Source: Heteronotia binoei (Eukaryota). From it: a stretch of 64,000 nucleotides of DNA. How positions within the stretch are numbered: the first letter of the stretch is position 1; each line of letters opens with the position of its first letter. A program made the translations under genes and the position numbers. Below are positions 1 to 64,000 of the stretch, piece after piece. Location of the stretch: assembly GCF_032191835.1 (NCBI RefSeq), contig NC_083230.1:75950001-76014000 (forward strand), given 5' to 3'. A model generated the notes under the pieces. It saw only the letters and a list, made by a program, of their open reading frames with translations, was not told where the DNA came from and did no database searches.

Positions 1-101
1 AAAACAACCTGGAGAGTTAAGATCACACCATTTTTCTAAATGAGTCTCAGACTGCATTTAATGTAGGTATTATTGCTCTCTCAGGTTTCATGACCTGCTT
101 C

Positions 102-307
102 CAGGGCTTTTTTTTTTTTGGTAGAAAAAGCCCAGCAGGAACTCATTTGCATACTAGGCAACACCCCCTAATCACACCATTGTTTTTCACAGGGCTTTTT
201 ATGTAGAAAAAGCCAGGCAGGAACTCATTTGCATATTAGGCCACATCCCCTGACAATGAGCCGGCCAGAATTGCTTTCCTGTGCATTCCTATTCAAAAAA
301 AGCCCTG
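102..307. mobile_element. hAT-type MITE (CAGGGCTTTTT...AAAAAGCCCTG termini), left end internally duplicated
   Basis: TIRs at 102 and 307; 8-bp TSD CCTGCTTC/CCTACTTC (1 mismatch); second left end starts at 190. Confidence 0.8.
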
Positions 308-351
308 CCTACTTCTCTCTTCTTTTGGAAAGGCTCAAAGATACTGTAGAA

Positions 352-922
352 CAGGGGTGTTGAACTCATTTGTTATGAGGGCTGGATCCAACATAAATGT
401 GACCTTGTTGGGCCAGCCCATTAGCATCATAAACTGTAATGCCAGCAGAGATATAAACTTTATAAAGGACACAGACAAATACAATTAAAGAGTTAAAAAA
501 CTTAAAATAAAACATGCTTAAAACATTAGCACTTGTTGGTCTTAAAGGTGCCTTCTCTGTATCTTTCTCATGGGATCTAGGGAACTGGGCAAAGGAAGCT
601 CCGGCTCTTTCCATCTTTCCCCAGGGGACTGGGGGGAGGGGCCCCTCAGCCAATAGAAGGAAGAGAGGCTTGGCTCAGTAGTTCTGCTATGTGATTGAGA
701 GAGCCTGACAAAGCAAGCTCTGCCTCCCCCGCTTCCTCCCCAAAGCAGGAGCCTCAGCCAATGGAGAAAATAGAGGCTTTGCTCTGTAGCTCCTGTGTGA
801 TTGAGCAAGCCTTGCAAAGCAAGCTGTTATGCAGAGAGAAACAAGAGAGAGGGAGAAGGAAGCAGATGACAGCCAATTGCTTGGGGGCCTGACTTGGCCC
901 CTGCACCGCCTGTTTGACACCC
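352..922. mobile_element. hAT (Charlie/Buster-like) non-autonomous DNA transposon
   Basis: CAGGGGTG...CACCC(CTG) termini; TSD CTGTAGAA/CTATAGAA with central TA; reverse-complement copy at 48752-49358. Confidence 0.8.
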
Positions 923-965
923 CTATAGAATTTGAAGCAAGCAAGGTTCAAGATTGCAAGCCTGT

Positions 966-1250
966 GAAGAAGAAGAAGGAGGAGGAGATGATATTGGATT
1001 TATATCCCACCATCCCCTCTGAATCTCAGAGCAGCTCTCAATCTTCTTTACCTTCCTCCCTCACAACACCCTGTGAGGTAGGTGGGGCTGAGAGAGCTCT
1101 TATAGCAGATACCCTTTCAAGGACAACTCCTACGAGAGCTATGGCTGACCCAAGGCCATTGCAGCAGGTGTAAGTGGAGGAGTGGGGAATCAAACCCATT
1201 TCTCCCAGATAAGAGTTCGTGCTCTTAACCACTACACCAAACTGGCTCTC
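966..1250 (-). mobile_element. tRNA-derived SINE (Squam3-like)
   Basis: Minus strand carries A box TGGTGTAGTGG, B box GGTTTGATTCC and a (TTC)n tail; homologous to 44834-45560 and 49480-49757. Confidence 0.8.
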
Positions 1251-1668
1251 CATGACATACACTTTCAGTTCTCTGCTAGGGAACGTCTGTGGGCTCATAG
1301 CTCTCCTTTTCCATGTGTGAGTATGGCCTTCTCTGCTACTGAAGGCTCCAAGCAATCCATCTTCCTTCACTCTGAAGCATGTGTGCAATTCAATAGTGGC
1401 TGGCATTAATTAAACAAACTTCTTCCAAGTAGCCAAAGATAACTGTAACCAACAAATTCAGAGCTTCTAGGCCGTGTTATTATTAACACATCACAATCCA
1501 ACACTAACATTAGGTCATTTCTGAGAAGGAGAAAGATATGTCAGAATGTAAGAATCCTTAACTTCCCTAATCTTTTGAAAATCCAAAGTACAAAACGGTT
1601 TGCTCTACCATTATGTAACATGCACACTTTTAAAAACTGGCTGATTCCCCCCTCCTCTTAATACTATA

Positions 1669-1806
1669 GGCACTTTTACATGTGCTAAATAATACACTTT
1701 CAGTGCACTTTCCAACTGGATTTTGCCAGTTCACACAGTAAAATCCAGTTGCAAAGTACATTGAAAGTGGATTGAAAGTGCATTATTTAGGGTGTGTGGA
1801 AGCACC
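1669..1806. mobile_element. Palindromic Harbinger-like MITE
   Basis: Imperfect inverted arms (ctaaataatacactttca / tgaaagtgcattatttag); related sequence at about 22540-22680 and 29732-29843. Confidence 0.6.
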
Positions 1807-1839
1807 CTATAACCCAGTCGTAATTAAATCAGTCTTAAC

Positions 1840-3360
1840 TAGGGTTGCCAAGTCCAATTCAAGAAATATCTGGGGACTTTGGGGGGTGGAGCCAGGAACA
1901 AGGGTGTGACAAGCATAATTGAACTCCAAGGGAGTTCTGGCCATCACATTTAAAGGGACCGCACACCTTTTTAAATGTCTTCCTTCCATAGTGTCCCGCC
2001 CAGCCCGGGCGGGGACTGCGTGGAGACCCCCTGGCACCTGCCAGCCGTTCCAAGCCCTCGTCGTCGCCCCAAGAGCCTTCCCCACCTCTCCAAGCCCCCG
2101 TGGTGGCCCCACCCCTCACCTCGACTGACAGGGCGCCAGCAGCCACCCGAGCGACGCCTCCCAGACGATGAGCCCAGCTCCGAGTCTGCGAAGTCTGGCC
2201 AGGGCAAGACGCCGGGGAGCAAGAGGGAGAAGCTGAGCCCAGCACCGGGCCAGGAGGAGGAGAGCCGTTCGTCTCGTCGCAGCGTGAGACGCCCCATCGC
2301 AGCACGCAGCCGAGGGCTAGGACGCCCGAGGCCTCTCCCGGGCGTCTGGGGCTTTGAAGGGGGGAGGAGCCAGAGAGGGGCAGGACCCGGGAAGGGGAAA
2401 GGTTGGGTCGGGAAGCATAAAAGGAGGGAGGGAGGAGGTCGCTGAGGAAGCTGGCTGATGCTCAAAGAGGCTGCCTCGCGCGAGAGAGGGACAGGAGCCG
2501 CAGCACAGCCAGGAGGGGAACGGGGGCCTGCGGTGAAGTAACCCAGCACCCACCCCCCTGTTTCTGAGACCTCCGGGGAACGCCCCAGAGTGCCCGGGAG
2601 GGGCAACGGCGACGCCGGGAGACCAGGAGGGGTACCGAAGACCCGACACATAGGAAATAATGAAGGATAGGGGCACCTTCTTTTGGGGCTCATAGAATTG
2701 GATCCCATGGTCCAATCGTTTTGAAACTTGGGGGATACTTTGGGGAGAGTCACTAGATACTATACAGAAAATTTGGTGCCTCTACCTCAAAAAACAGCAC
2801 CCCCAGAGCCCCCAAAACCTCCAGATCAATTCCCCATTATACCCTATGAGAATCGATCTCCACATAGAGAATAATGAAGTACTCAGCAGACTCCCCCCCA
2901 CCCCCATTTCTGGCAACACTGAAGGGGGATTGGCCTCTCTCCTCACGAGTTGCTGCCAACTTCTTCACAGACACCCCATCCCAAGAGGAAGCCTTTCAAT
3001 CAGCGACTGACGCCTCCGGAGGTAGAAATGCACATGGTCCTTTGGGGGTGGAGCTCCCTCCCCCTCCGCTGGCCAGACTCCCCGAGGAGATGCCTGTGGC
3101 AGCTGGAGAGGATGCAAGGACTACGAGTCCCAGCATGCACCTCGTGAAGGGAGGCCGGACTGGAGTGAATAGCAAGTCTTTGTGACCCGGAGGAAGGGAG
3201 AAGCCTAAAGCCTGCGAGGGAGGGAGGCAGGCAGGGAAAGAGACACCACGCCATTTCCCCACTCCCACCCCCACCCCCCCGCTTCCACATTTTTGGAGAG
3301 CAGGGGAGGAGGCTGCTAATCCAGGGGTCCCCCGCCAGGGCGGGGGGGTTGGGAAGCCTA
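1840..3360. mobile_element. hAT (Blackjack/Tip100-like, TAGGGTTGCC termini) non-autonomous element carrying a solo LTR
   Basis: Perfect 8-bp TSD GTCTTAAC (1832-1839 / 3361-3368); body homologous to 17899-18573, 32528-33039 and 46971-47437. Confidence 0.9.
1992..2648 (+). mobile_element. CpG-rich solo LTR (657 bp)
   Basis: TGTC...GACA ends; 5-bp TSD CATAG (1987-1991 / 2649-2653); empty-site sequence ccttccataggaaataatg seen in the sister MITE at 46971; TATA-like CATAAAA near 2416. Confidence 0.85.
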
Positions 3361-3551
3361 GTCTTAACAAAATGAAAAAATAACATTAATTTCCAAAGAA
3401 ACACATGAATCTTCAGCAGCTTGTCTTTAAAAAATGATATTCAACATCTGGATTCTTAGGGACCACTCTACTGCTTAGATTTTTCAGTCCAGAGACCTAA
3501 AATGTACTTTGACACACAAACAAATATCCTCATAAGGTGTCAGGCTTCAGT

Positions 3552-3763
3552 TAGGGTTGCCAACTGTGGTTTGTGTAATTCCTAGAGTTGTGGGGGGCAG
3601 TAACTGGAAAGGCTGGAGCTTGTGGAGGAGTGGGAGCTCAGGGGTGAGGTGATGTCATGGAGTCTGCCTTCTGAAGCTGCCATTTCTTCCAGATCTCTGC
3701 AGAATTGAGATTAGTTATAATTCTGGGAAAACTTAAGGCCCCACCCAGTGACTGGCAGCTCTT
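3552..3763. mobile_element. Degenerate short hAT (TAGGGTTGCC) MITE
   Basis: TAGGGTTGCCAAC start and degenerate TGGCAGCTCT end. Confidence 0.55.
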
Positions 3764-4219
3764 GGCTCCATAGTAAAGCACCATGCTTTAATATACCAGC
3801 AAGAACTTAATAATTATGGGACATTACATACCAGAAGTAACACTCCATAGAAAATACCTCCATTGCAGCAGTAAAATATTCTTTTTTCTCTTCCTGATAT
3901 GTGCAAGTGAGAGCAAGCATTTTACTGCACCCTGATTAAAGTCTGGTAGGGATGTCAGGGTCTTGATGAAATTGCTTCAGTCTATAGGCTACCAGTTGGC
4001 TATCACTGTCCTAGGCATCAGATGTGGCTGATTTTTCTTCCCCTCCAAAAAAAGCCTCCAAACAAATAAAGACACACACACAATGACCTTTAAACAAGTC
4101 AAGAATAATCTGTCCTGAGAATTCAAATATCTGGCATTTGATGCTCAGCAGTGAACACTATCTTTTCCAAATACGTTACTAACTTCTAAAAGAGGGAAGT
4201 GGAAATTATATACATAAAG

Positions 4220-4363
4220 TGTTGTGTCTGGCGTTCGTCCCAGAAAGTATGGCACAGTGCACCTGTGAGCGGTACCTGAAAGGGATGAACGCAGCCCATC
4301 TATGACGATCTGTGGCGGGAAGCTTAACTGGCCAGGATTGGACCTGACCAGGAAGAAGGTTGT
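4220..4363 (+). repeat. Truncated 5' LTR of the Gypsy element
   Basis: Aligns to 8358-8489 (about 14 mismatches plus a 12-bp indel, manual count), then stops matching before TATA, polyA signal and PBS. Confidence 0.9.
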
Positions 4364-4402
4364 CCCTGCGATCCGAGCTCTAGTGCTTTCGTGGCCGAGG
4401 TC

Positions 4403-5260
4403 ATGGCTACTGCTCCCGGACAAACCCTACCGGCATTCGACGTCACCCAGCCCGACTTATGGGAATCATGGGTGGACCAGATCAACTACTACACAGAGCT
4501 GCACAAAATGGAGGCAGTGGGAGAGAAGAAGGCGCTTCTCCTGAGTTTGTGCGGGGTGGAGACCATCCAGCTGATGAAGCGACTCATCACGCCGACCACC
4601 CTCGCAAGGGCAACCTACGACCAGCTGGTCAAGGCAATGATGAACCACATGGCGCCACAGCCATCCCATCTCACACGCAGGTACGTGTTCTACATGAGAC
4701 AGCAGAGACAAGCTGAGTCCGCTGCCGAGTATCTTGCAGAGCTCCATGGTATCTTGCAGAGCTCTGAGATGTGATTTCACGGGGGACCTGGAAGAGATCC
4801 TGCTGGACCATTTCGCGGTTGGTGTCCGGGAGGAGAAAATGTGCCGAAAGTTGCTAGCAAACGAGGACAAAGACATCGACCTCACGAAAGCACTCCGACA
4901 GGCAACCGCCTTCGAACAAATGCACACCAGCTGCCGCTGCCTCGATCTCGGATGGCTTTGACGAGGAAGGGGCACATCAGCTTCGCCGCAAGCCAAGCAG
5001 CAGGCTGAAAACACCAAACCGACCATAGGCAGCGGAGAAGCTGAGCACCAAGTGCGCCAGCTGTGGGGACCCATGTGAGCACCGAGACTGCCCCTACCAT
5101 AACGTGGACTGCAGAAGCTGCGAAAAAGTGGGCCACATCGCCCAAGCTTGCAGGGCCAGACCCAACAGGAGGCCCCAGTCCACACATCACGACTCGACAG
5201 AGGCACACACGACGGCTGAAAACAGCATCCAGGTAATGAATTTGCCCCAGGACACCCCTG
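4403..5260 (+). pseudogene. Gypsy gag pseudogene with double zinc knuckle
   Basis: MATAPGQTLPAFD... capsid-like region, stop at 4772-4774, frameshifts; knuckles CASCGDPCEHRDC and CRSCEKVGHIAQAC. Confidence 0.85.
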
Positions 5261-8050
5261 ACAAGGTCAAAGTGCAGGTCTTGATTGAGGGGGGGGGGTT
5301 TCCCTGCCTGATGGAATTGGACACGGAATTCTCCATCTCCATTATTTCAGAGGAGACCCTCAGTAAACTCTGCCCCCACAACTGGTCAGCCCTGCGGCCC
5401 GTGGAGTTCATATTGCAGGACTTTCAAAAGAATCCAGTGCAGATCATGCGGTGGGCCAGAGTTCGGGTGGAGTTCAAAAATTTTAAAAGGGCCCTAGACA
5501 TTCTTGTGGTGAAGCGCCGGCTCACAACCCTATTGGGATTGGCTTAGCTTAAGCCCCTGGGCATGAAAATTGTAGGGATGAACCACATACAGGCCCACAA
5601 TTTTGACCAAGTGTGCCAGGAGTTCCTGGAAGTATTTGATGGGGCTCTGGGAACGTACAAGGGGCCATCTATCGCATTGCAGTTGGACCCTACGGTTAGG
5701 CCCTTAAGGCTGAAGGCTCGGCAGTTTCCGTTTGCACTTAAGCCAAAAATCGAAGCCGAATTGGACTGCCTCGTGGCCCAGGGAGTGCTACAGCCCATCT
5801 CCCATGTCACTTGGGAAAACCCAATAGTCACCCCAGTCAAACCGAACGGGGACGTGTGCATCTGTGCAGACTACATATGCACAATTAATAAAGCACTACA
5901 GGACCACCCATACCCTGTCCCGGTGGTCAGCCATGTCCTCGCCTCCCTGGCCGGTTCCAAGATTTTTGGGAAGTTGGATTTGGCCCAAGCATACCAACAG
6001 CTTCCGGTGGATGAGCAAACAGCTGAGCAAACAGACCATTGTTACACACCGGGAGGCTTTCAAGGTGCAGAGGCTACAATTTGGGGTCAGCATGGCTCCA
6101 GGAATTTTCCAAAGCTTAATGGACTCTCTCCTTAAAGGGATTCCCGGAGTACAACCCTTTTTCAATGACGTTTTGATAGCGGCACCAGATGCCGACGAGT
6201 TCTGCCGCCGCCTTCGAGAGGTGCTCCGCTGCTTCCAGAATGCGGGTCTCAAGGTGAAGCGGGAGAAGTGCTCACTTGGGGTGCCAAGGGTGGAGTTCCT
6301 GGGGTTTGTGGTGGACGCCGTAAGAATCCATTGGCCGACAAGACCAGGGTGATAGTACAGGCCCCGACCCCCACTTGCAGGGAGAAGCTACAAAGTTTTT
6401 TTGGGCCCCTGAACTTTTACCACACATTCTTGCCCCACGAAGCAGCCCTGGTCGAACCCTTACACAGATTCCTAGATAAGGGCGCCCCATGGTCTGGGGA
6501 AAAAAGACGGCTGCGGCCTTCCAGGCAGTCAAGGACATCTTGGTTTCAAATGAGGTTCTCCACCATTTTGACAAGTCCCTCCCCGTGATTTTAGCATGTG
6601 ATACTTCCCCTTACGGAGTGGGCGCCAGATGGGAGAGAGGTCCCCGTGGCCTATTACTCTTGCACTTTGACCCAGGGTGAGCACCCAGATAGATAAGGAG
6701 GCATTGGCAATCGCAGTGGGCATATACAAATTCAACAACTACCAATATGGTAGGTACTTCACGATTGCCACAGACCACAAGTCATTGCTCGGCCTACTCA
6801 CCCCAGACTGCCAGACACCACAGATCCTGTCGCAGCAGGTCCTGCAGTGGAACAAGTTCCTCAATTCATACACCAACAAGCTCGTCTACCGCCCCGGCAA
6901 GGCAATGGGCCACGCAGACACCCTCAGCCACCTTCTGCTGCCCCAGATGGACCCAGATCTGGCCTTGGCCCACCACATGATGCTCCTGGAGTCTTTGCCG
7001 GAGCAGCCCCTCCACGCAGTGGAGGTAGCCATGTCCACAGGCCGAGACCGCATCCTTGCACGCATTTCAGACTGGGTGGGGAGGGGTTGGCCCATGGGCA
7101 AATTGGACGCTGCATTCAGACCATTTGTTTCCTGCCGGGAATAACTTTCCTTACACAAAGGGTGTATTTTTGGGGGCAGCAGAGTGGTGGTTCCTCCCCC
7201 ACTCTGGAAGCAAGTGCTTGAAGCCTTGCATGAGACACACCCAGGGATATTGCGTATGAAAGCTCTGGCGTGGAGCTATGTATGGTGGCTGGGGATGGAT
7301 GAAGAGATTGAGGGGTGGGTTAGGAAGTGCCTGCCTGCCAAGAGTCCCAGCCGAATCTGCCCAGAACCCCCGTTCACCGCTGGGAATCCAATCGGGTACC
7401 ATGGTCCCGGCTACACTTAGACTTTGTGGGGCCATACCAGGGGCAAATATTCTTTATCTTGGTGGATGCTTACACAAAGAGGCTGGAGGTAATCCCAGTC
7501 ACTTCCACCTCCACCGCAGCCACAGTCAGAGCCTTACGGAGGGTTTTTTGCACCCATAGAATCCCCGACACTGTAGTGATGGACAACGGCATCACGTTTA
7601 CCTCCCAGGAGTTCCAGGAATTCCTGAATAGATACCTCATCCGCCACATACGGTCCACTCCCTTTCAACTGGCCACTAACAGCCAAGCGGAGCACATGGT
7701 TTGCACAACCAAGGAGGCCCTGGGTCACATAGTCCAAGGGAATTGGGACCACCGACTGTCCGCCTTCCTGTTTAGGAACAGGATCAACTCCAACCCCTAT
7801 GGACGTAAGCCCTGCCGAGTTATTCATGGGCAGGCAGTTAACCACCTGGCTAGATAGGTTACACCCCAACCGGGCCCCAAACCTTTGCAGCTCTCTCGAG
7901 ACCAGGGAGGCCACGAGGGGGTTCTTTCCAGGGGATCCAGTCTATGCCAAGAACTTTGCGAGCAGGCTGTGGATGCCATTTTGGGTGCTGCGGCTCACCA
8001 GGTTCCGCTCTTACGAGGTCTCGTTGGAAGGTGAGCAGCTCCTCCGCAGA
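5260..8050 (+). pseudogene. Gypsy pol pseudogene (protease, RT, RNase H, integrase)
   Basis: LDTEFS (DTG mutated); LDLAQAYQQL; FFNDVLI (YxDD mutated); LACDTSPYGVGA; HETHPG...C HHCC; LHLDFVGP/MDNG/QAE DDE; multiple frameshifts. Confidence 0.9.
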
Positions 8051-8357
8051 CACATAGACCATAGAGGAACCGGCAGGGCCAAGGGGAGTGGGGAACGGGG
8101 AGAGCACAGGGCCGCCGCAAGAAGCAACCCAGCTGAGCTCGCCGGGGTTGCTGGTGGAGGAGCCTTACAGGGCAGGGGAGATACCTCCGGAGGATCGAGA
8201 CAATGTTCTGCCAACCGCGGCCAAAAGCGGGGAACCAGCTGTTACAGAATCTCAGGCAGCAGGCCCAGCTCCCCAGATCAAACCTTGGTGGTCATTCAGA
8301 GAGTGGCGGTGGCCCGCTCATTTGAAAGACTATGTATCTTGAACTGGGGGGGAGGAG

Positions 8358-8598
8358 TGTTGTGTCTGGCGTTCGTCCTGGAAAGTACCTGTGGGCGGTG
8401 CCTGAAAGGGACAAACGCAGCCTGCCTGTGACGATCAGTGGTGGGAAGTTTAATTGGCCAGGATTGGACCTGACCAGGAAGAAGGTTGTTCCGGGAAATG
8501 TATATAACAGGGGACCCAGCCCTGCCATGTTGTCTTTGTGATGTACTCGTTAATAAAGTATGTTGCCATATGAACGTCTCCAACTTCAGTACATTACA
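8358..8598 (+). repeat. 3' LTR of the Gypsy element (241 bp)
   Basis: TGTTGTG start, TATATAA 8501-8507, AATAAA 8552-8557, ...ACATTACA end. Confidence 0.9.
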
Positions 8599-8674
8599 TA
8601 AAGCAAAGCAGCAAATTTTATGCTTGTCCAGTTTCAGCAGATGCTAACCATTCATCATCATGAACATGGTAATG

Positions 8675-8885
8675 CAGGGGTGGGGAACCTTTTTTCTGCC
8701 AAGGGCCATTTGAATATTTATAATGTCATTCGCGGGCCATACAAAATTATCAATTTAAAAAACAGTGCTCCGCCAAGGGAGAACGATTCAGGCTGACAAA
8801 ATTAATGCAAATAATTGTTTTTCTATTTGAAGTCTTGTGTGGAGAACCTAATTTGGCGTACTCCCCCTGGCCTGCCGCCCTAGGC
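8675..8885. mobile_element. hAT (Charlie-like) left-end fragment
   Basis: CAGGGGTGGGGAACCTTTTT...AAGGGCCA typical Charlie-group terminus; right boundary approximate. Confidence 0.55.
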
Positions 8886-8929
8886 AAATGCTAGAAAAAA
8901 GCTAGAAAATGCTAGAAAAAAGCTTTTTT

Positions 8930-9193
8930 TTGTAGAAAAAAGCTTTTTTTTTGTAGAAAAAGCTCAGCAGGAACTCATTAGCTTCTTAGACCACATCCCC
9001 TAATATTAATATATTAGGCCATACTATCTGGGATAATCAAGTGCAAACTGAACTGGTGGTAGCTGGCTCCCACCCTCCACCCCTGCCACCCCTTCCTCCC
9101 TCCCTTCATGCAGAAACTGCAGCTACTCCCAGCAGACCTTTAAAGGCACCCACATACCCCAGCAGCAGTCCTTCACAATGCCCACCACTCAGG
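8930..9193. mobile_element. hAT MITE family (CAGGGCTTTTT type), long left-end fragment
   Basis: Colinear with 34697-34973. Confidence 0.65.
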
Positions 9194-9306
9194 CTTACCA
9201 AGGGCCAGACCAAGTGATATCAAGGGGCCCTCGGGCCTGAAGTTTCCCACCCCTATGGTAATGCATAAATGGGTGAAGGTAGTTAATGTCCATTTGGTCA
9301 AAAAGG

Positions 9307-9383
9307 ACCTCTGCAGCTCCCCCAAGACCAGGGAGGCCAGAAGGGGGTTCTTTCTCAGGGATCCGGTCTATGCCAAGAACTTT
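9307..9383 (+). mobile_element. Orphan fragment of Gypsy integrase C-terminal region
   Basis: Similar to about 7882-7958 (ctgcagctc...gaccagggaggcca...gggggttcttt...gatcc.gtctatgccaagaactttg). Confidence 0.75.
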
Positions 9384-11069
9384 GTTTGGTACATCCATCA
9401 ACAGGTTGTTTGGTGCATCCATCAACAGCCATTTCACCACTCCTGTTTCAAAGAACTGTTTTAATTTCGATGCAGTACACAGTTTAAAGATGTTATACAA
9501 CAATGCAGCTAAATGGATTGAGAGTCCAGTCTGTTCTGTACAGAGTAAAATGAAAACAGCAACAAAGAAAATCCAAATTGTGCAACAATAACAAAAAGGA
9601 TCCATCTTTGTGGTTAGATTACACTGGTCAGAGAATGTCAACGGGTTGCATAATCTGCTGCTGGCAGGAGCTATACAGTTTGTGGTAGAATTTACCAGCA
9701 GTGTAAAGCACAAAGCAAAACAGAGTTGGACTTGCTGTGAGGGTTAAGAGGAGGTCTGTGCACCAAAGAAAAGGAATGGAAGCATTTAATCATCTGCTGA
9801 TGTTGCTATTCTTGCTTCAGTCATCCAAACAACCTGATGAAGTTCTGCAGGCTCTGAGAGAAATTTCTTGGCAGGTAGCAGCAGTGGATAGTTCAGTCAC
9901 TGGATAGTGAAATGGACAATTCTTTCTGTAGAATGTTCCTTCTGTGGCTAAAAGTCCTTCCTAAAGGTGTTTCTATTTGCAGAAATAAGAATAGGGCCCC
10001 ACGCTGTGTTTCCACTGCCCTTCTTAGATTAGAATCAGGGACAGTACTGCTTGAAGCACAAGGCTGGTACTGAGCCTTTGATTTAAATTAAATGTTAACC
10101 CTTCTGCATTAACTTACCATAATTAATTTGTTAAAGATCATTTCTGCTCAAGCTGGGTAATCATTGTGGAGAAACTATATTTCTATGGTTCCATGCCATC
10201 TTTAACAGCCAAGTATATAATTAAACAGTGTGATATAGCCCCTCATGTAAAAAAATCATGGTGTAGCCTTATCTGGTGGTAGGGAACCATGGTAAAGACT
10301 TTGCACCATTAAAACATTTCTTTTAGGATCCTGTAACTATGGAAGAGCCTTCTTCACCTTGGCCCACTTTAATGTTTTACCATCAGTTCTTTTGGAAGGA
10401 AGCTACTCATGTATCCCTTACCCTCAATATGCTCCTGCTAAATGGAAAAGGTGCAAACAGTCGATCATGTGTTATTGTATTGCCCTCTGTATAGGGACAT
10501 TGGAAAACATGGAGAATTGAGAGTTTCTAGCTAGAGTTAGTTTAAAAGCTGAGCCAGAAAGTTTTGCCCATGGAACTTCTGATTGCTTGGGGAAGTGAGG
10601 AGTTATTACCACTTCTAATCTTTACAAAGGAAGAAATGGATAGAAGGAGGATACCAATTTGTGAAAAGACAACAATGACAAGAGCTTATTTTAGCCTTCT
10701 TTCACAAGTCTACTTTAAAAATGTTATTTTTATGTGATTCTGGCATGTTGGACTGTTTTTGTGAATACTTCCACGTGAGTGCAGATTGCAATTCAACCTG
10801 TCTTGGAAAATCTTTGGAAAATGGACTGAAGTAGAATGCGATGACTCATAGTTTGGATAGATGAGAAAGCTGGACAAGGTAGCTTAGAAATTTAACAATA
10901 GACAGAATGCAATAGTCCAAGAGCACATGATGAATAACTAACATCATAAGGAAAGTTCAGGAGAATAGGACCCTTTCTCTAGAGCTCTCATCACCAAAGT
11001 CCATTCCCTTCTTGTTTGTGTTCTACGTGTGCCTAACATGAGAAATACAGCCCTGTGTGGCATGACAGG

Positions 11070-11847
11070 GCTGAGAACCAGAGAGGATTGTGAGGAACTC
11101 CAAAGGGATCTGTTGAGGCTGGGTGAGTGGGCAGATGCGGTTCAATGTGGCCAAGTGCAAAGTAATGCACATTGGGGTCAAGAATCCCAGCTACAAATAC
11201 AAGTTGATGGGGTGTGAACTGGCAGAGACTGACCATGAGAGAGATCTTGGGGTCGTGGTAGATAATTCACTGAAAATGTCAGGACAGTGTGCGTTTGCAA
11301 TAAAAAAGGCCAACGCCATGCTGGGAATTATTAGGAAGGGAATTGAAAACAAATCAGCCAGTATCATAATGCCCCTGTATAAATCAATGGTGCGGTCTCA
11401 TTTGGAGTACTGTGTGCAGTTCTGGTCGCCGCACCTCAAAAAGGATATTATAACATTGGAGAAAGTTCAGAAAAGGGCAACTAGAATGATTAAAGGGCTG
11501 GAACACCTTCCCTATGAAGAAAGGTTGAAACGCTTAGGGCTCTTTAGCTTGGAGAAACGTCGACTGAGGGGTGACATGATAGAGGTTTACAAGATAATGC
11601 ATGGGATGGAGAAAGTAGAGAAAAAGTACTTTTCTCCCTTTCTCACAATACAAGAACTCGTGGGCATTCGATGAAATTGCTGAGCAGACAGGTTAAAATG
11701 GATAAAAGGAAGTACTTCTTCACCCAAAGGGTGATTAACATGTGGAATTCACTGCCACAGGAGGTGGTGGTGGCCACAAGCATAGCCACCTTCAAGAGGG
11801 GTTTAGATAAAAATATGGAGCACAGGTCCACCAGTGGCTATTAGCCA

Positions 11848-11883
<36 letters not shown>

Positions 11884-11970
11884 TTGGCCGCTGTGTGACA
11901 CAGAATGTTGGACTGGATGGGCCATTGGCCTGATCTAACATGGCTTCTCTTAGGTTCTTATGTTCTTATG
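11070..11970 (+). mobile_element. CR1 LINE 3' fragment (RT C-terminus and 3' UTR)
   Basis: [43 protein letters not shown] motifs; (TTCTTATG)n tail; (GT)16 at 11850-11881. Confidence 0.95.
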
Positions 11971-12351
11971 ACCTATCATCTGAGATATTTATTGATTAAA
12001 CTTTTAGACTGCCCTCCCAAGGCTGAGGGTGGTGAACAACATTAAAACACATTCATAAATTAATAAAACCAGTTCAAAACAGTGAAATAATATATAGTTA
12101 AAACATTACCAGAGGGTGTCGGGGCTTTTTCCCCTGGGGGAACACAGTGGAATGGAGTTCAAGAATCTCTTTGTGGAAACAAAATTCTCAAAAAAATGTT
12201 TAAATGTTCATGAGGGGCGTTTATGTTTCTCCTTCATTTCCCTCATGTTTCAGAAAAAAAGCCCTGGATGGAACTAAATGTTAGGGACTTTAGGAGTATC
12301 TAGGATCCTTTCCTAGGACTTCCATCCCACCTGGTTTGACAAGGGGGGAGG

Positions 12352-12694
12352 TAGGGTTCACAGCTTCTTGCTGAGGGTGTGAGTTCCCCTGATTTGGGGC
12401 CCTCCAACCTGCCACCATTGAATTGGCTGGTGGGGGAACCCCGCCCCTGAAGAGTACTGGTGCTCCGCGACTTTTCTGGCATGATGACATCACCCAAAAG
12501 TGACATTAATGTTCTGGGCGCATTGCAGGGGGGGGGGGACACTGTAGTATTTTTTTGGGGGGGAGGGAAATCTATGACAATAATAGAGTATCCCCCTTGC
12601 AACGTCACTTCTGAGCGATGCCATCACACCATTCATGCTACGAAAGCCCAAAGAAAGTACCCCTGCAACGAGCCAGGTAAGACCTGGCAACCCT
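12352..12694. mobile_element. hAT (TAGGGTTGCC-type) MITE with internal tgacatca motifs
   Basis: TAGGGTTCA...TGGCAACCCTA termini; related to 23361-23793. Confidence 0.65.
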
Positions 12695-13399
12695 AAGGTG
12701 GGAGGAGTTGAAACTGGCAAGAACCCCATAATTTGAGAAAGAGGGGGGTATTCCAAAGTTTAAACCATTTATTGAAAGAAAACCATACTGTACACATTTC
12801 CAAGCAACAAGCAAGTTCAGTATTCATCTTACAAAAGGGGAAAGACAAACCAAATATTTATAACCAATAGTGCACTTTTATCTAATTAGGAATGCTTTCT
12901 GACACTGTATCAAGTCCTAACCACAGCGTCGGCAGAGAGCCCTTAGCATCTCAAACACTGGTGTTAAATACCTTTAGAGTCCAGATGGTGCGGATTAATG
13001 GTGAATCAAGAAATCAGGTGGTTCTGACATCACCCAGACCCTTCCCTTTTCTGAGTAGAAAACTCTGACCAGAGTCATTGCATTACTAGGTTAAAACACC
13101 CTCCCTGTCAAAAAAAGAGCTTGTAGCCACAGGTCTTCATATCTAGAAGTTTTGACTTCGAGACTGGAACTCATAAATGTAAACAGTTCTTTTTCAGCAG
13201 AGTGCAGGGTGTATTGTCAGACTTGGAGAACCTCCTGAAATGCCTTATGGAAGAGAGAAAAAACAGAAAAGCCTAAGCAAATTTAGGCTACTGTACAGAA
13301 CTATCCCCTGTTCACCACTAAAAATTCTGATTGTGCCACTGCCTCATGTGGGAGGTAGAAAATGTGGTGCAGGGAGAGTGCCAGATGAGGTGGAACCCG

Positions 13400-13700
13400 T
13401 TGCTGTCTTCAGCCAAAATCTTGGCAGAACATCTCTGCTTTGCACATCCTGTAGAACTGTGTTAGATCCTGCAGGGCATGGATGTTCTTCATCAGAGAGT
13501 TTCACCAGGTTGGGGCCAGGAGCAAAAAGGTCCTGGGACTGGTCAAGGACAGCCAGAAGTTTTTCAGGCTGGGGATCGCCAGTAGGTTCTTCTCTGCAGA
13601 GTGTAGTGTTCTTTCAGAAGTATACCAGAAGAGGAAGTCCTGAGATTTCTTGACTGGGGCTGTGATTACCTAAAGACTAAACTGATATTTTAAATTGCAC
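13400..13700 (-). mobile_element. Degenerate L2-type LINE 3' fragment
   Basis: ctggccccaacctggtgaaac...gccctgcaggatc shared with the other L2 3' ends in the window. Confidence 0.6.
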
Positions 13701-15058
13701 CATGGCTTTGTTGGTGAAACAGGCAGTGCAGCTTTGGTCTTCGCTCCCATGGATGAAATCATTACTATTTGTGCCCATTTCTATCAATATTATGTCAAGC
13801 TGAGGGCAGGGCATGGGCTGAGGGAGCATGGGATACTGACTAACCCTAATCTGACTAAACCCTGGATATGGGCTAATCCTAATCTGACTAAATCCCAGGA
13901 AACTAATTCTCCCTGGGTATGCCCCTTCGAATTGCCATTTCTAGCAATGGGTAAAAAAGGGTAAACTGAGGGTCTGCATCTGGGTAATGTTTTTCCAAAT
14001 AATGCTGCCAGCTAGTCTTAGAGCAGAGAGCTTAATACCACTGCACTGGGAAATTTACATTTTTATTAAAAGCAGCATAAGATACTTCCTTTTATCAATT
14101 GCTTTTGCTGTACATATTACTCAGTATAAAATACAATTAGAGATGTCTTCTGCACAGTTCATACCCATGTAGAATTCAGTTAACAAAGAAAAATACAAAA
14201 TTTTCTCCCGTCCTATAGTTCTCTGCTTTTTTTAAATAAAAGAAGCTGTGTGGATATTTTCTTCTATTTCATCACCTTTGTGACATGGCAATGTCTCATC
14301 AATGTAATTGTTTCAAGAGATGGGGGCCTTTGATCCCCATCAAGCCACTTGGGCATGCCCTTGTGTTGTTTGAAATTGCACCCGTGGCCTTGTGGATTGT
14401 ATAACATTAGTTCTCTTCATGTAGTTCATGTCCAAATTGTACAAACAAAATGTGTCTGCAATATTTTCTGGCAGATTACAGACCTGCATTGTGGCAAAAT
14501 ACTTCCATCTGTTCCTTTGATCTGTGAACAAAAATCTGTCTCCTGGTTTGTGCACATCCATGAACAGAAGATCTGTCATGCCTATCAACTCTGAAGATTA
14601 TTATCATGTTTGGTACTGATGAATGTTGCCTTTGGCTTTTTAAGATAAAGAATTCCTTGCTAATTCTGCATAAGTATTTATCCAGTTTCTTGCCCTTCAG
14701 TCAACCCTCCTTTTTATTGGTTGAAAACATACCACACAACCTTTAAAACTTCTCAGCAGTTTCATCAGGCACATCACAACTGAAGCAGAAATTATTTGAC
14801 ATGTAGGATTTTAAGAGCTGCGGCTAGGAGAAAACTAAACCTTTTGCATCTGTGGAAGTGGGTTCCTGTGGTGATCCTGTTCAGCAATCCATCTGCAAGC
14901 ACTCCTGCTTTTGCCTGAACACTGGATACCTTCTGATTCCTCAGTAAAGTATAGCACATTGTATCCTTATCACTGAGGCTCAGAATATCCTATTTGACAA
15001 AAAAGTATGGTAACGTTCTGTAAACTATTGTTATGCCATTAAAGATTATTGGAATTGG

Positions 15059-15240
15059 CAGGGCTTTTTTTGTAGCAGGAACCCCTTTGCATATTAGGCT
15101 GCACCCCTCTGGTGTAGCTAATCCTCCAAGAGCTTACACTAGGCCCTATAAGAACAGCCCTGTAAACTCTTGGAGGATTGGCTACATTAGCGGAGTGTAG
15201 CCTAATATGCAAAGGAGTTCGTGCTACAAAAAAAGCCCTG
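15059..15240. mobile_element. Hairpin hAT MITE (182 bp)
   Basis: About 80-bp inverted arms; TSD GGAATTGG/GAAATTGG. Confidence 0.85.
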
Positions 15241-15377
15241 GAAATTGGTAATGTTTCTTAGCAATTGTAAATATCCCCTTCAGCAGGACTTTATAGCTCT
15301 AGTCAAACAGCCACCAGGACTTGTGGAAGGTGATCCTCCCACCTGGCTGAAGGGCATGAGCAACTGTGTGTGAAAAG

Positions 15378-15975
15378 TCATTCATTCATTCATTCATTCA
15401 TTCATTCATTCATTCATTCATTCATTCATTCATTCATTCATTCATATTTCTATCCTGCCTTTCCTAGATGGGCTGAGGGCAGGTCACATCAATAAAATAG
15501 ATTACATAATTTCTAAAACAACTAACGAAACAAAAAACCAAACAAACTAATTGACTGACTAAAAATTCAGATGGTGACCATTTCAAAATCCTGGTCCCTA
15601 GCTGAACAATAACAATAGATTATCATAATCATAGTCAGTCACTACTCCAAAGTGGGCCAGCACTTGACAGGGAGATAATATCAGTGTTCAGTGATGTCCA
15701 CCACCTCAATTAAAGGCCTGGTGAAACAGCTCTGTTTTACAGGCCCTGTGGAATTTCAGCAAGCTCTGCAGGGTCTGGATCTGTAGTGGGAGCTTGTTCC
15801 ACCAGGCAGGGGCCAGGACAGAAAAAGCCCTGGCCCAAGTTGAGGCTAAGTGGACATCCTTTGGGCCAGGGACAACCAGAAGATGTTGCTCAGCAGAGTG
15901 TAAAGTTCTCTGGGGGTATATGGGGAGAGGTGGTCTATTAGATATACTGGTACTATGCTGTTAAGGGCTTTAAAT
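15378..15975 (-). mobile_element. L2-type LINE 3' end with (TCAT)17 tail microsatellite
   Basis: (TCAT)17 at 15378-15445 followed by L2 3' sequence (ggccctgtggaatttc...ggggccaggac). Confidence 0.75.
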
Positions 15976-16647
15976 GTTAACATACAAGTTATCACAGTTC
16001 TGATGCTGAAAGTGGCAGAGAAAGAAACAAAGTCTGCTTTGAGATGGCTCTGAAGCACCTTGGGAATGCAGAAGCTCCCTCTCTTTTTCTCTCTGAGGTT
16101 CTGGTGGGGGTGGAGTAGCTGATCTACTACCTTGCAGAAATGCCTCTGTGTCTCCACTCTGTTCTGTCTCTATAGTTGTAAATAAAGCCAGTACTGCAAA
16201 AACGCCATAATTCTTTTGTGCTCTTCACCTTCCTCCAAAGCAAACCATACTGAATAAACACTAGCCCATGAAACGTCGCATAACTTGGTGAACTGGGGCA
16301 GGTGTAACAAAATGTTCCCACTACCTTGAAATATGCCAAGATATGAAGATATTGTAAAAGATCATCAGGTGTTGAGCTATCAAGAAGTCGTTTTAACATT
16401 AGGGGATAGGCCAATGTTATTTCAGTTTTTTTCCCTTCAGATCAGGCACTTGCCAAACACGTTGTTCAGGAAATATAGTGGATAAACATCAAAAAGGGAT
16501 TCTTTATAATCTGTGCTGATCAGCGACTGGTGGTTTACTTGTCAAAATTTATTCTTTATGACTAAATCTAGAAAATGATATTTTAACCAAAATTAGAAAA
16601 TGGAATAGGGATTTACAGGTGAATATTGATTTGGAGGGGAAGGCACC

Positions 16648-16750
16648 ATGGTACAGCCCCATTTTGTCAGATCTCTGAAGCTAAGCAGGGTTGGTAGATG
16701 GAAAGGGGACCACCAAGGGAGACTCTGCAGAGCAAGGAAATGAATTATCT
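16648..16750 (+). mobile_element. 5S rRNA-derived SINE fragment
   Basis: gtcagatctctgaagctaagcagggt matches the 5S internal region, then non-5S body. Confidence 0.65.
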
Positions 16751-16940
16751 CTGCTTCTCACATACATCTATTACATTTTCTAATATAATAGATGCATCTG
16801 AACTACCTCTGCTTCTCACATACATCTATTGCAACAAGCTGCCCTGAGCCTGTTCACAGGGAGGGCAGGATATAAATAGAAATAAATAAATAAATATTTT
16901 TGGATATTATAATGTTTTGGAATAATAAGGTAAGAAAGTG

Positions 16941-17404
16941 ACCAATTCCACAGTCACTGTTGCTCCGCCTCCAGGCTTCTCCTTTTGTCAGATCATGCAA
17001 TTGATTCCCCACCAGCTGCTCTGTGGGCGCATTTTGATCCATGGTTCCCTTCAATTCTCTCTGTGTTTTCTCTATCTCTAAAAAGCCAGGGAAAGCAGAA
17101 GCCCAGGGGTGGAGCAACAGTGATACCGTTTTCGCACACAGTTTACCATGCGGTCACATTCCTGTTCTCTCCATAGCGTCCATCGGATTTCCTACTATCT
17201 GCGCTGGAGTTACAGGAAGTGCCACGGCTTTTGCGTAGCAAACATAAACTGGGTTTTAGTGGTTTACATTTGCTATCCAAAAGCCGGGGCACTTCCTGTA
17301 ACTTTGGTGCAGATAGTGGGAAATCCGATGGACACTGCGGAGAGAACAGAAACATGACCACGTGGTAAGCTGTGTGCGAAAACGGTCAAACTGTGGAATT
17401 GGTC
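16941..17404. mobile_element. Nested palindromic Harbinger-like MITEs (outer 16941-17404, inner about 17124-17387)
   Basis: Outer TIR GACCAATTCCACAG/CTGTGGAATTGGTC; inner ACCGTTTTCGCAC/GTGCGAAAACGGT with about 120-bp arms; inner element splits the outer right arm. Confidence 0.8.
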
Positions 17405-17635
17405 AGTGTTTTCTGACTTATTATAATGCTTCTTTGTTTCTTTCTGTGATTAGGGATATAATTATGTTATATTATATTCTGAAAAATCCAATACAAATGG
17501 GGGGGGGGGGAAATCTGTGAATTCATTTTTTACATGAATAGCATGAAAATAAATTGTGTTGAAAATCCACAAGATCATGTGTATGTTGATGAGATATCAG
17601 TACCATGTACAAATTGACATATAAACCAAGTAGTC

Positions 17636-17740
17636 AGGGGTCCCCAACCTTTTTCAGCCTGCTGGCACCTTAAGAAATCTGACACTGGATGGATACAACC
17701 ACAAAATGGCTGCCACAGGAGGCGGAGCCAACCACAAGAT
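17636..17740. mobile_element. hAT (Charlie-like) MITE fragment
   Basis: CAGGGGTCCCCAACCTTTTT terminus; contains two AACCACA motifs. Confidence 0.6.
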
Positions 17741-17898
17741 GACTTTTTAACAGTTTTGAATTGGAGTGGAGATACTTGGGAGCTACTTCACACAAACAAC
17801 TTGATGTATGGAGCAGCTAGGTTCAAACAGCAGTGGACATCCACATCACTGTATCTAAATAAATTGTTCAATTCTAAGCAGAATTACACCCTTTTAAG

Positions 17899-18573
17899 TA
17901 GGCTTGCCAATCCCCAGGTCCCAGCGGGGGTTCTTCCGCTTTCCCAGGCTCCTTCCCGCCCCCAGTAAGCTGGCCAGCGGGGGGAAGCCCCTCCCCAAGA
18001 GGACCATGTGTCTTTACACCTCCAGAGGCTTCAGTCTCTGATTGAAAGACTTCCTATTGGGATGGTGTGTCTGTGTTACTTTGAAGAAGTTGGCAGCAAC
18101 TCGTGAGTAGAGAGGTCAATTCCTCACTTCAGAGTCACCAGAAACAGGGTGGGGGAGGTAAATGTCTGCTGAGCACTTCATTATTCCCTATGTGGAGATC
18201 AGTTCTCATAGGGTATAATGGGGAATTGATCTGGAGGTTTCGGGGACTCTGGGGGAGCTGTTTTTTGAGGTAGAGGCACCAAATTTTCAGAATAGTATCT
18301 AGTGTCTCTCCCCAAAGTACCCCCAAGTTTCAAAACATTTGGACCAGGGGGTCCAATTCTATGAGCCCCAAAAGAAGGTGCCCCTATCCTTCATTATTTC
18401 CTACAGAAGGAAGACATTTAAAAAGGTGTGCTGTCCCTTTAAATGTGATGGCCAGAACTCCCTTGGAGTTCAATTATGCTTGTCACACCCTTGTTCCTGG
18501 CTCCGCCCCCAATGTCTCCTGGCTCCACCCCCAAAGTCCCCAGATATTTCTTGAATTGGACTTGGCAACCCTA
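17899..18573. mobile_element. hAT (TAGGGTTGCC family) element, reverse orientation
   Basis: TSD CTTTTAAG/TTTTTAAG; homologous to 1840-3360 without the LTR. Confidence 0.85.
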
Positions 18574-18894
18574 TTTTTAAGCCCTTTGGATTCAAGTGAT
18601 TTACAAAGGCCTAACTCTGTTTAGGATTGTATTTGATGGATCCCAAAGTAACAAAAGATTGAATAATGAGTTAATGTAGACCATCTTCCGTTATCTTTTT
18701 GTTTACAACTGAAGAAGTTTTTTTAAAAAAAAATGCTTGGCAGGATGTTGGTAATTAAACTGTTTTATTTATTTGCTTTCCCTTGAAAGAAAAGTCCTTA
18801 AAGTCATCTGGAAATTCTGCAAGCCTTTGGCCTGAGGCGGACATGGAAATGGCTGCCAGAACTGGATGTCTTTTGACACAAATGGAAAGTTTTG

Positions 18895-18973
18895 AACCGC
18901 ATACTGTGACAGTAGAATGGCAGTGTTTCAGGGACTCTCTGGCCAGGGGCCTGTTCTAGGCACCGAATATAAA
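18895..18973 (+). promoter_or_regulatory. OC3 proximal promoter: RUNX-type site AACCGCA (18895-18901) and TATA box (18968-18973)
   Basis: TATAAA about 90 nt upstream of the ATG; RACCRCA consensus match about 70 nt further upstream. Confidence 0.65.
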
Positions 18974-19064
18974 CTGCTGCTGAAAAGCAAAGCTCCCAAG
19001 AAGCTGCTGGGTTTTTCAAGAGAAGATTCATCTGTAGAAAGAGTTTTCTACAAGCAGGAAGAAG

Positions 19065-19131
19065 ATGGGAAATCTTCTGATGTTGCTTTTGCTTACTCTG
19101 GTGTTGACAGCCCCCTGCTGTTGTGAAGAAG
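19065..19131 (+). CDS. OC3: Osteocalcin-like Gla protein OC3/Bgp2, exon 1 (signal peptide MGNLLMLLLLTLVLTAPCCCEE)
   Basis: aagATGG Kozak context; hydrophobic signal peptide ending CCCE; phase-1 donor G|GTAAGA. Confidence 0.85.
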
Positions 19132-20094
19132 GTAAGAGAATGTGACCTGGATAAATAGTATTACTTAGCATTTGCATAACAGAATACTTGTGAGTGTTTA
19201 AAGACCTTCACATACATTATCTTGTAATTCAAAAATCCACTATGTCAGACAGATCAGCAGTAGTATCCCCATATAACAGATAGGAGCTGAGAGAGAAAGT
19301 GGCTTGACTGAGTCCATCTTGGAGTATTCATGGCTAAAATTCAAAACAGAGACTGCTTGATTTGAAGTTCTGTCTCCTAGGCGGCAATCTTACGAATGCT
19401 TTCCTAGGTCTAATTGCCATTGAATAAAATGTGACTTACTTCTAAGTAGGCCTGCATAGAATCATTCCCTTAGCCACTATGCTATATAAGTGATCAAACC
19501 ATGATTTTTCATGGGAGCCTGGCAATGTATTCAGACTCTAGCTCAGAAAAGGACAAATTTTATAGAGATAGAATCACAAAACCATTCTTCTCAAACTTGC
19601 TTCAGTTGTGACTGGTATGCTTGCCAATAGTGAACCTGACCATTTGGATGTCCCATGTCCACAAAGTAGCTTTCATCTGGCCTGTTTCATCTGTTATAAC
19701 CACAGCTGTGAAAATAGCCAGCCAGGCAGAGAAATACTTACTTGGAATGAGATTCTGGTGGAAACTGAGCTGGATGTCATACAAAGACTAACAAGGGACA
19801 TCAGAGCCATAAACTTATGCTAATTTTACACTAGTTTAATTCTTGTCTTATAAAAAAAATTACTTTTGCATTTAAAAACATTACAGCTTGCTCAGAGAGG
19901 TTCATAATAATAATGGCTTCTCTCCCAAAGAATCCTGGAAACTAGAAAGGATGCTAAGAACTCAAAATGATAGTAAGGGTCTCTAAAACCTACCCTTCCT
20001 AGTGTTTCTTGGGGTGAAGAAAGACTACCTGTGCAGCCCAATCCTATGAAAGGTTATTTTAAGTTAAATCCTACTGAGTTTAATATAGCTTACT

Positions 20095-20229
20095 CAGGGT
20101 TTTGTTTGTAGAACAAGCCCATTTTCATTTTGTTTGTAGAACAAACTCATTTTCATATTAGGCCACACCCCCTGACGCCAAGCCAGCCGGAACTACGTTC
20201 CTGTGTGTTCCTGCTCAAAAAAAGCCCTG
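20095..20229. mobile_element. hAT MITE (CAGGGCTTTT family)
   Basis: Perfect 8-bp TSD AGCTTACT (20087-20094 / 20230-20237). Confidence 0.85.
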
Positions 20230-20491
20230 AGCTTACTCATAAAACATGCATAAGACAACAAGAGTAGTTGCTTATACAAGCGTTATTCACGAATGATATG
20301 GGAATACATGCACCCACAGATGGACAAGGATGAAAGGAGTAAATCTTCCCCTTGGAGTAACTCCTGAATTTCACACAAGCAAATATCAGCTATTATTTAC
20401 ATCACATAAAATGCCCTTATGAACAGGAAGCTGATGAACAGAAGCACCATCCTCTGGCTAGTCTACTTTCCTTCATGAATCAGATTATATG

Positions 20492-20973
20492 TAGGGTTGC
20501 CAATCTCTTGTTGGAGGCAGGGGATCCCCCCACTTCAGGGTTATCAGAAAGCAAGGGGGGGAATGTCAGCCTTTTATATTATACCCTACAGAGACCATTT
20601 CCCACAGGGTATAATGGAGAATCAATCCAGGAGTATCTGGGGCTCTGGGGGGGGGGGGCTGTTGATGGAGGTAGAGGCACCAAATTTTCAGTACAACATC
20701 TGGTGCCTCTCTTCAAGAAACCTCCCAAGTTTCAAGACGATTGAATCAGGAGCTACAATTCTATGAGCTCCAAAAGAAGGTTCCCCATGCTCCATTATTT
20801 CCAATGAAGGGAAGGCACTTAAAAGGAGCACAGTCCCTTTAAATGTGATGGCCAGAACTTTCTTCAGAGTTCAATTGTGCTTGTCACAACCTTGCTCCTG
20901 GCTCCATCCCCAAAGTCTCTTGGCTGCTTCCCAAAGTCCCCAGATATTTTCTGAGTGGGACCTGGCAACCCTA
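20492..20973. mobile_element. hAT (TAGGGTTGCC family) MITE, older copy
   Basis: Both termini present; body homologous to 32528-33039; no clean TSD. Confidence 0.75.
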
Positions 20974-22149
20974 TCTGACACATCATGGAACTATTTTTAA
21001 AACGTCAGTTGACTAGGAGTCCATATACATATGCCTTAGCTGTTTCTGGATGTTTTTACAAAGAACGTGTTACGAATTTATAAATTCAGGTATCCCAAGA
21101 GAATGTGTGTGCCCAGATAAATAGGGGAGACAAATAAGTTCCTGCTTCTTATGCTTTTTCATAAGGTGCACTCAGATGGGCAGGTTGCCGTGGCATTATC
21201 TTGCCATGTGAGTTTGGAGTAGTTTATGTTGATCAGACAGTGCCTCCTAAGCTATCATCATAGTGTCCATGGTTGGTTGTCCACACGGTTAATGCGCTGC
21301 AACCACAGATCCAGGGCTGGATTGGGTGTTTATTTTTTCAAATTCCCGCTGTGCATGTGCAGAAGCAGACAAGTGCCACACATGCTTCTGGCTGGTTCTA
21401 GGGGGGCACTGAAGCACACATCAGAATGTGGTTGGGGGAAAAAAAGAATACACTGAAAATTGAGTGGAATGATCACATTGTTCATTAGTTTCCATGGCGC
21501 ACTGAGGCAATCAGGCAGTTGGAAACATGCCATGGAAGCGCTTCACTGGGGTAGCCACTGGTATTTGCTGGCGGCTATCTAATGCATGTGGGAGTCCTTT
21601 TAGCACAAGGTAAGGACGAGTAGAGCATGGGAGTCAGATGTGCCCATTTGATTGTGCCCATTTGATCCGGAGGGGAGGGATGGCTATGTTGGGCCATACT
21701 GCTGATGTGATCACACCCAAAGTATCTTCAACCTTGATATTTAAGGGGACAGAAGCAAGAGGAGCAAGCCCTGTTGGGGAAGAAATGATTTGGCTTTCTC
21801 CCTTATCAGGCTTTTGGTGTGCTTTGACAGTTTGAACAAGAGTGAGCTAGTAGATGCTACATACTTGGAATTCCAAAACAGACACACACACACACAAACA
21901 AACAAACACACACACACGCATGCACACACACACACAGACAGAGTTTCTGGCAAAATCCCTTACCACAGATTTCAGAATATAGAAGGCATGTGATGAGTGG
22001 GTGTGTCTTCTTGTGGATTAGTAATTGGTTAAATAACCCACAGCACAGGACAGAAGAAAATGGCTTGTTCTGCATTAGGCATTATTTTAAAAATATTTTA
22101 CAGTAATGCATAAATAAGTACAGCTCTAGGATGTGGTTTTGGTCACCCC

Positions 22150-23030
22150 TTGGCATAGATCTGGAAAAAAAGCAGAAATGGTTAACCAAAATGATCAAGG
22201 GGTTTCTTCTGTCTAAGGAAGGCTAAATAATCATCTGTTTTTAAGAAAAAGGATATGAAAGGGAGAGGGATATAACAGAGGTTTGTAAAATTATGTATAA
22301 TGTTGAAAAAGTGGAGAGATCACCTTACTAGAATTCAGGGACAACAAAGTTGATGGAGAATAAATTCAAGAAAGACAAACAAGAGGGGGTGTCAAGCATG
22401 CGGGTTCAATGACGAGTCGAAGTTGATACCAAGACTACGTTTATTGATAGACCGATACTTTCTGTGTAACAGATTCTTGAGAGTAGGGTTGCCAAGTCCA
22501 ATTTAAGAAATATCTGTTATACCCCTCTCCCTTTCATATCATAACACACACAACATATACTTTCAATCCATTTTCAATGCACTTTACAACTGGATTTTAC
22601 TGTGTGAACTGGCAAAATTAAGTTGGAAAGTGCATTGAAAGTGATTTGAAAGTGTATTATTTAGTGTGTGATCGCAGAATAGTATTTTATCACATAGCTA
22701 AATTATGGAATAAATTAGATAATATTCAAGATAGACAAAGGAAGTATTTTATCATATAACTTACGGAATTTACTGTCAGAAAATGAAGCTGACTACTAGT
22801 TTTAAATGGTTGTAAATGGTGATTAGAAAAATTCATGAATGCTATGTCTATCAATTGCTATTAGGTATGGTGGCAAAATGAAGCCTGCATGATCAGAAGC
22901 AGGATGCCCCATAGTGTCAATTGATGGGTGCCTCTACATCTAATTTGTTGCCTTTGTCCAGGCATCTAATCAGCCACTGTGGGATAATGGACTAAATGAA
23001 TCTTCAGCCTGCTCCATTAGGGCTCTTATG
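22150..23030 (+). mobile_element. Highly degenerate CR1 3' fragment interrupted by an LTR end, a hAT end and a MITE (about 22385-22680)
   Basis: aaaatgatcaagggg, gacaaaggaagtatttt, gggctcttatg CR1 remnants. Confidence 0.5.
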
Positions 23031-23201
23031 AGTTCATACCATTGGCTTCTGAACAAACTGTCAATGGCAGAAAATTATTTGGGAGTGCTTTATAACTTCT
23101 TTTATTTGTTTTAAATTATGGACTACCTTAAGTGCTTAATAAGACATGGTGGTATATAAATGTGACACTGGTTTTATTCTATCTCTTCTGTTGTTTTCCA
23201 G

Positions 23202-23225
23202 ATACAAAGAGGCCCTTGGGTGAAA
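23202..23225 (+). CDS. OC3: OC3/Bgp2 exon 2 (24 nt, (D)TKRPLGE)
   Basis: Long polypyrimidine tract ending ttccAG; donor A|GTATGT; phase 1-1 keeps the frame; read-through hits TAA, so the exon must end here or at the weaker GTGAAA donor 6 nt earlier. Confidence 0.65.
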
Positions 23226-23360
23226 GTATGTGGCATCCATAAGTTTCCAAAGTCCTCTTTGAACCCAATTTGCAAAACAGGCTTTTGCCAAATCTATGGG
23301 AGACAGGTTGTTGTCACTGCATTTGATTTTTGTGGATCCTCCATAACTGGCTGCTAGTAA

Positions 23361-23793
23361 TAGGGTTGCCCAGTCCCCCGCAGCTTCTGGCGAGGGACTT
23401 TTTTCACATGCGCATTGCACGCATGGTGCAATGACACCACCCAGAAGTGACATCATCACATTGGTGACACTGTGTGCTGGCTGCTCTAGGTGTTTCTGGG
23501 AAAACTATGGTTTTTCTGGATGCTCCAGTGATTTGGGAGGGAAAAACTTCATGGCACCTATTGTACCATAGAGTTGTTCCTCCCAAATCACTAGAGCGTT
23601 CGAGAAAATAATAGAGTTTTCTCAGAAATGCCTAGAGTGGCTGGTATACAGCGTCGCTGGCACAATGACATCACTTCTGGGTGACATCACTGTGCCGGTG
23701 ACGTCAGGGGAGGTTCCCCCCACTGGCCGAATGTGGACCAGTGGGTTGGGAACCTCCAGGGCTAAAGAACCCCCACCCGACTTGGCAGCCCTA
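23361..23793. mobile_element. hAT (TAGGGTTGCC-type) MITE with internal inverted repeats
   Basis: Termini TAGGGTTGCC/GGCAGCCCTA; GCTGCTAG on both sides (left copy offset by 3 nt). Confidence 0.75.
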
Positions 23794-24039
23794 GCTGCTA
23801 GATGTGTTCGCCAGTGTAGCCATCTTTTTTTTTAAAAGCAGGGTTATTGAGCCTTTAATTAGTTTATGACAGAAAAAATCCAAAAGGTTCATCTTTTCCC
23901 AGCAATGAGGTACATTGATAGTAGAACCTTAATCTGTTTTTCTGCCACACAGCTCTTAAAGACTCAGAAGTCCTTCTGCAAAAAGTTGACAACCCTAACT
24001 AAATCTAGTATTATTGTTCAGGCTTATCATAAGTGGATT

Positions 24040-24225
24040 TTTTTTATTTACTTCATTTATACCCTGCCTTTCTCCCCTTTGGGAGGGGCCCAAAGCAGCT
24101 TACATCACTCTCCTCTCCTCCGTTTTATCCTCACAACATCCCTGTGAGGGTAGGTGAGGCTGAGAGAGTGTGACTGGCCCAAGGTCACCTAGCCAGCTTC
24201 TGTGGCAGAGTGGAGATTTGAACTA
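24040..24225 (-). mobile_element. Squam3-like SINE (5'-eroded)
   Basis: ttatcctcacaacatccctgtgagg...gactggcccaaggtcacc body with (TTTA) tail. Confidence 0.75.
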
Positions 24226-25879
24226 ATTTTATTTACTTATTTTATTGTATTGTATTTATATCCCATCCTCCCCTGACAGGCTCAGGGTGGCTAAGGTCTC
24301 CCAGATCCTACACCAACTCTCTTCCAATTATATTTGGCTGGCTGTCATGCTTGGTTTCTAGAGAGGCCATATCTGTTTCCTTCAGTATATGGAGGGAACA
24401 TGGTCTAGGGCTTTGCTCCCCCCCTTCCAATCCTTGCAAGAACTCCATTAGGAAAAAATCCCTTTTGGCCCTCCGGAGTTCCTCTGACCTCACATGTGGA
24501 GGTAAATTCTGACAAATAATATTCCTATTGAAGCTCATTCTGGAATTTCCTCTGAGAGCCAAACAAAATGGAGGAACTCTACAAGGGGGCCTGTGATTTC
24601 TGGCACTGCTTAAAATAATTTTTAAACCTGTTTACATGTTATAAGACACCTGGCATGAACTCAGTTTGCCAATTAGTCCCCCAGTGAATAAGCCCCCTGT
24701 TAGCCAGACACACTGGGCAGTCTCTTGCCTGCTGGTCTAGTAAACGATTAGGAAAGACATTCTCCCCAAGCCGCAGACAGACTGGTTTAGGACCCATTTC
24801 CATAGGCTTGGGAAGTGGAACATCTCCAGTGGACTATTAGATGCTGTAGAGAACACCTTTACGTATTCTTATTTCTTGAGATGCATTTATATATTGCCTT
24901 CCTGACAGTGCATTCAAGGTGGCTTACAATTCAAAATAACACCTACAATGTAACACATACAAGTCAAAAAGGCAAAGGGAAATGAAAAGGAAGTGCAAAA
25001 GAAGCACATTCAAGTACTTAGATAATTGCATGGAAATAATGGCATTCTGCCAGGGAGATGGGCAATCTGGATTTCAAAACAGAGGTGAAGAATGGCAATA
25101 TGTCAGGCAGGTGCAGAGGCACAGGTAAGCTAAGGTCATTCATGGTCATGCCCCTTTCTCTCTGAAACAAAACATGGCAATGAGGTACTTGGCAAGTTCA
25201 ACATCTTCTATTGACTACACTCAAAAGTGTACCATTTCACAGTATTTGATGGTTGTCATATCAACAGCATTTACCATCAGATAGTACTTGTGAGCTGATG
25301 AATAATCGTATTTGCATCTTGCAGTGTGATAGAGTACATTCAACAGGAATAGTGTTTTGAAAGCTGACAGCTTCTGGCCAAAAGTGTTAGAGAGGCCAAT
25401 AAAGTGTTCAAATTTCATACCCAAAATGTGAATTTGAATTTCCCTTCAACATTTCTCATTTGACTGGTGAAACTGTTTTCTCCCCCCTCAAATTGCAACC
25501 AGTTGTAAATATTAGCACTGTGATGAGGAAGACACTGCTTTGTTGACTTGAATGAATGAGAACCCTCTCCTGGAGGGAAAGCACCTGGCAGTGGGGTGAG
25601 ATGGGGAACTTGTGCTGTGCAAGTAGGAACGTGAGGCTTCCACTAAAAAAGAGAATGCAGACAAATAAGTCCTTCTCATGACTAACATCCCTGTCTCACC
25701 TGCATCTCTCCTTTCCTCTAGTAACTCAGGTTCATGAAGTTAAACACCTGAGTGTATTAGGATGACTATATTAAGCTCACCCAGGGATGACAGGTCTCTC
25801 CAGCCTATACCTAATACTTCATCCACTGCAACATCTCTTTGCAGCTAGCAAACCAGGACTTGAGCGGGGGAATAGGTCT

Positions 25880-26250
25880 AAATACATGTTGATGGGGTCT
25901 GAACTGGCAGAGGTTGACCGGGAGAGAGATCTTGGAGTCATGATAGACAACTCACTGAAGATGTCCGCTCAGTGTGCAATTGCAGTAAAATGGCAAATGC
26001 TATGCTGGGGATTATTAAGCAGGGAAATGAAAACAAACCAGTCAATATCATAATGCTTCCGGTATAAATCGATGGCGCAGCCTAATTTGGTATACTGTGT
26101 ACAGTTCTGGTCACCATACCTCCAAAAATGATATTATAGCATTGGAAAAAGTGGAGAAAAGGGCAACTAAAACAATTAAGGGGATGGAACACATTTCCTA
26201 TGAAGAAAGGTTAAAGAGGTTAGGGCTGTTTAGCTTGGAGAAATGATGAC
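25880..26250 (+). mobile_element. CR1 RT C-terminal fragment (degenerate)
   Basis: ERDLGVMIDNSLKMSAQCA; similar to 11200-11560. Confidence 0.85.
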
Positions 26251-26699
26251 TGTGATCTCACCTTTCCTACCACCACTGTATAGATTTCTTTGTCAGCAAA
26301 GAAGATCCTTTCTGTCAGCAAAAATGAAAACAGAGGCATATTTGCAGCCATCCTTTGGCAAGCTGAAGTGCTTTGTGACTTTTGATACAGGTCCCCACTA
26401 GTTCACACATATTACCTGAATCAAGACAAGCCTAAAATGACTCTGGAGGTCTGGAGCCTTCTTCCCTCTTTTTGTAATGGCTGTACTGGTAAGCTTGGCC
26501 AGTGGCATGTGTGGTCAGGAAGCCCTCCCATTCTGCTGCAAGAGGAGTGTGTCAGCAGCCGTACATAGTGCCAACCTACTTACTCCATAAAATACACATT
26601 TGAGCTTCAGAAATAGTTGGTTATTAGAGATTTTCCCCCTGCTTTAGTTGAACCATTTGGCTATTATTCTCATACTGTCGCATGTTATTTCCACCACAG

Positions 26700-26772
26700 G
26701 AATTAAGATAGATAAGGAAACTGCCAATGCCTTTGTGAGGAGGCAGAAAAGATCCTATCCATATTATGAAAG
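26700..26772 (+). CDS. OC3: OC3/Bgp2 exon 3 (IKIDKETANAFVRRQKR|SYPYYE; propeptide and furin site)
   Basis: cacAG acceptor; AG|GTAAGA phase-2 donor; ANAF motif and RQKR proprotein convertase site. Confidence 0.92.
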
Positions 26773-26940
26773 GTAAGAGTCTCTTCCAGGCTTTAATGTT
26801 GATATCCATAATTAATGTCTAATCTAAAGGCTGCACAGGCTGTAGAAAACCCTGAGATGCTTGCATATGTCACTCTGCATATTCATCGCACATACAACTC
26901 CATGGATTAACCAGAAGAAAGAAGAGTTGCAGGAGACATA

Positions 26941-28083
26941 GGGCGATTCCGCATTGGCCTTTGCTCCGGCTCCGACGCTGTGTTTCCCCCGGGGCAGATG
27001 TTGGTTTCTGCACATTTTGACCTGGGGCGGCAGTTTGACCCGCCTCCGAAGCGGTGCTGCCCCAGATTAAAGAGATCAGCAAAATACCAGATCTTTTTTT
27101 TTGCTGCGGTTCCGAGGCTTGGAATTTTATGTGTGGAACTTGAGCCACTGCGCTGTCAAACTTCTTGCATCAGTAGAACACACACATACCTCCACGCCCA
27201 TGATTCCGCCCAGTTATCTCATCATACTTCCACAATTTTACTCCCTTTGAAAATTATGCTATATTTTCCTGAAATGGATTAATTTTGTTTTAAAAACAAC
27301 TTGTTTCGCATTACAACGCAAAAATATAGCGATGTAACGCTATTTTCTTTTTTCAAATGCATCAATTACTTGCACCCGCCCCCTTCTTTACTATATTCCA
27401 CGTGAATTTGTTAGCCATTGCATTATGATTACGTTCTTCCCCCCTCTGAAAAAAATCAATCCTGACTGCTATATTTTTTCCAAATAAGATCGTTGCAACG
27501 CAACTAAATAAAAAGCAATGTTGCACAAACTACTTTAAACATGCGTGATTGCCACCTTTATCAATCCCCCCCCCCATGGCCTCAAATGGGAGCGGAAATT
27601 TGATTATGTCTACAGCTTTATATTTTTGATAGGTTGGGGAAACTTTCTCCCTTAACCCCTCTGCATATTTCTTCCCCCCCCCCTTTCACGCATCTGTTTG
27701 TAATTTATTATAGGTTTTAACGGAAAACTGTGGGCTTAACATTCAGCGTGTGTGGATAAAAACGGTGGATCGCCGACTCAGATTTCATGGGGCTTAACCT
27801 GCCAATGGCAGGTTGAAAGGAAAACACGTGACTTTGCCAGTATTATGCCTCTGGCAAACAAAGACGTTACGTAGTAACGCGAACACGCATGCGTGTAAAA
27901 AAAAAGGGAAATGTATGAGGGAGGGGGAAACTCCGGGAGCAGCGGTAATGCGGAATCAGAAAGCATGGAACAGATTGGGAATTGAATCCGGGGGAAATCC
28001 TCTAATGCGGAATTGGGAAATCTGGCCTGCATGGAACAACCCCGGAGTGAAAGGAGGGCAAACGCCAAATGCGGAATCAGCCC
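26941..28083. mobile_element. Harbinger-like non-autonomous element (about 1.1 kb) in OC3 intron 3
   Basis: Termini GGGCGATTCCGCAT / ATGCGGAATCAGCCC; CpG-retaining interior. Confidence 0.65.
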
Positions 28084-28556
28084 TTGTCTCTTCCTTAACT
28101 TAGCCATTCTCCTCAGCTGAGGGTAGATTTAAACAGGCCTCAGATTCAGTGGGAGCTCACAGGAGTGCAGCTCCTAAACCTTTCTGAGAGTTCCACCTCC
28201 TCCTTCTGAGAGTCCCACCTCCTTGTCCATTGAATAGTATGTGCGGCTGCATAACAATCCCTGGATGAACACCACCTATTATTCTACAAAATGATCCCTG
28301 GATTTAAATATCTCTTCTCCCATTTAGAGGTATCAAAGTACCTAGGGCAGTAGGTGTCACATTTAAAAAGCCCTTTGCATTAGCTTAAATGTGGCCAGCA
28401 TCTCCACGTGGAGGCCAGCAGATGGGAGGGATGTGTGGTGTAGGTAAGAAGATGCTGCATGTGCTTGGACTGACACATATGGCTTGTCAGATAACGGTAA
28501 CAATTATGGCTACAGAGTTCCAGGGTAGATAAGAGATTCCATTCCCTGTGTTGCAG

Positions 28557-28686
28557 GTACTATGAAATGTTTAAGTCTCCAATGGAGACGAAGCATGAAC
28601 AGTGTGAAAACTATGCACCTTGTGACTACTACTCTGAAATAATAGGATTTCAAGCAGCATATTCCCTTGTTTTTGGAAGAACCTGA
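28557..28686 (+). CDS. OC3: OC3/Bgp2 exon 4 (Gla domain YYEMFKSPMETKHEQCENYAPCDYYSEIIGFQAAYSLVFGRT*)
   Basis: ttgcAG acceptor in phase 2; ExxxExCExxxxC motif and IGFQxAY typical of the osteocalcin family; total CDS 294 nt = 97 aa. Confidence 0.95.
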
Positions 28687-28750
28687 AGGTGATCGTTTCA
28701 TGATCTCAGCTGGATGGAATCTCTACACGGAGCCATTGGAAGGGAGAGCA

Positions 28751-28756
28751 AATAAA
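28751..28756 (+). terminator. Probable OC3 polyadenylation signal AATAAA
   Basis: First AATAAA, 65 nt after the stop codon. Confidence 0.55.
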
Positions 28757-29731
28757 TGGGAAACAACACTGGTTTCACATTACTGGTACAAGTCCTGCAA
28801 TCATTATTTATGCAGACTGTCTACTTTGCATTCAGGAAATAAGAAGTAAAACACTAATCCTTTGTTCTGGGGGCATCCCTGCCAATAATCAGTTCCACAA
28901 TCAATCTCCAATTTATTTGGATGTCATGGAGGGGGTGGCAGAGGTAAAAGGGTCAAGAATCTACTAAGTGAATAAACACAGATGATTTCCAGGACTGGCC
29001 TTTCTAGCAGGAGCCCTGAAGCAATATCAGTACCCTAAGTGCTGAAGTTTCTCAGAGTTGAAATGATGGCATAAGAATTTTGGACAGGAGGTACAAACTT
29101 TCTGTGCACAACCCAAATCTGACTTTGTTAAAATACTTTTCAGCTGTTTCTAGCTCTAGTTAATTATTTCAGTGTTTTTAATTTTTTTTCTTTCTTTCTA
29201 GAAATAGTGAAATAGTCACATAGCCAGTTTGATTTCCTAGACATCATTTAGGACTTACAAAGCTATGTAACAGTGAAGGTATTTCTTTCATGTTTTAGTG
29301 GTCCTTACTGGAATTGCCGCAAAGCTAAATCTGATTGGCTACATGAGGATCTCACTCTTTCTAGCAGAATGGTGCCTGAAGTAGCAGCCAATCAAGTACC
29401 AAGAAGGAGAATGCTGCAGGTTCATGTATAACAGAAGTTCCCAGCCTTTTGGTGTGGTGACCCACAAGTCCAAATGCATTTGGTGTGGTGACCCATCCAT
29501 GGCTGGCCCAAGGGGTTTTTTTTACACCCTAGGTAAACTATGACCTTGGCACACTTCTAGTTCAGCATTCCCTTTTTGACAGTGGCTAACCAGATATTTT
29601 TGCGAAACCAATAAACATCACACAAAGGGTGCAACTGCTCCCACTGTAAACCCCAAGCAAGTGTCTTACATTCTAGCCTTTGACCACCCTCTCCTGCTCC
29701 ATTACTCTTTTAAATCCCCCAAAGAGTCTAA

Positions 29732-29843
29732 TGGTGCATTCACACTGCACTAAATAATGTGTTTTACATCTAGATTTTTACTGTATAAGAACAGCAAAAA
29801 TCCAGATGTAAATCACATTATTTAGTGTAGTGTGAATGCACCA
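29732..29843. mobile_element. PIF/Harbinger MITE (112 bp hairpin)
   Basis: TGGTGCATTCACAC/GTGTGAATGCACCA TIRs; 3-bp TSD TAA. Confidence 0.85.
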
Positions 29844-32329
29844 TAAGAAACTCAGTCTATCAGAACACATTTTACTTGATCAACATCATAACCAGTGAAA
29901 AAAATACCAATTAACGTATGACACAAAAGATACTGTTTCCAGGGTCAGATCTTAGTTTCCAGAATACAAAATACAATAATGGAAAGGGCATGAGTGGCCT
30001 TGGGGAGGGTGGGGGGTGGCCCATGACCAACTTTCAGAGGCTTTGTGACCCACTTTTAAGTCCCAACCTGCATATTAAGAAACACTGATATAGTGATATA
30101 TATGACCCTGGGGAAGGGCAGCAAATACACTTTCTTCTGTACACCCATCCAAAACAAAAAAGGCAAATGAGGAGGAATATATTTTGTGTGTGTGTATGGA
30201 TGGGGAGGGGACTGTTTATGAATATGCTCCCCATTTCACTTTAGTACTAATCCTTGCATGGGAACCAATTTCACCAGTAAATGAACTCAAGCTCAGGTAC
30301 TATAGTGGGTAAACTGGTATCAGAGGCTATGCAGTTTGCGAAAGCCTATGCTTCTTTCATTCTGAAAAGCTTTTAGTTGCTGGTTTTTTCCTCTGCCATC
30401 AAAAGAACAAAGAAAAATGGGAGAAATTAAGTTTATGGGTACACCTTACCTCCCTCCTTGCAAAAACAAGTCCTGGTCCTCATCTGCTGCCGAAAAATAC
30501 TCCTACTTATGAAGTTGCCTTACACTGTGTCAGACCATTGGTCCATCTAGCTCAGTCCTCCTCTGACTGGCAGCTGTTTTCCAGTCTTCCAGACACAGAG
30601 AGCGGCCTTTCCTGCTACCTGAGATCCTTCACCTGGAGACGCCAAGGAGGGACTAAACCGGGAACTGTCTGTATGCAAAGCATGGGATGAAACACTGTCC
30701 CATTATTGGAATGGGGCTGTCTGTTGTGGCTGGGGGAAAAAACAAAAACAAACTAAGTATACAACCCACATGGTGCTATGGATGGGCAGGAAGGATGGAT
30801 CAAGGGGGAAGACACCATCCCTCTCCCCTCTCCACCCTTTCCCCAAGGAGCTCTACGTATTCCATTGCCACCCAAGGCCTGTGGGGTGGTAGTGGATGGG
30901 AATTGGCAACTACCAAGCAAAAAATAAAAGTCAGCCCAGAGTGTGTGTGTGTGTGTGTGTGTGTAAAGTATTTCCATCTGATTTTGGGTTGTACTGGTGG
31001 CAGCAACAGTATTTACTCACCTTCACAAACCCAACTACAACATCCCCTGGTCTCTTGCCCTCTTTGCTGCTGGAAGATCTTGGAGGGCAAGAAACAGAAT
31101 GAATATGTGTGTGTATAGATGGGTGGGGGGAATGACTGCTTGTATCAGTAGCTCCCTAGGGAGGCAGAAAATAACTTTTTTAAGTTGCATTGCTACTGCC
31201 AGCTGCAGCAGCCACTCCTAATCTCCTCTGCTCACCCTTGTGCATGGAGAAGGATGCATCTGGTAGTACAGGGGAAGATACTGGTAGCCCCATGAGATGC
31301 TGAACATGGGATCCTTTTTAGCACCTGCAAGTGCCAACCTGAAGCCTACTGAAAGCCCTGCACCTAGTCTCATCCTTTTTACTGGACCAAAGGAGATGTC
31401 TGCACCTTCCAGCCTTTTCTCAATGATCATTAGAAATGAGATAGGAGCTGCATGTGGGCTAAAAGAATATGCAATGCTGACCCATATTGTTAAATATTCT
31501 CCTCCTGGACTTGATGAGAGGATGCTGTTCAAAGGTGACAAAATACCAGTTCCCTATAAGAAAAATTCAGAAGTCTAAAAACCAGGTTTTGAATGTTACT
31601 ATAAATGTTACTCTTGTAAAGTCCAGTGTGGGTGCAAAGACTGCAGGGAATGATGCTGTTTTATAGAAACTGAAAGCAAAGGCTTTAAATAGGGGAGTGG
31701 GGGCGCTATCCCTAGAAACAAGAGTTTGGTACAAGACTAATCATTATTGCTCTTCTGGTGCCACCTTGTGGTGATTTCATGTAATGATTAGGACAGCACT
31801 TTCTGCAATCACTCAAATCAAGGGCATGTGACTTCTAAATTCAGTTCCAAGAAGGCTGAAAAGTGGCATGCAGGGCCAGCCCTGCCACTAGGCAAACTAG
31901 GCAATTGCCTAGGGTGCTGGACTTTTGGGGACACCAAATTGGGTTATCAGTGCAAGGGGGGGGGGGGGCACCAGAAGTTAGCCTTGCCTAGGGTGCCAGA
32001 CAATCTAGAGCCTACCCTGGTGGCATGTTTTCTTTGTATGTGAGCTGTCTCATACTTGCATTTAGCTACTTGTCCCAAGTGGGCAGCAAGTCTATATTTA
32101 CGTGTAACTTACTTAATGCACCAGTCAAATTGCCTTATGATGTAGCCGTAGCCGTGAGTGAACTGGCAGACCTTTTTGTAGGCTGGTAAATGGTTTGCAT
32201 GATTCTCTTGTACTGGGGTATCATCATGTTTTCTTCTGATCAGAAGAATGATGTTAATGCTAGTAAACCATGTGAAAGTACAGAACTAGATAAGACTATT
32301 GCAGGAGTAGCCAAAATTACTTAATGTAA

Positions 32330-33110
32330 GAGCCACATAGAACAAACATTCGATGTTTAAGAGCTGCAAGGAAAGCAGGCAGGCAAATAGATTGGAGGAG
32401 GAAGCAAGAGGTGGAAAGAAAGCAACCTTAACTTTAAGTGCATTCTCCAAGCTGTCAGCTTGGCTTGGATTTAAAGAGACAAATGCCTTCTCTAAGCTGG
32501 CCAGTGGGGTGGTGGGGGCTTTGAGAATAGGGTTGCCAAGTCCAATTCAAGAAATATCTGGGAACTTTGGGGGTGGAGCCAGGAGACATTAGGGGTGGAG
32601 CCAAGATCATGGCTGTGACAAGCATAATTAAACTCCAAAGGGAGTTCTGGTCATCACATTTAAAGGGACAGCACACCTTTTCAATTCCTTCCTTCCATAA
32701 GAAATAATGAAGGATAGGGGCACCTTCTTTTGGAGTTCATAGAATTGGACCCCCTGGTCCAATCTTTTTGAAACTTGGGGGGTATTTTGGGGAGAGGCAC
32801 TAGATGCTATACTGAAAATTTGGTGCCTCTATCCCCCAAAAAACAGCCCCCCCCCAGAGCCCCAGATACCCACAGATTAATTCTCCATGATTTTCTATGG
32901 GAATAAATCTCCATAGGGAACAATAGAGTTTCCAGCAGACATTTCCCTCCCCTCCCCCCGCTTTCTGATGACCCTGAAGCGGGGGGAGGGCCTCCAAACT
33001 GGGGGATCCCCTGCCCCCACCTGGGGATTGGCAACCCTATTTGAGAACCACACATTATAAGTGAAAGAGCCGCATATGCCTCCCGAGCTGCAGTTTGGCC
33101 ACTTCTGGTA
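32330..33110. mobile_element. Older hAT MITE (host of 32528-33039)
   Basis: Homologous to 34975-35195 and 44690-44830 (reverse); boundaries approximate. Confidence 0.55.
32528..33039. mobile_element. hAT (TAGGGTTGCC family) MITE, 512 bp
   Basis: Perfect TSD TTTGAGAA. Confidence 0.9.
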
Positions 33111-33134
33111 TAAACTCTGCTTTAGGACTGCATT

Positions 33135-33320
33135 AGGTGGGTAGCTGTGGTGGTCTGAAGCAGCAGAACAAAATTTGAGTCCAGTGGCACCTTTAAGATC
33201 AACAGAAGTTTATTTGAAGTATGAGCTTTCGTGTGCTAGAAGTGTGTTTGCACACAAAAGCTCATATCTTGAATAAACTTTTGTTAGTCTTAAAGGTGCC
33301 ACTGGACTCAAAATTTGTTT
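33135..33320. mobile_element. Penelope-like palindromic remnant
   Basis: gagtccagtggcacctttaaga / tcttaaaggtgccactggactc arms; relatives at about 54455-54530 and 59050-59150. Confidence 0.55.
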
Positions 33321-33774
33321 TAGGACTGCACTGTTATTCTAGTACAGACTAGTTTTCAAGACAATAGTCTGGGGTAGCCAAAATGTGGCTCGGGAGTCAC
33401 ATACAGCTCTTTCACACATATTGTGCAGCTCTCAGAGGTTGAGGAGGAACTTAATGCAGGCTTACTCTCAAGAAAGCATGCTTAGCATCAGGACCTCAGT
33501 CAGCCTCTGAGCACTGACCCACAGGTAGGTTGCTATTTTCACCGTGTGTGAATCAGGGAAGGAAGGGGAAATAGGCAGGCTTGCGATCTCTTCTTCTCCA
33601 CCACAGAGGTCACCCAGAGATCTAGAGTGGGGAAAGAGAGCACAAGAGTTGTGAGAGCCACTGGAAGGAGGGATGGAATTAAAGAGGGCAGCACAGGGTT
33701 TCCCCTTAGTTTCATAACACTTGTAGGAGCTGTATTTAGTAATCTTGGTGTCAAGGCAAAGAGAGACGTGTAAT

Positions 33775-34580
33775 TAATTAAATTTATATCCCGTTCTCCC
33801 TGCTGAAGGCAGGCTCAGGGCGGCTCACAGACCAAGGGTTGACACAAGCACATTAGTGTGACCGATAAAATAAACAACAACAAAAATATAAGACATAAAA
33901 ACAATTTTAAAACATTTGCATGTGCTATTATCATGGTTTCAGGCAGCGATTAAATTCTGGTTGTTAGCTGTACTCAGAGGTCTCAGGATCTCCACAGTGT
34001 GGTGAGGTAGGCCATTGCTGGTGTTCTTATGGGCCAGTCCCGTTTCTGCAGATGTTATCATCATGCAAATGCCTGCTGGAACAGTGCCGTTTTGCAGGCC
34101 CTGCAGAACTGTGAAAGCTCTCGCAGGGCCCTAACCTCCTCCGGCAACTCACTCCACCAGCTAGGGGCAGCAATGGAAAAGGCCCTGGCTCTCATTGTTT
34201 TGAGCCTCACTTTTTTCTGATGCTGGGGACTGTCAACAGGTTATGAGACCCGAACCGAAGTGCTTGCTGGGGCATATGCAGGGAAAGGCGGTCCCTAAGG
34301 TATGCAGGACCCTGGCCATATAGGGCTTTAAAGTGAATCTGGTACCCTATCGGTAGCCAGTGCAGCTCTTTCAGCACAGGCTGAACGTGTTCCCGTAGAG
34401 GAACTCCCATTAACAGCCTGGCTACAGCGTTCTGCACTAGCTGAAGTCACTGGATTTGGGACAAGGGCAGCCCCATGTAGAGAGCATTACAGTAATCCAG
34501 TCTCGAGGTGACCATGGCATGGATTACTGTTGCCAAGTCGTCGCGTTCGACAGATAGTAGCTCTGCCCAGGTGCTTATGA
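33775..34580 (-). mobile_element. L2-type LINE 3' fragment (RT C-terminus)
   Basis: VTSRLDYCNALYMGLP and QNAVARLL...LHWLPI motifs in the minus-strand ORFs. Confidence 0.9.
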
Positions 34581-34696
34581 TGCTAATGATGTAAACGGTG
34601 GCCAGTGATTTATGTGGTATATATGCATTTTCTTTTCCCACTGGTGCCACAAAATAATTCCCCAACCTTTCCCTGGGCTGGCCTTATGAGGACTGT

Positions 34697-34973
34697 CAGG
34701 GCTTTTTTGTAGAAAAATTCCAGCAGGAACTTATTAGCATATTAGACCACACCCCTAATATTAGCACACTAGCATATTAGTCCATACACTTATTAGCATA
34801 TTAGGCCACACCAGCTGGGATAATCATGCAAGCAGAACTGGTGGTAGCTGGTTCTCGCCTCCCACCTGCCACCCCTCCTTCTCTCCCTCCAGGCAGAAGC
34901 TGCAGCTGCTCCCACCAGACCTTTAAAGGCACCCACATACCCCAGCAGCAGTCTTTAATACCCACCACTCAGG
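34697..34973. mobile_element. hAT (CAGGGCTTTT family) long left-end fragment
   Basis: Colinear with 8930-9193. Confidence 0.65.
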
Positions 34974-35424
34974 AAGGGAAATAGATGGGGGAGGGAGAAG
35001 GGAGGGAGAGGTAGAAAGAAAGCAACTAACTTTAAATGCATTCTCCAAACTGCCAGCTGGTTTGAATTGGAGAAGTGATTTAAAGAGAGAAATGCCTTCT
35101 GCAAGCCAGCCAATGGGGTGGCGGTGGCTTTGAGAGCCACATAATATATGTGAAGTAGGCACATAAGGCTCCCAAGCCATAGTTTTGCCACCCCTAGTCT
35201 AAAAGGTGACACTGGACTCATTCATATTAGGCTAACTTCCACATAAGTCTTTTCACCTACTAACATAACTTCCATCTTATTTGAACTGAGTTTCACCTTA
35301 TTGGCCCTTGTCTAATCAGTTATAGAAACAGATAACTTGTTCAGAATATCTGTAGCCTCATCCTAATTTAGATGCAAAGGAGAAACAGAGCTGGGTCTCA
35401 TCAGCATACAAATGATACATCATT

Positions 35425-36350
35425 CAGGGGTGTCAAACTCATTTGTTAGGAGGGCCAGATCTGACATAAATGGGACTTTGTGGGGCCAAGCCATGGTTGT
35501 CCTATTTTATTTATTTATTTATATTTATTTTATTCGATTTTTAGACCGCCCTTCCTGTAGGACAGGCTCAGGGTGGGTTACATCATAAAAACAATCAACA
35601 GTAAAAACAATAAAAGACCAATTTAAAATATATAGAACCTAAAACTGCAGAGTCTAAAATGGCAGGTTCTGCCTCACAGACATGGCCTATTGTCCAGGTC
35701 CAGCAGATCTTATAGCATTGGGATGGAATGAAGGGGGAGGCCAGTAACAAGTGATGTCCACTGCCTCAGCTGAAAGCCTGGCAAAAGGGCTCTGTTTTAC
35801 AGGCCCTGCGGAGTTGGAGCAGATCCTGCAGGGCCTGGATCTCCAAGGGGAGCTCATTCCAGCAGGCAGGGGAAAGGCCCTGCAGCTGATAAGGCCCTAG
35901 CCCTCATTGAGGCCAGATGGACGTCTCTGTGGCCGGGTATTACCAAAAGTTGTTGGGTCGCTGATTGCAAAGACCTACAGGGCTCATACAGGAAGAGGCG
36001 GTCCTGAAGGTATGCTGGCCACTGGCCGTTTTAAAGTATAATGCCAGATAGAGGAGATATAGTCTTTATAAAGGACATAGGCAAACACAATTAAATATAT
36101 TATTTTTTAACTTAAAATACAAACATGCTTAAAACTCTTGCAATATTTTGTTTAGGAAAGATAGGAGAATAGTGGGATTTTGCAATGCAATTTTTAAAAT
36201 AAAACATCCAGTAAAATGCACAAGGATCACACTACTGAAAACTAAAAATATAAAATGCTCTCAGCCTGGGAAAACATGAAATGGCAGGGCATTTCAAACT
36301 TCTCTCCCCCCCCCCAAACCCAATCTACTCAGATTAGCAATGGCTCTCCA
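35425..36350. mobile_element. Charlie-like hAT element interrupted by an L2 3' end (about 35500-36030)
   Basis: CAGGGGTGTCAAACTCATTTG start; family sequence resumes near 36035; right end approximate. Confidence 0.65.
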
Positions 36351-36462
36351 GTATAATATCCCCCTTTGGCTGTGGGTTCCCAAGTACTCAGCAGGCACTA
36401 GTCCTCATGTCTATTAAGAGATAAAGCTGACCAAGAGCATCAACACTCGATTTGCAAGGACA

Positions 36463-36903
36463 NNNNNNNNNNNNNNNNNNNNNNNNNNNNNNNNNNNNNN
36501 NNNNNNNNNNNNNNNNNNNNNNNNNNNNNNNNNNNNNNNNNNNNNNNNNNNNNNNNNNNNNNNNNNNNNNNNNNNNNNNNNNNNNNNNNNNNNNNNNNNN
36601 NNNNNNNNNNNNNNNNNNNNNNNNNNNNNNNNNNNATAAAAGCAAATAGGAAGGAAAAAGACTGGCAGAAAGAAAGAAATAATGAATGCATGAAAGGGAG
36701 GGAGGGGAGAAGGTTGGAAACAAATAGAGAATAAAAGGAATAGAAAGGAAATAAGAAGAAAGGAAAAGGANNNNNNNNNNNNNNNNNNNNNNNNNNNNNN
36801 NNNNNNNNNNNNNNNNNNNNNNNNNNNNNNNNNNNNNNNNNNNNNNNNNNNNNNNNNNNNNNNNNNNNNNNNNNNNNNNNNNNNNNNNNNNNNNNNNNNN
36901 NNN
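36463..36903. other. Two assembly gaps (36463-36635 and 36771-36903) flanking a purine-rich island
   Basis: N runs of 173 and 133 nt. Confidence 0.99.
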
Positions 36904-38199
36904 GAAAGGGGATGGGAGCAACTCACCTGTAAAACTGCTGACTCTCAGGAAGCCCGCACTCCGCAGTTTGGACCCGTATGCCCTGCTGACTAGCGGGATG
37001 TTGGGAGGACTCCATGCAAGCGTGGCTGGCCTCCCTGAGCCCCTCCAGCCAGCGGAATGTCAGGAGGCCCCCACAAAAGTGCTGTTAGGCCCCCTGAGCT
37101 CTGCTGGATATCAGAAGGCCCTGGCGCCCAGTGGGACATTGGGAGGCCACTGAGCAAGCGGCCTGAATCCTGCCAGCCAGCTGAGGAAGCTGCCTGGGCT
37201 GCATTGGAACACTGGTCTAGGCAGCTGGAACACTGCCCAGGCCAGATGGAACAGCATTCCAGTGCATTCCAGCTCAAAAAAAGCCCTGATTGTTATTCCC
37301 AGCTTTTGTTTTTTAAAAAGTCTCCCAGCGTGGTCATGTTGTAAAGTGCATACATACGTATTTTATCTTTCTATGCATAGAAAGTATGCAAAGGTTAAAT
37401 AAAGACATGGCTTTGCTCATATGTTGCAGTATTTGCTCATGTGTTGCAGGTCTCAAGACAATGCTCTGGTTTGGCATTCAAACTGGAGCAGATATGAGCA
37501 TTCATATAATGTCATACATTAATTGTCCAATTTTTGGGCTTCTCCTTGCTTTGATGTGTTCTTTCCCAAACTGATTTGATACAATCTTTTTGGAAGACAG
37601 CAGGCAAAATGCCTTTGTATTCCATGTGGACAGGAATGTAAGCATTTCTGACATTTCTCCTCATATTGGTGCCATTTTCCTTGCCTCAGTCTTCTTGTAG
37701 CTGTCATTTCTCCACATGCAAAAAGAAAAAAAGGCTTTTCCTGGGCTTTAAAAAATAGCAATTGCTAGACTGTTGCAGTGCAATTAAATTATAATGATCT
37801 ATTGGCATGATCTAATATCTCTTGGGAAACTACTATTCCTAGTTTTCATTCTTTAGAAAAAGAAAGCATCTAGTCACTTTTGTTGAGAGATATAAAGGGA
37901 AAGCTGGTGAACCCTTTATATCCCCATAATAAAAAAGGGACAGACACATTCTTGTTATAAGAGTACAGTTAGACAAATTAAATCAAGAATTCTGGAACAT
38001 CATTCTCACATCCGTAATTACATTACCGAAGCTCACCTTGTGGATCATTTTGTCAGTTGCTGATTCTTTGAGATTTTTTGTAATTTTTATATTTGTGAGT
38101 GCAATTATAACACTGTGGATGTGAACAATTGCTGTTTGGCAAGAGTCAAAGTGGATTTTTAAACTTCAAACCATATCTCTTAAGGGTTTAAGTAAAAAC

Positions 38200-38236
<37 letters not shown>

Positions 38237-38815
38237 CATCATCATCACTTAATTTTATGAATCACCTCATCCGAGCCAATGCCGGGCTCTAGGCAATGTA
38301 CAACAGAAGGTACACATAAAATCAATAAAACCAGTAATTTAAAACAGTTGCAACCCAATGAACCTACTTTATAGCGTACTATAATTCTGCTTTCCAGGCA
38401 TTGGGAGCAGTTCCCCCTTTATGTAAAGGGGGGGAAATAGGGGTGTCAGCCCAGCAGTCATCACTGTCCTCAAACAAAAGCTTGGTGGAACATTTCTGCT
38501 TTGCAGGCCCTGCAAAATTGTAAAAGATCCCGCAGGGCCCTAGTGTCTTCCAGCAGAGAGTTCCACTAGGTTGGGGCCAGGACTGAAAAAGTCCTGGCCC
38601 TCGTTGAGGACAGCCATACCTCTTTAGGGTCGGGGATCACCAGTAGATTTTGACCAGTAGAGCATAGTGCTCTTCCAGGGACATAGTGGAGGAGCCGGTC
38701 CCGCAGATACATTGATCTCAGACTGCTCAAGGCCTTAAAGGTCATAACCAGAACCTTGAATCTAGCTCGGTACTCAATTGGAAGCCAGTGTAGCTGACGC
38801 AGCACAGGTAGAATC
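38200..38815 (-). mobile_element. L2 3' fragment with (GAT)12 tail
   Basis: VLRQLHWLPIEYRARFKVLVMTFKAL motif; microsatellite at 38200-38235. Confidence 0.85.
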
Positions 38816-39649
38816 TTACATGTTTTATCTGAAATATGCACGTTCTATTGAGCGGATATGTTGATTTATGGGAATTTGAAATTATGCATTGGGAACACTT
38901 GGCTAATGGATCCTTATCGTTATTTAGCTACTCCTTTGGGAGTTGCTTTGAGAGCACTGATAGCACTGAGCATTTGCCAGATGTGAAAATAACTGCAGCA
39001 ACAGGACTTTGAAATATTTGCCTGATCTGTCATACAGGTATGTTTGGACGTTTGGTTCACCAGGTGGTGTCCCAAAGCATATCTTAGAAGGTGTTATTAT
39101 TAGAATGCTCTGTTTACTTACAAAACGGTTTGGTCATTTCTCAGAAAACCAGTTCCTACTTTGATAAAACTTCAACAAAATGTGGCTATTATTAGCTAGC
39201 TCGCCAGTAAGAGGCTGGGACCTGTTATCATCATTACTACTGGGTCACCTTTACTATTATATTCTGCATGGACTGAAGAAATTTGGACTTCCATTTTGTG
39301 ATTCTGGTGAAATACATGTACTAACCTGATTTTGATTGTTTTAAAAGCTTCTGGATTAATATCTGTGGACTTTGACTTCATATACAGGTTTCCCTTTGTT
39401 CACAACATTGTATCTATGTAATGTTTGTGACTTTTCTAATAGCATATGAATTATAAAATAATTATTTAGCACACAATAAGTTTGGCTGTATTAAGCTCTG
39501 TTATATAAGATTCCAGACTATATGATTTCACACAGTTTTTGTTTTGTTTACCTTCATCTACTGTAACTGAAAGCTGGAAATTTGGAGGAAGTAACAGAGC
39601 GTGGTAATAATGGTATTGTGCTGTAGTAATCTTTTTATTGTTATTTTTT

Positions 39650-39838
39650 GTCATCAAGTCGCAACTGACTTATGGCAACCCAATACGTTTTTCATTGCAA
39701 GAGATGTTCAGAGGTGGTTTGCTATTCCCCGCCTCTGCATTGCAACCCTGGTATTCCTTGGAATTCTCCCATCCAAATACTAGTCAGGGCCAACCCTGCT
39801 TAGTTTCTGAGATCTGGTTAGCCTGAGCTACCCAGGTC
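39650..39838 (-). mobile_element. 5S rRNA-derived SINE
   Basis: Minus strand reads cagatctcagaaactaagcagggttggccctgactagtatttggatgggag, followed by the gcgacttga tail. Confidence 0.75.
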
Positions 39839-40151
39839 CAGTCTTTTTGAAGAGGCCTCCAAAGTCCTTTGGTGGCACTGGGGAAGGAGAAATGATAGCT
39901 GTGAGGAAAGAGGGGCCTAAAACGAGGAAACTATGAGGAAAACTGCTGTGTGGATGCTCTGTTGTGAGTGTCTCTGCATTCACAGGGGCAACAAGAGATA
40001 CACAGAGCATCAACACCATGTGGAAGCAGTCATGGTTACAGAAGGCAATACAATTGCTGCAATCAGCAAAAGTTTGCTCTTTAATTTGTACAACTTTACC
40101 TGTTGTGAAAACAGAAGTGGATTTCTAACAGATCAGCAATCGCCTCCTAGA

Positions 40152-40940
40152 TCACTGCAATTTGTCGATGATGAGTGTGACATACTCTTCGGCTTTCTTA
40201 ACAACACTTTGGAAATTTTCACAAGCTGGCTTCAATACCTTAACAGCATCTTCCAAGTAATCTGCAGCTATTTCATAGCTGTTCTTGGATGTCTGCCCCC
40301 GGAGAACTACCTGCATGAAGCTGGTGAGTGAGTGAGTTATGGAAGATGTAGACTGAGTGCGAGCCTTTGCTCCAGTTTGTGTAGCTGGAGAAGATGAAGT
40401 GCTGGTTTCTGGAAAAGCTTTAGCAATTTCATTAGCAATTTCATCATGGGTCATGAGAAGATCACCAACTTGCAGGGACATCGCAGGAGAGTTCACTAAC
40501 AACCGCAAGGTAGACTGTAGTGTTTCAGGGAGATTACTGTTTTTCAATAAGACTGTAGCAATGGGACCACAGATCGTTGCAAAAGATCCCTTATAGAGGC
40601 CATAGATCTCCTTCACAAGATTGATTTTTTCATCCATGGCAGAAACAGGTAGAAGGATCTTAGAGTACAAAGGGCCACTGACACACTGCTGGACATCCTT
40701 ATCTTTCAACTCCACAGTCTCTTGCATGCCTTTCAGAGCACTCAACAGAAGCTGAAGGTTCTCCTTGATACTGAGGTTTTCTCTCACAACAACATTGGGA
40801 AATTCAGTTCCAAGGTACTGGTTGAGCATTCGGAACATGGTGTTGGTGGAAGAGGCGAAGACATAGACACAATCGTACAGAGTATGGCTGGCTTTGCACA
40901 GCCGCTGCTTATCCTTCTCTGCACAAAACAAGGACAGCAT
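40152..40940 (-). CDS. C12orf60: C12orf60 homologue (262 aa, single coding exon)
   Basis: AEKDKQRLCKAS resembles human SEKDKERLIQAA; C-terminal AADYLEDAVKVLKP resembles AADLLEQIVKAMGP; acceptor tttcAG at 40963; synteny with SMCO3 and WBP11. The first 45 aa of the listed ORF are intronic or UTR. Confidence 0.9.
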   Translation of the reverse strand: MLSLFCAEKDKQRLCKASHTLYDCVYVFASSTNTMFRMLNQYLGTEFPNVVVRENLSIKENLQLLLSALKGMQETVELKDKDVQQCVSGPLYSKILLPVSAMDEKINLVKEIYGLYKGSFATICGPIATVLLKNSNLPETLQSTLRLLVNSPAMSLQVGDLLMTHDEIANEIAKAFPETSTSSSPATQTGAKARTQSTSSITHSLTSFMQVVLRGQTSKNSYEIAADYLEDAVKVLKPACENFQSVVKKAEEYVTLIIDKLQ

Positions 40941-41168
40941 TTCCAAAGAGGGAGAGGCCACACTGAAATAAAAAGCAATCAGTACTAAGTGTACGAAAAT
41001 CAGTTTCAAGTCTATCTCATTTTTAAACATCCACAAACCTCCAGCAGCCACATTATACAAAATAAAAAGAAGCAAAAGTTATTCAATATTGAGCAAGACA
41101 TTCATAAAAAGATTCCAAAGACTCCTACACTTAAAATTACATTTTTTAAAAATTTTTTAAATAACTTG

Positions 41169-43242
41169 CAGCACAATCCAGAGGGGGTGGGGTGGCTGAA
41201 AGCGCTCTGGGAGAGAACTTGCCACAAACATGGGCACCAGAAGCATTTGTGGCGACGTATGACCGGCGCCACCACAGTGGAGGGGAGTTACGTGGGCAGG
41301 GGGCCTCCCTAGCGCTGCTCCACTCAAGAGCAGCAGCACCTGAAGGCTGTGCCTGAGCATGGACAGAAGTGAGGCAGAGCGCAGTGCTCAGGCAGAGGAG
41401 GGGCTGGAGTTGGGGACGCAGCCAGGCTTAGGCGGCTTCCTGAGCAGTTTGGGCCATGACACGCCCCCCCCGAGAGGCGCAATGTTACGCCTGCAAAAAC
41501 AGCGGCGTGTCCCATAGGCACTCATTGAAACCAAAAACAAATGTTGCCTCCACTGCTGCGGAAGCTCGCAAACCCCTTAGGGAGCGGCGTGATTGCCTCA
41601 CCAATCCTTTCATGCCTTGGCCTGGCAAGCCCCCTCCCCGGTGCCCAATCGCGGTCCCCCCCCTCCTAGAAATACTTCCGCTCTGCCTCGCACAACTCAG
41701 TTGTTAGGGAGAGGAGTGCATGGTGGGAAGTTCTGCCAGCGAGCTCCCTGCCATACAGACTTAGAACGAGAGACAGGCAGGCAAGTTGGTGAAGGGTTTT
41801 GCACTGCGCCGTAGCTTTGACAGTATCTTTGACCAGCGCGCGGGAGAGCGAGGTCTAACTGCTCTTGTTTCCAGGTCTCCACAGGTTCCGGGCTCGCGGA
41901 GGCTCTGCGTGTGAGCGAGGACTGTCTCCCTTGGCTGGGTAAGTTTCACTGTGCTCCCCCACTATCCTCCCCCTCCCCTCGCTCTTGGTTGCTTGGTGTG
42001 TGAGTGTCCCTGGCACTTGAACCAGGCAATTGGTTCCAGCAGGGGACGTTTTCTGAAACTGTTCCCCTGTGCTGCTGCCTGCCTCCTTCCCTTGGTCTGC
42101 CCTCTGCCGCATTTCCAACCCCTGGAAGGACGGGGGGGGGTGTGTCTGGCAGCTGCCTCGATGCGGGGAGGTGGGTTAGAGACTGTCCCTTTAAGAGAGC
42201 GCCTGGCTGAAACGCAGCCTGCTCTTCCAGCTGCCGCCCCTGCAGGTGCTCTTGATCTCGGTCTCTGTTTTGCAGGTGGGACTCCAACAAAAAGGCTTCC
42301 GCGTGTGTTGCTCCACCCCCCCCACTCCCTCAGTTGTTTCTGGCCGCCGCTCGGAATGGAGCCCCACCCACAGTGAGACTGCCCAGTGCGCACCAGGAAA
42401 CTGTTGCACTCTGTTCCGGAAAAATAAAGTCTGAGCTGTGCCCTCTGTTGTCTCTTCAGCTTGGAATCTGCTGCACGTTCCCGGGGCAACCCCACCCCTC
42501 CGAGGGAATGCTGGGAGGGTGGGCAGACTTGGTTCTTGGGAGGGGAATGGGTTATGAGCCGCCATGCTGCCTCCCACTTGGCTGGACAGGGGAGGGGGGT
42601 GCCGCCCCTCAGCCTGCCTGGGCTGATGACCTACGCGACCACACAGGGCTGTTGCACACAGGGCATTAGGCGGGGTAGCTGTTGAAGTGGATGCATGCCC
42701 AGCGGCTCGCACTCTGAGTTCTGCGGCCCCCAGGGGAGGTGTTCCTTGCACACAGCAGGGGGCAGCGGCAGGGCAACACTGGGGGGGCTCTGGGTGGTGG
42801 TGTCTTTTGGACTTGGTCTGGCCGCTACCAGACATACATTCCAGCCGCTGTCTAGTACAGCGAACTCCTGCACTTGGGACTTCCTGCTTGTCCGCGCATG
42901 CCTCTGCCCGCCTCCCTGCCATTGACAGAGTCTCTGATAGCGGGAGGGAGTGGGGGGATTGATGGCCTCTCAGGTGCGGGCTTTCCGCCCTCTCACCTGG
43001 TCACGTGCAATGGGCTGGCCAATCCCATGGTCCCACGCGAGCCTGTGCCTCCCCCACCCCCACCTTGGCAGTGGGCCAATGGCATGCGCCCGGGTGGAAT
43101 CACCATGGCAACGGGTTCTCTCTCGCTTGTCCGGCTGCTCTTCCCCCTCCAAGCGGGGCATGCCATCTGGGAGCTGACTGTGGCCACCGACGCTAGTTCT
43201 GCACTTGAGCATAGCTACACAGCCGTTCTCTGGATTGGGCTG
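41169..43242. mobile_element. GC/CpG-rich 2.07-kb TIR element (Harbinger-like)
   Basis: 15-bp TIR CAGCACAATCCAGAG / CTCTGGATTGGGCTG (1 mismatch); sharp GC step against the AT-rich flanks; no clean TSD. Confidence 0.6.
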
Positions 43243-44214
43243 TAACTGTATAAAGATTTGTTCAAGCACATCTGTCCTGAGAAAAATAAAAGCTTTACTA
43301 ATCTTAGAGAGTAAAATAAATGGCAAAGCAAGTAATACAATTTTTAAAATGTGGGGATTTCATTGAGCGTGACACTAACTAAAAAAGGGGAAAATATCTG
43401 CACTGCATTATTTCTTTTTTAGTTGTATGGGGACAGAATAGCAACAAAGACGACAAGGGGACAAAAAAAGTAGAATTTTGTCCATTTCATCCTCTAAGCT
43501 CATTTTAGTTTCCCATTCAGTGCATCTGGAAATTGACATAACCACAATATAATCCCACTATAAATTGCAATTTACCAAAAAGTTCATGGGGGAGGGGAAG
43601 CATGATACACTATGGGGTAATTGACCTTATTAAGGTTGAGGAATACATGAAGTATTGAGTTGTAGAAGACTGAAAATGAAGTTGTATCTATCCTCTCCCC
43701 CAGCTTCTTGGATCGATTTGCCCACACTTTTCAATTTAGGGAATGAATACTAAATAGAAAGTTTCCCAACGTGGACTATCTTAATAGATGGGGACCTGCC
43801 AAGATGATCCACCATTGTAGACTTATGGATCCAACTGGTTTCCAGAATGGCTCTGGAGAATTTTGAGACCTTTATTATAACAGGTGGCTCTACAGATACT
43901 CTTCTGATGGCCTGGAATTCACTGGCATCCTCTACTTCAGGACAGGAAACAGCTGGTAAAGCAGTAGATTAGTGCCAAATATGACATGGATCTAAGATTC
44001 GTATTCCACTTGGACAAATAATTAATTTAGTGTGGTTAAATTGTGCTATATTTCTTTTGAAAACAACAATGAAATTCATATTTTGTGATCTAATAGTACT
44101 CATTTTTGCCTTTCTCTGGTTCCTAACAACAGCCATGGTTGGGGGTGTCAATCATGAAAATGAAATGGGAGAATCAAACTCTGATCTTAGAAGGCTGTAT
44201 ATTTATATATGTAT

Positions 44215-44700
44215 ATATTTTATTCTAGCCTCCACTCCCCTGTACAGCAGGGCTCAGGGTGGATAGCAACAATGTTAAGACAGTACCATAAGTTAAATAT
44301 TAAAAATAATTTTAATAACAATAGATTAAAAGTCAAGTCAGATGGCTTTTAAAGGCACAAGATAAGATAGCATAACTTGTCCAAAGCAAGGTTGTACAGT
44401 CTGTGTGTGAATGGATTGGCTGGTGGCAATGGCAGGATGAGTGGTGGAAAGGGGGCAGGGGAAGCCAATAGATGGAAACCTCATTGTCTTAACAATGGGC
44501 CTGGTGGAACATTTTTTGTCTTGCCCAGATCTCATCTGGAAGGGTATTCCACCAGAACTCTGGCTCAGGTTGAGGCTAAACAAGTACTTTTTGGGCTGGG
44601 GATCACCAGGAGATTATCCATTGAGTGCAACGCTCTTTGGGGGATATACCAGGAGAGACCGTTTCATAGATATGCTGGTCCTATACTGTGTAGGGCAGGG
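44215..44700 (-). mobile_element. L2 3' fragment
   Basis: ttttgggctggggatcaccagg...gatatgctggtcc L2 signature. Confidence 0.65.
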
Positions 44701-44833
44701 GGGGGGGGCAAACTGTGGCTTGGGAGCTGCATGTGGCTCTTTTGCACATACTGTGTGGCTCTCAAAATCCCCACCACCCTTGTTGGCCAGCTTGGAGAAG
44801 GCATTTGTCTCTTTAAATCACTTATCCAAGCCA

Positions 44834-45560
44834 AGGCAGTTTGGTGTAGTGGTTAAGTGTGTGGACTCTTATCTGGGAGAACCACGTTTGATTCCCTACT
44901 CACAGCTGCTGGAATGGCCTTGTGTTACCCATAGCTATCGCAGGAGTTGTCCTTGAATGGGCAGCTGTTCTGAGAGCCCTCTCTTTTGTGTGAAAACAAT
45001 TTTATTATTCTGCAATATATTATATTAATACTCATCTATTATTAAAAAATTAGTACCAATACATTACATTTTCCACCTCCCTCCCCGCCTTTTTGTGACC
45101 TCCATCGGTGCATTTTAATTAATATACTAAAAAGAAAAAAAAGGTAGTTTTAACATTTTAAGAATCTTCATAAAAAATCTTATAACGATAATAAAATAAA
45201 AATAAGGGAAAAAAACAATTTACTATGATTATCGTCCATCTTCATTATAATCTTTTAGTCCTTAGTCCTTATTTTAAAAATAAAATTGAAGAAATATATA
45301 TTCCCATAGTCTCAATTTTAACTATAAACCTTATCAAAATAATAAGTTGAGGAAACAGATAAAGAAAGGATATGATCCCATAGTCTCAATTTTTTAACTG
45401 TAATCCATTTACTATTCCTCATTGTGAGAGCCCTCTCAGCCCCACCCACCTCACAGGGTGTCTGTTGTGGGGGGAGAAGATATAGGAGATTGTAAGCCGC
45501 TCTGAGTCTCTGATTCAGAGAGAAGGGCGGGGTATAAATCTGCAGTAGTCTTCTTCTTCT
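44834..45560 (+). mobile_element. Squam3-like SINE split by an L1 insertion
   Basis: A/B boxes at about 44840-44900; 3' half resumes at 45425; (TTC)n tail. Confidence 0.85.
44984..45424 (-). mobile_element. 5'-truncated L1-like 3' end (441 bp)
   Basis: 13-bp TSD TGAGAGCCCTCTC (44971-44983 / 45425-45437); AATAAA and short A tail on the minus strand; AT-rich. Confidence 0.7.
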
Positions 45561-45989
45561 GCTCACCTAGGATCCTGTCAACCTCATCCTGAGACAGTTG
45601 GCTGAATTGTTCCATTACTAGATCTAACGACAGTTAAGGGGCCTCCAGTTCATGTACTTTATCAACACTGGCAGGCAGGTCTTGATGGAGCAACAGGATT
45701 TTATCTACAAAACAGCTTGCAAAAGCCTCACAGCTGATTGCTGAATTACTATTTTTTTTTTCCGTTCCTTCTGAGAGGGAGGGTAGTGACCTGATCACCC
45801 TGTCTAATTGTGCTGGGCGAGAGCTACAAGATGTAATGGAGGCTGCATAGAATTATTTCTTTGCAGCTTTCACTGCCATCTCATAGGATTTCATAAACAT
45901 TATATAAGATGTTCTTGTAGCTTAGTCACAAGTCAAAAGCCAAACTCACGCTAGTAGTCTATGCTCCCACTTCAAACTCTGAAGCTCCA

Positions 45990-46424
45990 AGGCATACCGA
46001 GATGCTAATTTGGAGTGCTGGGGAGCAATTTTGTCCATGGCTTCAGAAAGATGGTTGTGACAGTCTTCTCTCAGCACATCTAACAAATCACCAGGGAACA
46101 CTGGATCTCATAAAGCATTCTGGAAACCAATTCGTTCAATCAGTCTCCTCAGGCAAGAGTAAAGCTTGCTGCCTAAGCAGGGAGTTTCTGGGACACTCAG
46201 GCAGGCCTTCAAGACAAAGTGGTCTGACCATGGCACTGCATCAATGGCATCCAGATCTACATCTGTCCCCATCCCAAAAATCAAATCCAGCATGTGGCCT
46301 ACTTAGTGCATGTGGCCTGATACAACCTGGGAGAGTCCCAATGCTGCCATGGATGGCACTAGGTCCATAGTTTGTGAGGAAGCAACATCATCGGCATGAA
46401 TGTTGAAGTCCCCTGTGAGGAACC
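45990..46424 (-). mobile_element. L2/CR1-clade LINE APE endonuclease fragment
   Basis: GDFNIHADD...GHMLDLIF...VPWSDHF motifs with an internal stop. Confidence 0.85.
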
Positions 46425-48271
46425 TGTCAGGGTCAGCTTGGGAGGGTGACCACTATAAATTTTTCCCCAGTCACCTTCCCTCAGTCCCTCAGGCACACAG
46501 ACAGAAATCCTGTAAGGACTAAAGTAAACTAGGCACCAGACTATTTTAAATTCAAAATCCAAAAAGAATGTTTGTTGCCTCACAAAAAGTAAGAAAGCAG
46601 AATAAAATAATATTAATTAGTTGTACTAAAAACAAATCAGTTGGCAGGTTGGTAAAATAATCAATCTCTAAACTCCAGAGATTTGTCAGGCTGAACAAAT
46701 ATAACCAGGCAGAAGATTCTTAAATTACCAAACAGGCAGGCTTTAGAATTATTCAAAACTTTGGACAGGCAGGCAGTGCCTTCTTGGCACTAGGAAAACT
46801 TTGCAGTCACTATGGTATAGCCTTCTCAAATCTTTACCACTCACACTGAGGACTCCTGACTTGTGCCAGATCAATTCTTCTTCACAGACATACACACTAG
46901 CATACAGGATCCATACCTTCTGAGTGCTATTTCCAGCCCCTCACTCCTGTGTGACCCACCCAGCTAGATTTAGGGCTGCCAAGTCAAATTAAAGAAATAT
47001 CTGGGGACTTTGGGGTTGGAGCCAGGAGACATTAGAGGTGGAGCCAAGATCAAGGCTGTGACAAGCATAATTGAACTCCAAAGGGAGTTCAATTCCTTCC
47101 TTCCATAGGAAATAATGAAGGATAGGGGCACCTTCTTTTGGGGGTCATAGAATTGGACCCCCTGGTCCAATCTTTTTGAAACTTGGGGGGTATTTTGGGG
47201 AGAGGCACTAGATGCTATACTGAAAATTTGGTGCCTCTACCCCAAAAAACAGCCCCCCCCCAGATACCCGCGGATCAATTCTCCATGATTTTCTATGGGA
47301 ATAAATCTCCATAGGGAATAATAGAGTTCCCAGCAGACATTTCCATCCCCTCCCCCCACTTTCTGATGACCCTGAAGCGGGGGGAGGGTCTCCAAACCAG
47401 GGGATCCCCTGCCCCCACCTGGGGGTTGGCAACCCTAGCTAGATTCCTAGTCTGAATCTTGGGATTCCCTTCTAGCCACCAAAATCCAGTCCTCCTTTCT
47501 CGGTGTTTAAGTGTTCCCAGTTTACTAGGAGTCTGCCCTGTTGTGCTGACAGGTCCTCTGAGAGAGCTCTGCTCACAGAAGGTGCCTGGTTTTGATCCCC
47601 TTCTGACTACAAACTCTCTCACAGACAGAAACTTATTTCAGTTCTGTCTCCTCAAGGGACTCAGCCCTACTGGCTGTTCTCAGCTCCTTCCAGTTGCTTC
47701 AACAACAACTGATCCACCTAAGTACACAGTCTTCACTCCTAACTGTTCAGTACTCAAGCTCCAACTCCAGACTAAAACTCTGAGGTGTTTTACTTCCCTC
47801 CAGCTCTGTTACCATAGCTGCGGCCCAGCCAATTGTTGCAAGGCTGTTCCCAGCCTCCAGGCTAACTTGCCTGAGTCAGTCACATCCCCCAAGAGGAACT
47901 CCAAGGCCCAGCCTGCTACTGCCTCTAACAGATTTGGTAGGGTATCTGCTGATGTGCTAGGCAGTCAGCAGACAGACAAACTCTCCTCAGCACCTCATGT
48001 TAGGCCTACAGTCAATGCCAGAGATCTTGGGGTAGGAAGTGGTCTGAAGGGAAAAAGCTCTCAAATGTGTATTGCCACCCCCTCCAACCTTTTGTCCAGG
48101 ACAGATGGAGGACCAAGAAACCTGGCCTGGACAAAAATTGCTGACTGATAAATGGGAATTTATTGGTTAATAAATTCCAATTTAAATTAATTAACAAGTC
48201 CAATCCTAGTTTCTTGTGAATACTATTCACTAGCAGGGATAATTTAATTTTTAAACAACTCAGTCCCATCA
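46425..48271. mobile_element. Probable large LTR-like repeat (contains hAT MITE 46971-47437)
   Basis: Starts TGTCAGGG at the L2 breakpoint and has simple LTR-like composition; end and TSD not resolved. Confidence 0.4.
46971..47437. mobile_element. hAT (TAGGGTTGCC family) MITE
   Basis: Perfect TSD GCTAGATT. Confidence 0.9.
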
Positions 48272-48751
48272 GGCTTTAGTCAATGGGATGGAGTAAGTTA
48301 GTTTCTATGGCTAAAGCAACAGGCCAAGCAACTGTCAGAACTCCACATCATTGTAGCTATACACTTCCATGCCTGGAAGGTTCTGCAACTCTGTTGCCTT
48401 AACTTAAATGCTCCCAGTAACTCAATCATTGTTTTGATTGTTTGGGTACACAGGTCCCAGATGATTGCCTGAACCATGCTCCAAGTTCCTGGGGTCTCCA
48501 GGAAGTACGAAGGCATCCATGAAGGTCTCTGAAGATATCCAAAATCATCTGGGACCATCAGAGCCCATTTATGGTTATTTGAGACCACTAGGGTTGCCAA
48601 GTCCCCTGTGGCCTCCATAGAGTTTTCCCGGAAGCTCCTAGAGTGGCTGGTGCACAACGTCACCGGTGTGATGATGTTACTTGCAAGTGACGTCATCACT
48701 GGCAGTCTTTAAGCAGCAGATTCACAAACACTTGTCAGGGATGCTTTAGAC

Positions 48752-49358
48752 CAGGGGTGTCAAACATGTGGGCCAGGGGCCAAATCAGAACCCCCGGGGG
48801 GCTCCTATCAGGCCCCTGAGCAACTGGCTGTCATCTGCTTTCTTCTCCTTCTCTCTTGCTTCCTTCTGCTTCACAGCTTGCTTTGCAAGGCTTGCTCAAT
48901 TGCACAGGAGCTACAGAGCAAAACTTCTGTTTTCTCCATTGGCTGAGGCTCTTACCTTGGGGAAGAAGGGGTGGGGAGGTAGAGCTTGCTTTGCCAGGTT
49001 CTCTCAATTGCACAGTGGAGTTACTGAGCCAAGCCTCTTTTCCTTCTATTGGCTGAGGCTCCTCCCCCTCCTGGTCCCCTGGGGAAGGAAGGAAAGAGCC
49101 AGAGCTTCCTTTGCCCAGTTCCCTGGATCCCATGGGAGATGTTCAAAGAAAGCACCTTTAAGACCAACTAGTGTTAATATTTTAAACATGTTTTGTGTTT
49201 TTTTTTAAATTATTGTGTTTGTCATTGCCTGTGTCCTTCATAAAGTTTATATCTCTGCTGCCTAGTCTTAAATAGGAACATACATGGCCTGGTCTGACCC
49301 AACGAGGTCTCATTTATGTCAGATCCGGTGGTCATAACAAATGAGTTCGACACCCCTG
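48752..49358. mobile_element. Charlie-like hAT element (reverse copy of the 352-922 family)
   Basis: CAGGGGTG/CACCCCTG TIRs; TSD CTTTAGAC/CTCTAGGC. Confidence 0.85.
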
Positions 49359-49364
49359 CTCTAG

Positions 49365-49437
49365 GCTGATTCTGCATAGAGCAGGGGGTTGGACTAGATG
49401 GCCTGTGTGGCCCCTTCCAGCTCTGTGATTCTATGAT
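49365..49437 (+). mobile_element. CR1 3' tail
   Basis: gggttggactagatggcc...ccccttccagctctgtgattctatga; relative at about 61740-61797. Confidence 0.75.
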
Positions 49438-49479
49438 ATGATTCTTTTATGGTCTATCTGCAGTTGCAGCTGTAACGGT

Positions 49480-49757
49480 AGAAGAAGAAGAAGAATTGCA
49501 GATTTATACCCTGCCCTTCTCTCTGAATCAGAGACTCAGGGAGGCTTACAATCTCCCATATCTTCTCCCCCCACAACAGACACCCTGTGAGGTGAGTGGG
49601 GCTGAGAGGGGTCTCACAGCAGCTGCCCTTTCAAGGACAACCTCTGCCAGAGCTATGACTAACCCAAGGCCATTCCAGCAGGTGCAAGCAAAGGAGTGGG
49701 GAATCAAACCCGATTCTCCCAGGTAAGAGTCCACATACTTAACCACTACCAAACTGA
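49480..49757 (-). mobile_element. Squam3-like SINE
   Basis: Same family as 966-1250. Confidence 0.85.
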
Positions 49758-50689
49758 TAGCTTTTTTAGTAGCTTTCACCGTAAATTCTCACTCTTGGGG
49801 CTAATCTAATTGAAAATATTCCTCCTAGACTTCTATTTTGGTAATGGCTTTTATATTAGATTCAGTCCTTTGCCTTATAACCAGTGATGTCTGAAGACTG
49901 TTACTCTGAGGGTCATGACTGAATTCTCCCCAGTGTAGCTTAGCTTTAAAAACATCTGGAAAGAGCCCCAGCTGTGTTTGAGTTGCAGCACTCCTGAAGT
50001 CCCCCCCCCCCCGTTTAAACTCACCTTCATTTTTTGGATTGAACCCCACCCTTCGGATATTAAGAAAGAAGAAGAGGGTACTTCTCTTGTTTCTCCTATC
50101 TACTGGAGTTAAGCAATCCTTAAGGGCTGGTTTTAATACAGGAAAGTGTGAGAAAATGTTCCTTAGTGAAACTGCTCCAATCCAACTCAGCTCCCCTCAC
50201 TGCTTCATAAAACAAAACTACATGTTGAAGAACCTGAACACGGATCCTCTAGAATAAATATTGTTTAGCCATCACAATTGGCATTAACTGCCATTAAGAG
50301 TTAAGATGCAAGTAATATTCAAGCTCCTTTTGGAAATCCTACCTGCTTATGTAACTGTTTTAATTCAGTTCATGATGGTCCCAAAGTCCATGTACATGAA
50401 GAATACTTTTCTTCCATCCTGCCAAAAGACCCAGGCACACAGACTAAAATCTCAGCCTTACTCAGTACTGAAGACTATATGAAAATATGCAACATGAACC
50501 AGAAGCTTATGCCTATTTTGTATTTTTGCTGCATATAATGACAAATATGCATAGCATATACATGAACTTGCAGTTAGCGTTGTTCTAATTGCATATACCC
50601 TGCAGTCTTTTTATTCCAAAATTGTGATTTCAAATGTGAACACTTATGACAGGTCCTGAAACCCCCCCTGCTATATGAGCTTATATGTC

Positions 50690-50880
50690 CTGACCTGGAT
50701 AGTTCAGGCTAGCCCAGTCTCATCAGGTCTTGGAAGCTCAGCAGGATCAGCCCTGGCTAGTATTTGAATGGGAGACCCCCAAGGAAGTCCAGGTCCCAGT
50801 GCAGAGGCAGGCAATGGCAAACTGCCTCTGAACGCCTCATATCTTGAAAACTCTACAGGGTTACCATAAGTCCTTGATAG
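50690..50880 (+). mobile_element. 5S rRNA-derived SINE
   Basis: cttggaagctcagcaggatcagccctggctagtatttgaatgggagac plus non-5S tail. Confidence 0.75.
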
Positions 50881-52294
50881 CAAAAAAGGCAGCCAGGGGT
50901 GGGGGTTGGGGATTGCAGCTTGATTCTCTGAACTGTGATTTAGCCAATAAGGGTTTAGTAGAGGACACAGTGCCTCCAGTCTCGTGACTGTAATGCTGAG
51001 TTGGCATTGTGAGCAAGCCCATGACCCTGCATCAGCACAACAGGGCAGATCAGCATTATTATACCAACACCGCCTACCAGTAACAGTTTAGGAATCCGAA
51101 ACATGATGCCTACAAACAAGCCCTCAAACTTATTGTGTAAAATTGAAACGTGAGGTAAGAGCTTGCATTGATCATTTGTAGGGCATGGATGTGGCTAGGT
51201 AAAAGTTGGTATCAGTGAAGTTTGGAATAGCAAGAAAGGGAGAATTATGCCCTGAATAATTGCTCTGTATAAGATAGGGGATGCTAGATGAACAGTGAAG
51301 AAGTACATAGTTAAGGGGCAATTATATATAACTGTATTATAAATTTAAACTGTTTTAAATGCTACTCTAAATATCATGGCTTCCTCCAAAGAATTCTGGG
51401 AGTTGTAAGTTGTTGAGATGTTTAGTGGGGAATGACAATACTGAGTATTCTGTCTTAGTTTTGGTTGAGGACAGCGATAGGTACCATTTCTTCTTGCACA
51501 CTCTCTCCCTACTTCTTCTCTAGCCTACCCATGAAATAGTGGCACAATCTGGAAACTTGAAGTTTTAATGCCACTTGAAAATGTTTTAATTCTGTAGTAT
51601 TTAAATTGTTTGCCTTGTTTTATCATGATTTTTTTACTGTTGTTCACTGCCCTGAGCCTTGTGTACTCAAGGGGGGGGGCAGTCTATAAATGTAATTTAT
51701 AAAATAGATATAAATAAAATATATAGATTCATAAACTTCCTTAGAACTACAGTTCCCAGGGAGTTTTTTTTTTAAGATGGACTGTTATACCCATTTACAT
51801 TTGTAGTGCAGATATAATACCTCTTGATGTTATTCGTTGTATCCTGTTGAAGTAACTTTAGGGAGAAATTACTCCACACTTCCATCTCTAATGTCTATGG
51901 CACAAATCCTCAACCTTGTTGAACCTGGGGTGCTTTTGGAATTCTGAGAACAGGTACTGGATGCTGACATTAAAATGGCTGACAAAGGGGTAAGTAGGAC
52001 CATGACAAAATGGCTGTCATGAAGGCATGAAGTCACAAAATGTTGAGGGATTCCATGCCTAGCATCCTCCTATAATGGTGACATCTATTTCAGAAAGGGT
52101 ACTCCCTGCATAAACAAAGTCTCCTTGGTTCTTCTGAAGCACTTCCTACTGTAGCAAAGTGGAGGAAACATGGACTAACCCTTTGCTTTGGGAAAGAGCA
52201 AGTGGGCTCTGGGAAACACAGTTGGTTACCACCTTGGGGGTCAGTGGTCTATGGCAACTGTCTTCATCTTTCTTTATCAGATTATCTTCACAGA

Positions 52295-52972
52295 ATGAAA
52301 TTAAGTGATCTCCTCTATCCAAATAATCCAAAGAGACGCCAGGATGTCATTGACCTGCATCAGCAACTGCTTGCTTGCATGCAACTTAATTTTAAGGCAA
52401 CCAATGAACTGATTGGAGCACTGAATGCACATCTGGGGGCCAAGATTATTCACATTAAAATGAAAGAGGAAGGTACCATCAAACAGAACTGTGATATTAT
52501 TATACAAGCCTTGAATGATATCCAGCAACAGTTGGGGAATTTTGACAAAGAATTGAAGGAAAAACTAGAACCAGTAATGTATCAAAAGCTTTACGATATT
52601 AAACAGCCTGAGCTGGAAAAAATTGGCATAGCTTGTAAAATTGTTTCTATTGTTCTTGGAGAGGCTACTGCAACTGCAGGTGCAATAGTTGTAAAATTAA
52701 TTGGTTCAAATATTATAATGGTTACAGTTAACAAACTAGTTGCACTGCTTGCTCAGATTGGGGTATCAGTCCTTGGAGGTCTTGGCATTAGTGTTCTGGG
52801 GCTTGGCATTGAAATCATTCTTCATGCCATCTTGGGAGCTGTGGAAAGAGAGCACCTTCTGGCATGTATTCAGAGCTATGAGCAGCATCTGGCTGAATTT
52901 AAAGAAGCCTCAGACTCATATCAGCATGCCATCCATAAAGTAAGTGCAATGGTGAAAGACAAAGCTGAGTAA
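52295..52972 (+). CDS. SMCO3: Single-pass membrane protein with coiled-coil domains 3 (225 aa)
   Basis: MKLSDLLYPNNPKRRQDVIDLHQQLL matches human [26 protein letters not shown]; same length; acceptors at 52280 and 52293; listed ORF overextends 5'. Confidence 0.95.
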   Translation: MKLSDLLYPNNPKRRQDVIDLHQQLLACMQLNFKATNELIGALNAHLGAKIIHIKMKEEGTIKQNCDIIIQALNDIQQQLGNFDKELKEKLEPVMYQKLYDIKQPELEKIGIACKIVSIVLGEATATAGAIVVKLIGSNIIMVTVNKLVALLAQIGVSVLGGLGISVLGLGIEIILHAILGAVEREHLLACIQSYEQHLAEFKEASDSYQHAIHKVSAMVKDKAE

Positions 52973-54764
52973 CTTGGGAATGTTCTTGTCCTTGGATGAT
53001 TGCACCAAACCCATTACATCATAACTGAAAAGCCTGACTTTTCCTCTTTCAATTATGGTTATAACAGATCTCTATAAAGACAGAGAATTGGAATCAAGGT
53101 CCATTTCTGCCAGTGCAATGGGTGGATTTTTTTTGCTGATTTCCTGCTGTCATCGCAGTTTCCCAATTTCACCCATCATGCTGTTCCTGAGAGCCCCTAT
53201 CCCCAGTGAGCTGCAGTGGGGAGAAGCGAGCAGAAAATTTCCATTCTGCTGAAGCAACTACTTTCCTTTATTGAAAAACAAACTTTGGATCCAACCCGAC
53301 CCAAAATGTGCTGCTGCAGGTATGTAGAATTCAAAAGCACCACTCAAGATACTTATTGGGGTGTGAAAAGAGATCATTCTTTTTGTGTGGTACACAGAGA
53401 AGACTGCTGCTCCAAGAATGCATTGAACCTGTATGAACTCTCAGTGTAGATTACTAATGAACAGTATGAATCTCCCTCTTGCTTTCTAATTTTCCACTGA
53501 AATTTAAGACCTGCACTTGGATGCTGCCATATTTATTTTAAGAACAAAGAATGAACTGCTATTATGAGATGTGGCATCTAGAATTATTCACTTCTGATGG
53601 AAAATAATGGAACTGATGTGTTTTTTTTGTTTGCTGTGTTTTGCCAGCAACTTTCTGACAATGCAAGTCAGCACTTTCATTTTCAAATCTAAGTCACACT
53701 GAAATAAATGATACATTAGCTGCAAGATATGCAGTTTTATAGAATTCCAACTTTAATTTTTATGATGTGCCTTCTTCTAGCACAGACAAGTCACAGCACA
53801 TACAGTAACGCAGCACTCTGCACTAGCTAATCTGCAAAAAGTGTTCAATGAACAGGACATTACATATAGTTTATATGCGAACTTTATTGTATGGAACTAA
53901 GTTCATGTTACACACAGTGGTTTGTTTTTCAGTTACATACTGTTGGCAGAGGGAAGCAACATTAGGAATAAAGCTCACACTAGACTTCTGGCTTTATGAA
54001 AGAAATAGAGGTTATTTATAGAAAAACTTCATAGTTAGAAAAAGATCTAGTGATCCATGTAAGCTACTTTGGTGAGAGACTGCTTGGGGTTGGTGGCTCT
54101 GGGCTGGGAAATACCTGGAAATCTGGGGGGGCGGGCGGGGGTGAAGCCTGGGGAGGGGAGTGACCTCAGTAGGGTACAGTGCCATAGAGTTCAACCTCCC
54201 CCCACAACAAGCAACCATTTTCTCCAGTGGAAGTTATCTCTGTAGTCTAGAGATCAATTGTAATAGTGGGAGATCTCCAGGCCCCACTTGGAGGTTGGCA
54301 ACTCTATGCTAGCATATCCTGCTCATATGGTGAGTGGAGGAAAGGAGAGAGTAGTATTCTGGGTAAACAAAGACATATCAACAGAGCAGACAAAGGGAAC
54401 TGATCCATTTGGCCTTGCTAGCGATACTGCCTGCTTTTAAGGTAGAAAAGAGTAACGGTCCAGTAGCATCTTAAAGACTAACTAAATTTGTGGAAGGGTA
54501 TGAGCTTTCATGAGTCATTGCTCACTTCTTCACCCCTTTAAAGTGGCCACCACTTTTAAAGAAGTCGCATACCTTTTAAATGCTTTCCATCAATTGGAAA
54601 TACTGGGGGACGGGGGTGCCTTCTTTTGGGGCTCATAATTTGGACCCTCTGGTCAAATCTTTTTGAAACTCAGGGAGAGGGGTTGAGGAGAGGTATCAGA
54701 TGCTATGCTGAAAGTCTGATACCTTTGCCTCAAAAAACAGTCCCCCAGAGCCCCAGATACCCAC

Positions 54765-54982
54765 TAGGGTTGCCAGCCTCTAGGTGGGGCCTGCAGATCT
54801 CCTGCTTTTACAGCTGATCTCCAGCTGACAGAGATCAGCTTTCCTGGAGAAAAGGGCTGCTTTGAAGGGTGGACTCTATGGCATTGTACCACGCTGAGTT
54901 CCCTCCCCTCCCCAAACCCACCCTCTCCTGGATCCACCCCCAAAGTCTCCAGGTATTTTCCAACACAGACTTGGCAACCCAA
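54765..54982. mobile_element. Short hAT (TAGGGTTGCC) MITE nested in a longer MITE of the same superfamily (about 54540-55124)
   Basis: TSD ATACCCAC/ATACCCAT. Confidence 0.8.
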
Positions 54983-55540
54983 ATACCCATAGATCAATTC
55001 TCCATTATACCCTATGGGAGCCTGTCTCCATAGGGTATAATGGAGTGCTCAGCAGACATTCCCTCTTTCTGATAACCCTCCAAACCAAGGAATGCCCTGC
55101 CCCCAACTGGGGATGGGCAACCCTATCTGTAATGTCCCCTGATGGAAGAGGCAGCTTCCTTGGGATCAGGCCATGTGGTGACCACAGGATACTCTATCTA
55201 TTTGATGGCACCATGCAATTCAGTCAGAAAAGCTGCCAGGGTGATGGAATAATGGAAAGCTGAAGACCAGCAGGTTATCTGATAGATGAGAAGGAAGAAA
55301 GAAAAGGGAAGTGGCTGTGCAGGCTTTCAGGGAAGGCAAAGAGGAAATTTATAGGAGCGGGGAAGAGATGCCCCAGCATAGGGTTGCCAATTCTAACTCA
55401 GAAAGTATCTGGGGACTTTGGGGGTACAGCCGGAAAAATTTCACATTCCCCAAAATAAATAAGTAAAAATACAGCAGTGTAGTTCCCCTGGACACAATCT
55501 TCATTTCCTCATCCCAAGCAGCTGCACGTCCCCTGTACCT

Positions 55541-55587
<47 letters not shown>
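55541..55587. repeat. Compound (CT)n(CA)n microsatellite
   Basis: Seen directly; other dinucleotide tracts at about 21880-21938 and 30940-30964. Confidence 0.95.
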
Positions 55588-55590
<3 letters not shown>

Positions 55591-57444
55591 CAGCCAAGAT
55601 AAACAGTTTGCAATCCCACACTTGTGTCATCTCACTGGGGCAATTTACTCATCAGTTGCTGAAGTTCCAAGCTCTTCAGACGAACACAGGGAAATGAAAG
55701 GTTCTAGTTTATCCTTTACTATGCAAACAATCTCTGAAAAGATTGTAAAACAAACAGGTGGTCTGGGTTGCTTTCACAGCTACTGGGAGCAGCCATGTTG
55801 TTCTGCTGGTTCACCCCGCCCACATTCAGCCTGGCCTCTACAGATTTAAAAGCACACACACCATCTAAAAAGTAAACCTTTCCAAGTGTCTTCTTAAGCA
55901 TTCCAAAGTGGAAAGGCACATGGTGGCTGTTGGGTGGGGCTTCCCCCATCGGCCAGCTGACTGGGGGCGGGAAGGAGCCCACAAAAATGGGAGATTCCCC
56001 GTTGGAACCTAGGGATTGGCAAGCCTACCCCTGCAAATCCTTGTAGGTCCCTATCTGTAACAAGCGAACTATAATAGGACTACAGGCGCTGGCACCCACT
56101 GGATACTTTTCAAATGCCATCATGAAAGATATTTGGTGAACACTTGTGTAACACCTCACAGCTATAAAAAATCTTAATACATATTTGCACATAATAAGAA
56201 ATGACTATGGCAGTAAGACTTTTCTTAATTTTAATCAAAGGCTGGCAATATGGAAAACGTGAAAGTTTATTAATTGCAATTTTAAGTTTTTCACATCATG
56301 TAATAAAATTCTTTAAATAGCAAGATTTTGAAATGGGATATAAACTGGGATTTAAATGTAAATCTGTTAGTTCCAATATATTGTGATGTGCTTCTTTCAA
56401 GAAAGTAATTACTATGCAGAATGAATTACAATTTTCTTACCTGTCTTTTTGTTGTTATTCCATTTGTACATGTTCTATTCAAAATCAGTCTATGACCAAA
56501 TAAAATATTCTTACTTACAAACAGTATTTATACAACAAACATAAGACTTTATATATAGATATTACACAGAATAGGTGCATACATCGAGCACATATTTATC
56601 TCCTAGGACATTTGGTTTACTGTCATACAATTTAACCACAAAACCAGTCCACAAACTCTAACATATGCATCTTCTGATGTGCACATGAAAATCAGGCATT
56701 AGCCAGAGCTTTCTCATTCCAATTAATCAGTCAGTTGAAATAGGGAGACTTGCTCATGTGGAGAGTATGCTTCAGAGCTTCAAATGGTGAGGATAATACC
56801 AGAGTTAGCTTTTCTGTTATTCTCTTTTCCCTCTGCATTCCCTTGGTATTTTTCCTGACTTTCTTTTCTTACAGGATATATTCTTTTTGTGTTACACTCA
56901 TTGTAAGATATATTATTAACTGAGCTCAGTTGGATATATACCAGCAGGTTTGACCATATTTGTAGCAGTTTCTAACCACACACTTTCCCTGACAGAACAG
57001 CATTTCTGTTTGCAGAACAGGGACAACAGTTTCTGCCAATTTCTCTGCAGGCCTTCACTTTGCTGATCCTCAGGAGCAAAATTTGGGAGGGGCTTAGTAG
57101 CAGGAAGGAGGAGGCCCACCCTGTAAAGTTGATGGCTCTCTGGATACACACTATGTTCCAAAAGGGAGAACACATAGCAGCACATCAGCTTGACACATTT
57201 CTTTTTTAAAAATGAATTTTATTAAGATTCTGCTCCAAGCAAAAAAGAACTAGGTGCTATAGTAGATGAAATGTGATTAATAAATAATATAAAATAGTCA
57301 AGAAATTCCACTGAGACCATATATATAGCTTCATGTGATCATAACTGGTACTTAGAGAAGGGGCAGGAAGTCAGTGTGTAAACAGTGGTAGTGTCATAAG
57401 TAGATCTACCAGATCACATAAATAACATTTTTGTTTTGCAAGGA

Positions 57445-57640
57445 AGGTGGCATGATAGAGTCTGATCTTGTCAGATCTCAGAAGCTAACTAGGGCCAATC
57501 TTGGTTAGAACTTGGATGGGAGACCTCCAAGGAAGACGGCAGAGAAAAGCAATGGCAAACCACCTCTATTTTCTGGCCTTGAAAGCCTCTTGTTGGGGTC
57601 ACCATAAGTCAGCTGTGACTTGACAGCACTTTACACACAC
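57445..57640 (+). mobile_element. 5S rRNA-derived SINE
   Basis: gatcttgtcagatctcagaagctaac...ttggatgggagacc followed by tail gtgacttgacagcac. Confidence 0.75.
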
Positions 57641-59539
57641 ACATACACACAGGGACGAACAATAGGCTCTGTATTAGTTAAATCATAACTCTCCAGCAAG
57701 AACATAATTAAACAAATAGAAAAACCAACCCAGGAACAGTTTGTATTCACCTTATTATGGATTCTTGGAAAGGGAAGAAGAGAAAGAAGGCAATGTCTTA
57801 ACAGGAAATGAAAGTGCAGAGGCAGCTTCACTTGGTCATGTGCTGCTATCTGTGGTAGAGCAAATGGTGACTTCACAAAGGTGGGTAATCTTGAATTATA
57901 CAAAGGACATGGCAATGACCCCATGGGCACTCAAAGGGAAGAGCTAGACAAGATTAAATAGACTAAGTTAAAAGGTAGCAGACCATATTTCAAAGAGATG
58001 GAACCCTTTATTATCCCAGTGTTCTTGTGCATGTGTATTTTGACACTCTGAGATATTTTTGTATATTGATCTAAAGACAACTGTATGACAATTCTTCAGA
58101 ATGTCAGGACTGATTAAAGCGGCATCACTTCAGTACAGTGATTATTAAAATTTATCTTAACTTCAATTTTTAATCAATTTGAAATTACATTCAATACCAT
58201 TATTGATAGAACAGAGACTTGCAGTCAAAGATTTTGCTGGTTATTATACAAACCAGCACGCAGTATGCATTTTCTCCTTCTCTGCCTACTAAGCAGAGCC
58301 TTTATTTAATATTGATTGCTTTAGGAGAGCAGTAGCAAGAACATGGAACCTATGCATTCCTGCTACTTAAGTGACATCTAGATGAAGATTTATCCTTTGG
58401 AGCTCAGGTATGATTTCCCAGACTTCTGTAGAGGAACCTTCCCTGTTTACCTACCTGTCCCTAGAATCTGATTTCTCTGACAAGTAATATGATCATATCC
58501 TGCATAGATGCAGATCACTGACACAACTTTTCATAGCATTGCCCCTCAGCAGTTAGCTCAGCAAGAGACTTAGCAGTGTACAGAAGGCAGGCAGTCATTT
58601 TAAGCCACACATTTATTAGATAAACTGTGCTTGACTGTAACCCAAAATCTGTTTTTGCATAGGTACTCAATGTACCCACGTACTTAAGACAGACAAAATA
58701 CATAATTTGAAAAACAATTTTCTAATGAAAACACACATTTGTACCATTCAGGTAAAGCAACCAATTAAAAAGGGTTGCTATCTTTTCAATGTTTCAACTA
58801 TCTTGGGTCAAATTGCCTATGTGCCATGTCTATACAACCCTCCCCCCCACACACATAAGAGCCCTGCTAGTTTACATCAATCCGTTCCCTGTAATGTAGT
58901 CAGATGCTGCTAAGAAGCCTACTATGCAAAGCAGCAATTCTACTCTGCAGTTTGCCCTCTGCAGCTGCTATTCAAACAAACTCCATTCACCTTTCTCCGC
59001 CAGTCACTCTTGATATATTATGACGGCTTTTCCAAATTTCATTTCATTGTCCGATGAAGTGTGCTTGCATGCAAATGCTCAATAAAACTTTGTTGGTCTT
59101 AAAGGTGTCACTGGACTTTGTTGTACTGTTTAGACCAACATGGCTATCTACCTTGATCTGTTTTCCATAAAGTTGTCTAACAATAGCCCATGAAATTACT
59201 TGGACAACCAGACCTGTAGTGTTTCACTGTGGCTGTATATAAAGGCATCATAATTCTGAAAATTATTTTCAGTCCCCTGCTAACAATCTCTAGTAAGGAA
59301 AGATGTGTGCATTTCACACCAGCAAATCCTTCGCTATGATGACTTTTAGAAATACAAATTCGGTCCCGATTGAAAACTATGACAGTTTCTTTCTCGGTAG
59401 AGCACAGACACTTAAAAGGGGGGAGAGGGAGTGAATGACTATAAGAGCTGCGACTTCTAGCCTGAAATTAGCAAACGAGCACTCCCTTGCTTTAGATCTT
59501 TTCTTTCGCTTTCCAGATGAAAACCATCTAGCCACAGAG

Positions 59540-59933
59540 CGGCGCTAGTGGCCCTCATTTAAAATCTATGGTCGCGCAGTCGCACAACGTTGATGCCATA
59601 ACGACAGCAAACTGCTGCAGCCGCAAATCGCCGCAATCCCTTTCTAGGTACTTCCGCCCTAAAAACTACTCGATTTCCCACTTCCAGGCAAACCGCGCAG
59701 GGTTTTCACTATAGAGATAGCCAGGCCTAAAACGCACTCATATTGAATCTTAGCTAAAGGAGGCGGTCAGCTTCCACCGGAAGTCCATGAAGTGTGCCGC
59801 TCTGCCTTTTTATGGTCTTTGCAGCGAGGTCGCGCGGCTTTTCAAGATGGCGACGAAGGCGGGAGCTCCCTGGGAGCCCCGGCTTCTGTAGGGCCCTTTC
59901 GCTTGACTGGCTCTCTAGTGCCAGCATCTCGGG
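59540..59933. promoter_or_regulatory. CpG-rich promoter and non-coding first exon of WBP11; probably bidirectional with C12orf60
   Basis: ETS motifs ACTTCCG (59650-59656) and CCGGAAGT (59777-59784); YY1-like CAAGATGGCG (59843-59852); donor G|GTGAGT at 59934. Confidence 0.75.
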
Positions 59934-61213
59934 GTGAGTGGTGGGAGGGCTTTCGCTTGGAGGCAGCCCTCCTCCCAGACTCAGGGCTCCCGAACCCGTT
60001 CGGCTCTCTCCTCTCTTGGGGCTAGGTTCATAGCCATTCATTCTGAGTTCCCGTCTCCACTTTATAAAGAATTTCAGGTTGTGTTGGGTATTGGTGAGTG
60101 TAAGGTGTGTGTTGTGGTGGTGTATTATGTTGTAACTGTGAACTGAAGGTATAGTGCAACAGTCTTGCTCGGATCAGTTGATACTGTCAAAGCCAGGAGT
60201 GTAATTGTAACTGGAAAGAATGTAAGCAAAAGGAATAGTGGTGATAGAGTCTTGTGGTACTTTACAGACCAACAAATTAACTGTAGTTTAAATTTTTGTG
60301 TGCTCTAGCCCAATTTGCCTATCTGCATGAAATTATATTAGTCTTCAAAAATAGTAGTTCTTGTGTCACTGCTATGTTATCTGTGAATGCCTTCTTGTGT
60401 TCCTGGCCAGTGACTAGATCAGGCGTCCACTGTGGTGCCTGTGCATACCATGGTGTCTGCTGACACCTCCTGATGCCTGCCAAATGGTTTTAGAAAGTGG
60501 GTGGGGTCACATGGAGCTTTTGCCCAGCAAATCTTCTGATTGACCAATGGTTGTGCAGATTTTAAACAGTGTTGCTTTGTTAACAGCTACCACCACAGCA
60601 TCACTATATGATGGGAGGTAAGCTGAGGCAGCAGTTTTATGTTTGGCTGCACCTCCTGTAGTAGCTATTTTATGGCTGTGCCAGAATTCCAAAAATGATC
60701 ACAGTCTTAAACAAGGTTGAGAATCCCTAGAATAGATCATGAGTTGCCTTTGTGAGGGTTGTGAAATGGCCACACAGTGGTGTGGAGAAGTTTGGAACAT
60801 CCTTCCATAAGTCATCAGGGCCCTGCGGGATTTATTGCAATTCTGCAGGGCCTGCAAGACTGAACTGTTTCAGATGGTGTATAACGTCTAATGGGAGAAG
60901 GCTGCCACCACATCTGTATCTATTACGCTTTAGTACCAACTGCCTAGGATCTATGTGCGTGAGAAAGAAAATATCCTCCTGAAGTAGCACCATTGCCATT
61001 TATCTGATTGTTTTATTGTTTTAATATTGTTTTTGTTTACTGTCTGTTTTACGCTGTTAGCCGCCTTCAGTCTGTATAGAATGGGTGGAATATAAATATA
61101 ACGTAAATAAATGGAAATGTGCATTTTGTATTAATACTGAGATAATGTTGGATTATGTTTTTTCTCAGTCATCAAATTTCAATCAGTGGAAAAGAGAAAA
61201 ATAAACAGACAAA

Positions 61214-61277
61214 ATGGGGCGGAGGTCAACATCTTCCACCAAGAGTGGGAAGTTTATGAATCCCACAGATCAAGCTC
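61214..61277 (+). CDS. WBP11: WBP11 first coding exon (MGRRSTSSTKSGKFMNPTDQA)
   Basis: Identical to the known WBP11 N-terminus; acceptor at 61168; donor C|GTAAGT. Confidence 0.97.
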
Positions 61278-61805
61278 GTAAGTGTTCAAAGAACTTCTGT
61301 AAGGGCAGTAGGGGATTCAGGGGAGAGAAGTGGTCTAACACGTTGCATTAGACTGACACTACACTTTATTTTTTCTTAGTTGCACAGTGTGGGAAAAGAG
61401 ATTGGAGCAGAAATACATGCTAGGGTGTCAAGTATAGACTAGAAAAAAATCTGATAAGTTTTCATATCTTTCATAAAAGGGAGGCATTATATTTTCTAAT
61501 GTTGATGGTTTTTAGTATTTAATTGCTGTTTTAATTTTTATCTGTTGTATACATAGCTGATGTAAGTTGCCCTAAGCCCTATTCTTAGGGAAGGGCGGCC
61601 AATAAATTGAATCTAATAATAATAGTTTTTATAAACCTTGTAGATGATACTGGAAGCGTATAAGCCATTATGCCATCTTCTGGGCTTGGAGCAGGTGTCA
61701 CTGTGTGTGTGTGGGGGGGAAATACTTGTGAATTTCCTGCATTGTGCATGGGGTTGGACTAGATGACCCTTGAGGTCCCTTGCAACTTTGTGATTCATTA
61801 CAGAC

Positions 61806-62099
61806 CAGGGGTGCCAAACTCATTTGTTATGAGGGCTGGATCTGACATAAATGAGACCTTGTCAGGCTGGGCCATGGGTGTCATAAAATGTAATGCCAGG
61901 TAGCAGAGATATAAACTTTCTAAAGGACACAGACACAATTACAGTTTTTTTAAAAAAAAAATCAAAATAAAGCATACTTTAAAGATTAGCAGTCTTGCAA
62001 TATTTTGTTCATTTACCTATCAATCTCTGATAACTGACATCTCTTGCTCTGAATTTATGTCAGATCCAGCCCTTATAACAAATGAATTTGACACCCCTG
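61806..62099. mobile_element. Short palindromic Charlie-like hAT MITE in WBP11 intron
   Basis: CAGGGGTG...CACCCCTG with about 45-bp inverted arms. Confidence 0.8.
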
Positions 62100-62444
62100 T
62101 CAAGATGATACTATCTCTAGGAAGAAAAAAAGACAATATAAAAATTAGTTTTTAATTGTTTCTTTTAGGAAATTATTATTTCATGTTGGAAAATTTACAC
62201 TTTTAATCTGGGTGAATATAATATCTGATTCTACTAGTTTTATTTGCTTTGGATTCTGAAGATCATGGCATATTAATCTGCCTTTCCCCCCTTCAACTTC
62301 ATAAGAAAAAGACTTAGCCATAAACGTACTCTGAAATAAGCCCCCTCCCCAAGTTCACTGAGACAATTTCCCTAGTAGGAATTGCATCCAGGAGCTTGAA
62401 GGTATTGTTCTGAAGTTGTTTTCATGTTGTTTGTATCTTTACAG

Positions 62445-62476
62445 GCAAAGAGGCCCGTAAAAGGGAGCTGAAGAAG
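62445..62476 (+). CDS. WBP11: WBP11 coding exon ((R)KEARKRELKK)
   Basis: tacAG acceptor, GTAAGA donor; frame consistent. Confidence 0.97.
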
Positions 62477-62971
62477 GTAAGAGAAAATTACTTAATTAGT
62501 AAATGCAGGTTGGATCACTTATTCTTGGTTATTATGTCCTGTGTTTAAATGGAGTCTTGATAATGCTGTATTTTCATGTCCTGAAGCCTCCTCTTTGTCA
62601 GGTTTCCCTTGTTTAATCTTTTCAGAGAGATGTTGGATTTGGTTATTAATGTTGTACAGTCATAAGAGTTTGGTGGAAGGTAATTAATTTTGCTGTTGTC
62701 TCAGTGCAAATTTGCTTGAGAAAGAAGGAGGATTTAGAAAACATTTTACAACAACTAGCAAATACTAGCTTTGAAACTAGCTTTGAAAACCTGAATGAAA
62801 AATCCTGTAAAAATGACATGCGCAGACTTCTCTTTGAGATGCCACAGCATTCTAAGATTTCTCAGAAGCTATGAGAGCCAAAATGAGAACTGATGCTCTT
62901 GACTGGAGTTCTGTATGCTGCTCATCAAAGGCAGTCTTTTCTTTCTGGCTTTTTCTTTCTGTTGAATTTAG

Positions 62972-63065
62972 AACAAGAAACAACGCATGATGGTGCGAGC
63001 AGCTGTGCTAAAAATGAAGGATCCAAAGCAAATCATTCGGGACATGGAAAAACTTGATGAAATGG
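62972..63065 (+). CDS. WBP11: WBP11 coding exon (NKKQRMMVRAAVLKMKDPKQIIRDMEKLDEM)
   Basis: Matches the known protein; canonical splice sites. Confidence 0.97.
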
Positions 63066-63548
63066 GTGGGTACAAATATGTCTCATTGCAGAGTTAAATG
63101 GCAGGAAGATTACAAATGGAAAAAGTCAAGAGATCAGAATGGTTTTGTAGAGTCAAGGGACTAGATGAAGACCATACTAATAAGAGGATATACTGATAAC
63201 ACAAAAAGCAGCAATACTGTGTTATATCCTGGAGAAAGAAAGGACTGAGTGTAGTAAAGGGTCTCATTTCTGTCAAGAATTGGTAGCTGTTTTTACTCTG
63301 AGATAGAAAGTGGAGATTAGGAAGTTTTTGTAGGAAAGAAAGAGTCTAGTATTCATGTCTTGGCTTGTGTTCTTTCTTGCTTGCACACTTTGGTGGAAAC
63401 TACAGGCGTTCTCAATCCTGTTTTTGAGTTGCTTGTGTATACATTTTTTTTATACACAGAGAGAGGGAGAGGTATGTTTTCTCCAGGTTTTCCTAGTAAA
63501 GCTCTTTTCTTTCATTTGGCTTTCCTGGTCCTGCTATTACTGGATCAG

Positions 63549-63745
63549 AATTTAACCCAGTACAGCAACCCCAGCTAAATGAGAAGGTGCTGAAAGACAA
63601 GCGTAAGAAGCTGCGTGAGACCTTTGAGCGTATTCTGCGGCTCTATGAGAAGGAGAATCCAGATATTTACAAAGAGTTGCGTAAGCTAGAAGTGGAATAT
63701 GAGCAGAAGAGATCTCAGCTCAGTCAATACTTCGATGCTGTCAAG
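63549..63745 (+). CDS. WBP11: WBP11 coding exon (EFNPVQQPQLNEKVLKDKRKKLRET...SQYFDAVK); gene continues beyond the window
   Basis: Matches the known protein; atcAG acceptor, GTAATT donor. Confidence 0.97.
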
Positions 63746-64000
63746 GTAATTTCCTCCATTTTGAACAACATTGTTTTAATTGTGCTTTTTGCTTTGACTG
63801 CAGATTGAAAATGCAGTCTTTTTGTTTTTTATTTAAATTATTTTGCTTCACTTTTCAATATACATATTTCCAAGGCAGTTCCCCACAAAGCATCTAAGAA
63901 TGGTATAATAATAAAACTAATAAAAACAACTATTGGGGTGCCAAATATAAGGTCCAGTGGCTGGAACTATTCTGTCCAGGGCTCTTATCCATCCTGCAAG

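Follow-up and report, generated by a model that had tools for sequence, protein, structure and literature searches.

The described genes closest to the locus considered here are Bgp2, known in chicken as 'osteocalcin-like protein OC3', osteocalcin (BGLAP, or Bgp1), and matrix Gla protein (MGP). Bgp2 is, to our knowledge, absent from mammals. Its presence in squamates has already been reported, all tetrapod Bgp2 genes were located in the Mgp locus, and no description of Bgp2 expression was found for any tetrapod (Leurs et al. 2021, PMC8006282). In chicken studies, OC3 and MGP appear together among the differentially expressed genes of a soft tissue (PMC12208832). The window, a stretch of 64,000 nucleotides from the gecko Heteronotia binoei, contains a gene of this family. 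We are confident that it is Bgp2 in its squamate form, orthologous to chicken OC3 and kept beside MGP since an ancient tandem duplication.

The gene lies on the + strand. The coding part of exon 1 (19065-19131, 67 nt, phase 1) opens with the ATG at 19065, encodes the signal peptide MGNLLMLLLLTLVLTAPCCC together with the first residues of the propeptide, and ends at the donor GTAAGA. Exon 2 (23202-23225) is a 24-nt microexon within the propeptide that encodes DTKRPLGE; its acceptor ends in TTTTCCAG and its donor is GTATGT. Exon 3 (26700-26772, 73 nt; acceptor ending in CCACAG, donor GTAAGA) specifies an ANAF motif, an RRQKR furin-type site, and SYPYYE, the start of the mature peptide. The coding part of exon 4 (28557-28686, 130 nt including the stop; acceptor ending in GTTGCAG) specifies the Gla domain, with E17, E21, E24, Cys23 and Cys29, and a GFQAAY helix, and closes with the TGA at 28684-28686. 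The coding sequence of 67+24+73+130 = 294 nt has phases 1/1/2 and GT..AG borders and is translated into 97 amino acids; every coordinate and the translation given in the initial annotation were reproduced. The TATA box and AATAAA that it listed were also seen. The former, TATAAA at 18968-18973, falls in the proximal promoter and 5' UTR (18800-19064, +), and the latter, at 28751-28756, is a candidate poly(A) signal at the end of the 3' UTR interval (28687-28756, +). The description of the introns as filled with transposable elements holds for intron 2, the only intron checked, in which a genome copy search revealed a SINE-like interspersed repeat of about 375 bp (25880-26255, no strand given). 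Candidate copies in the genome number at least 7425 and are about 84-85% identical. Contigs from all runs pile up at this repeat.

The gene had been called hidden and invisible to the ORF track. The second statement is true of a bacterial-style ORF track only, and the first did not survive, because NCBI almost certainly models this same locus already, as 'matrix Gla protein-like [Heteronotia binoei]', a protein of 89 amino acids that is 100% identical to the translation of exons 1+3+4 and from which exon 2 is missing. The gene is thus already known, both in the public annotation and, for reptiles, in the literature. Pfam family PF25890 (BGLAP_C) is precomputed for the NCBI protein. Neither the exon 3 and exon 4 pieces nor full-length orthologues gave a relevant hit in a Pfam scan; the profile set used did not contain PF25890, and the classical Gla model gave no match to this short domain.

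Exon 4 by itself has matches to solved osteocalcins (E 2e-4) and to MGP (2.6e-3), and its alignment with osteocalcin keeps a common 49-residue register. A search with the full protein retrieves orthologues from geckos to caecilians, with E-values from 1e-52 to 1e-20, and the exon lengths 67/24/73/130 are common to the window, Gekko japonicus, Elgaria and Lacerta, the four squamates compared. A chance ORF is rejected on these three observations. The ExxxExC motif of the Gla proteins is present as E-TKH-E-Q-C-E-NYAP-C, with the second Cys six residues on, and the residues of the motif are invariant.

Phylogenetic reconstruction with IQ-TREE (60 rows, including Bgp2 of quail and turkey, both closely related to chicken, chicken OC3 itself not being in the set) places the Heteronotia binoei protein among the Bgp2 proteins of amphibians and sauropsids, in a starred clade of 32 rows (99/89) whose members come from quail, turkey, turtle, snake, lizard and amphibian. 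The BGLAP of the same genome falls in the Bgp1 clade (99/94), its MGP falls in a separate MGP clade, and Bgp2 groups within Bgp as a whole with support values of 96/85. Phylogeny was the test named in advance for the Bgp2/OC3-type identity, which is upheld by a position apart from both Bgp1 and MGP. A Bgp1 identity is rejected, since the protein lies outside the Bgp1 clade and BGLAP is a different gene, located on another chromosome (C1:256555887-256561390).

MGP, which had been expected upstream, was found at C8:75938911-75943148, on the same strand and 26 kb upstream of Bgp2. Two DUF4533 genes lie downstream: a single-exon gene at 40152-41075 on the - strand (PF15047, E 2.4e-33), which serves as a synteny marker of the MGP locus, and a second gene head to head with it at 52202-52972 on the + strand (PF15047, E 8.5e-37). 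Elgaria and Lacerta share the order MGP, Bgp2, two DUF4533 genes, and both have a DUF4533-family gene at a position and orientation matching those of the 40152-41075 gene. We take the DUF4533 family to include human C12orf60 and SMCO3. ORFs of at least 70 amino acids in the interval between Bgp2 and DUF4533 and after 53 kb gave no Pfam match to ART4 or other genes.

The NCBI name suggests a lineage-specific duplicate of MGP, which would, like MGP, remain uncleaved, bind to the matrix and inhibit calcification. The gene does adjoin MGP on the same strand, the four-exon layout and phases 1/1/2 are common to both (own-genome BGLAP has these phases as well), the ExxxExC...C core is shared, the ANxF motif resembles the internal carboxylase site of MGP, and the public names read 'matrix Gla protein-like'. 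The tree, however, places the protein among Bgp2 and, more broadly, within Bgp, outside MGP. The protein also has an invariant R-x-x-R cleavage site and is devoid of the ESxES serine motif and the basic C-terminal tail, whereas the MGP of the same genome is the opposite on all three counts, having an ESHESMES serine motif, a basic C-terminal tail and no site for cleavage ahead of the Gla region. Because orthologues reach back to amphibians, the gene is not lineage-specific. The duplicate reading, contradicted by the tree, the cleavage site, the missing ESHES motif and basic tail, and the amphibian orthologues, is rejected, and we accord it practically no probability. The fitting name is accordingly Bgp2/OC3 instead of 'matrix Gla protein-like'.

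The window protein agrees with described Bgp2/OC3 in its location beside MGP, four exons, phases 1/1/2, RxKR site, SYxYYERYYE N-terminus, ExxxExC motif and Cys pair. It differs in a gecko-specific C-terminus, IIGFQAAYSLVFGRT, and in the length of exon 2, which is 24 nt here and longer in the bird and turtle version. With osteocalcin it shares the 49-residue mature register, Glu17/21/24 and Cys23-Cys29. Unlike osteocalcin, Bgp2 has its cleavage site about nine residues nearer the ANxF motif, a Tyr-rich N-terminus with two extra invariant Glu residues, and NYAPCDYYSE where Bgp1 has its own core signature (25 residues, not shown). The RRQKR site directly precedes Ser49, so that the predicted mature peptide has 49 residues. 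An AlphaFold2 model reaches pLDDT 88-96 in the Gla region, and its best PDB matches are osteocalcins (TM 0.84-0.90, by target), on whose crystal structures the predicted three-helix core superposes at an rmsd of 0.8-2.4 A; since the domain is very short, the Foldseek E-values (0.3 or worse) do not reach significance, and the fold is therefore used as consistency only.

Substitution patterns point to purifying selection. In comparisons across squamates, a check proposed with the initial annotation, dN/dS is 0.17-0.29 for the whole protein; within the mature peptide it is 0.06-0.25. Among 36 sequences no variation is seen at the furin site, E6, E17, E21, E24, C23 and C29, at R37 and R40 of the NCBI 89-aa model, or at the Ala of ANxF. 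Upstream of the coding sequence, the GAATATAA block and several further promoter blocks are invariant in four squamates, and the promoter has diverged (JC 0.29-0.33) about half as much as synonymous sites. These alignments show a TATA promoter conserved among squamates.

The predicted splicing is matched in relatives. Contigs of three runs from two related species, all presumed to be RNA, join 26772/28557 exactly, and the contig of one relative, a gecko, also contains the orthologous end of exon 1 and exon 2; the second test named in advance, a spliced transcript joining the exons, thus also came out in favour of the initial annotation. A search of sequencing runs with exon 4 listed only small-share matches, all from other species, and a search with 2.2 kb listed none of any kind. 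At the 3' end, the contigs of one related species stop fitting at 28748 and a contig of the other extends past 28897, beyond the candidate poly(A) signal AATAAA at 28751-28756.

The sequencing-run search listed no RNA or DNA run of Heteronotia binoei, and one may ask whether the gene is intact in sequence yet silent, or a decaying relic of which a 4-bp deletion located at the exon 2 donor would be the first visible lesion. Alligator and emu orthologues have degenerate C-termini, showing that loss of Bgp2 does occur in sauropsids. Against decay in the gecko stand an open reading frame, fully intact splice sites, an intact TATA box and promoter blocks, and a dN/dS of only 0.06 for the mature peptide relative to Gekko; moreover, skipping of exon 2 keeps the frame and gives an isoform that is modelled in other species too. 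A silent or decaying gene is on this evidence highly improbable, and a Bgp2 gene under purifying selection is the preferred reading.

Within that reading, the main product in Heteronotia binoei could be either the four-exon form of 97 amino acids or the exon-2-skipped form of 89, and we consider the two evenly balanced. In place of the ancestral donor GAAG|gtgagt the window has GAAA|gtatgt, the result of the 4-bp deletion, which among the four squamate genomes compared is found only here. The deletion weakens the exon 2 donor, so the 97-aa form may be a minor isoform. Inclusion of exon 2 also replaces an otherwise invariant Gly by Arg, the NCBI model consists of exons 1+3+4, isoforms without exon 2 are modelled in several sauropsids, and another gecko, Euleptes, is also modelled without it. 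Conversely, exon 2 preserves the frame and has both a strong acceptor and a GT donor that can be used, a related gecko includes it in its transcript, and 24-nt exons are often overlooked by gene-prediction pipelines. Judging from the donor sequence, exon 2 may be largely skipped in Heteronotia binoei; only the propeptide would be altered, the mature peptide remaining unchanged.

By analogy with osteocalcin and MGP, we infer from the sequence how the product would be processed and carboxylated, how it would bind mineral and in which tissue it would act. It would be a secreted pre-pro-peptide from which the signal peptide is removed. ANAF is likely a gamma-carboxylase recognition motif, and this motif of the short propeptide would dock the vitamin-K-dependent gamma-carboxylase. 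A furin-type protease would then cleave after RRQKR and release a 49-residue peptide in the register of human osteocalcin, in which Glu17, Glu21 and Glu24 are probably Gla, Cys23 and Cys29 would form a disulfide, and three helices would form the core. The surface of the released peptide is predicted to bind calcium and hydroxyapatite. The invariant Glu6 and Glu10 of the Tyr-rich N-terminus may be additional Gla sites. A more speculative proposal, which we regard as possible but doubtful, is that Bgp2 is a distinct five-Gla peptide (the three canonical sites plus Glu6 and Glu10 in SYPYYERYYE) rather than a redundant bone osteocalcin, that its main sites of action, shared with MGP, are soft tissues or mineralising tissues other than bone, and that its propeptide microexon is being lost in the gecko lineage via the donor deletion. 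The earlier suggestion that the protein could matter in osteoderms, endolymphatic sacs, the eggshell or the regenerating tail was overstated.

What is gained for this locus is modest: a corrected name, a candidate 97-aa isoform outside the public model, and a lineage-specific donor deletion from which exon 2 is predicted to be skipped. No new gene is added, and the case illustrates that a small spliced gene can be correctly recovered from sequence alone, without tools. The Bgp2 family itself is a real knowledge gap. With no expression described in any tetrapod, absence from mammals, and a strongly conserved promoter and mature peptide, the squamate Bgp2 orthologues are suited to functional work.

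The osteocalcin-like gene of the window lies on the plus strand, and the coding parts of its four exons occupy positions 19065-19131 (67 nt), 23202-23225 (24 nt), 26700-26772 (73 nt), and 28557-28686 (130 nt). On inspection of the sequence, every intron starts with GT and ends with AG behind a pyrimidine tract. Scripted reassembly and translation of the 294-nt CDS reproduced the four exons, the 1/1/2 phases and the 97-aa protein of the initial annotation, and the TATA box and AATAAA it reported are present on the plus strand at 18968-18973 (TATAAA) and 28751-28756; the observation of the gene is confirmed. The description of the gene as hidden does not hold. P0002, a public 89-aa protein named "matrix Gla protein-like [Heteronotia binoei]", is 100% identical to translated exons 1, 3 and 4 and is almost certainly the same gene modeled without the 24-nt exon 2. 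Bgp2 (formerly OC3) is always located in the Mgp locus, is frequently unannotated or labeled Mgp-like (Pogona and the tiger snake are examples), and has been lost in mammals (Leurs et al. 2021, PMC8006282). Both the gene and the squamate Bgp2 lineage are therefore already known and not new.

Phylogenetic reconstruction supports the interpretation of the gene as Bgp2. From 1.84 billion representatives searched with a profile, 78 members of the family were recovered, the key ones being named by cluster look-ups, and a maximum-likelihood tree was calculated from 60 rows and 101 alignment columns; quail and turkey orthologs stand in for chicken OC3, which is absent from the set. The candidate is sister to a Gekko japonicus protein (100/97), and the pair is nested within squamates (97/94) and then sauropsids (100/93), inside a Bgp2 clade that also holds frogs and caecilians (99/89). 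Classical osteocalcin (BGLAP, or Bgp1), including that of the same genome, forms a separate clade (99/94), and matrix Gla protein (MGP), again with the own-genome protein, forms a further separate group. Deep forks are weak because the alignment offers only 101 columns, but the three-way assignment to Bgp2, Bgp1 or MGP is starred in the tree despite this shortness.

When exon 4 was searched in six frames against the whole genome, two more family members emerged, for which gene models were assembled from splice sites. One match, which reads as MGP exon 4, shares contig and strand with the candidate's exon 4 and lies 35.5 kb upstream of it. The MGP gene (C8:75938911-75943148, on the contig that holds the window) encodes 102 aa with an ESHESMES motif and a basic tail in phases 1/1/2, and its stop codon lies 26 kb upstream of the candidate ATG. 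MGP is located upstream of the window, where the initial annotation had proposed to look. The other match, on another contig of the genome, reads as classical osteocalcin; this BGLAP gene (G000:C1:256555887-256561390) has four exons in phases 1/1/2 and encodes 98 aa. Its product has KRQTR before the mature peptide in place of the usual RxKR, and ELSVDCDE replaces ELNPDCDE. Downstream of the candidate, domain matches identify two divergent single-exon DUF4533 ORFs, at 40152-41075 (minus strand) and 52202-52972 (plus strand). Human C12orf60 and SMCO3, which lie beside MGP on 12p12.3, belong to the DUF4533 family. Elgaria and Lacerta have the same gene order, namely a 105-aa BGLAP_C protein, the 96-97-aa ortholog and a minus-strand DUF4533 gene. 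No ART4-like ORF was seen in the window between the DUF4533 genes and the candidate. Runs of N, either assembly gaps or masking, occur at 36463-36635 and 36771-36903. Retroelement pol remnants lie between MGP and the candidate (6677-7857, plus strand; RT_RNaseH at 6677-7144 and integrase core at 7327-7857), and no match besides these two domains came from the numerous ORFs that overlap one another at 800-13700.

In the CDS of the Gekko japonicus, Elgaria and Lacerta orthologs, each retrieved from its genomic locus, the exon layout is again 67/24/73/130, except that the last exon is 127 nt in Lacerta. Nei-Gojobori dN/dS is 0.17-0.29 for the whole CDS and 0.06-0.25 for the mature peptide, with 0.06 against Gekko. 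The 270 bp 5' of the ATG have a mean column identity of 82% in the four-squamate alignment; GAATATAA and several longer upstream blocks are invariant, and AGCCTTTGGCCT, AAATGGCTGCCAGAA, CAAATGGAAA and CTGGCCAGGG, in window 18800-18960, are identical in all four. When gecko is compared with Elgaria or Lacerta, the upstream sequence has diverged (JC 0.29-0.33) considerably less than synonymous sites have (0.57-0.90).

Searches of sequencing runs listed none from H. binoei. Contigs of four weakly matching sequencing runs, presumed to be RNA, were compared with window 23000-28900. In one contig from each of three runs (one of organism A and two of organism B, related species; three studies), the interval from 26772 to 28557 is skipped with GT..AG ends, exactly the predicted junction of exons 3 and 4. 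These contigs differ by ~8-10% from the window and thus belong to relatives. Ahead of exon 3, the organism A contig carries 70 extra letters; the 30 of them that were compared are identical to the last part of exon 1 joined to exon 2 in the Gekko japonicus gene, which indicates a transcript spliced 1-2-3-4. That the runs are RNA is a guess, yet it would be difficult to account for spliced contigs in another way. At the 3' end, organism B contigs cease to fit near 28748, whereas the organism A contig continues past 28897. Intron 2 contains a ~375-bp interspersed repeat (25880-26255), of which the genome has at least 7425 candidate copies with ~84-85% identity. Contigs of every run pile up at this repeat, and they do so again at 23985-24378.

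Exon 2 ends in GAAG/gtgagt in Gekko and Elgaria, GAAG/gtaaga in Lacerta, and GAAA/gtatgt in the window. The border in the window (23218-23237) is as a 4-bp GGTG deletion relative to those three would leave it, with the ancestral donor removed. Use of the new GT retains the 24-nt length and frame, but this donor lacks G at -1 and A at +4, and inclusion of the exon makes the junction codon Arg, where 18 of 18 aligned relatives have Gly. Skipping restores the Gly, and isoforms without exon 2 are also modeled in turkey, a brown snake and a wall lizard. Either isoform is equally likely to dominate in H. binoei. The mature peptide is identical in both, because exon 2 sits in the propeptide.

Exon 4 alone matches solved osteocalcins with a best E of 2e-4, against 2.6e-3 for human MGP, and aligns in register with the 49-residue mature osteocalcin hormone. 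Numbered from Ser49, which follows RRQKR, the predicted 49-residue product has Glu17, Glu21 and Glu24, and Cys23 and Cys29. A search with the full-length protein gave 21 close relatives, and a profile search gave 135 proteins, with squamates, turtles, birds, alligator, frogs and caecilians represented; P0002 is one of these relatives, which carry the names "matrix Gla protein-like", "osteocalcin-like" or "osteocalcin". Invariant in 36 Bgp2 sequences are the Ala of ANxF, both cleavage-site Arg, Glu6, Lys13, Glu17, Glu21, Cys23, Glu24 and Cys29. An AlphaFold2 model of P0002 built with 36 aligned relatives (mean pLDDT 79; Gla region 88-96) predicts helices at 55-65, 67-76 and 78-86. Its top PDB matches are osteocalcin crystal structures (TM 0.84-0.90 by target, rmsd 0.8-2.4 A), with E-values non-significant for so short a domain. 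We infer from its family that the protein would be secreted, gamma-carboxylated and cleaved by furin, and would bind calcium or hydroxyapatite. In chicken papers, none of which studied OC3, the gene is listed as differentially expressed in brain nuclei (alongside MGP), spleen and other soft tissues, which hints that Bgp2 may not be confined to bone. The roles in osteoderms, endolymphatic sacs, eggshell or regenerating tail that the initial annotation suggested are speculative.

In the Bgp2 orthologs P0065 (alligator) and P0120 (emu) the C-terminal half is degenerate, with the GF..AY helix or Cys spacing altered, and Bgp2 may be decaying in some archosaurs. P0121, a lungfish "osteocalcin" with a Bgp2-like SYYDYVERYYEQFKTP N-terminus, branches at the base of Bgp1 and Bgp2. 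Its accession number is near that of lungfish MGP, which suggests that the two genes are neighbors, and its placement is relevant to the timing of the Bgp1/Bgp2 split.
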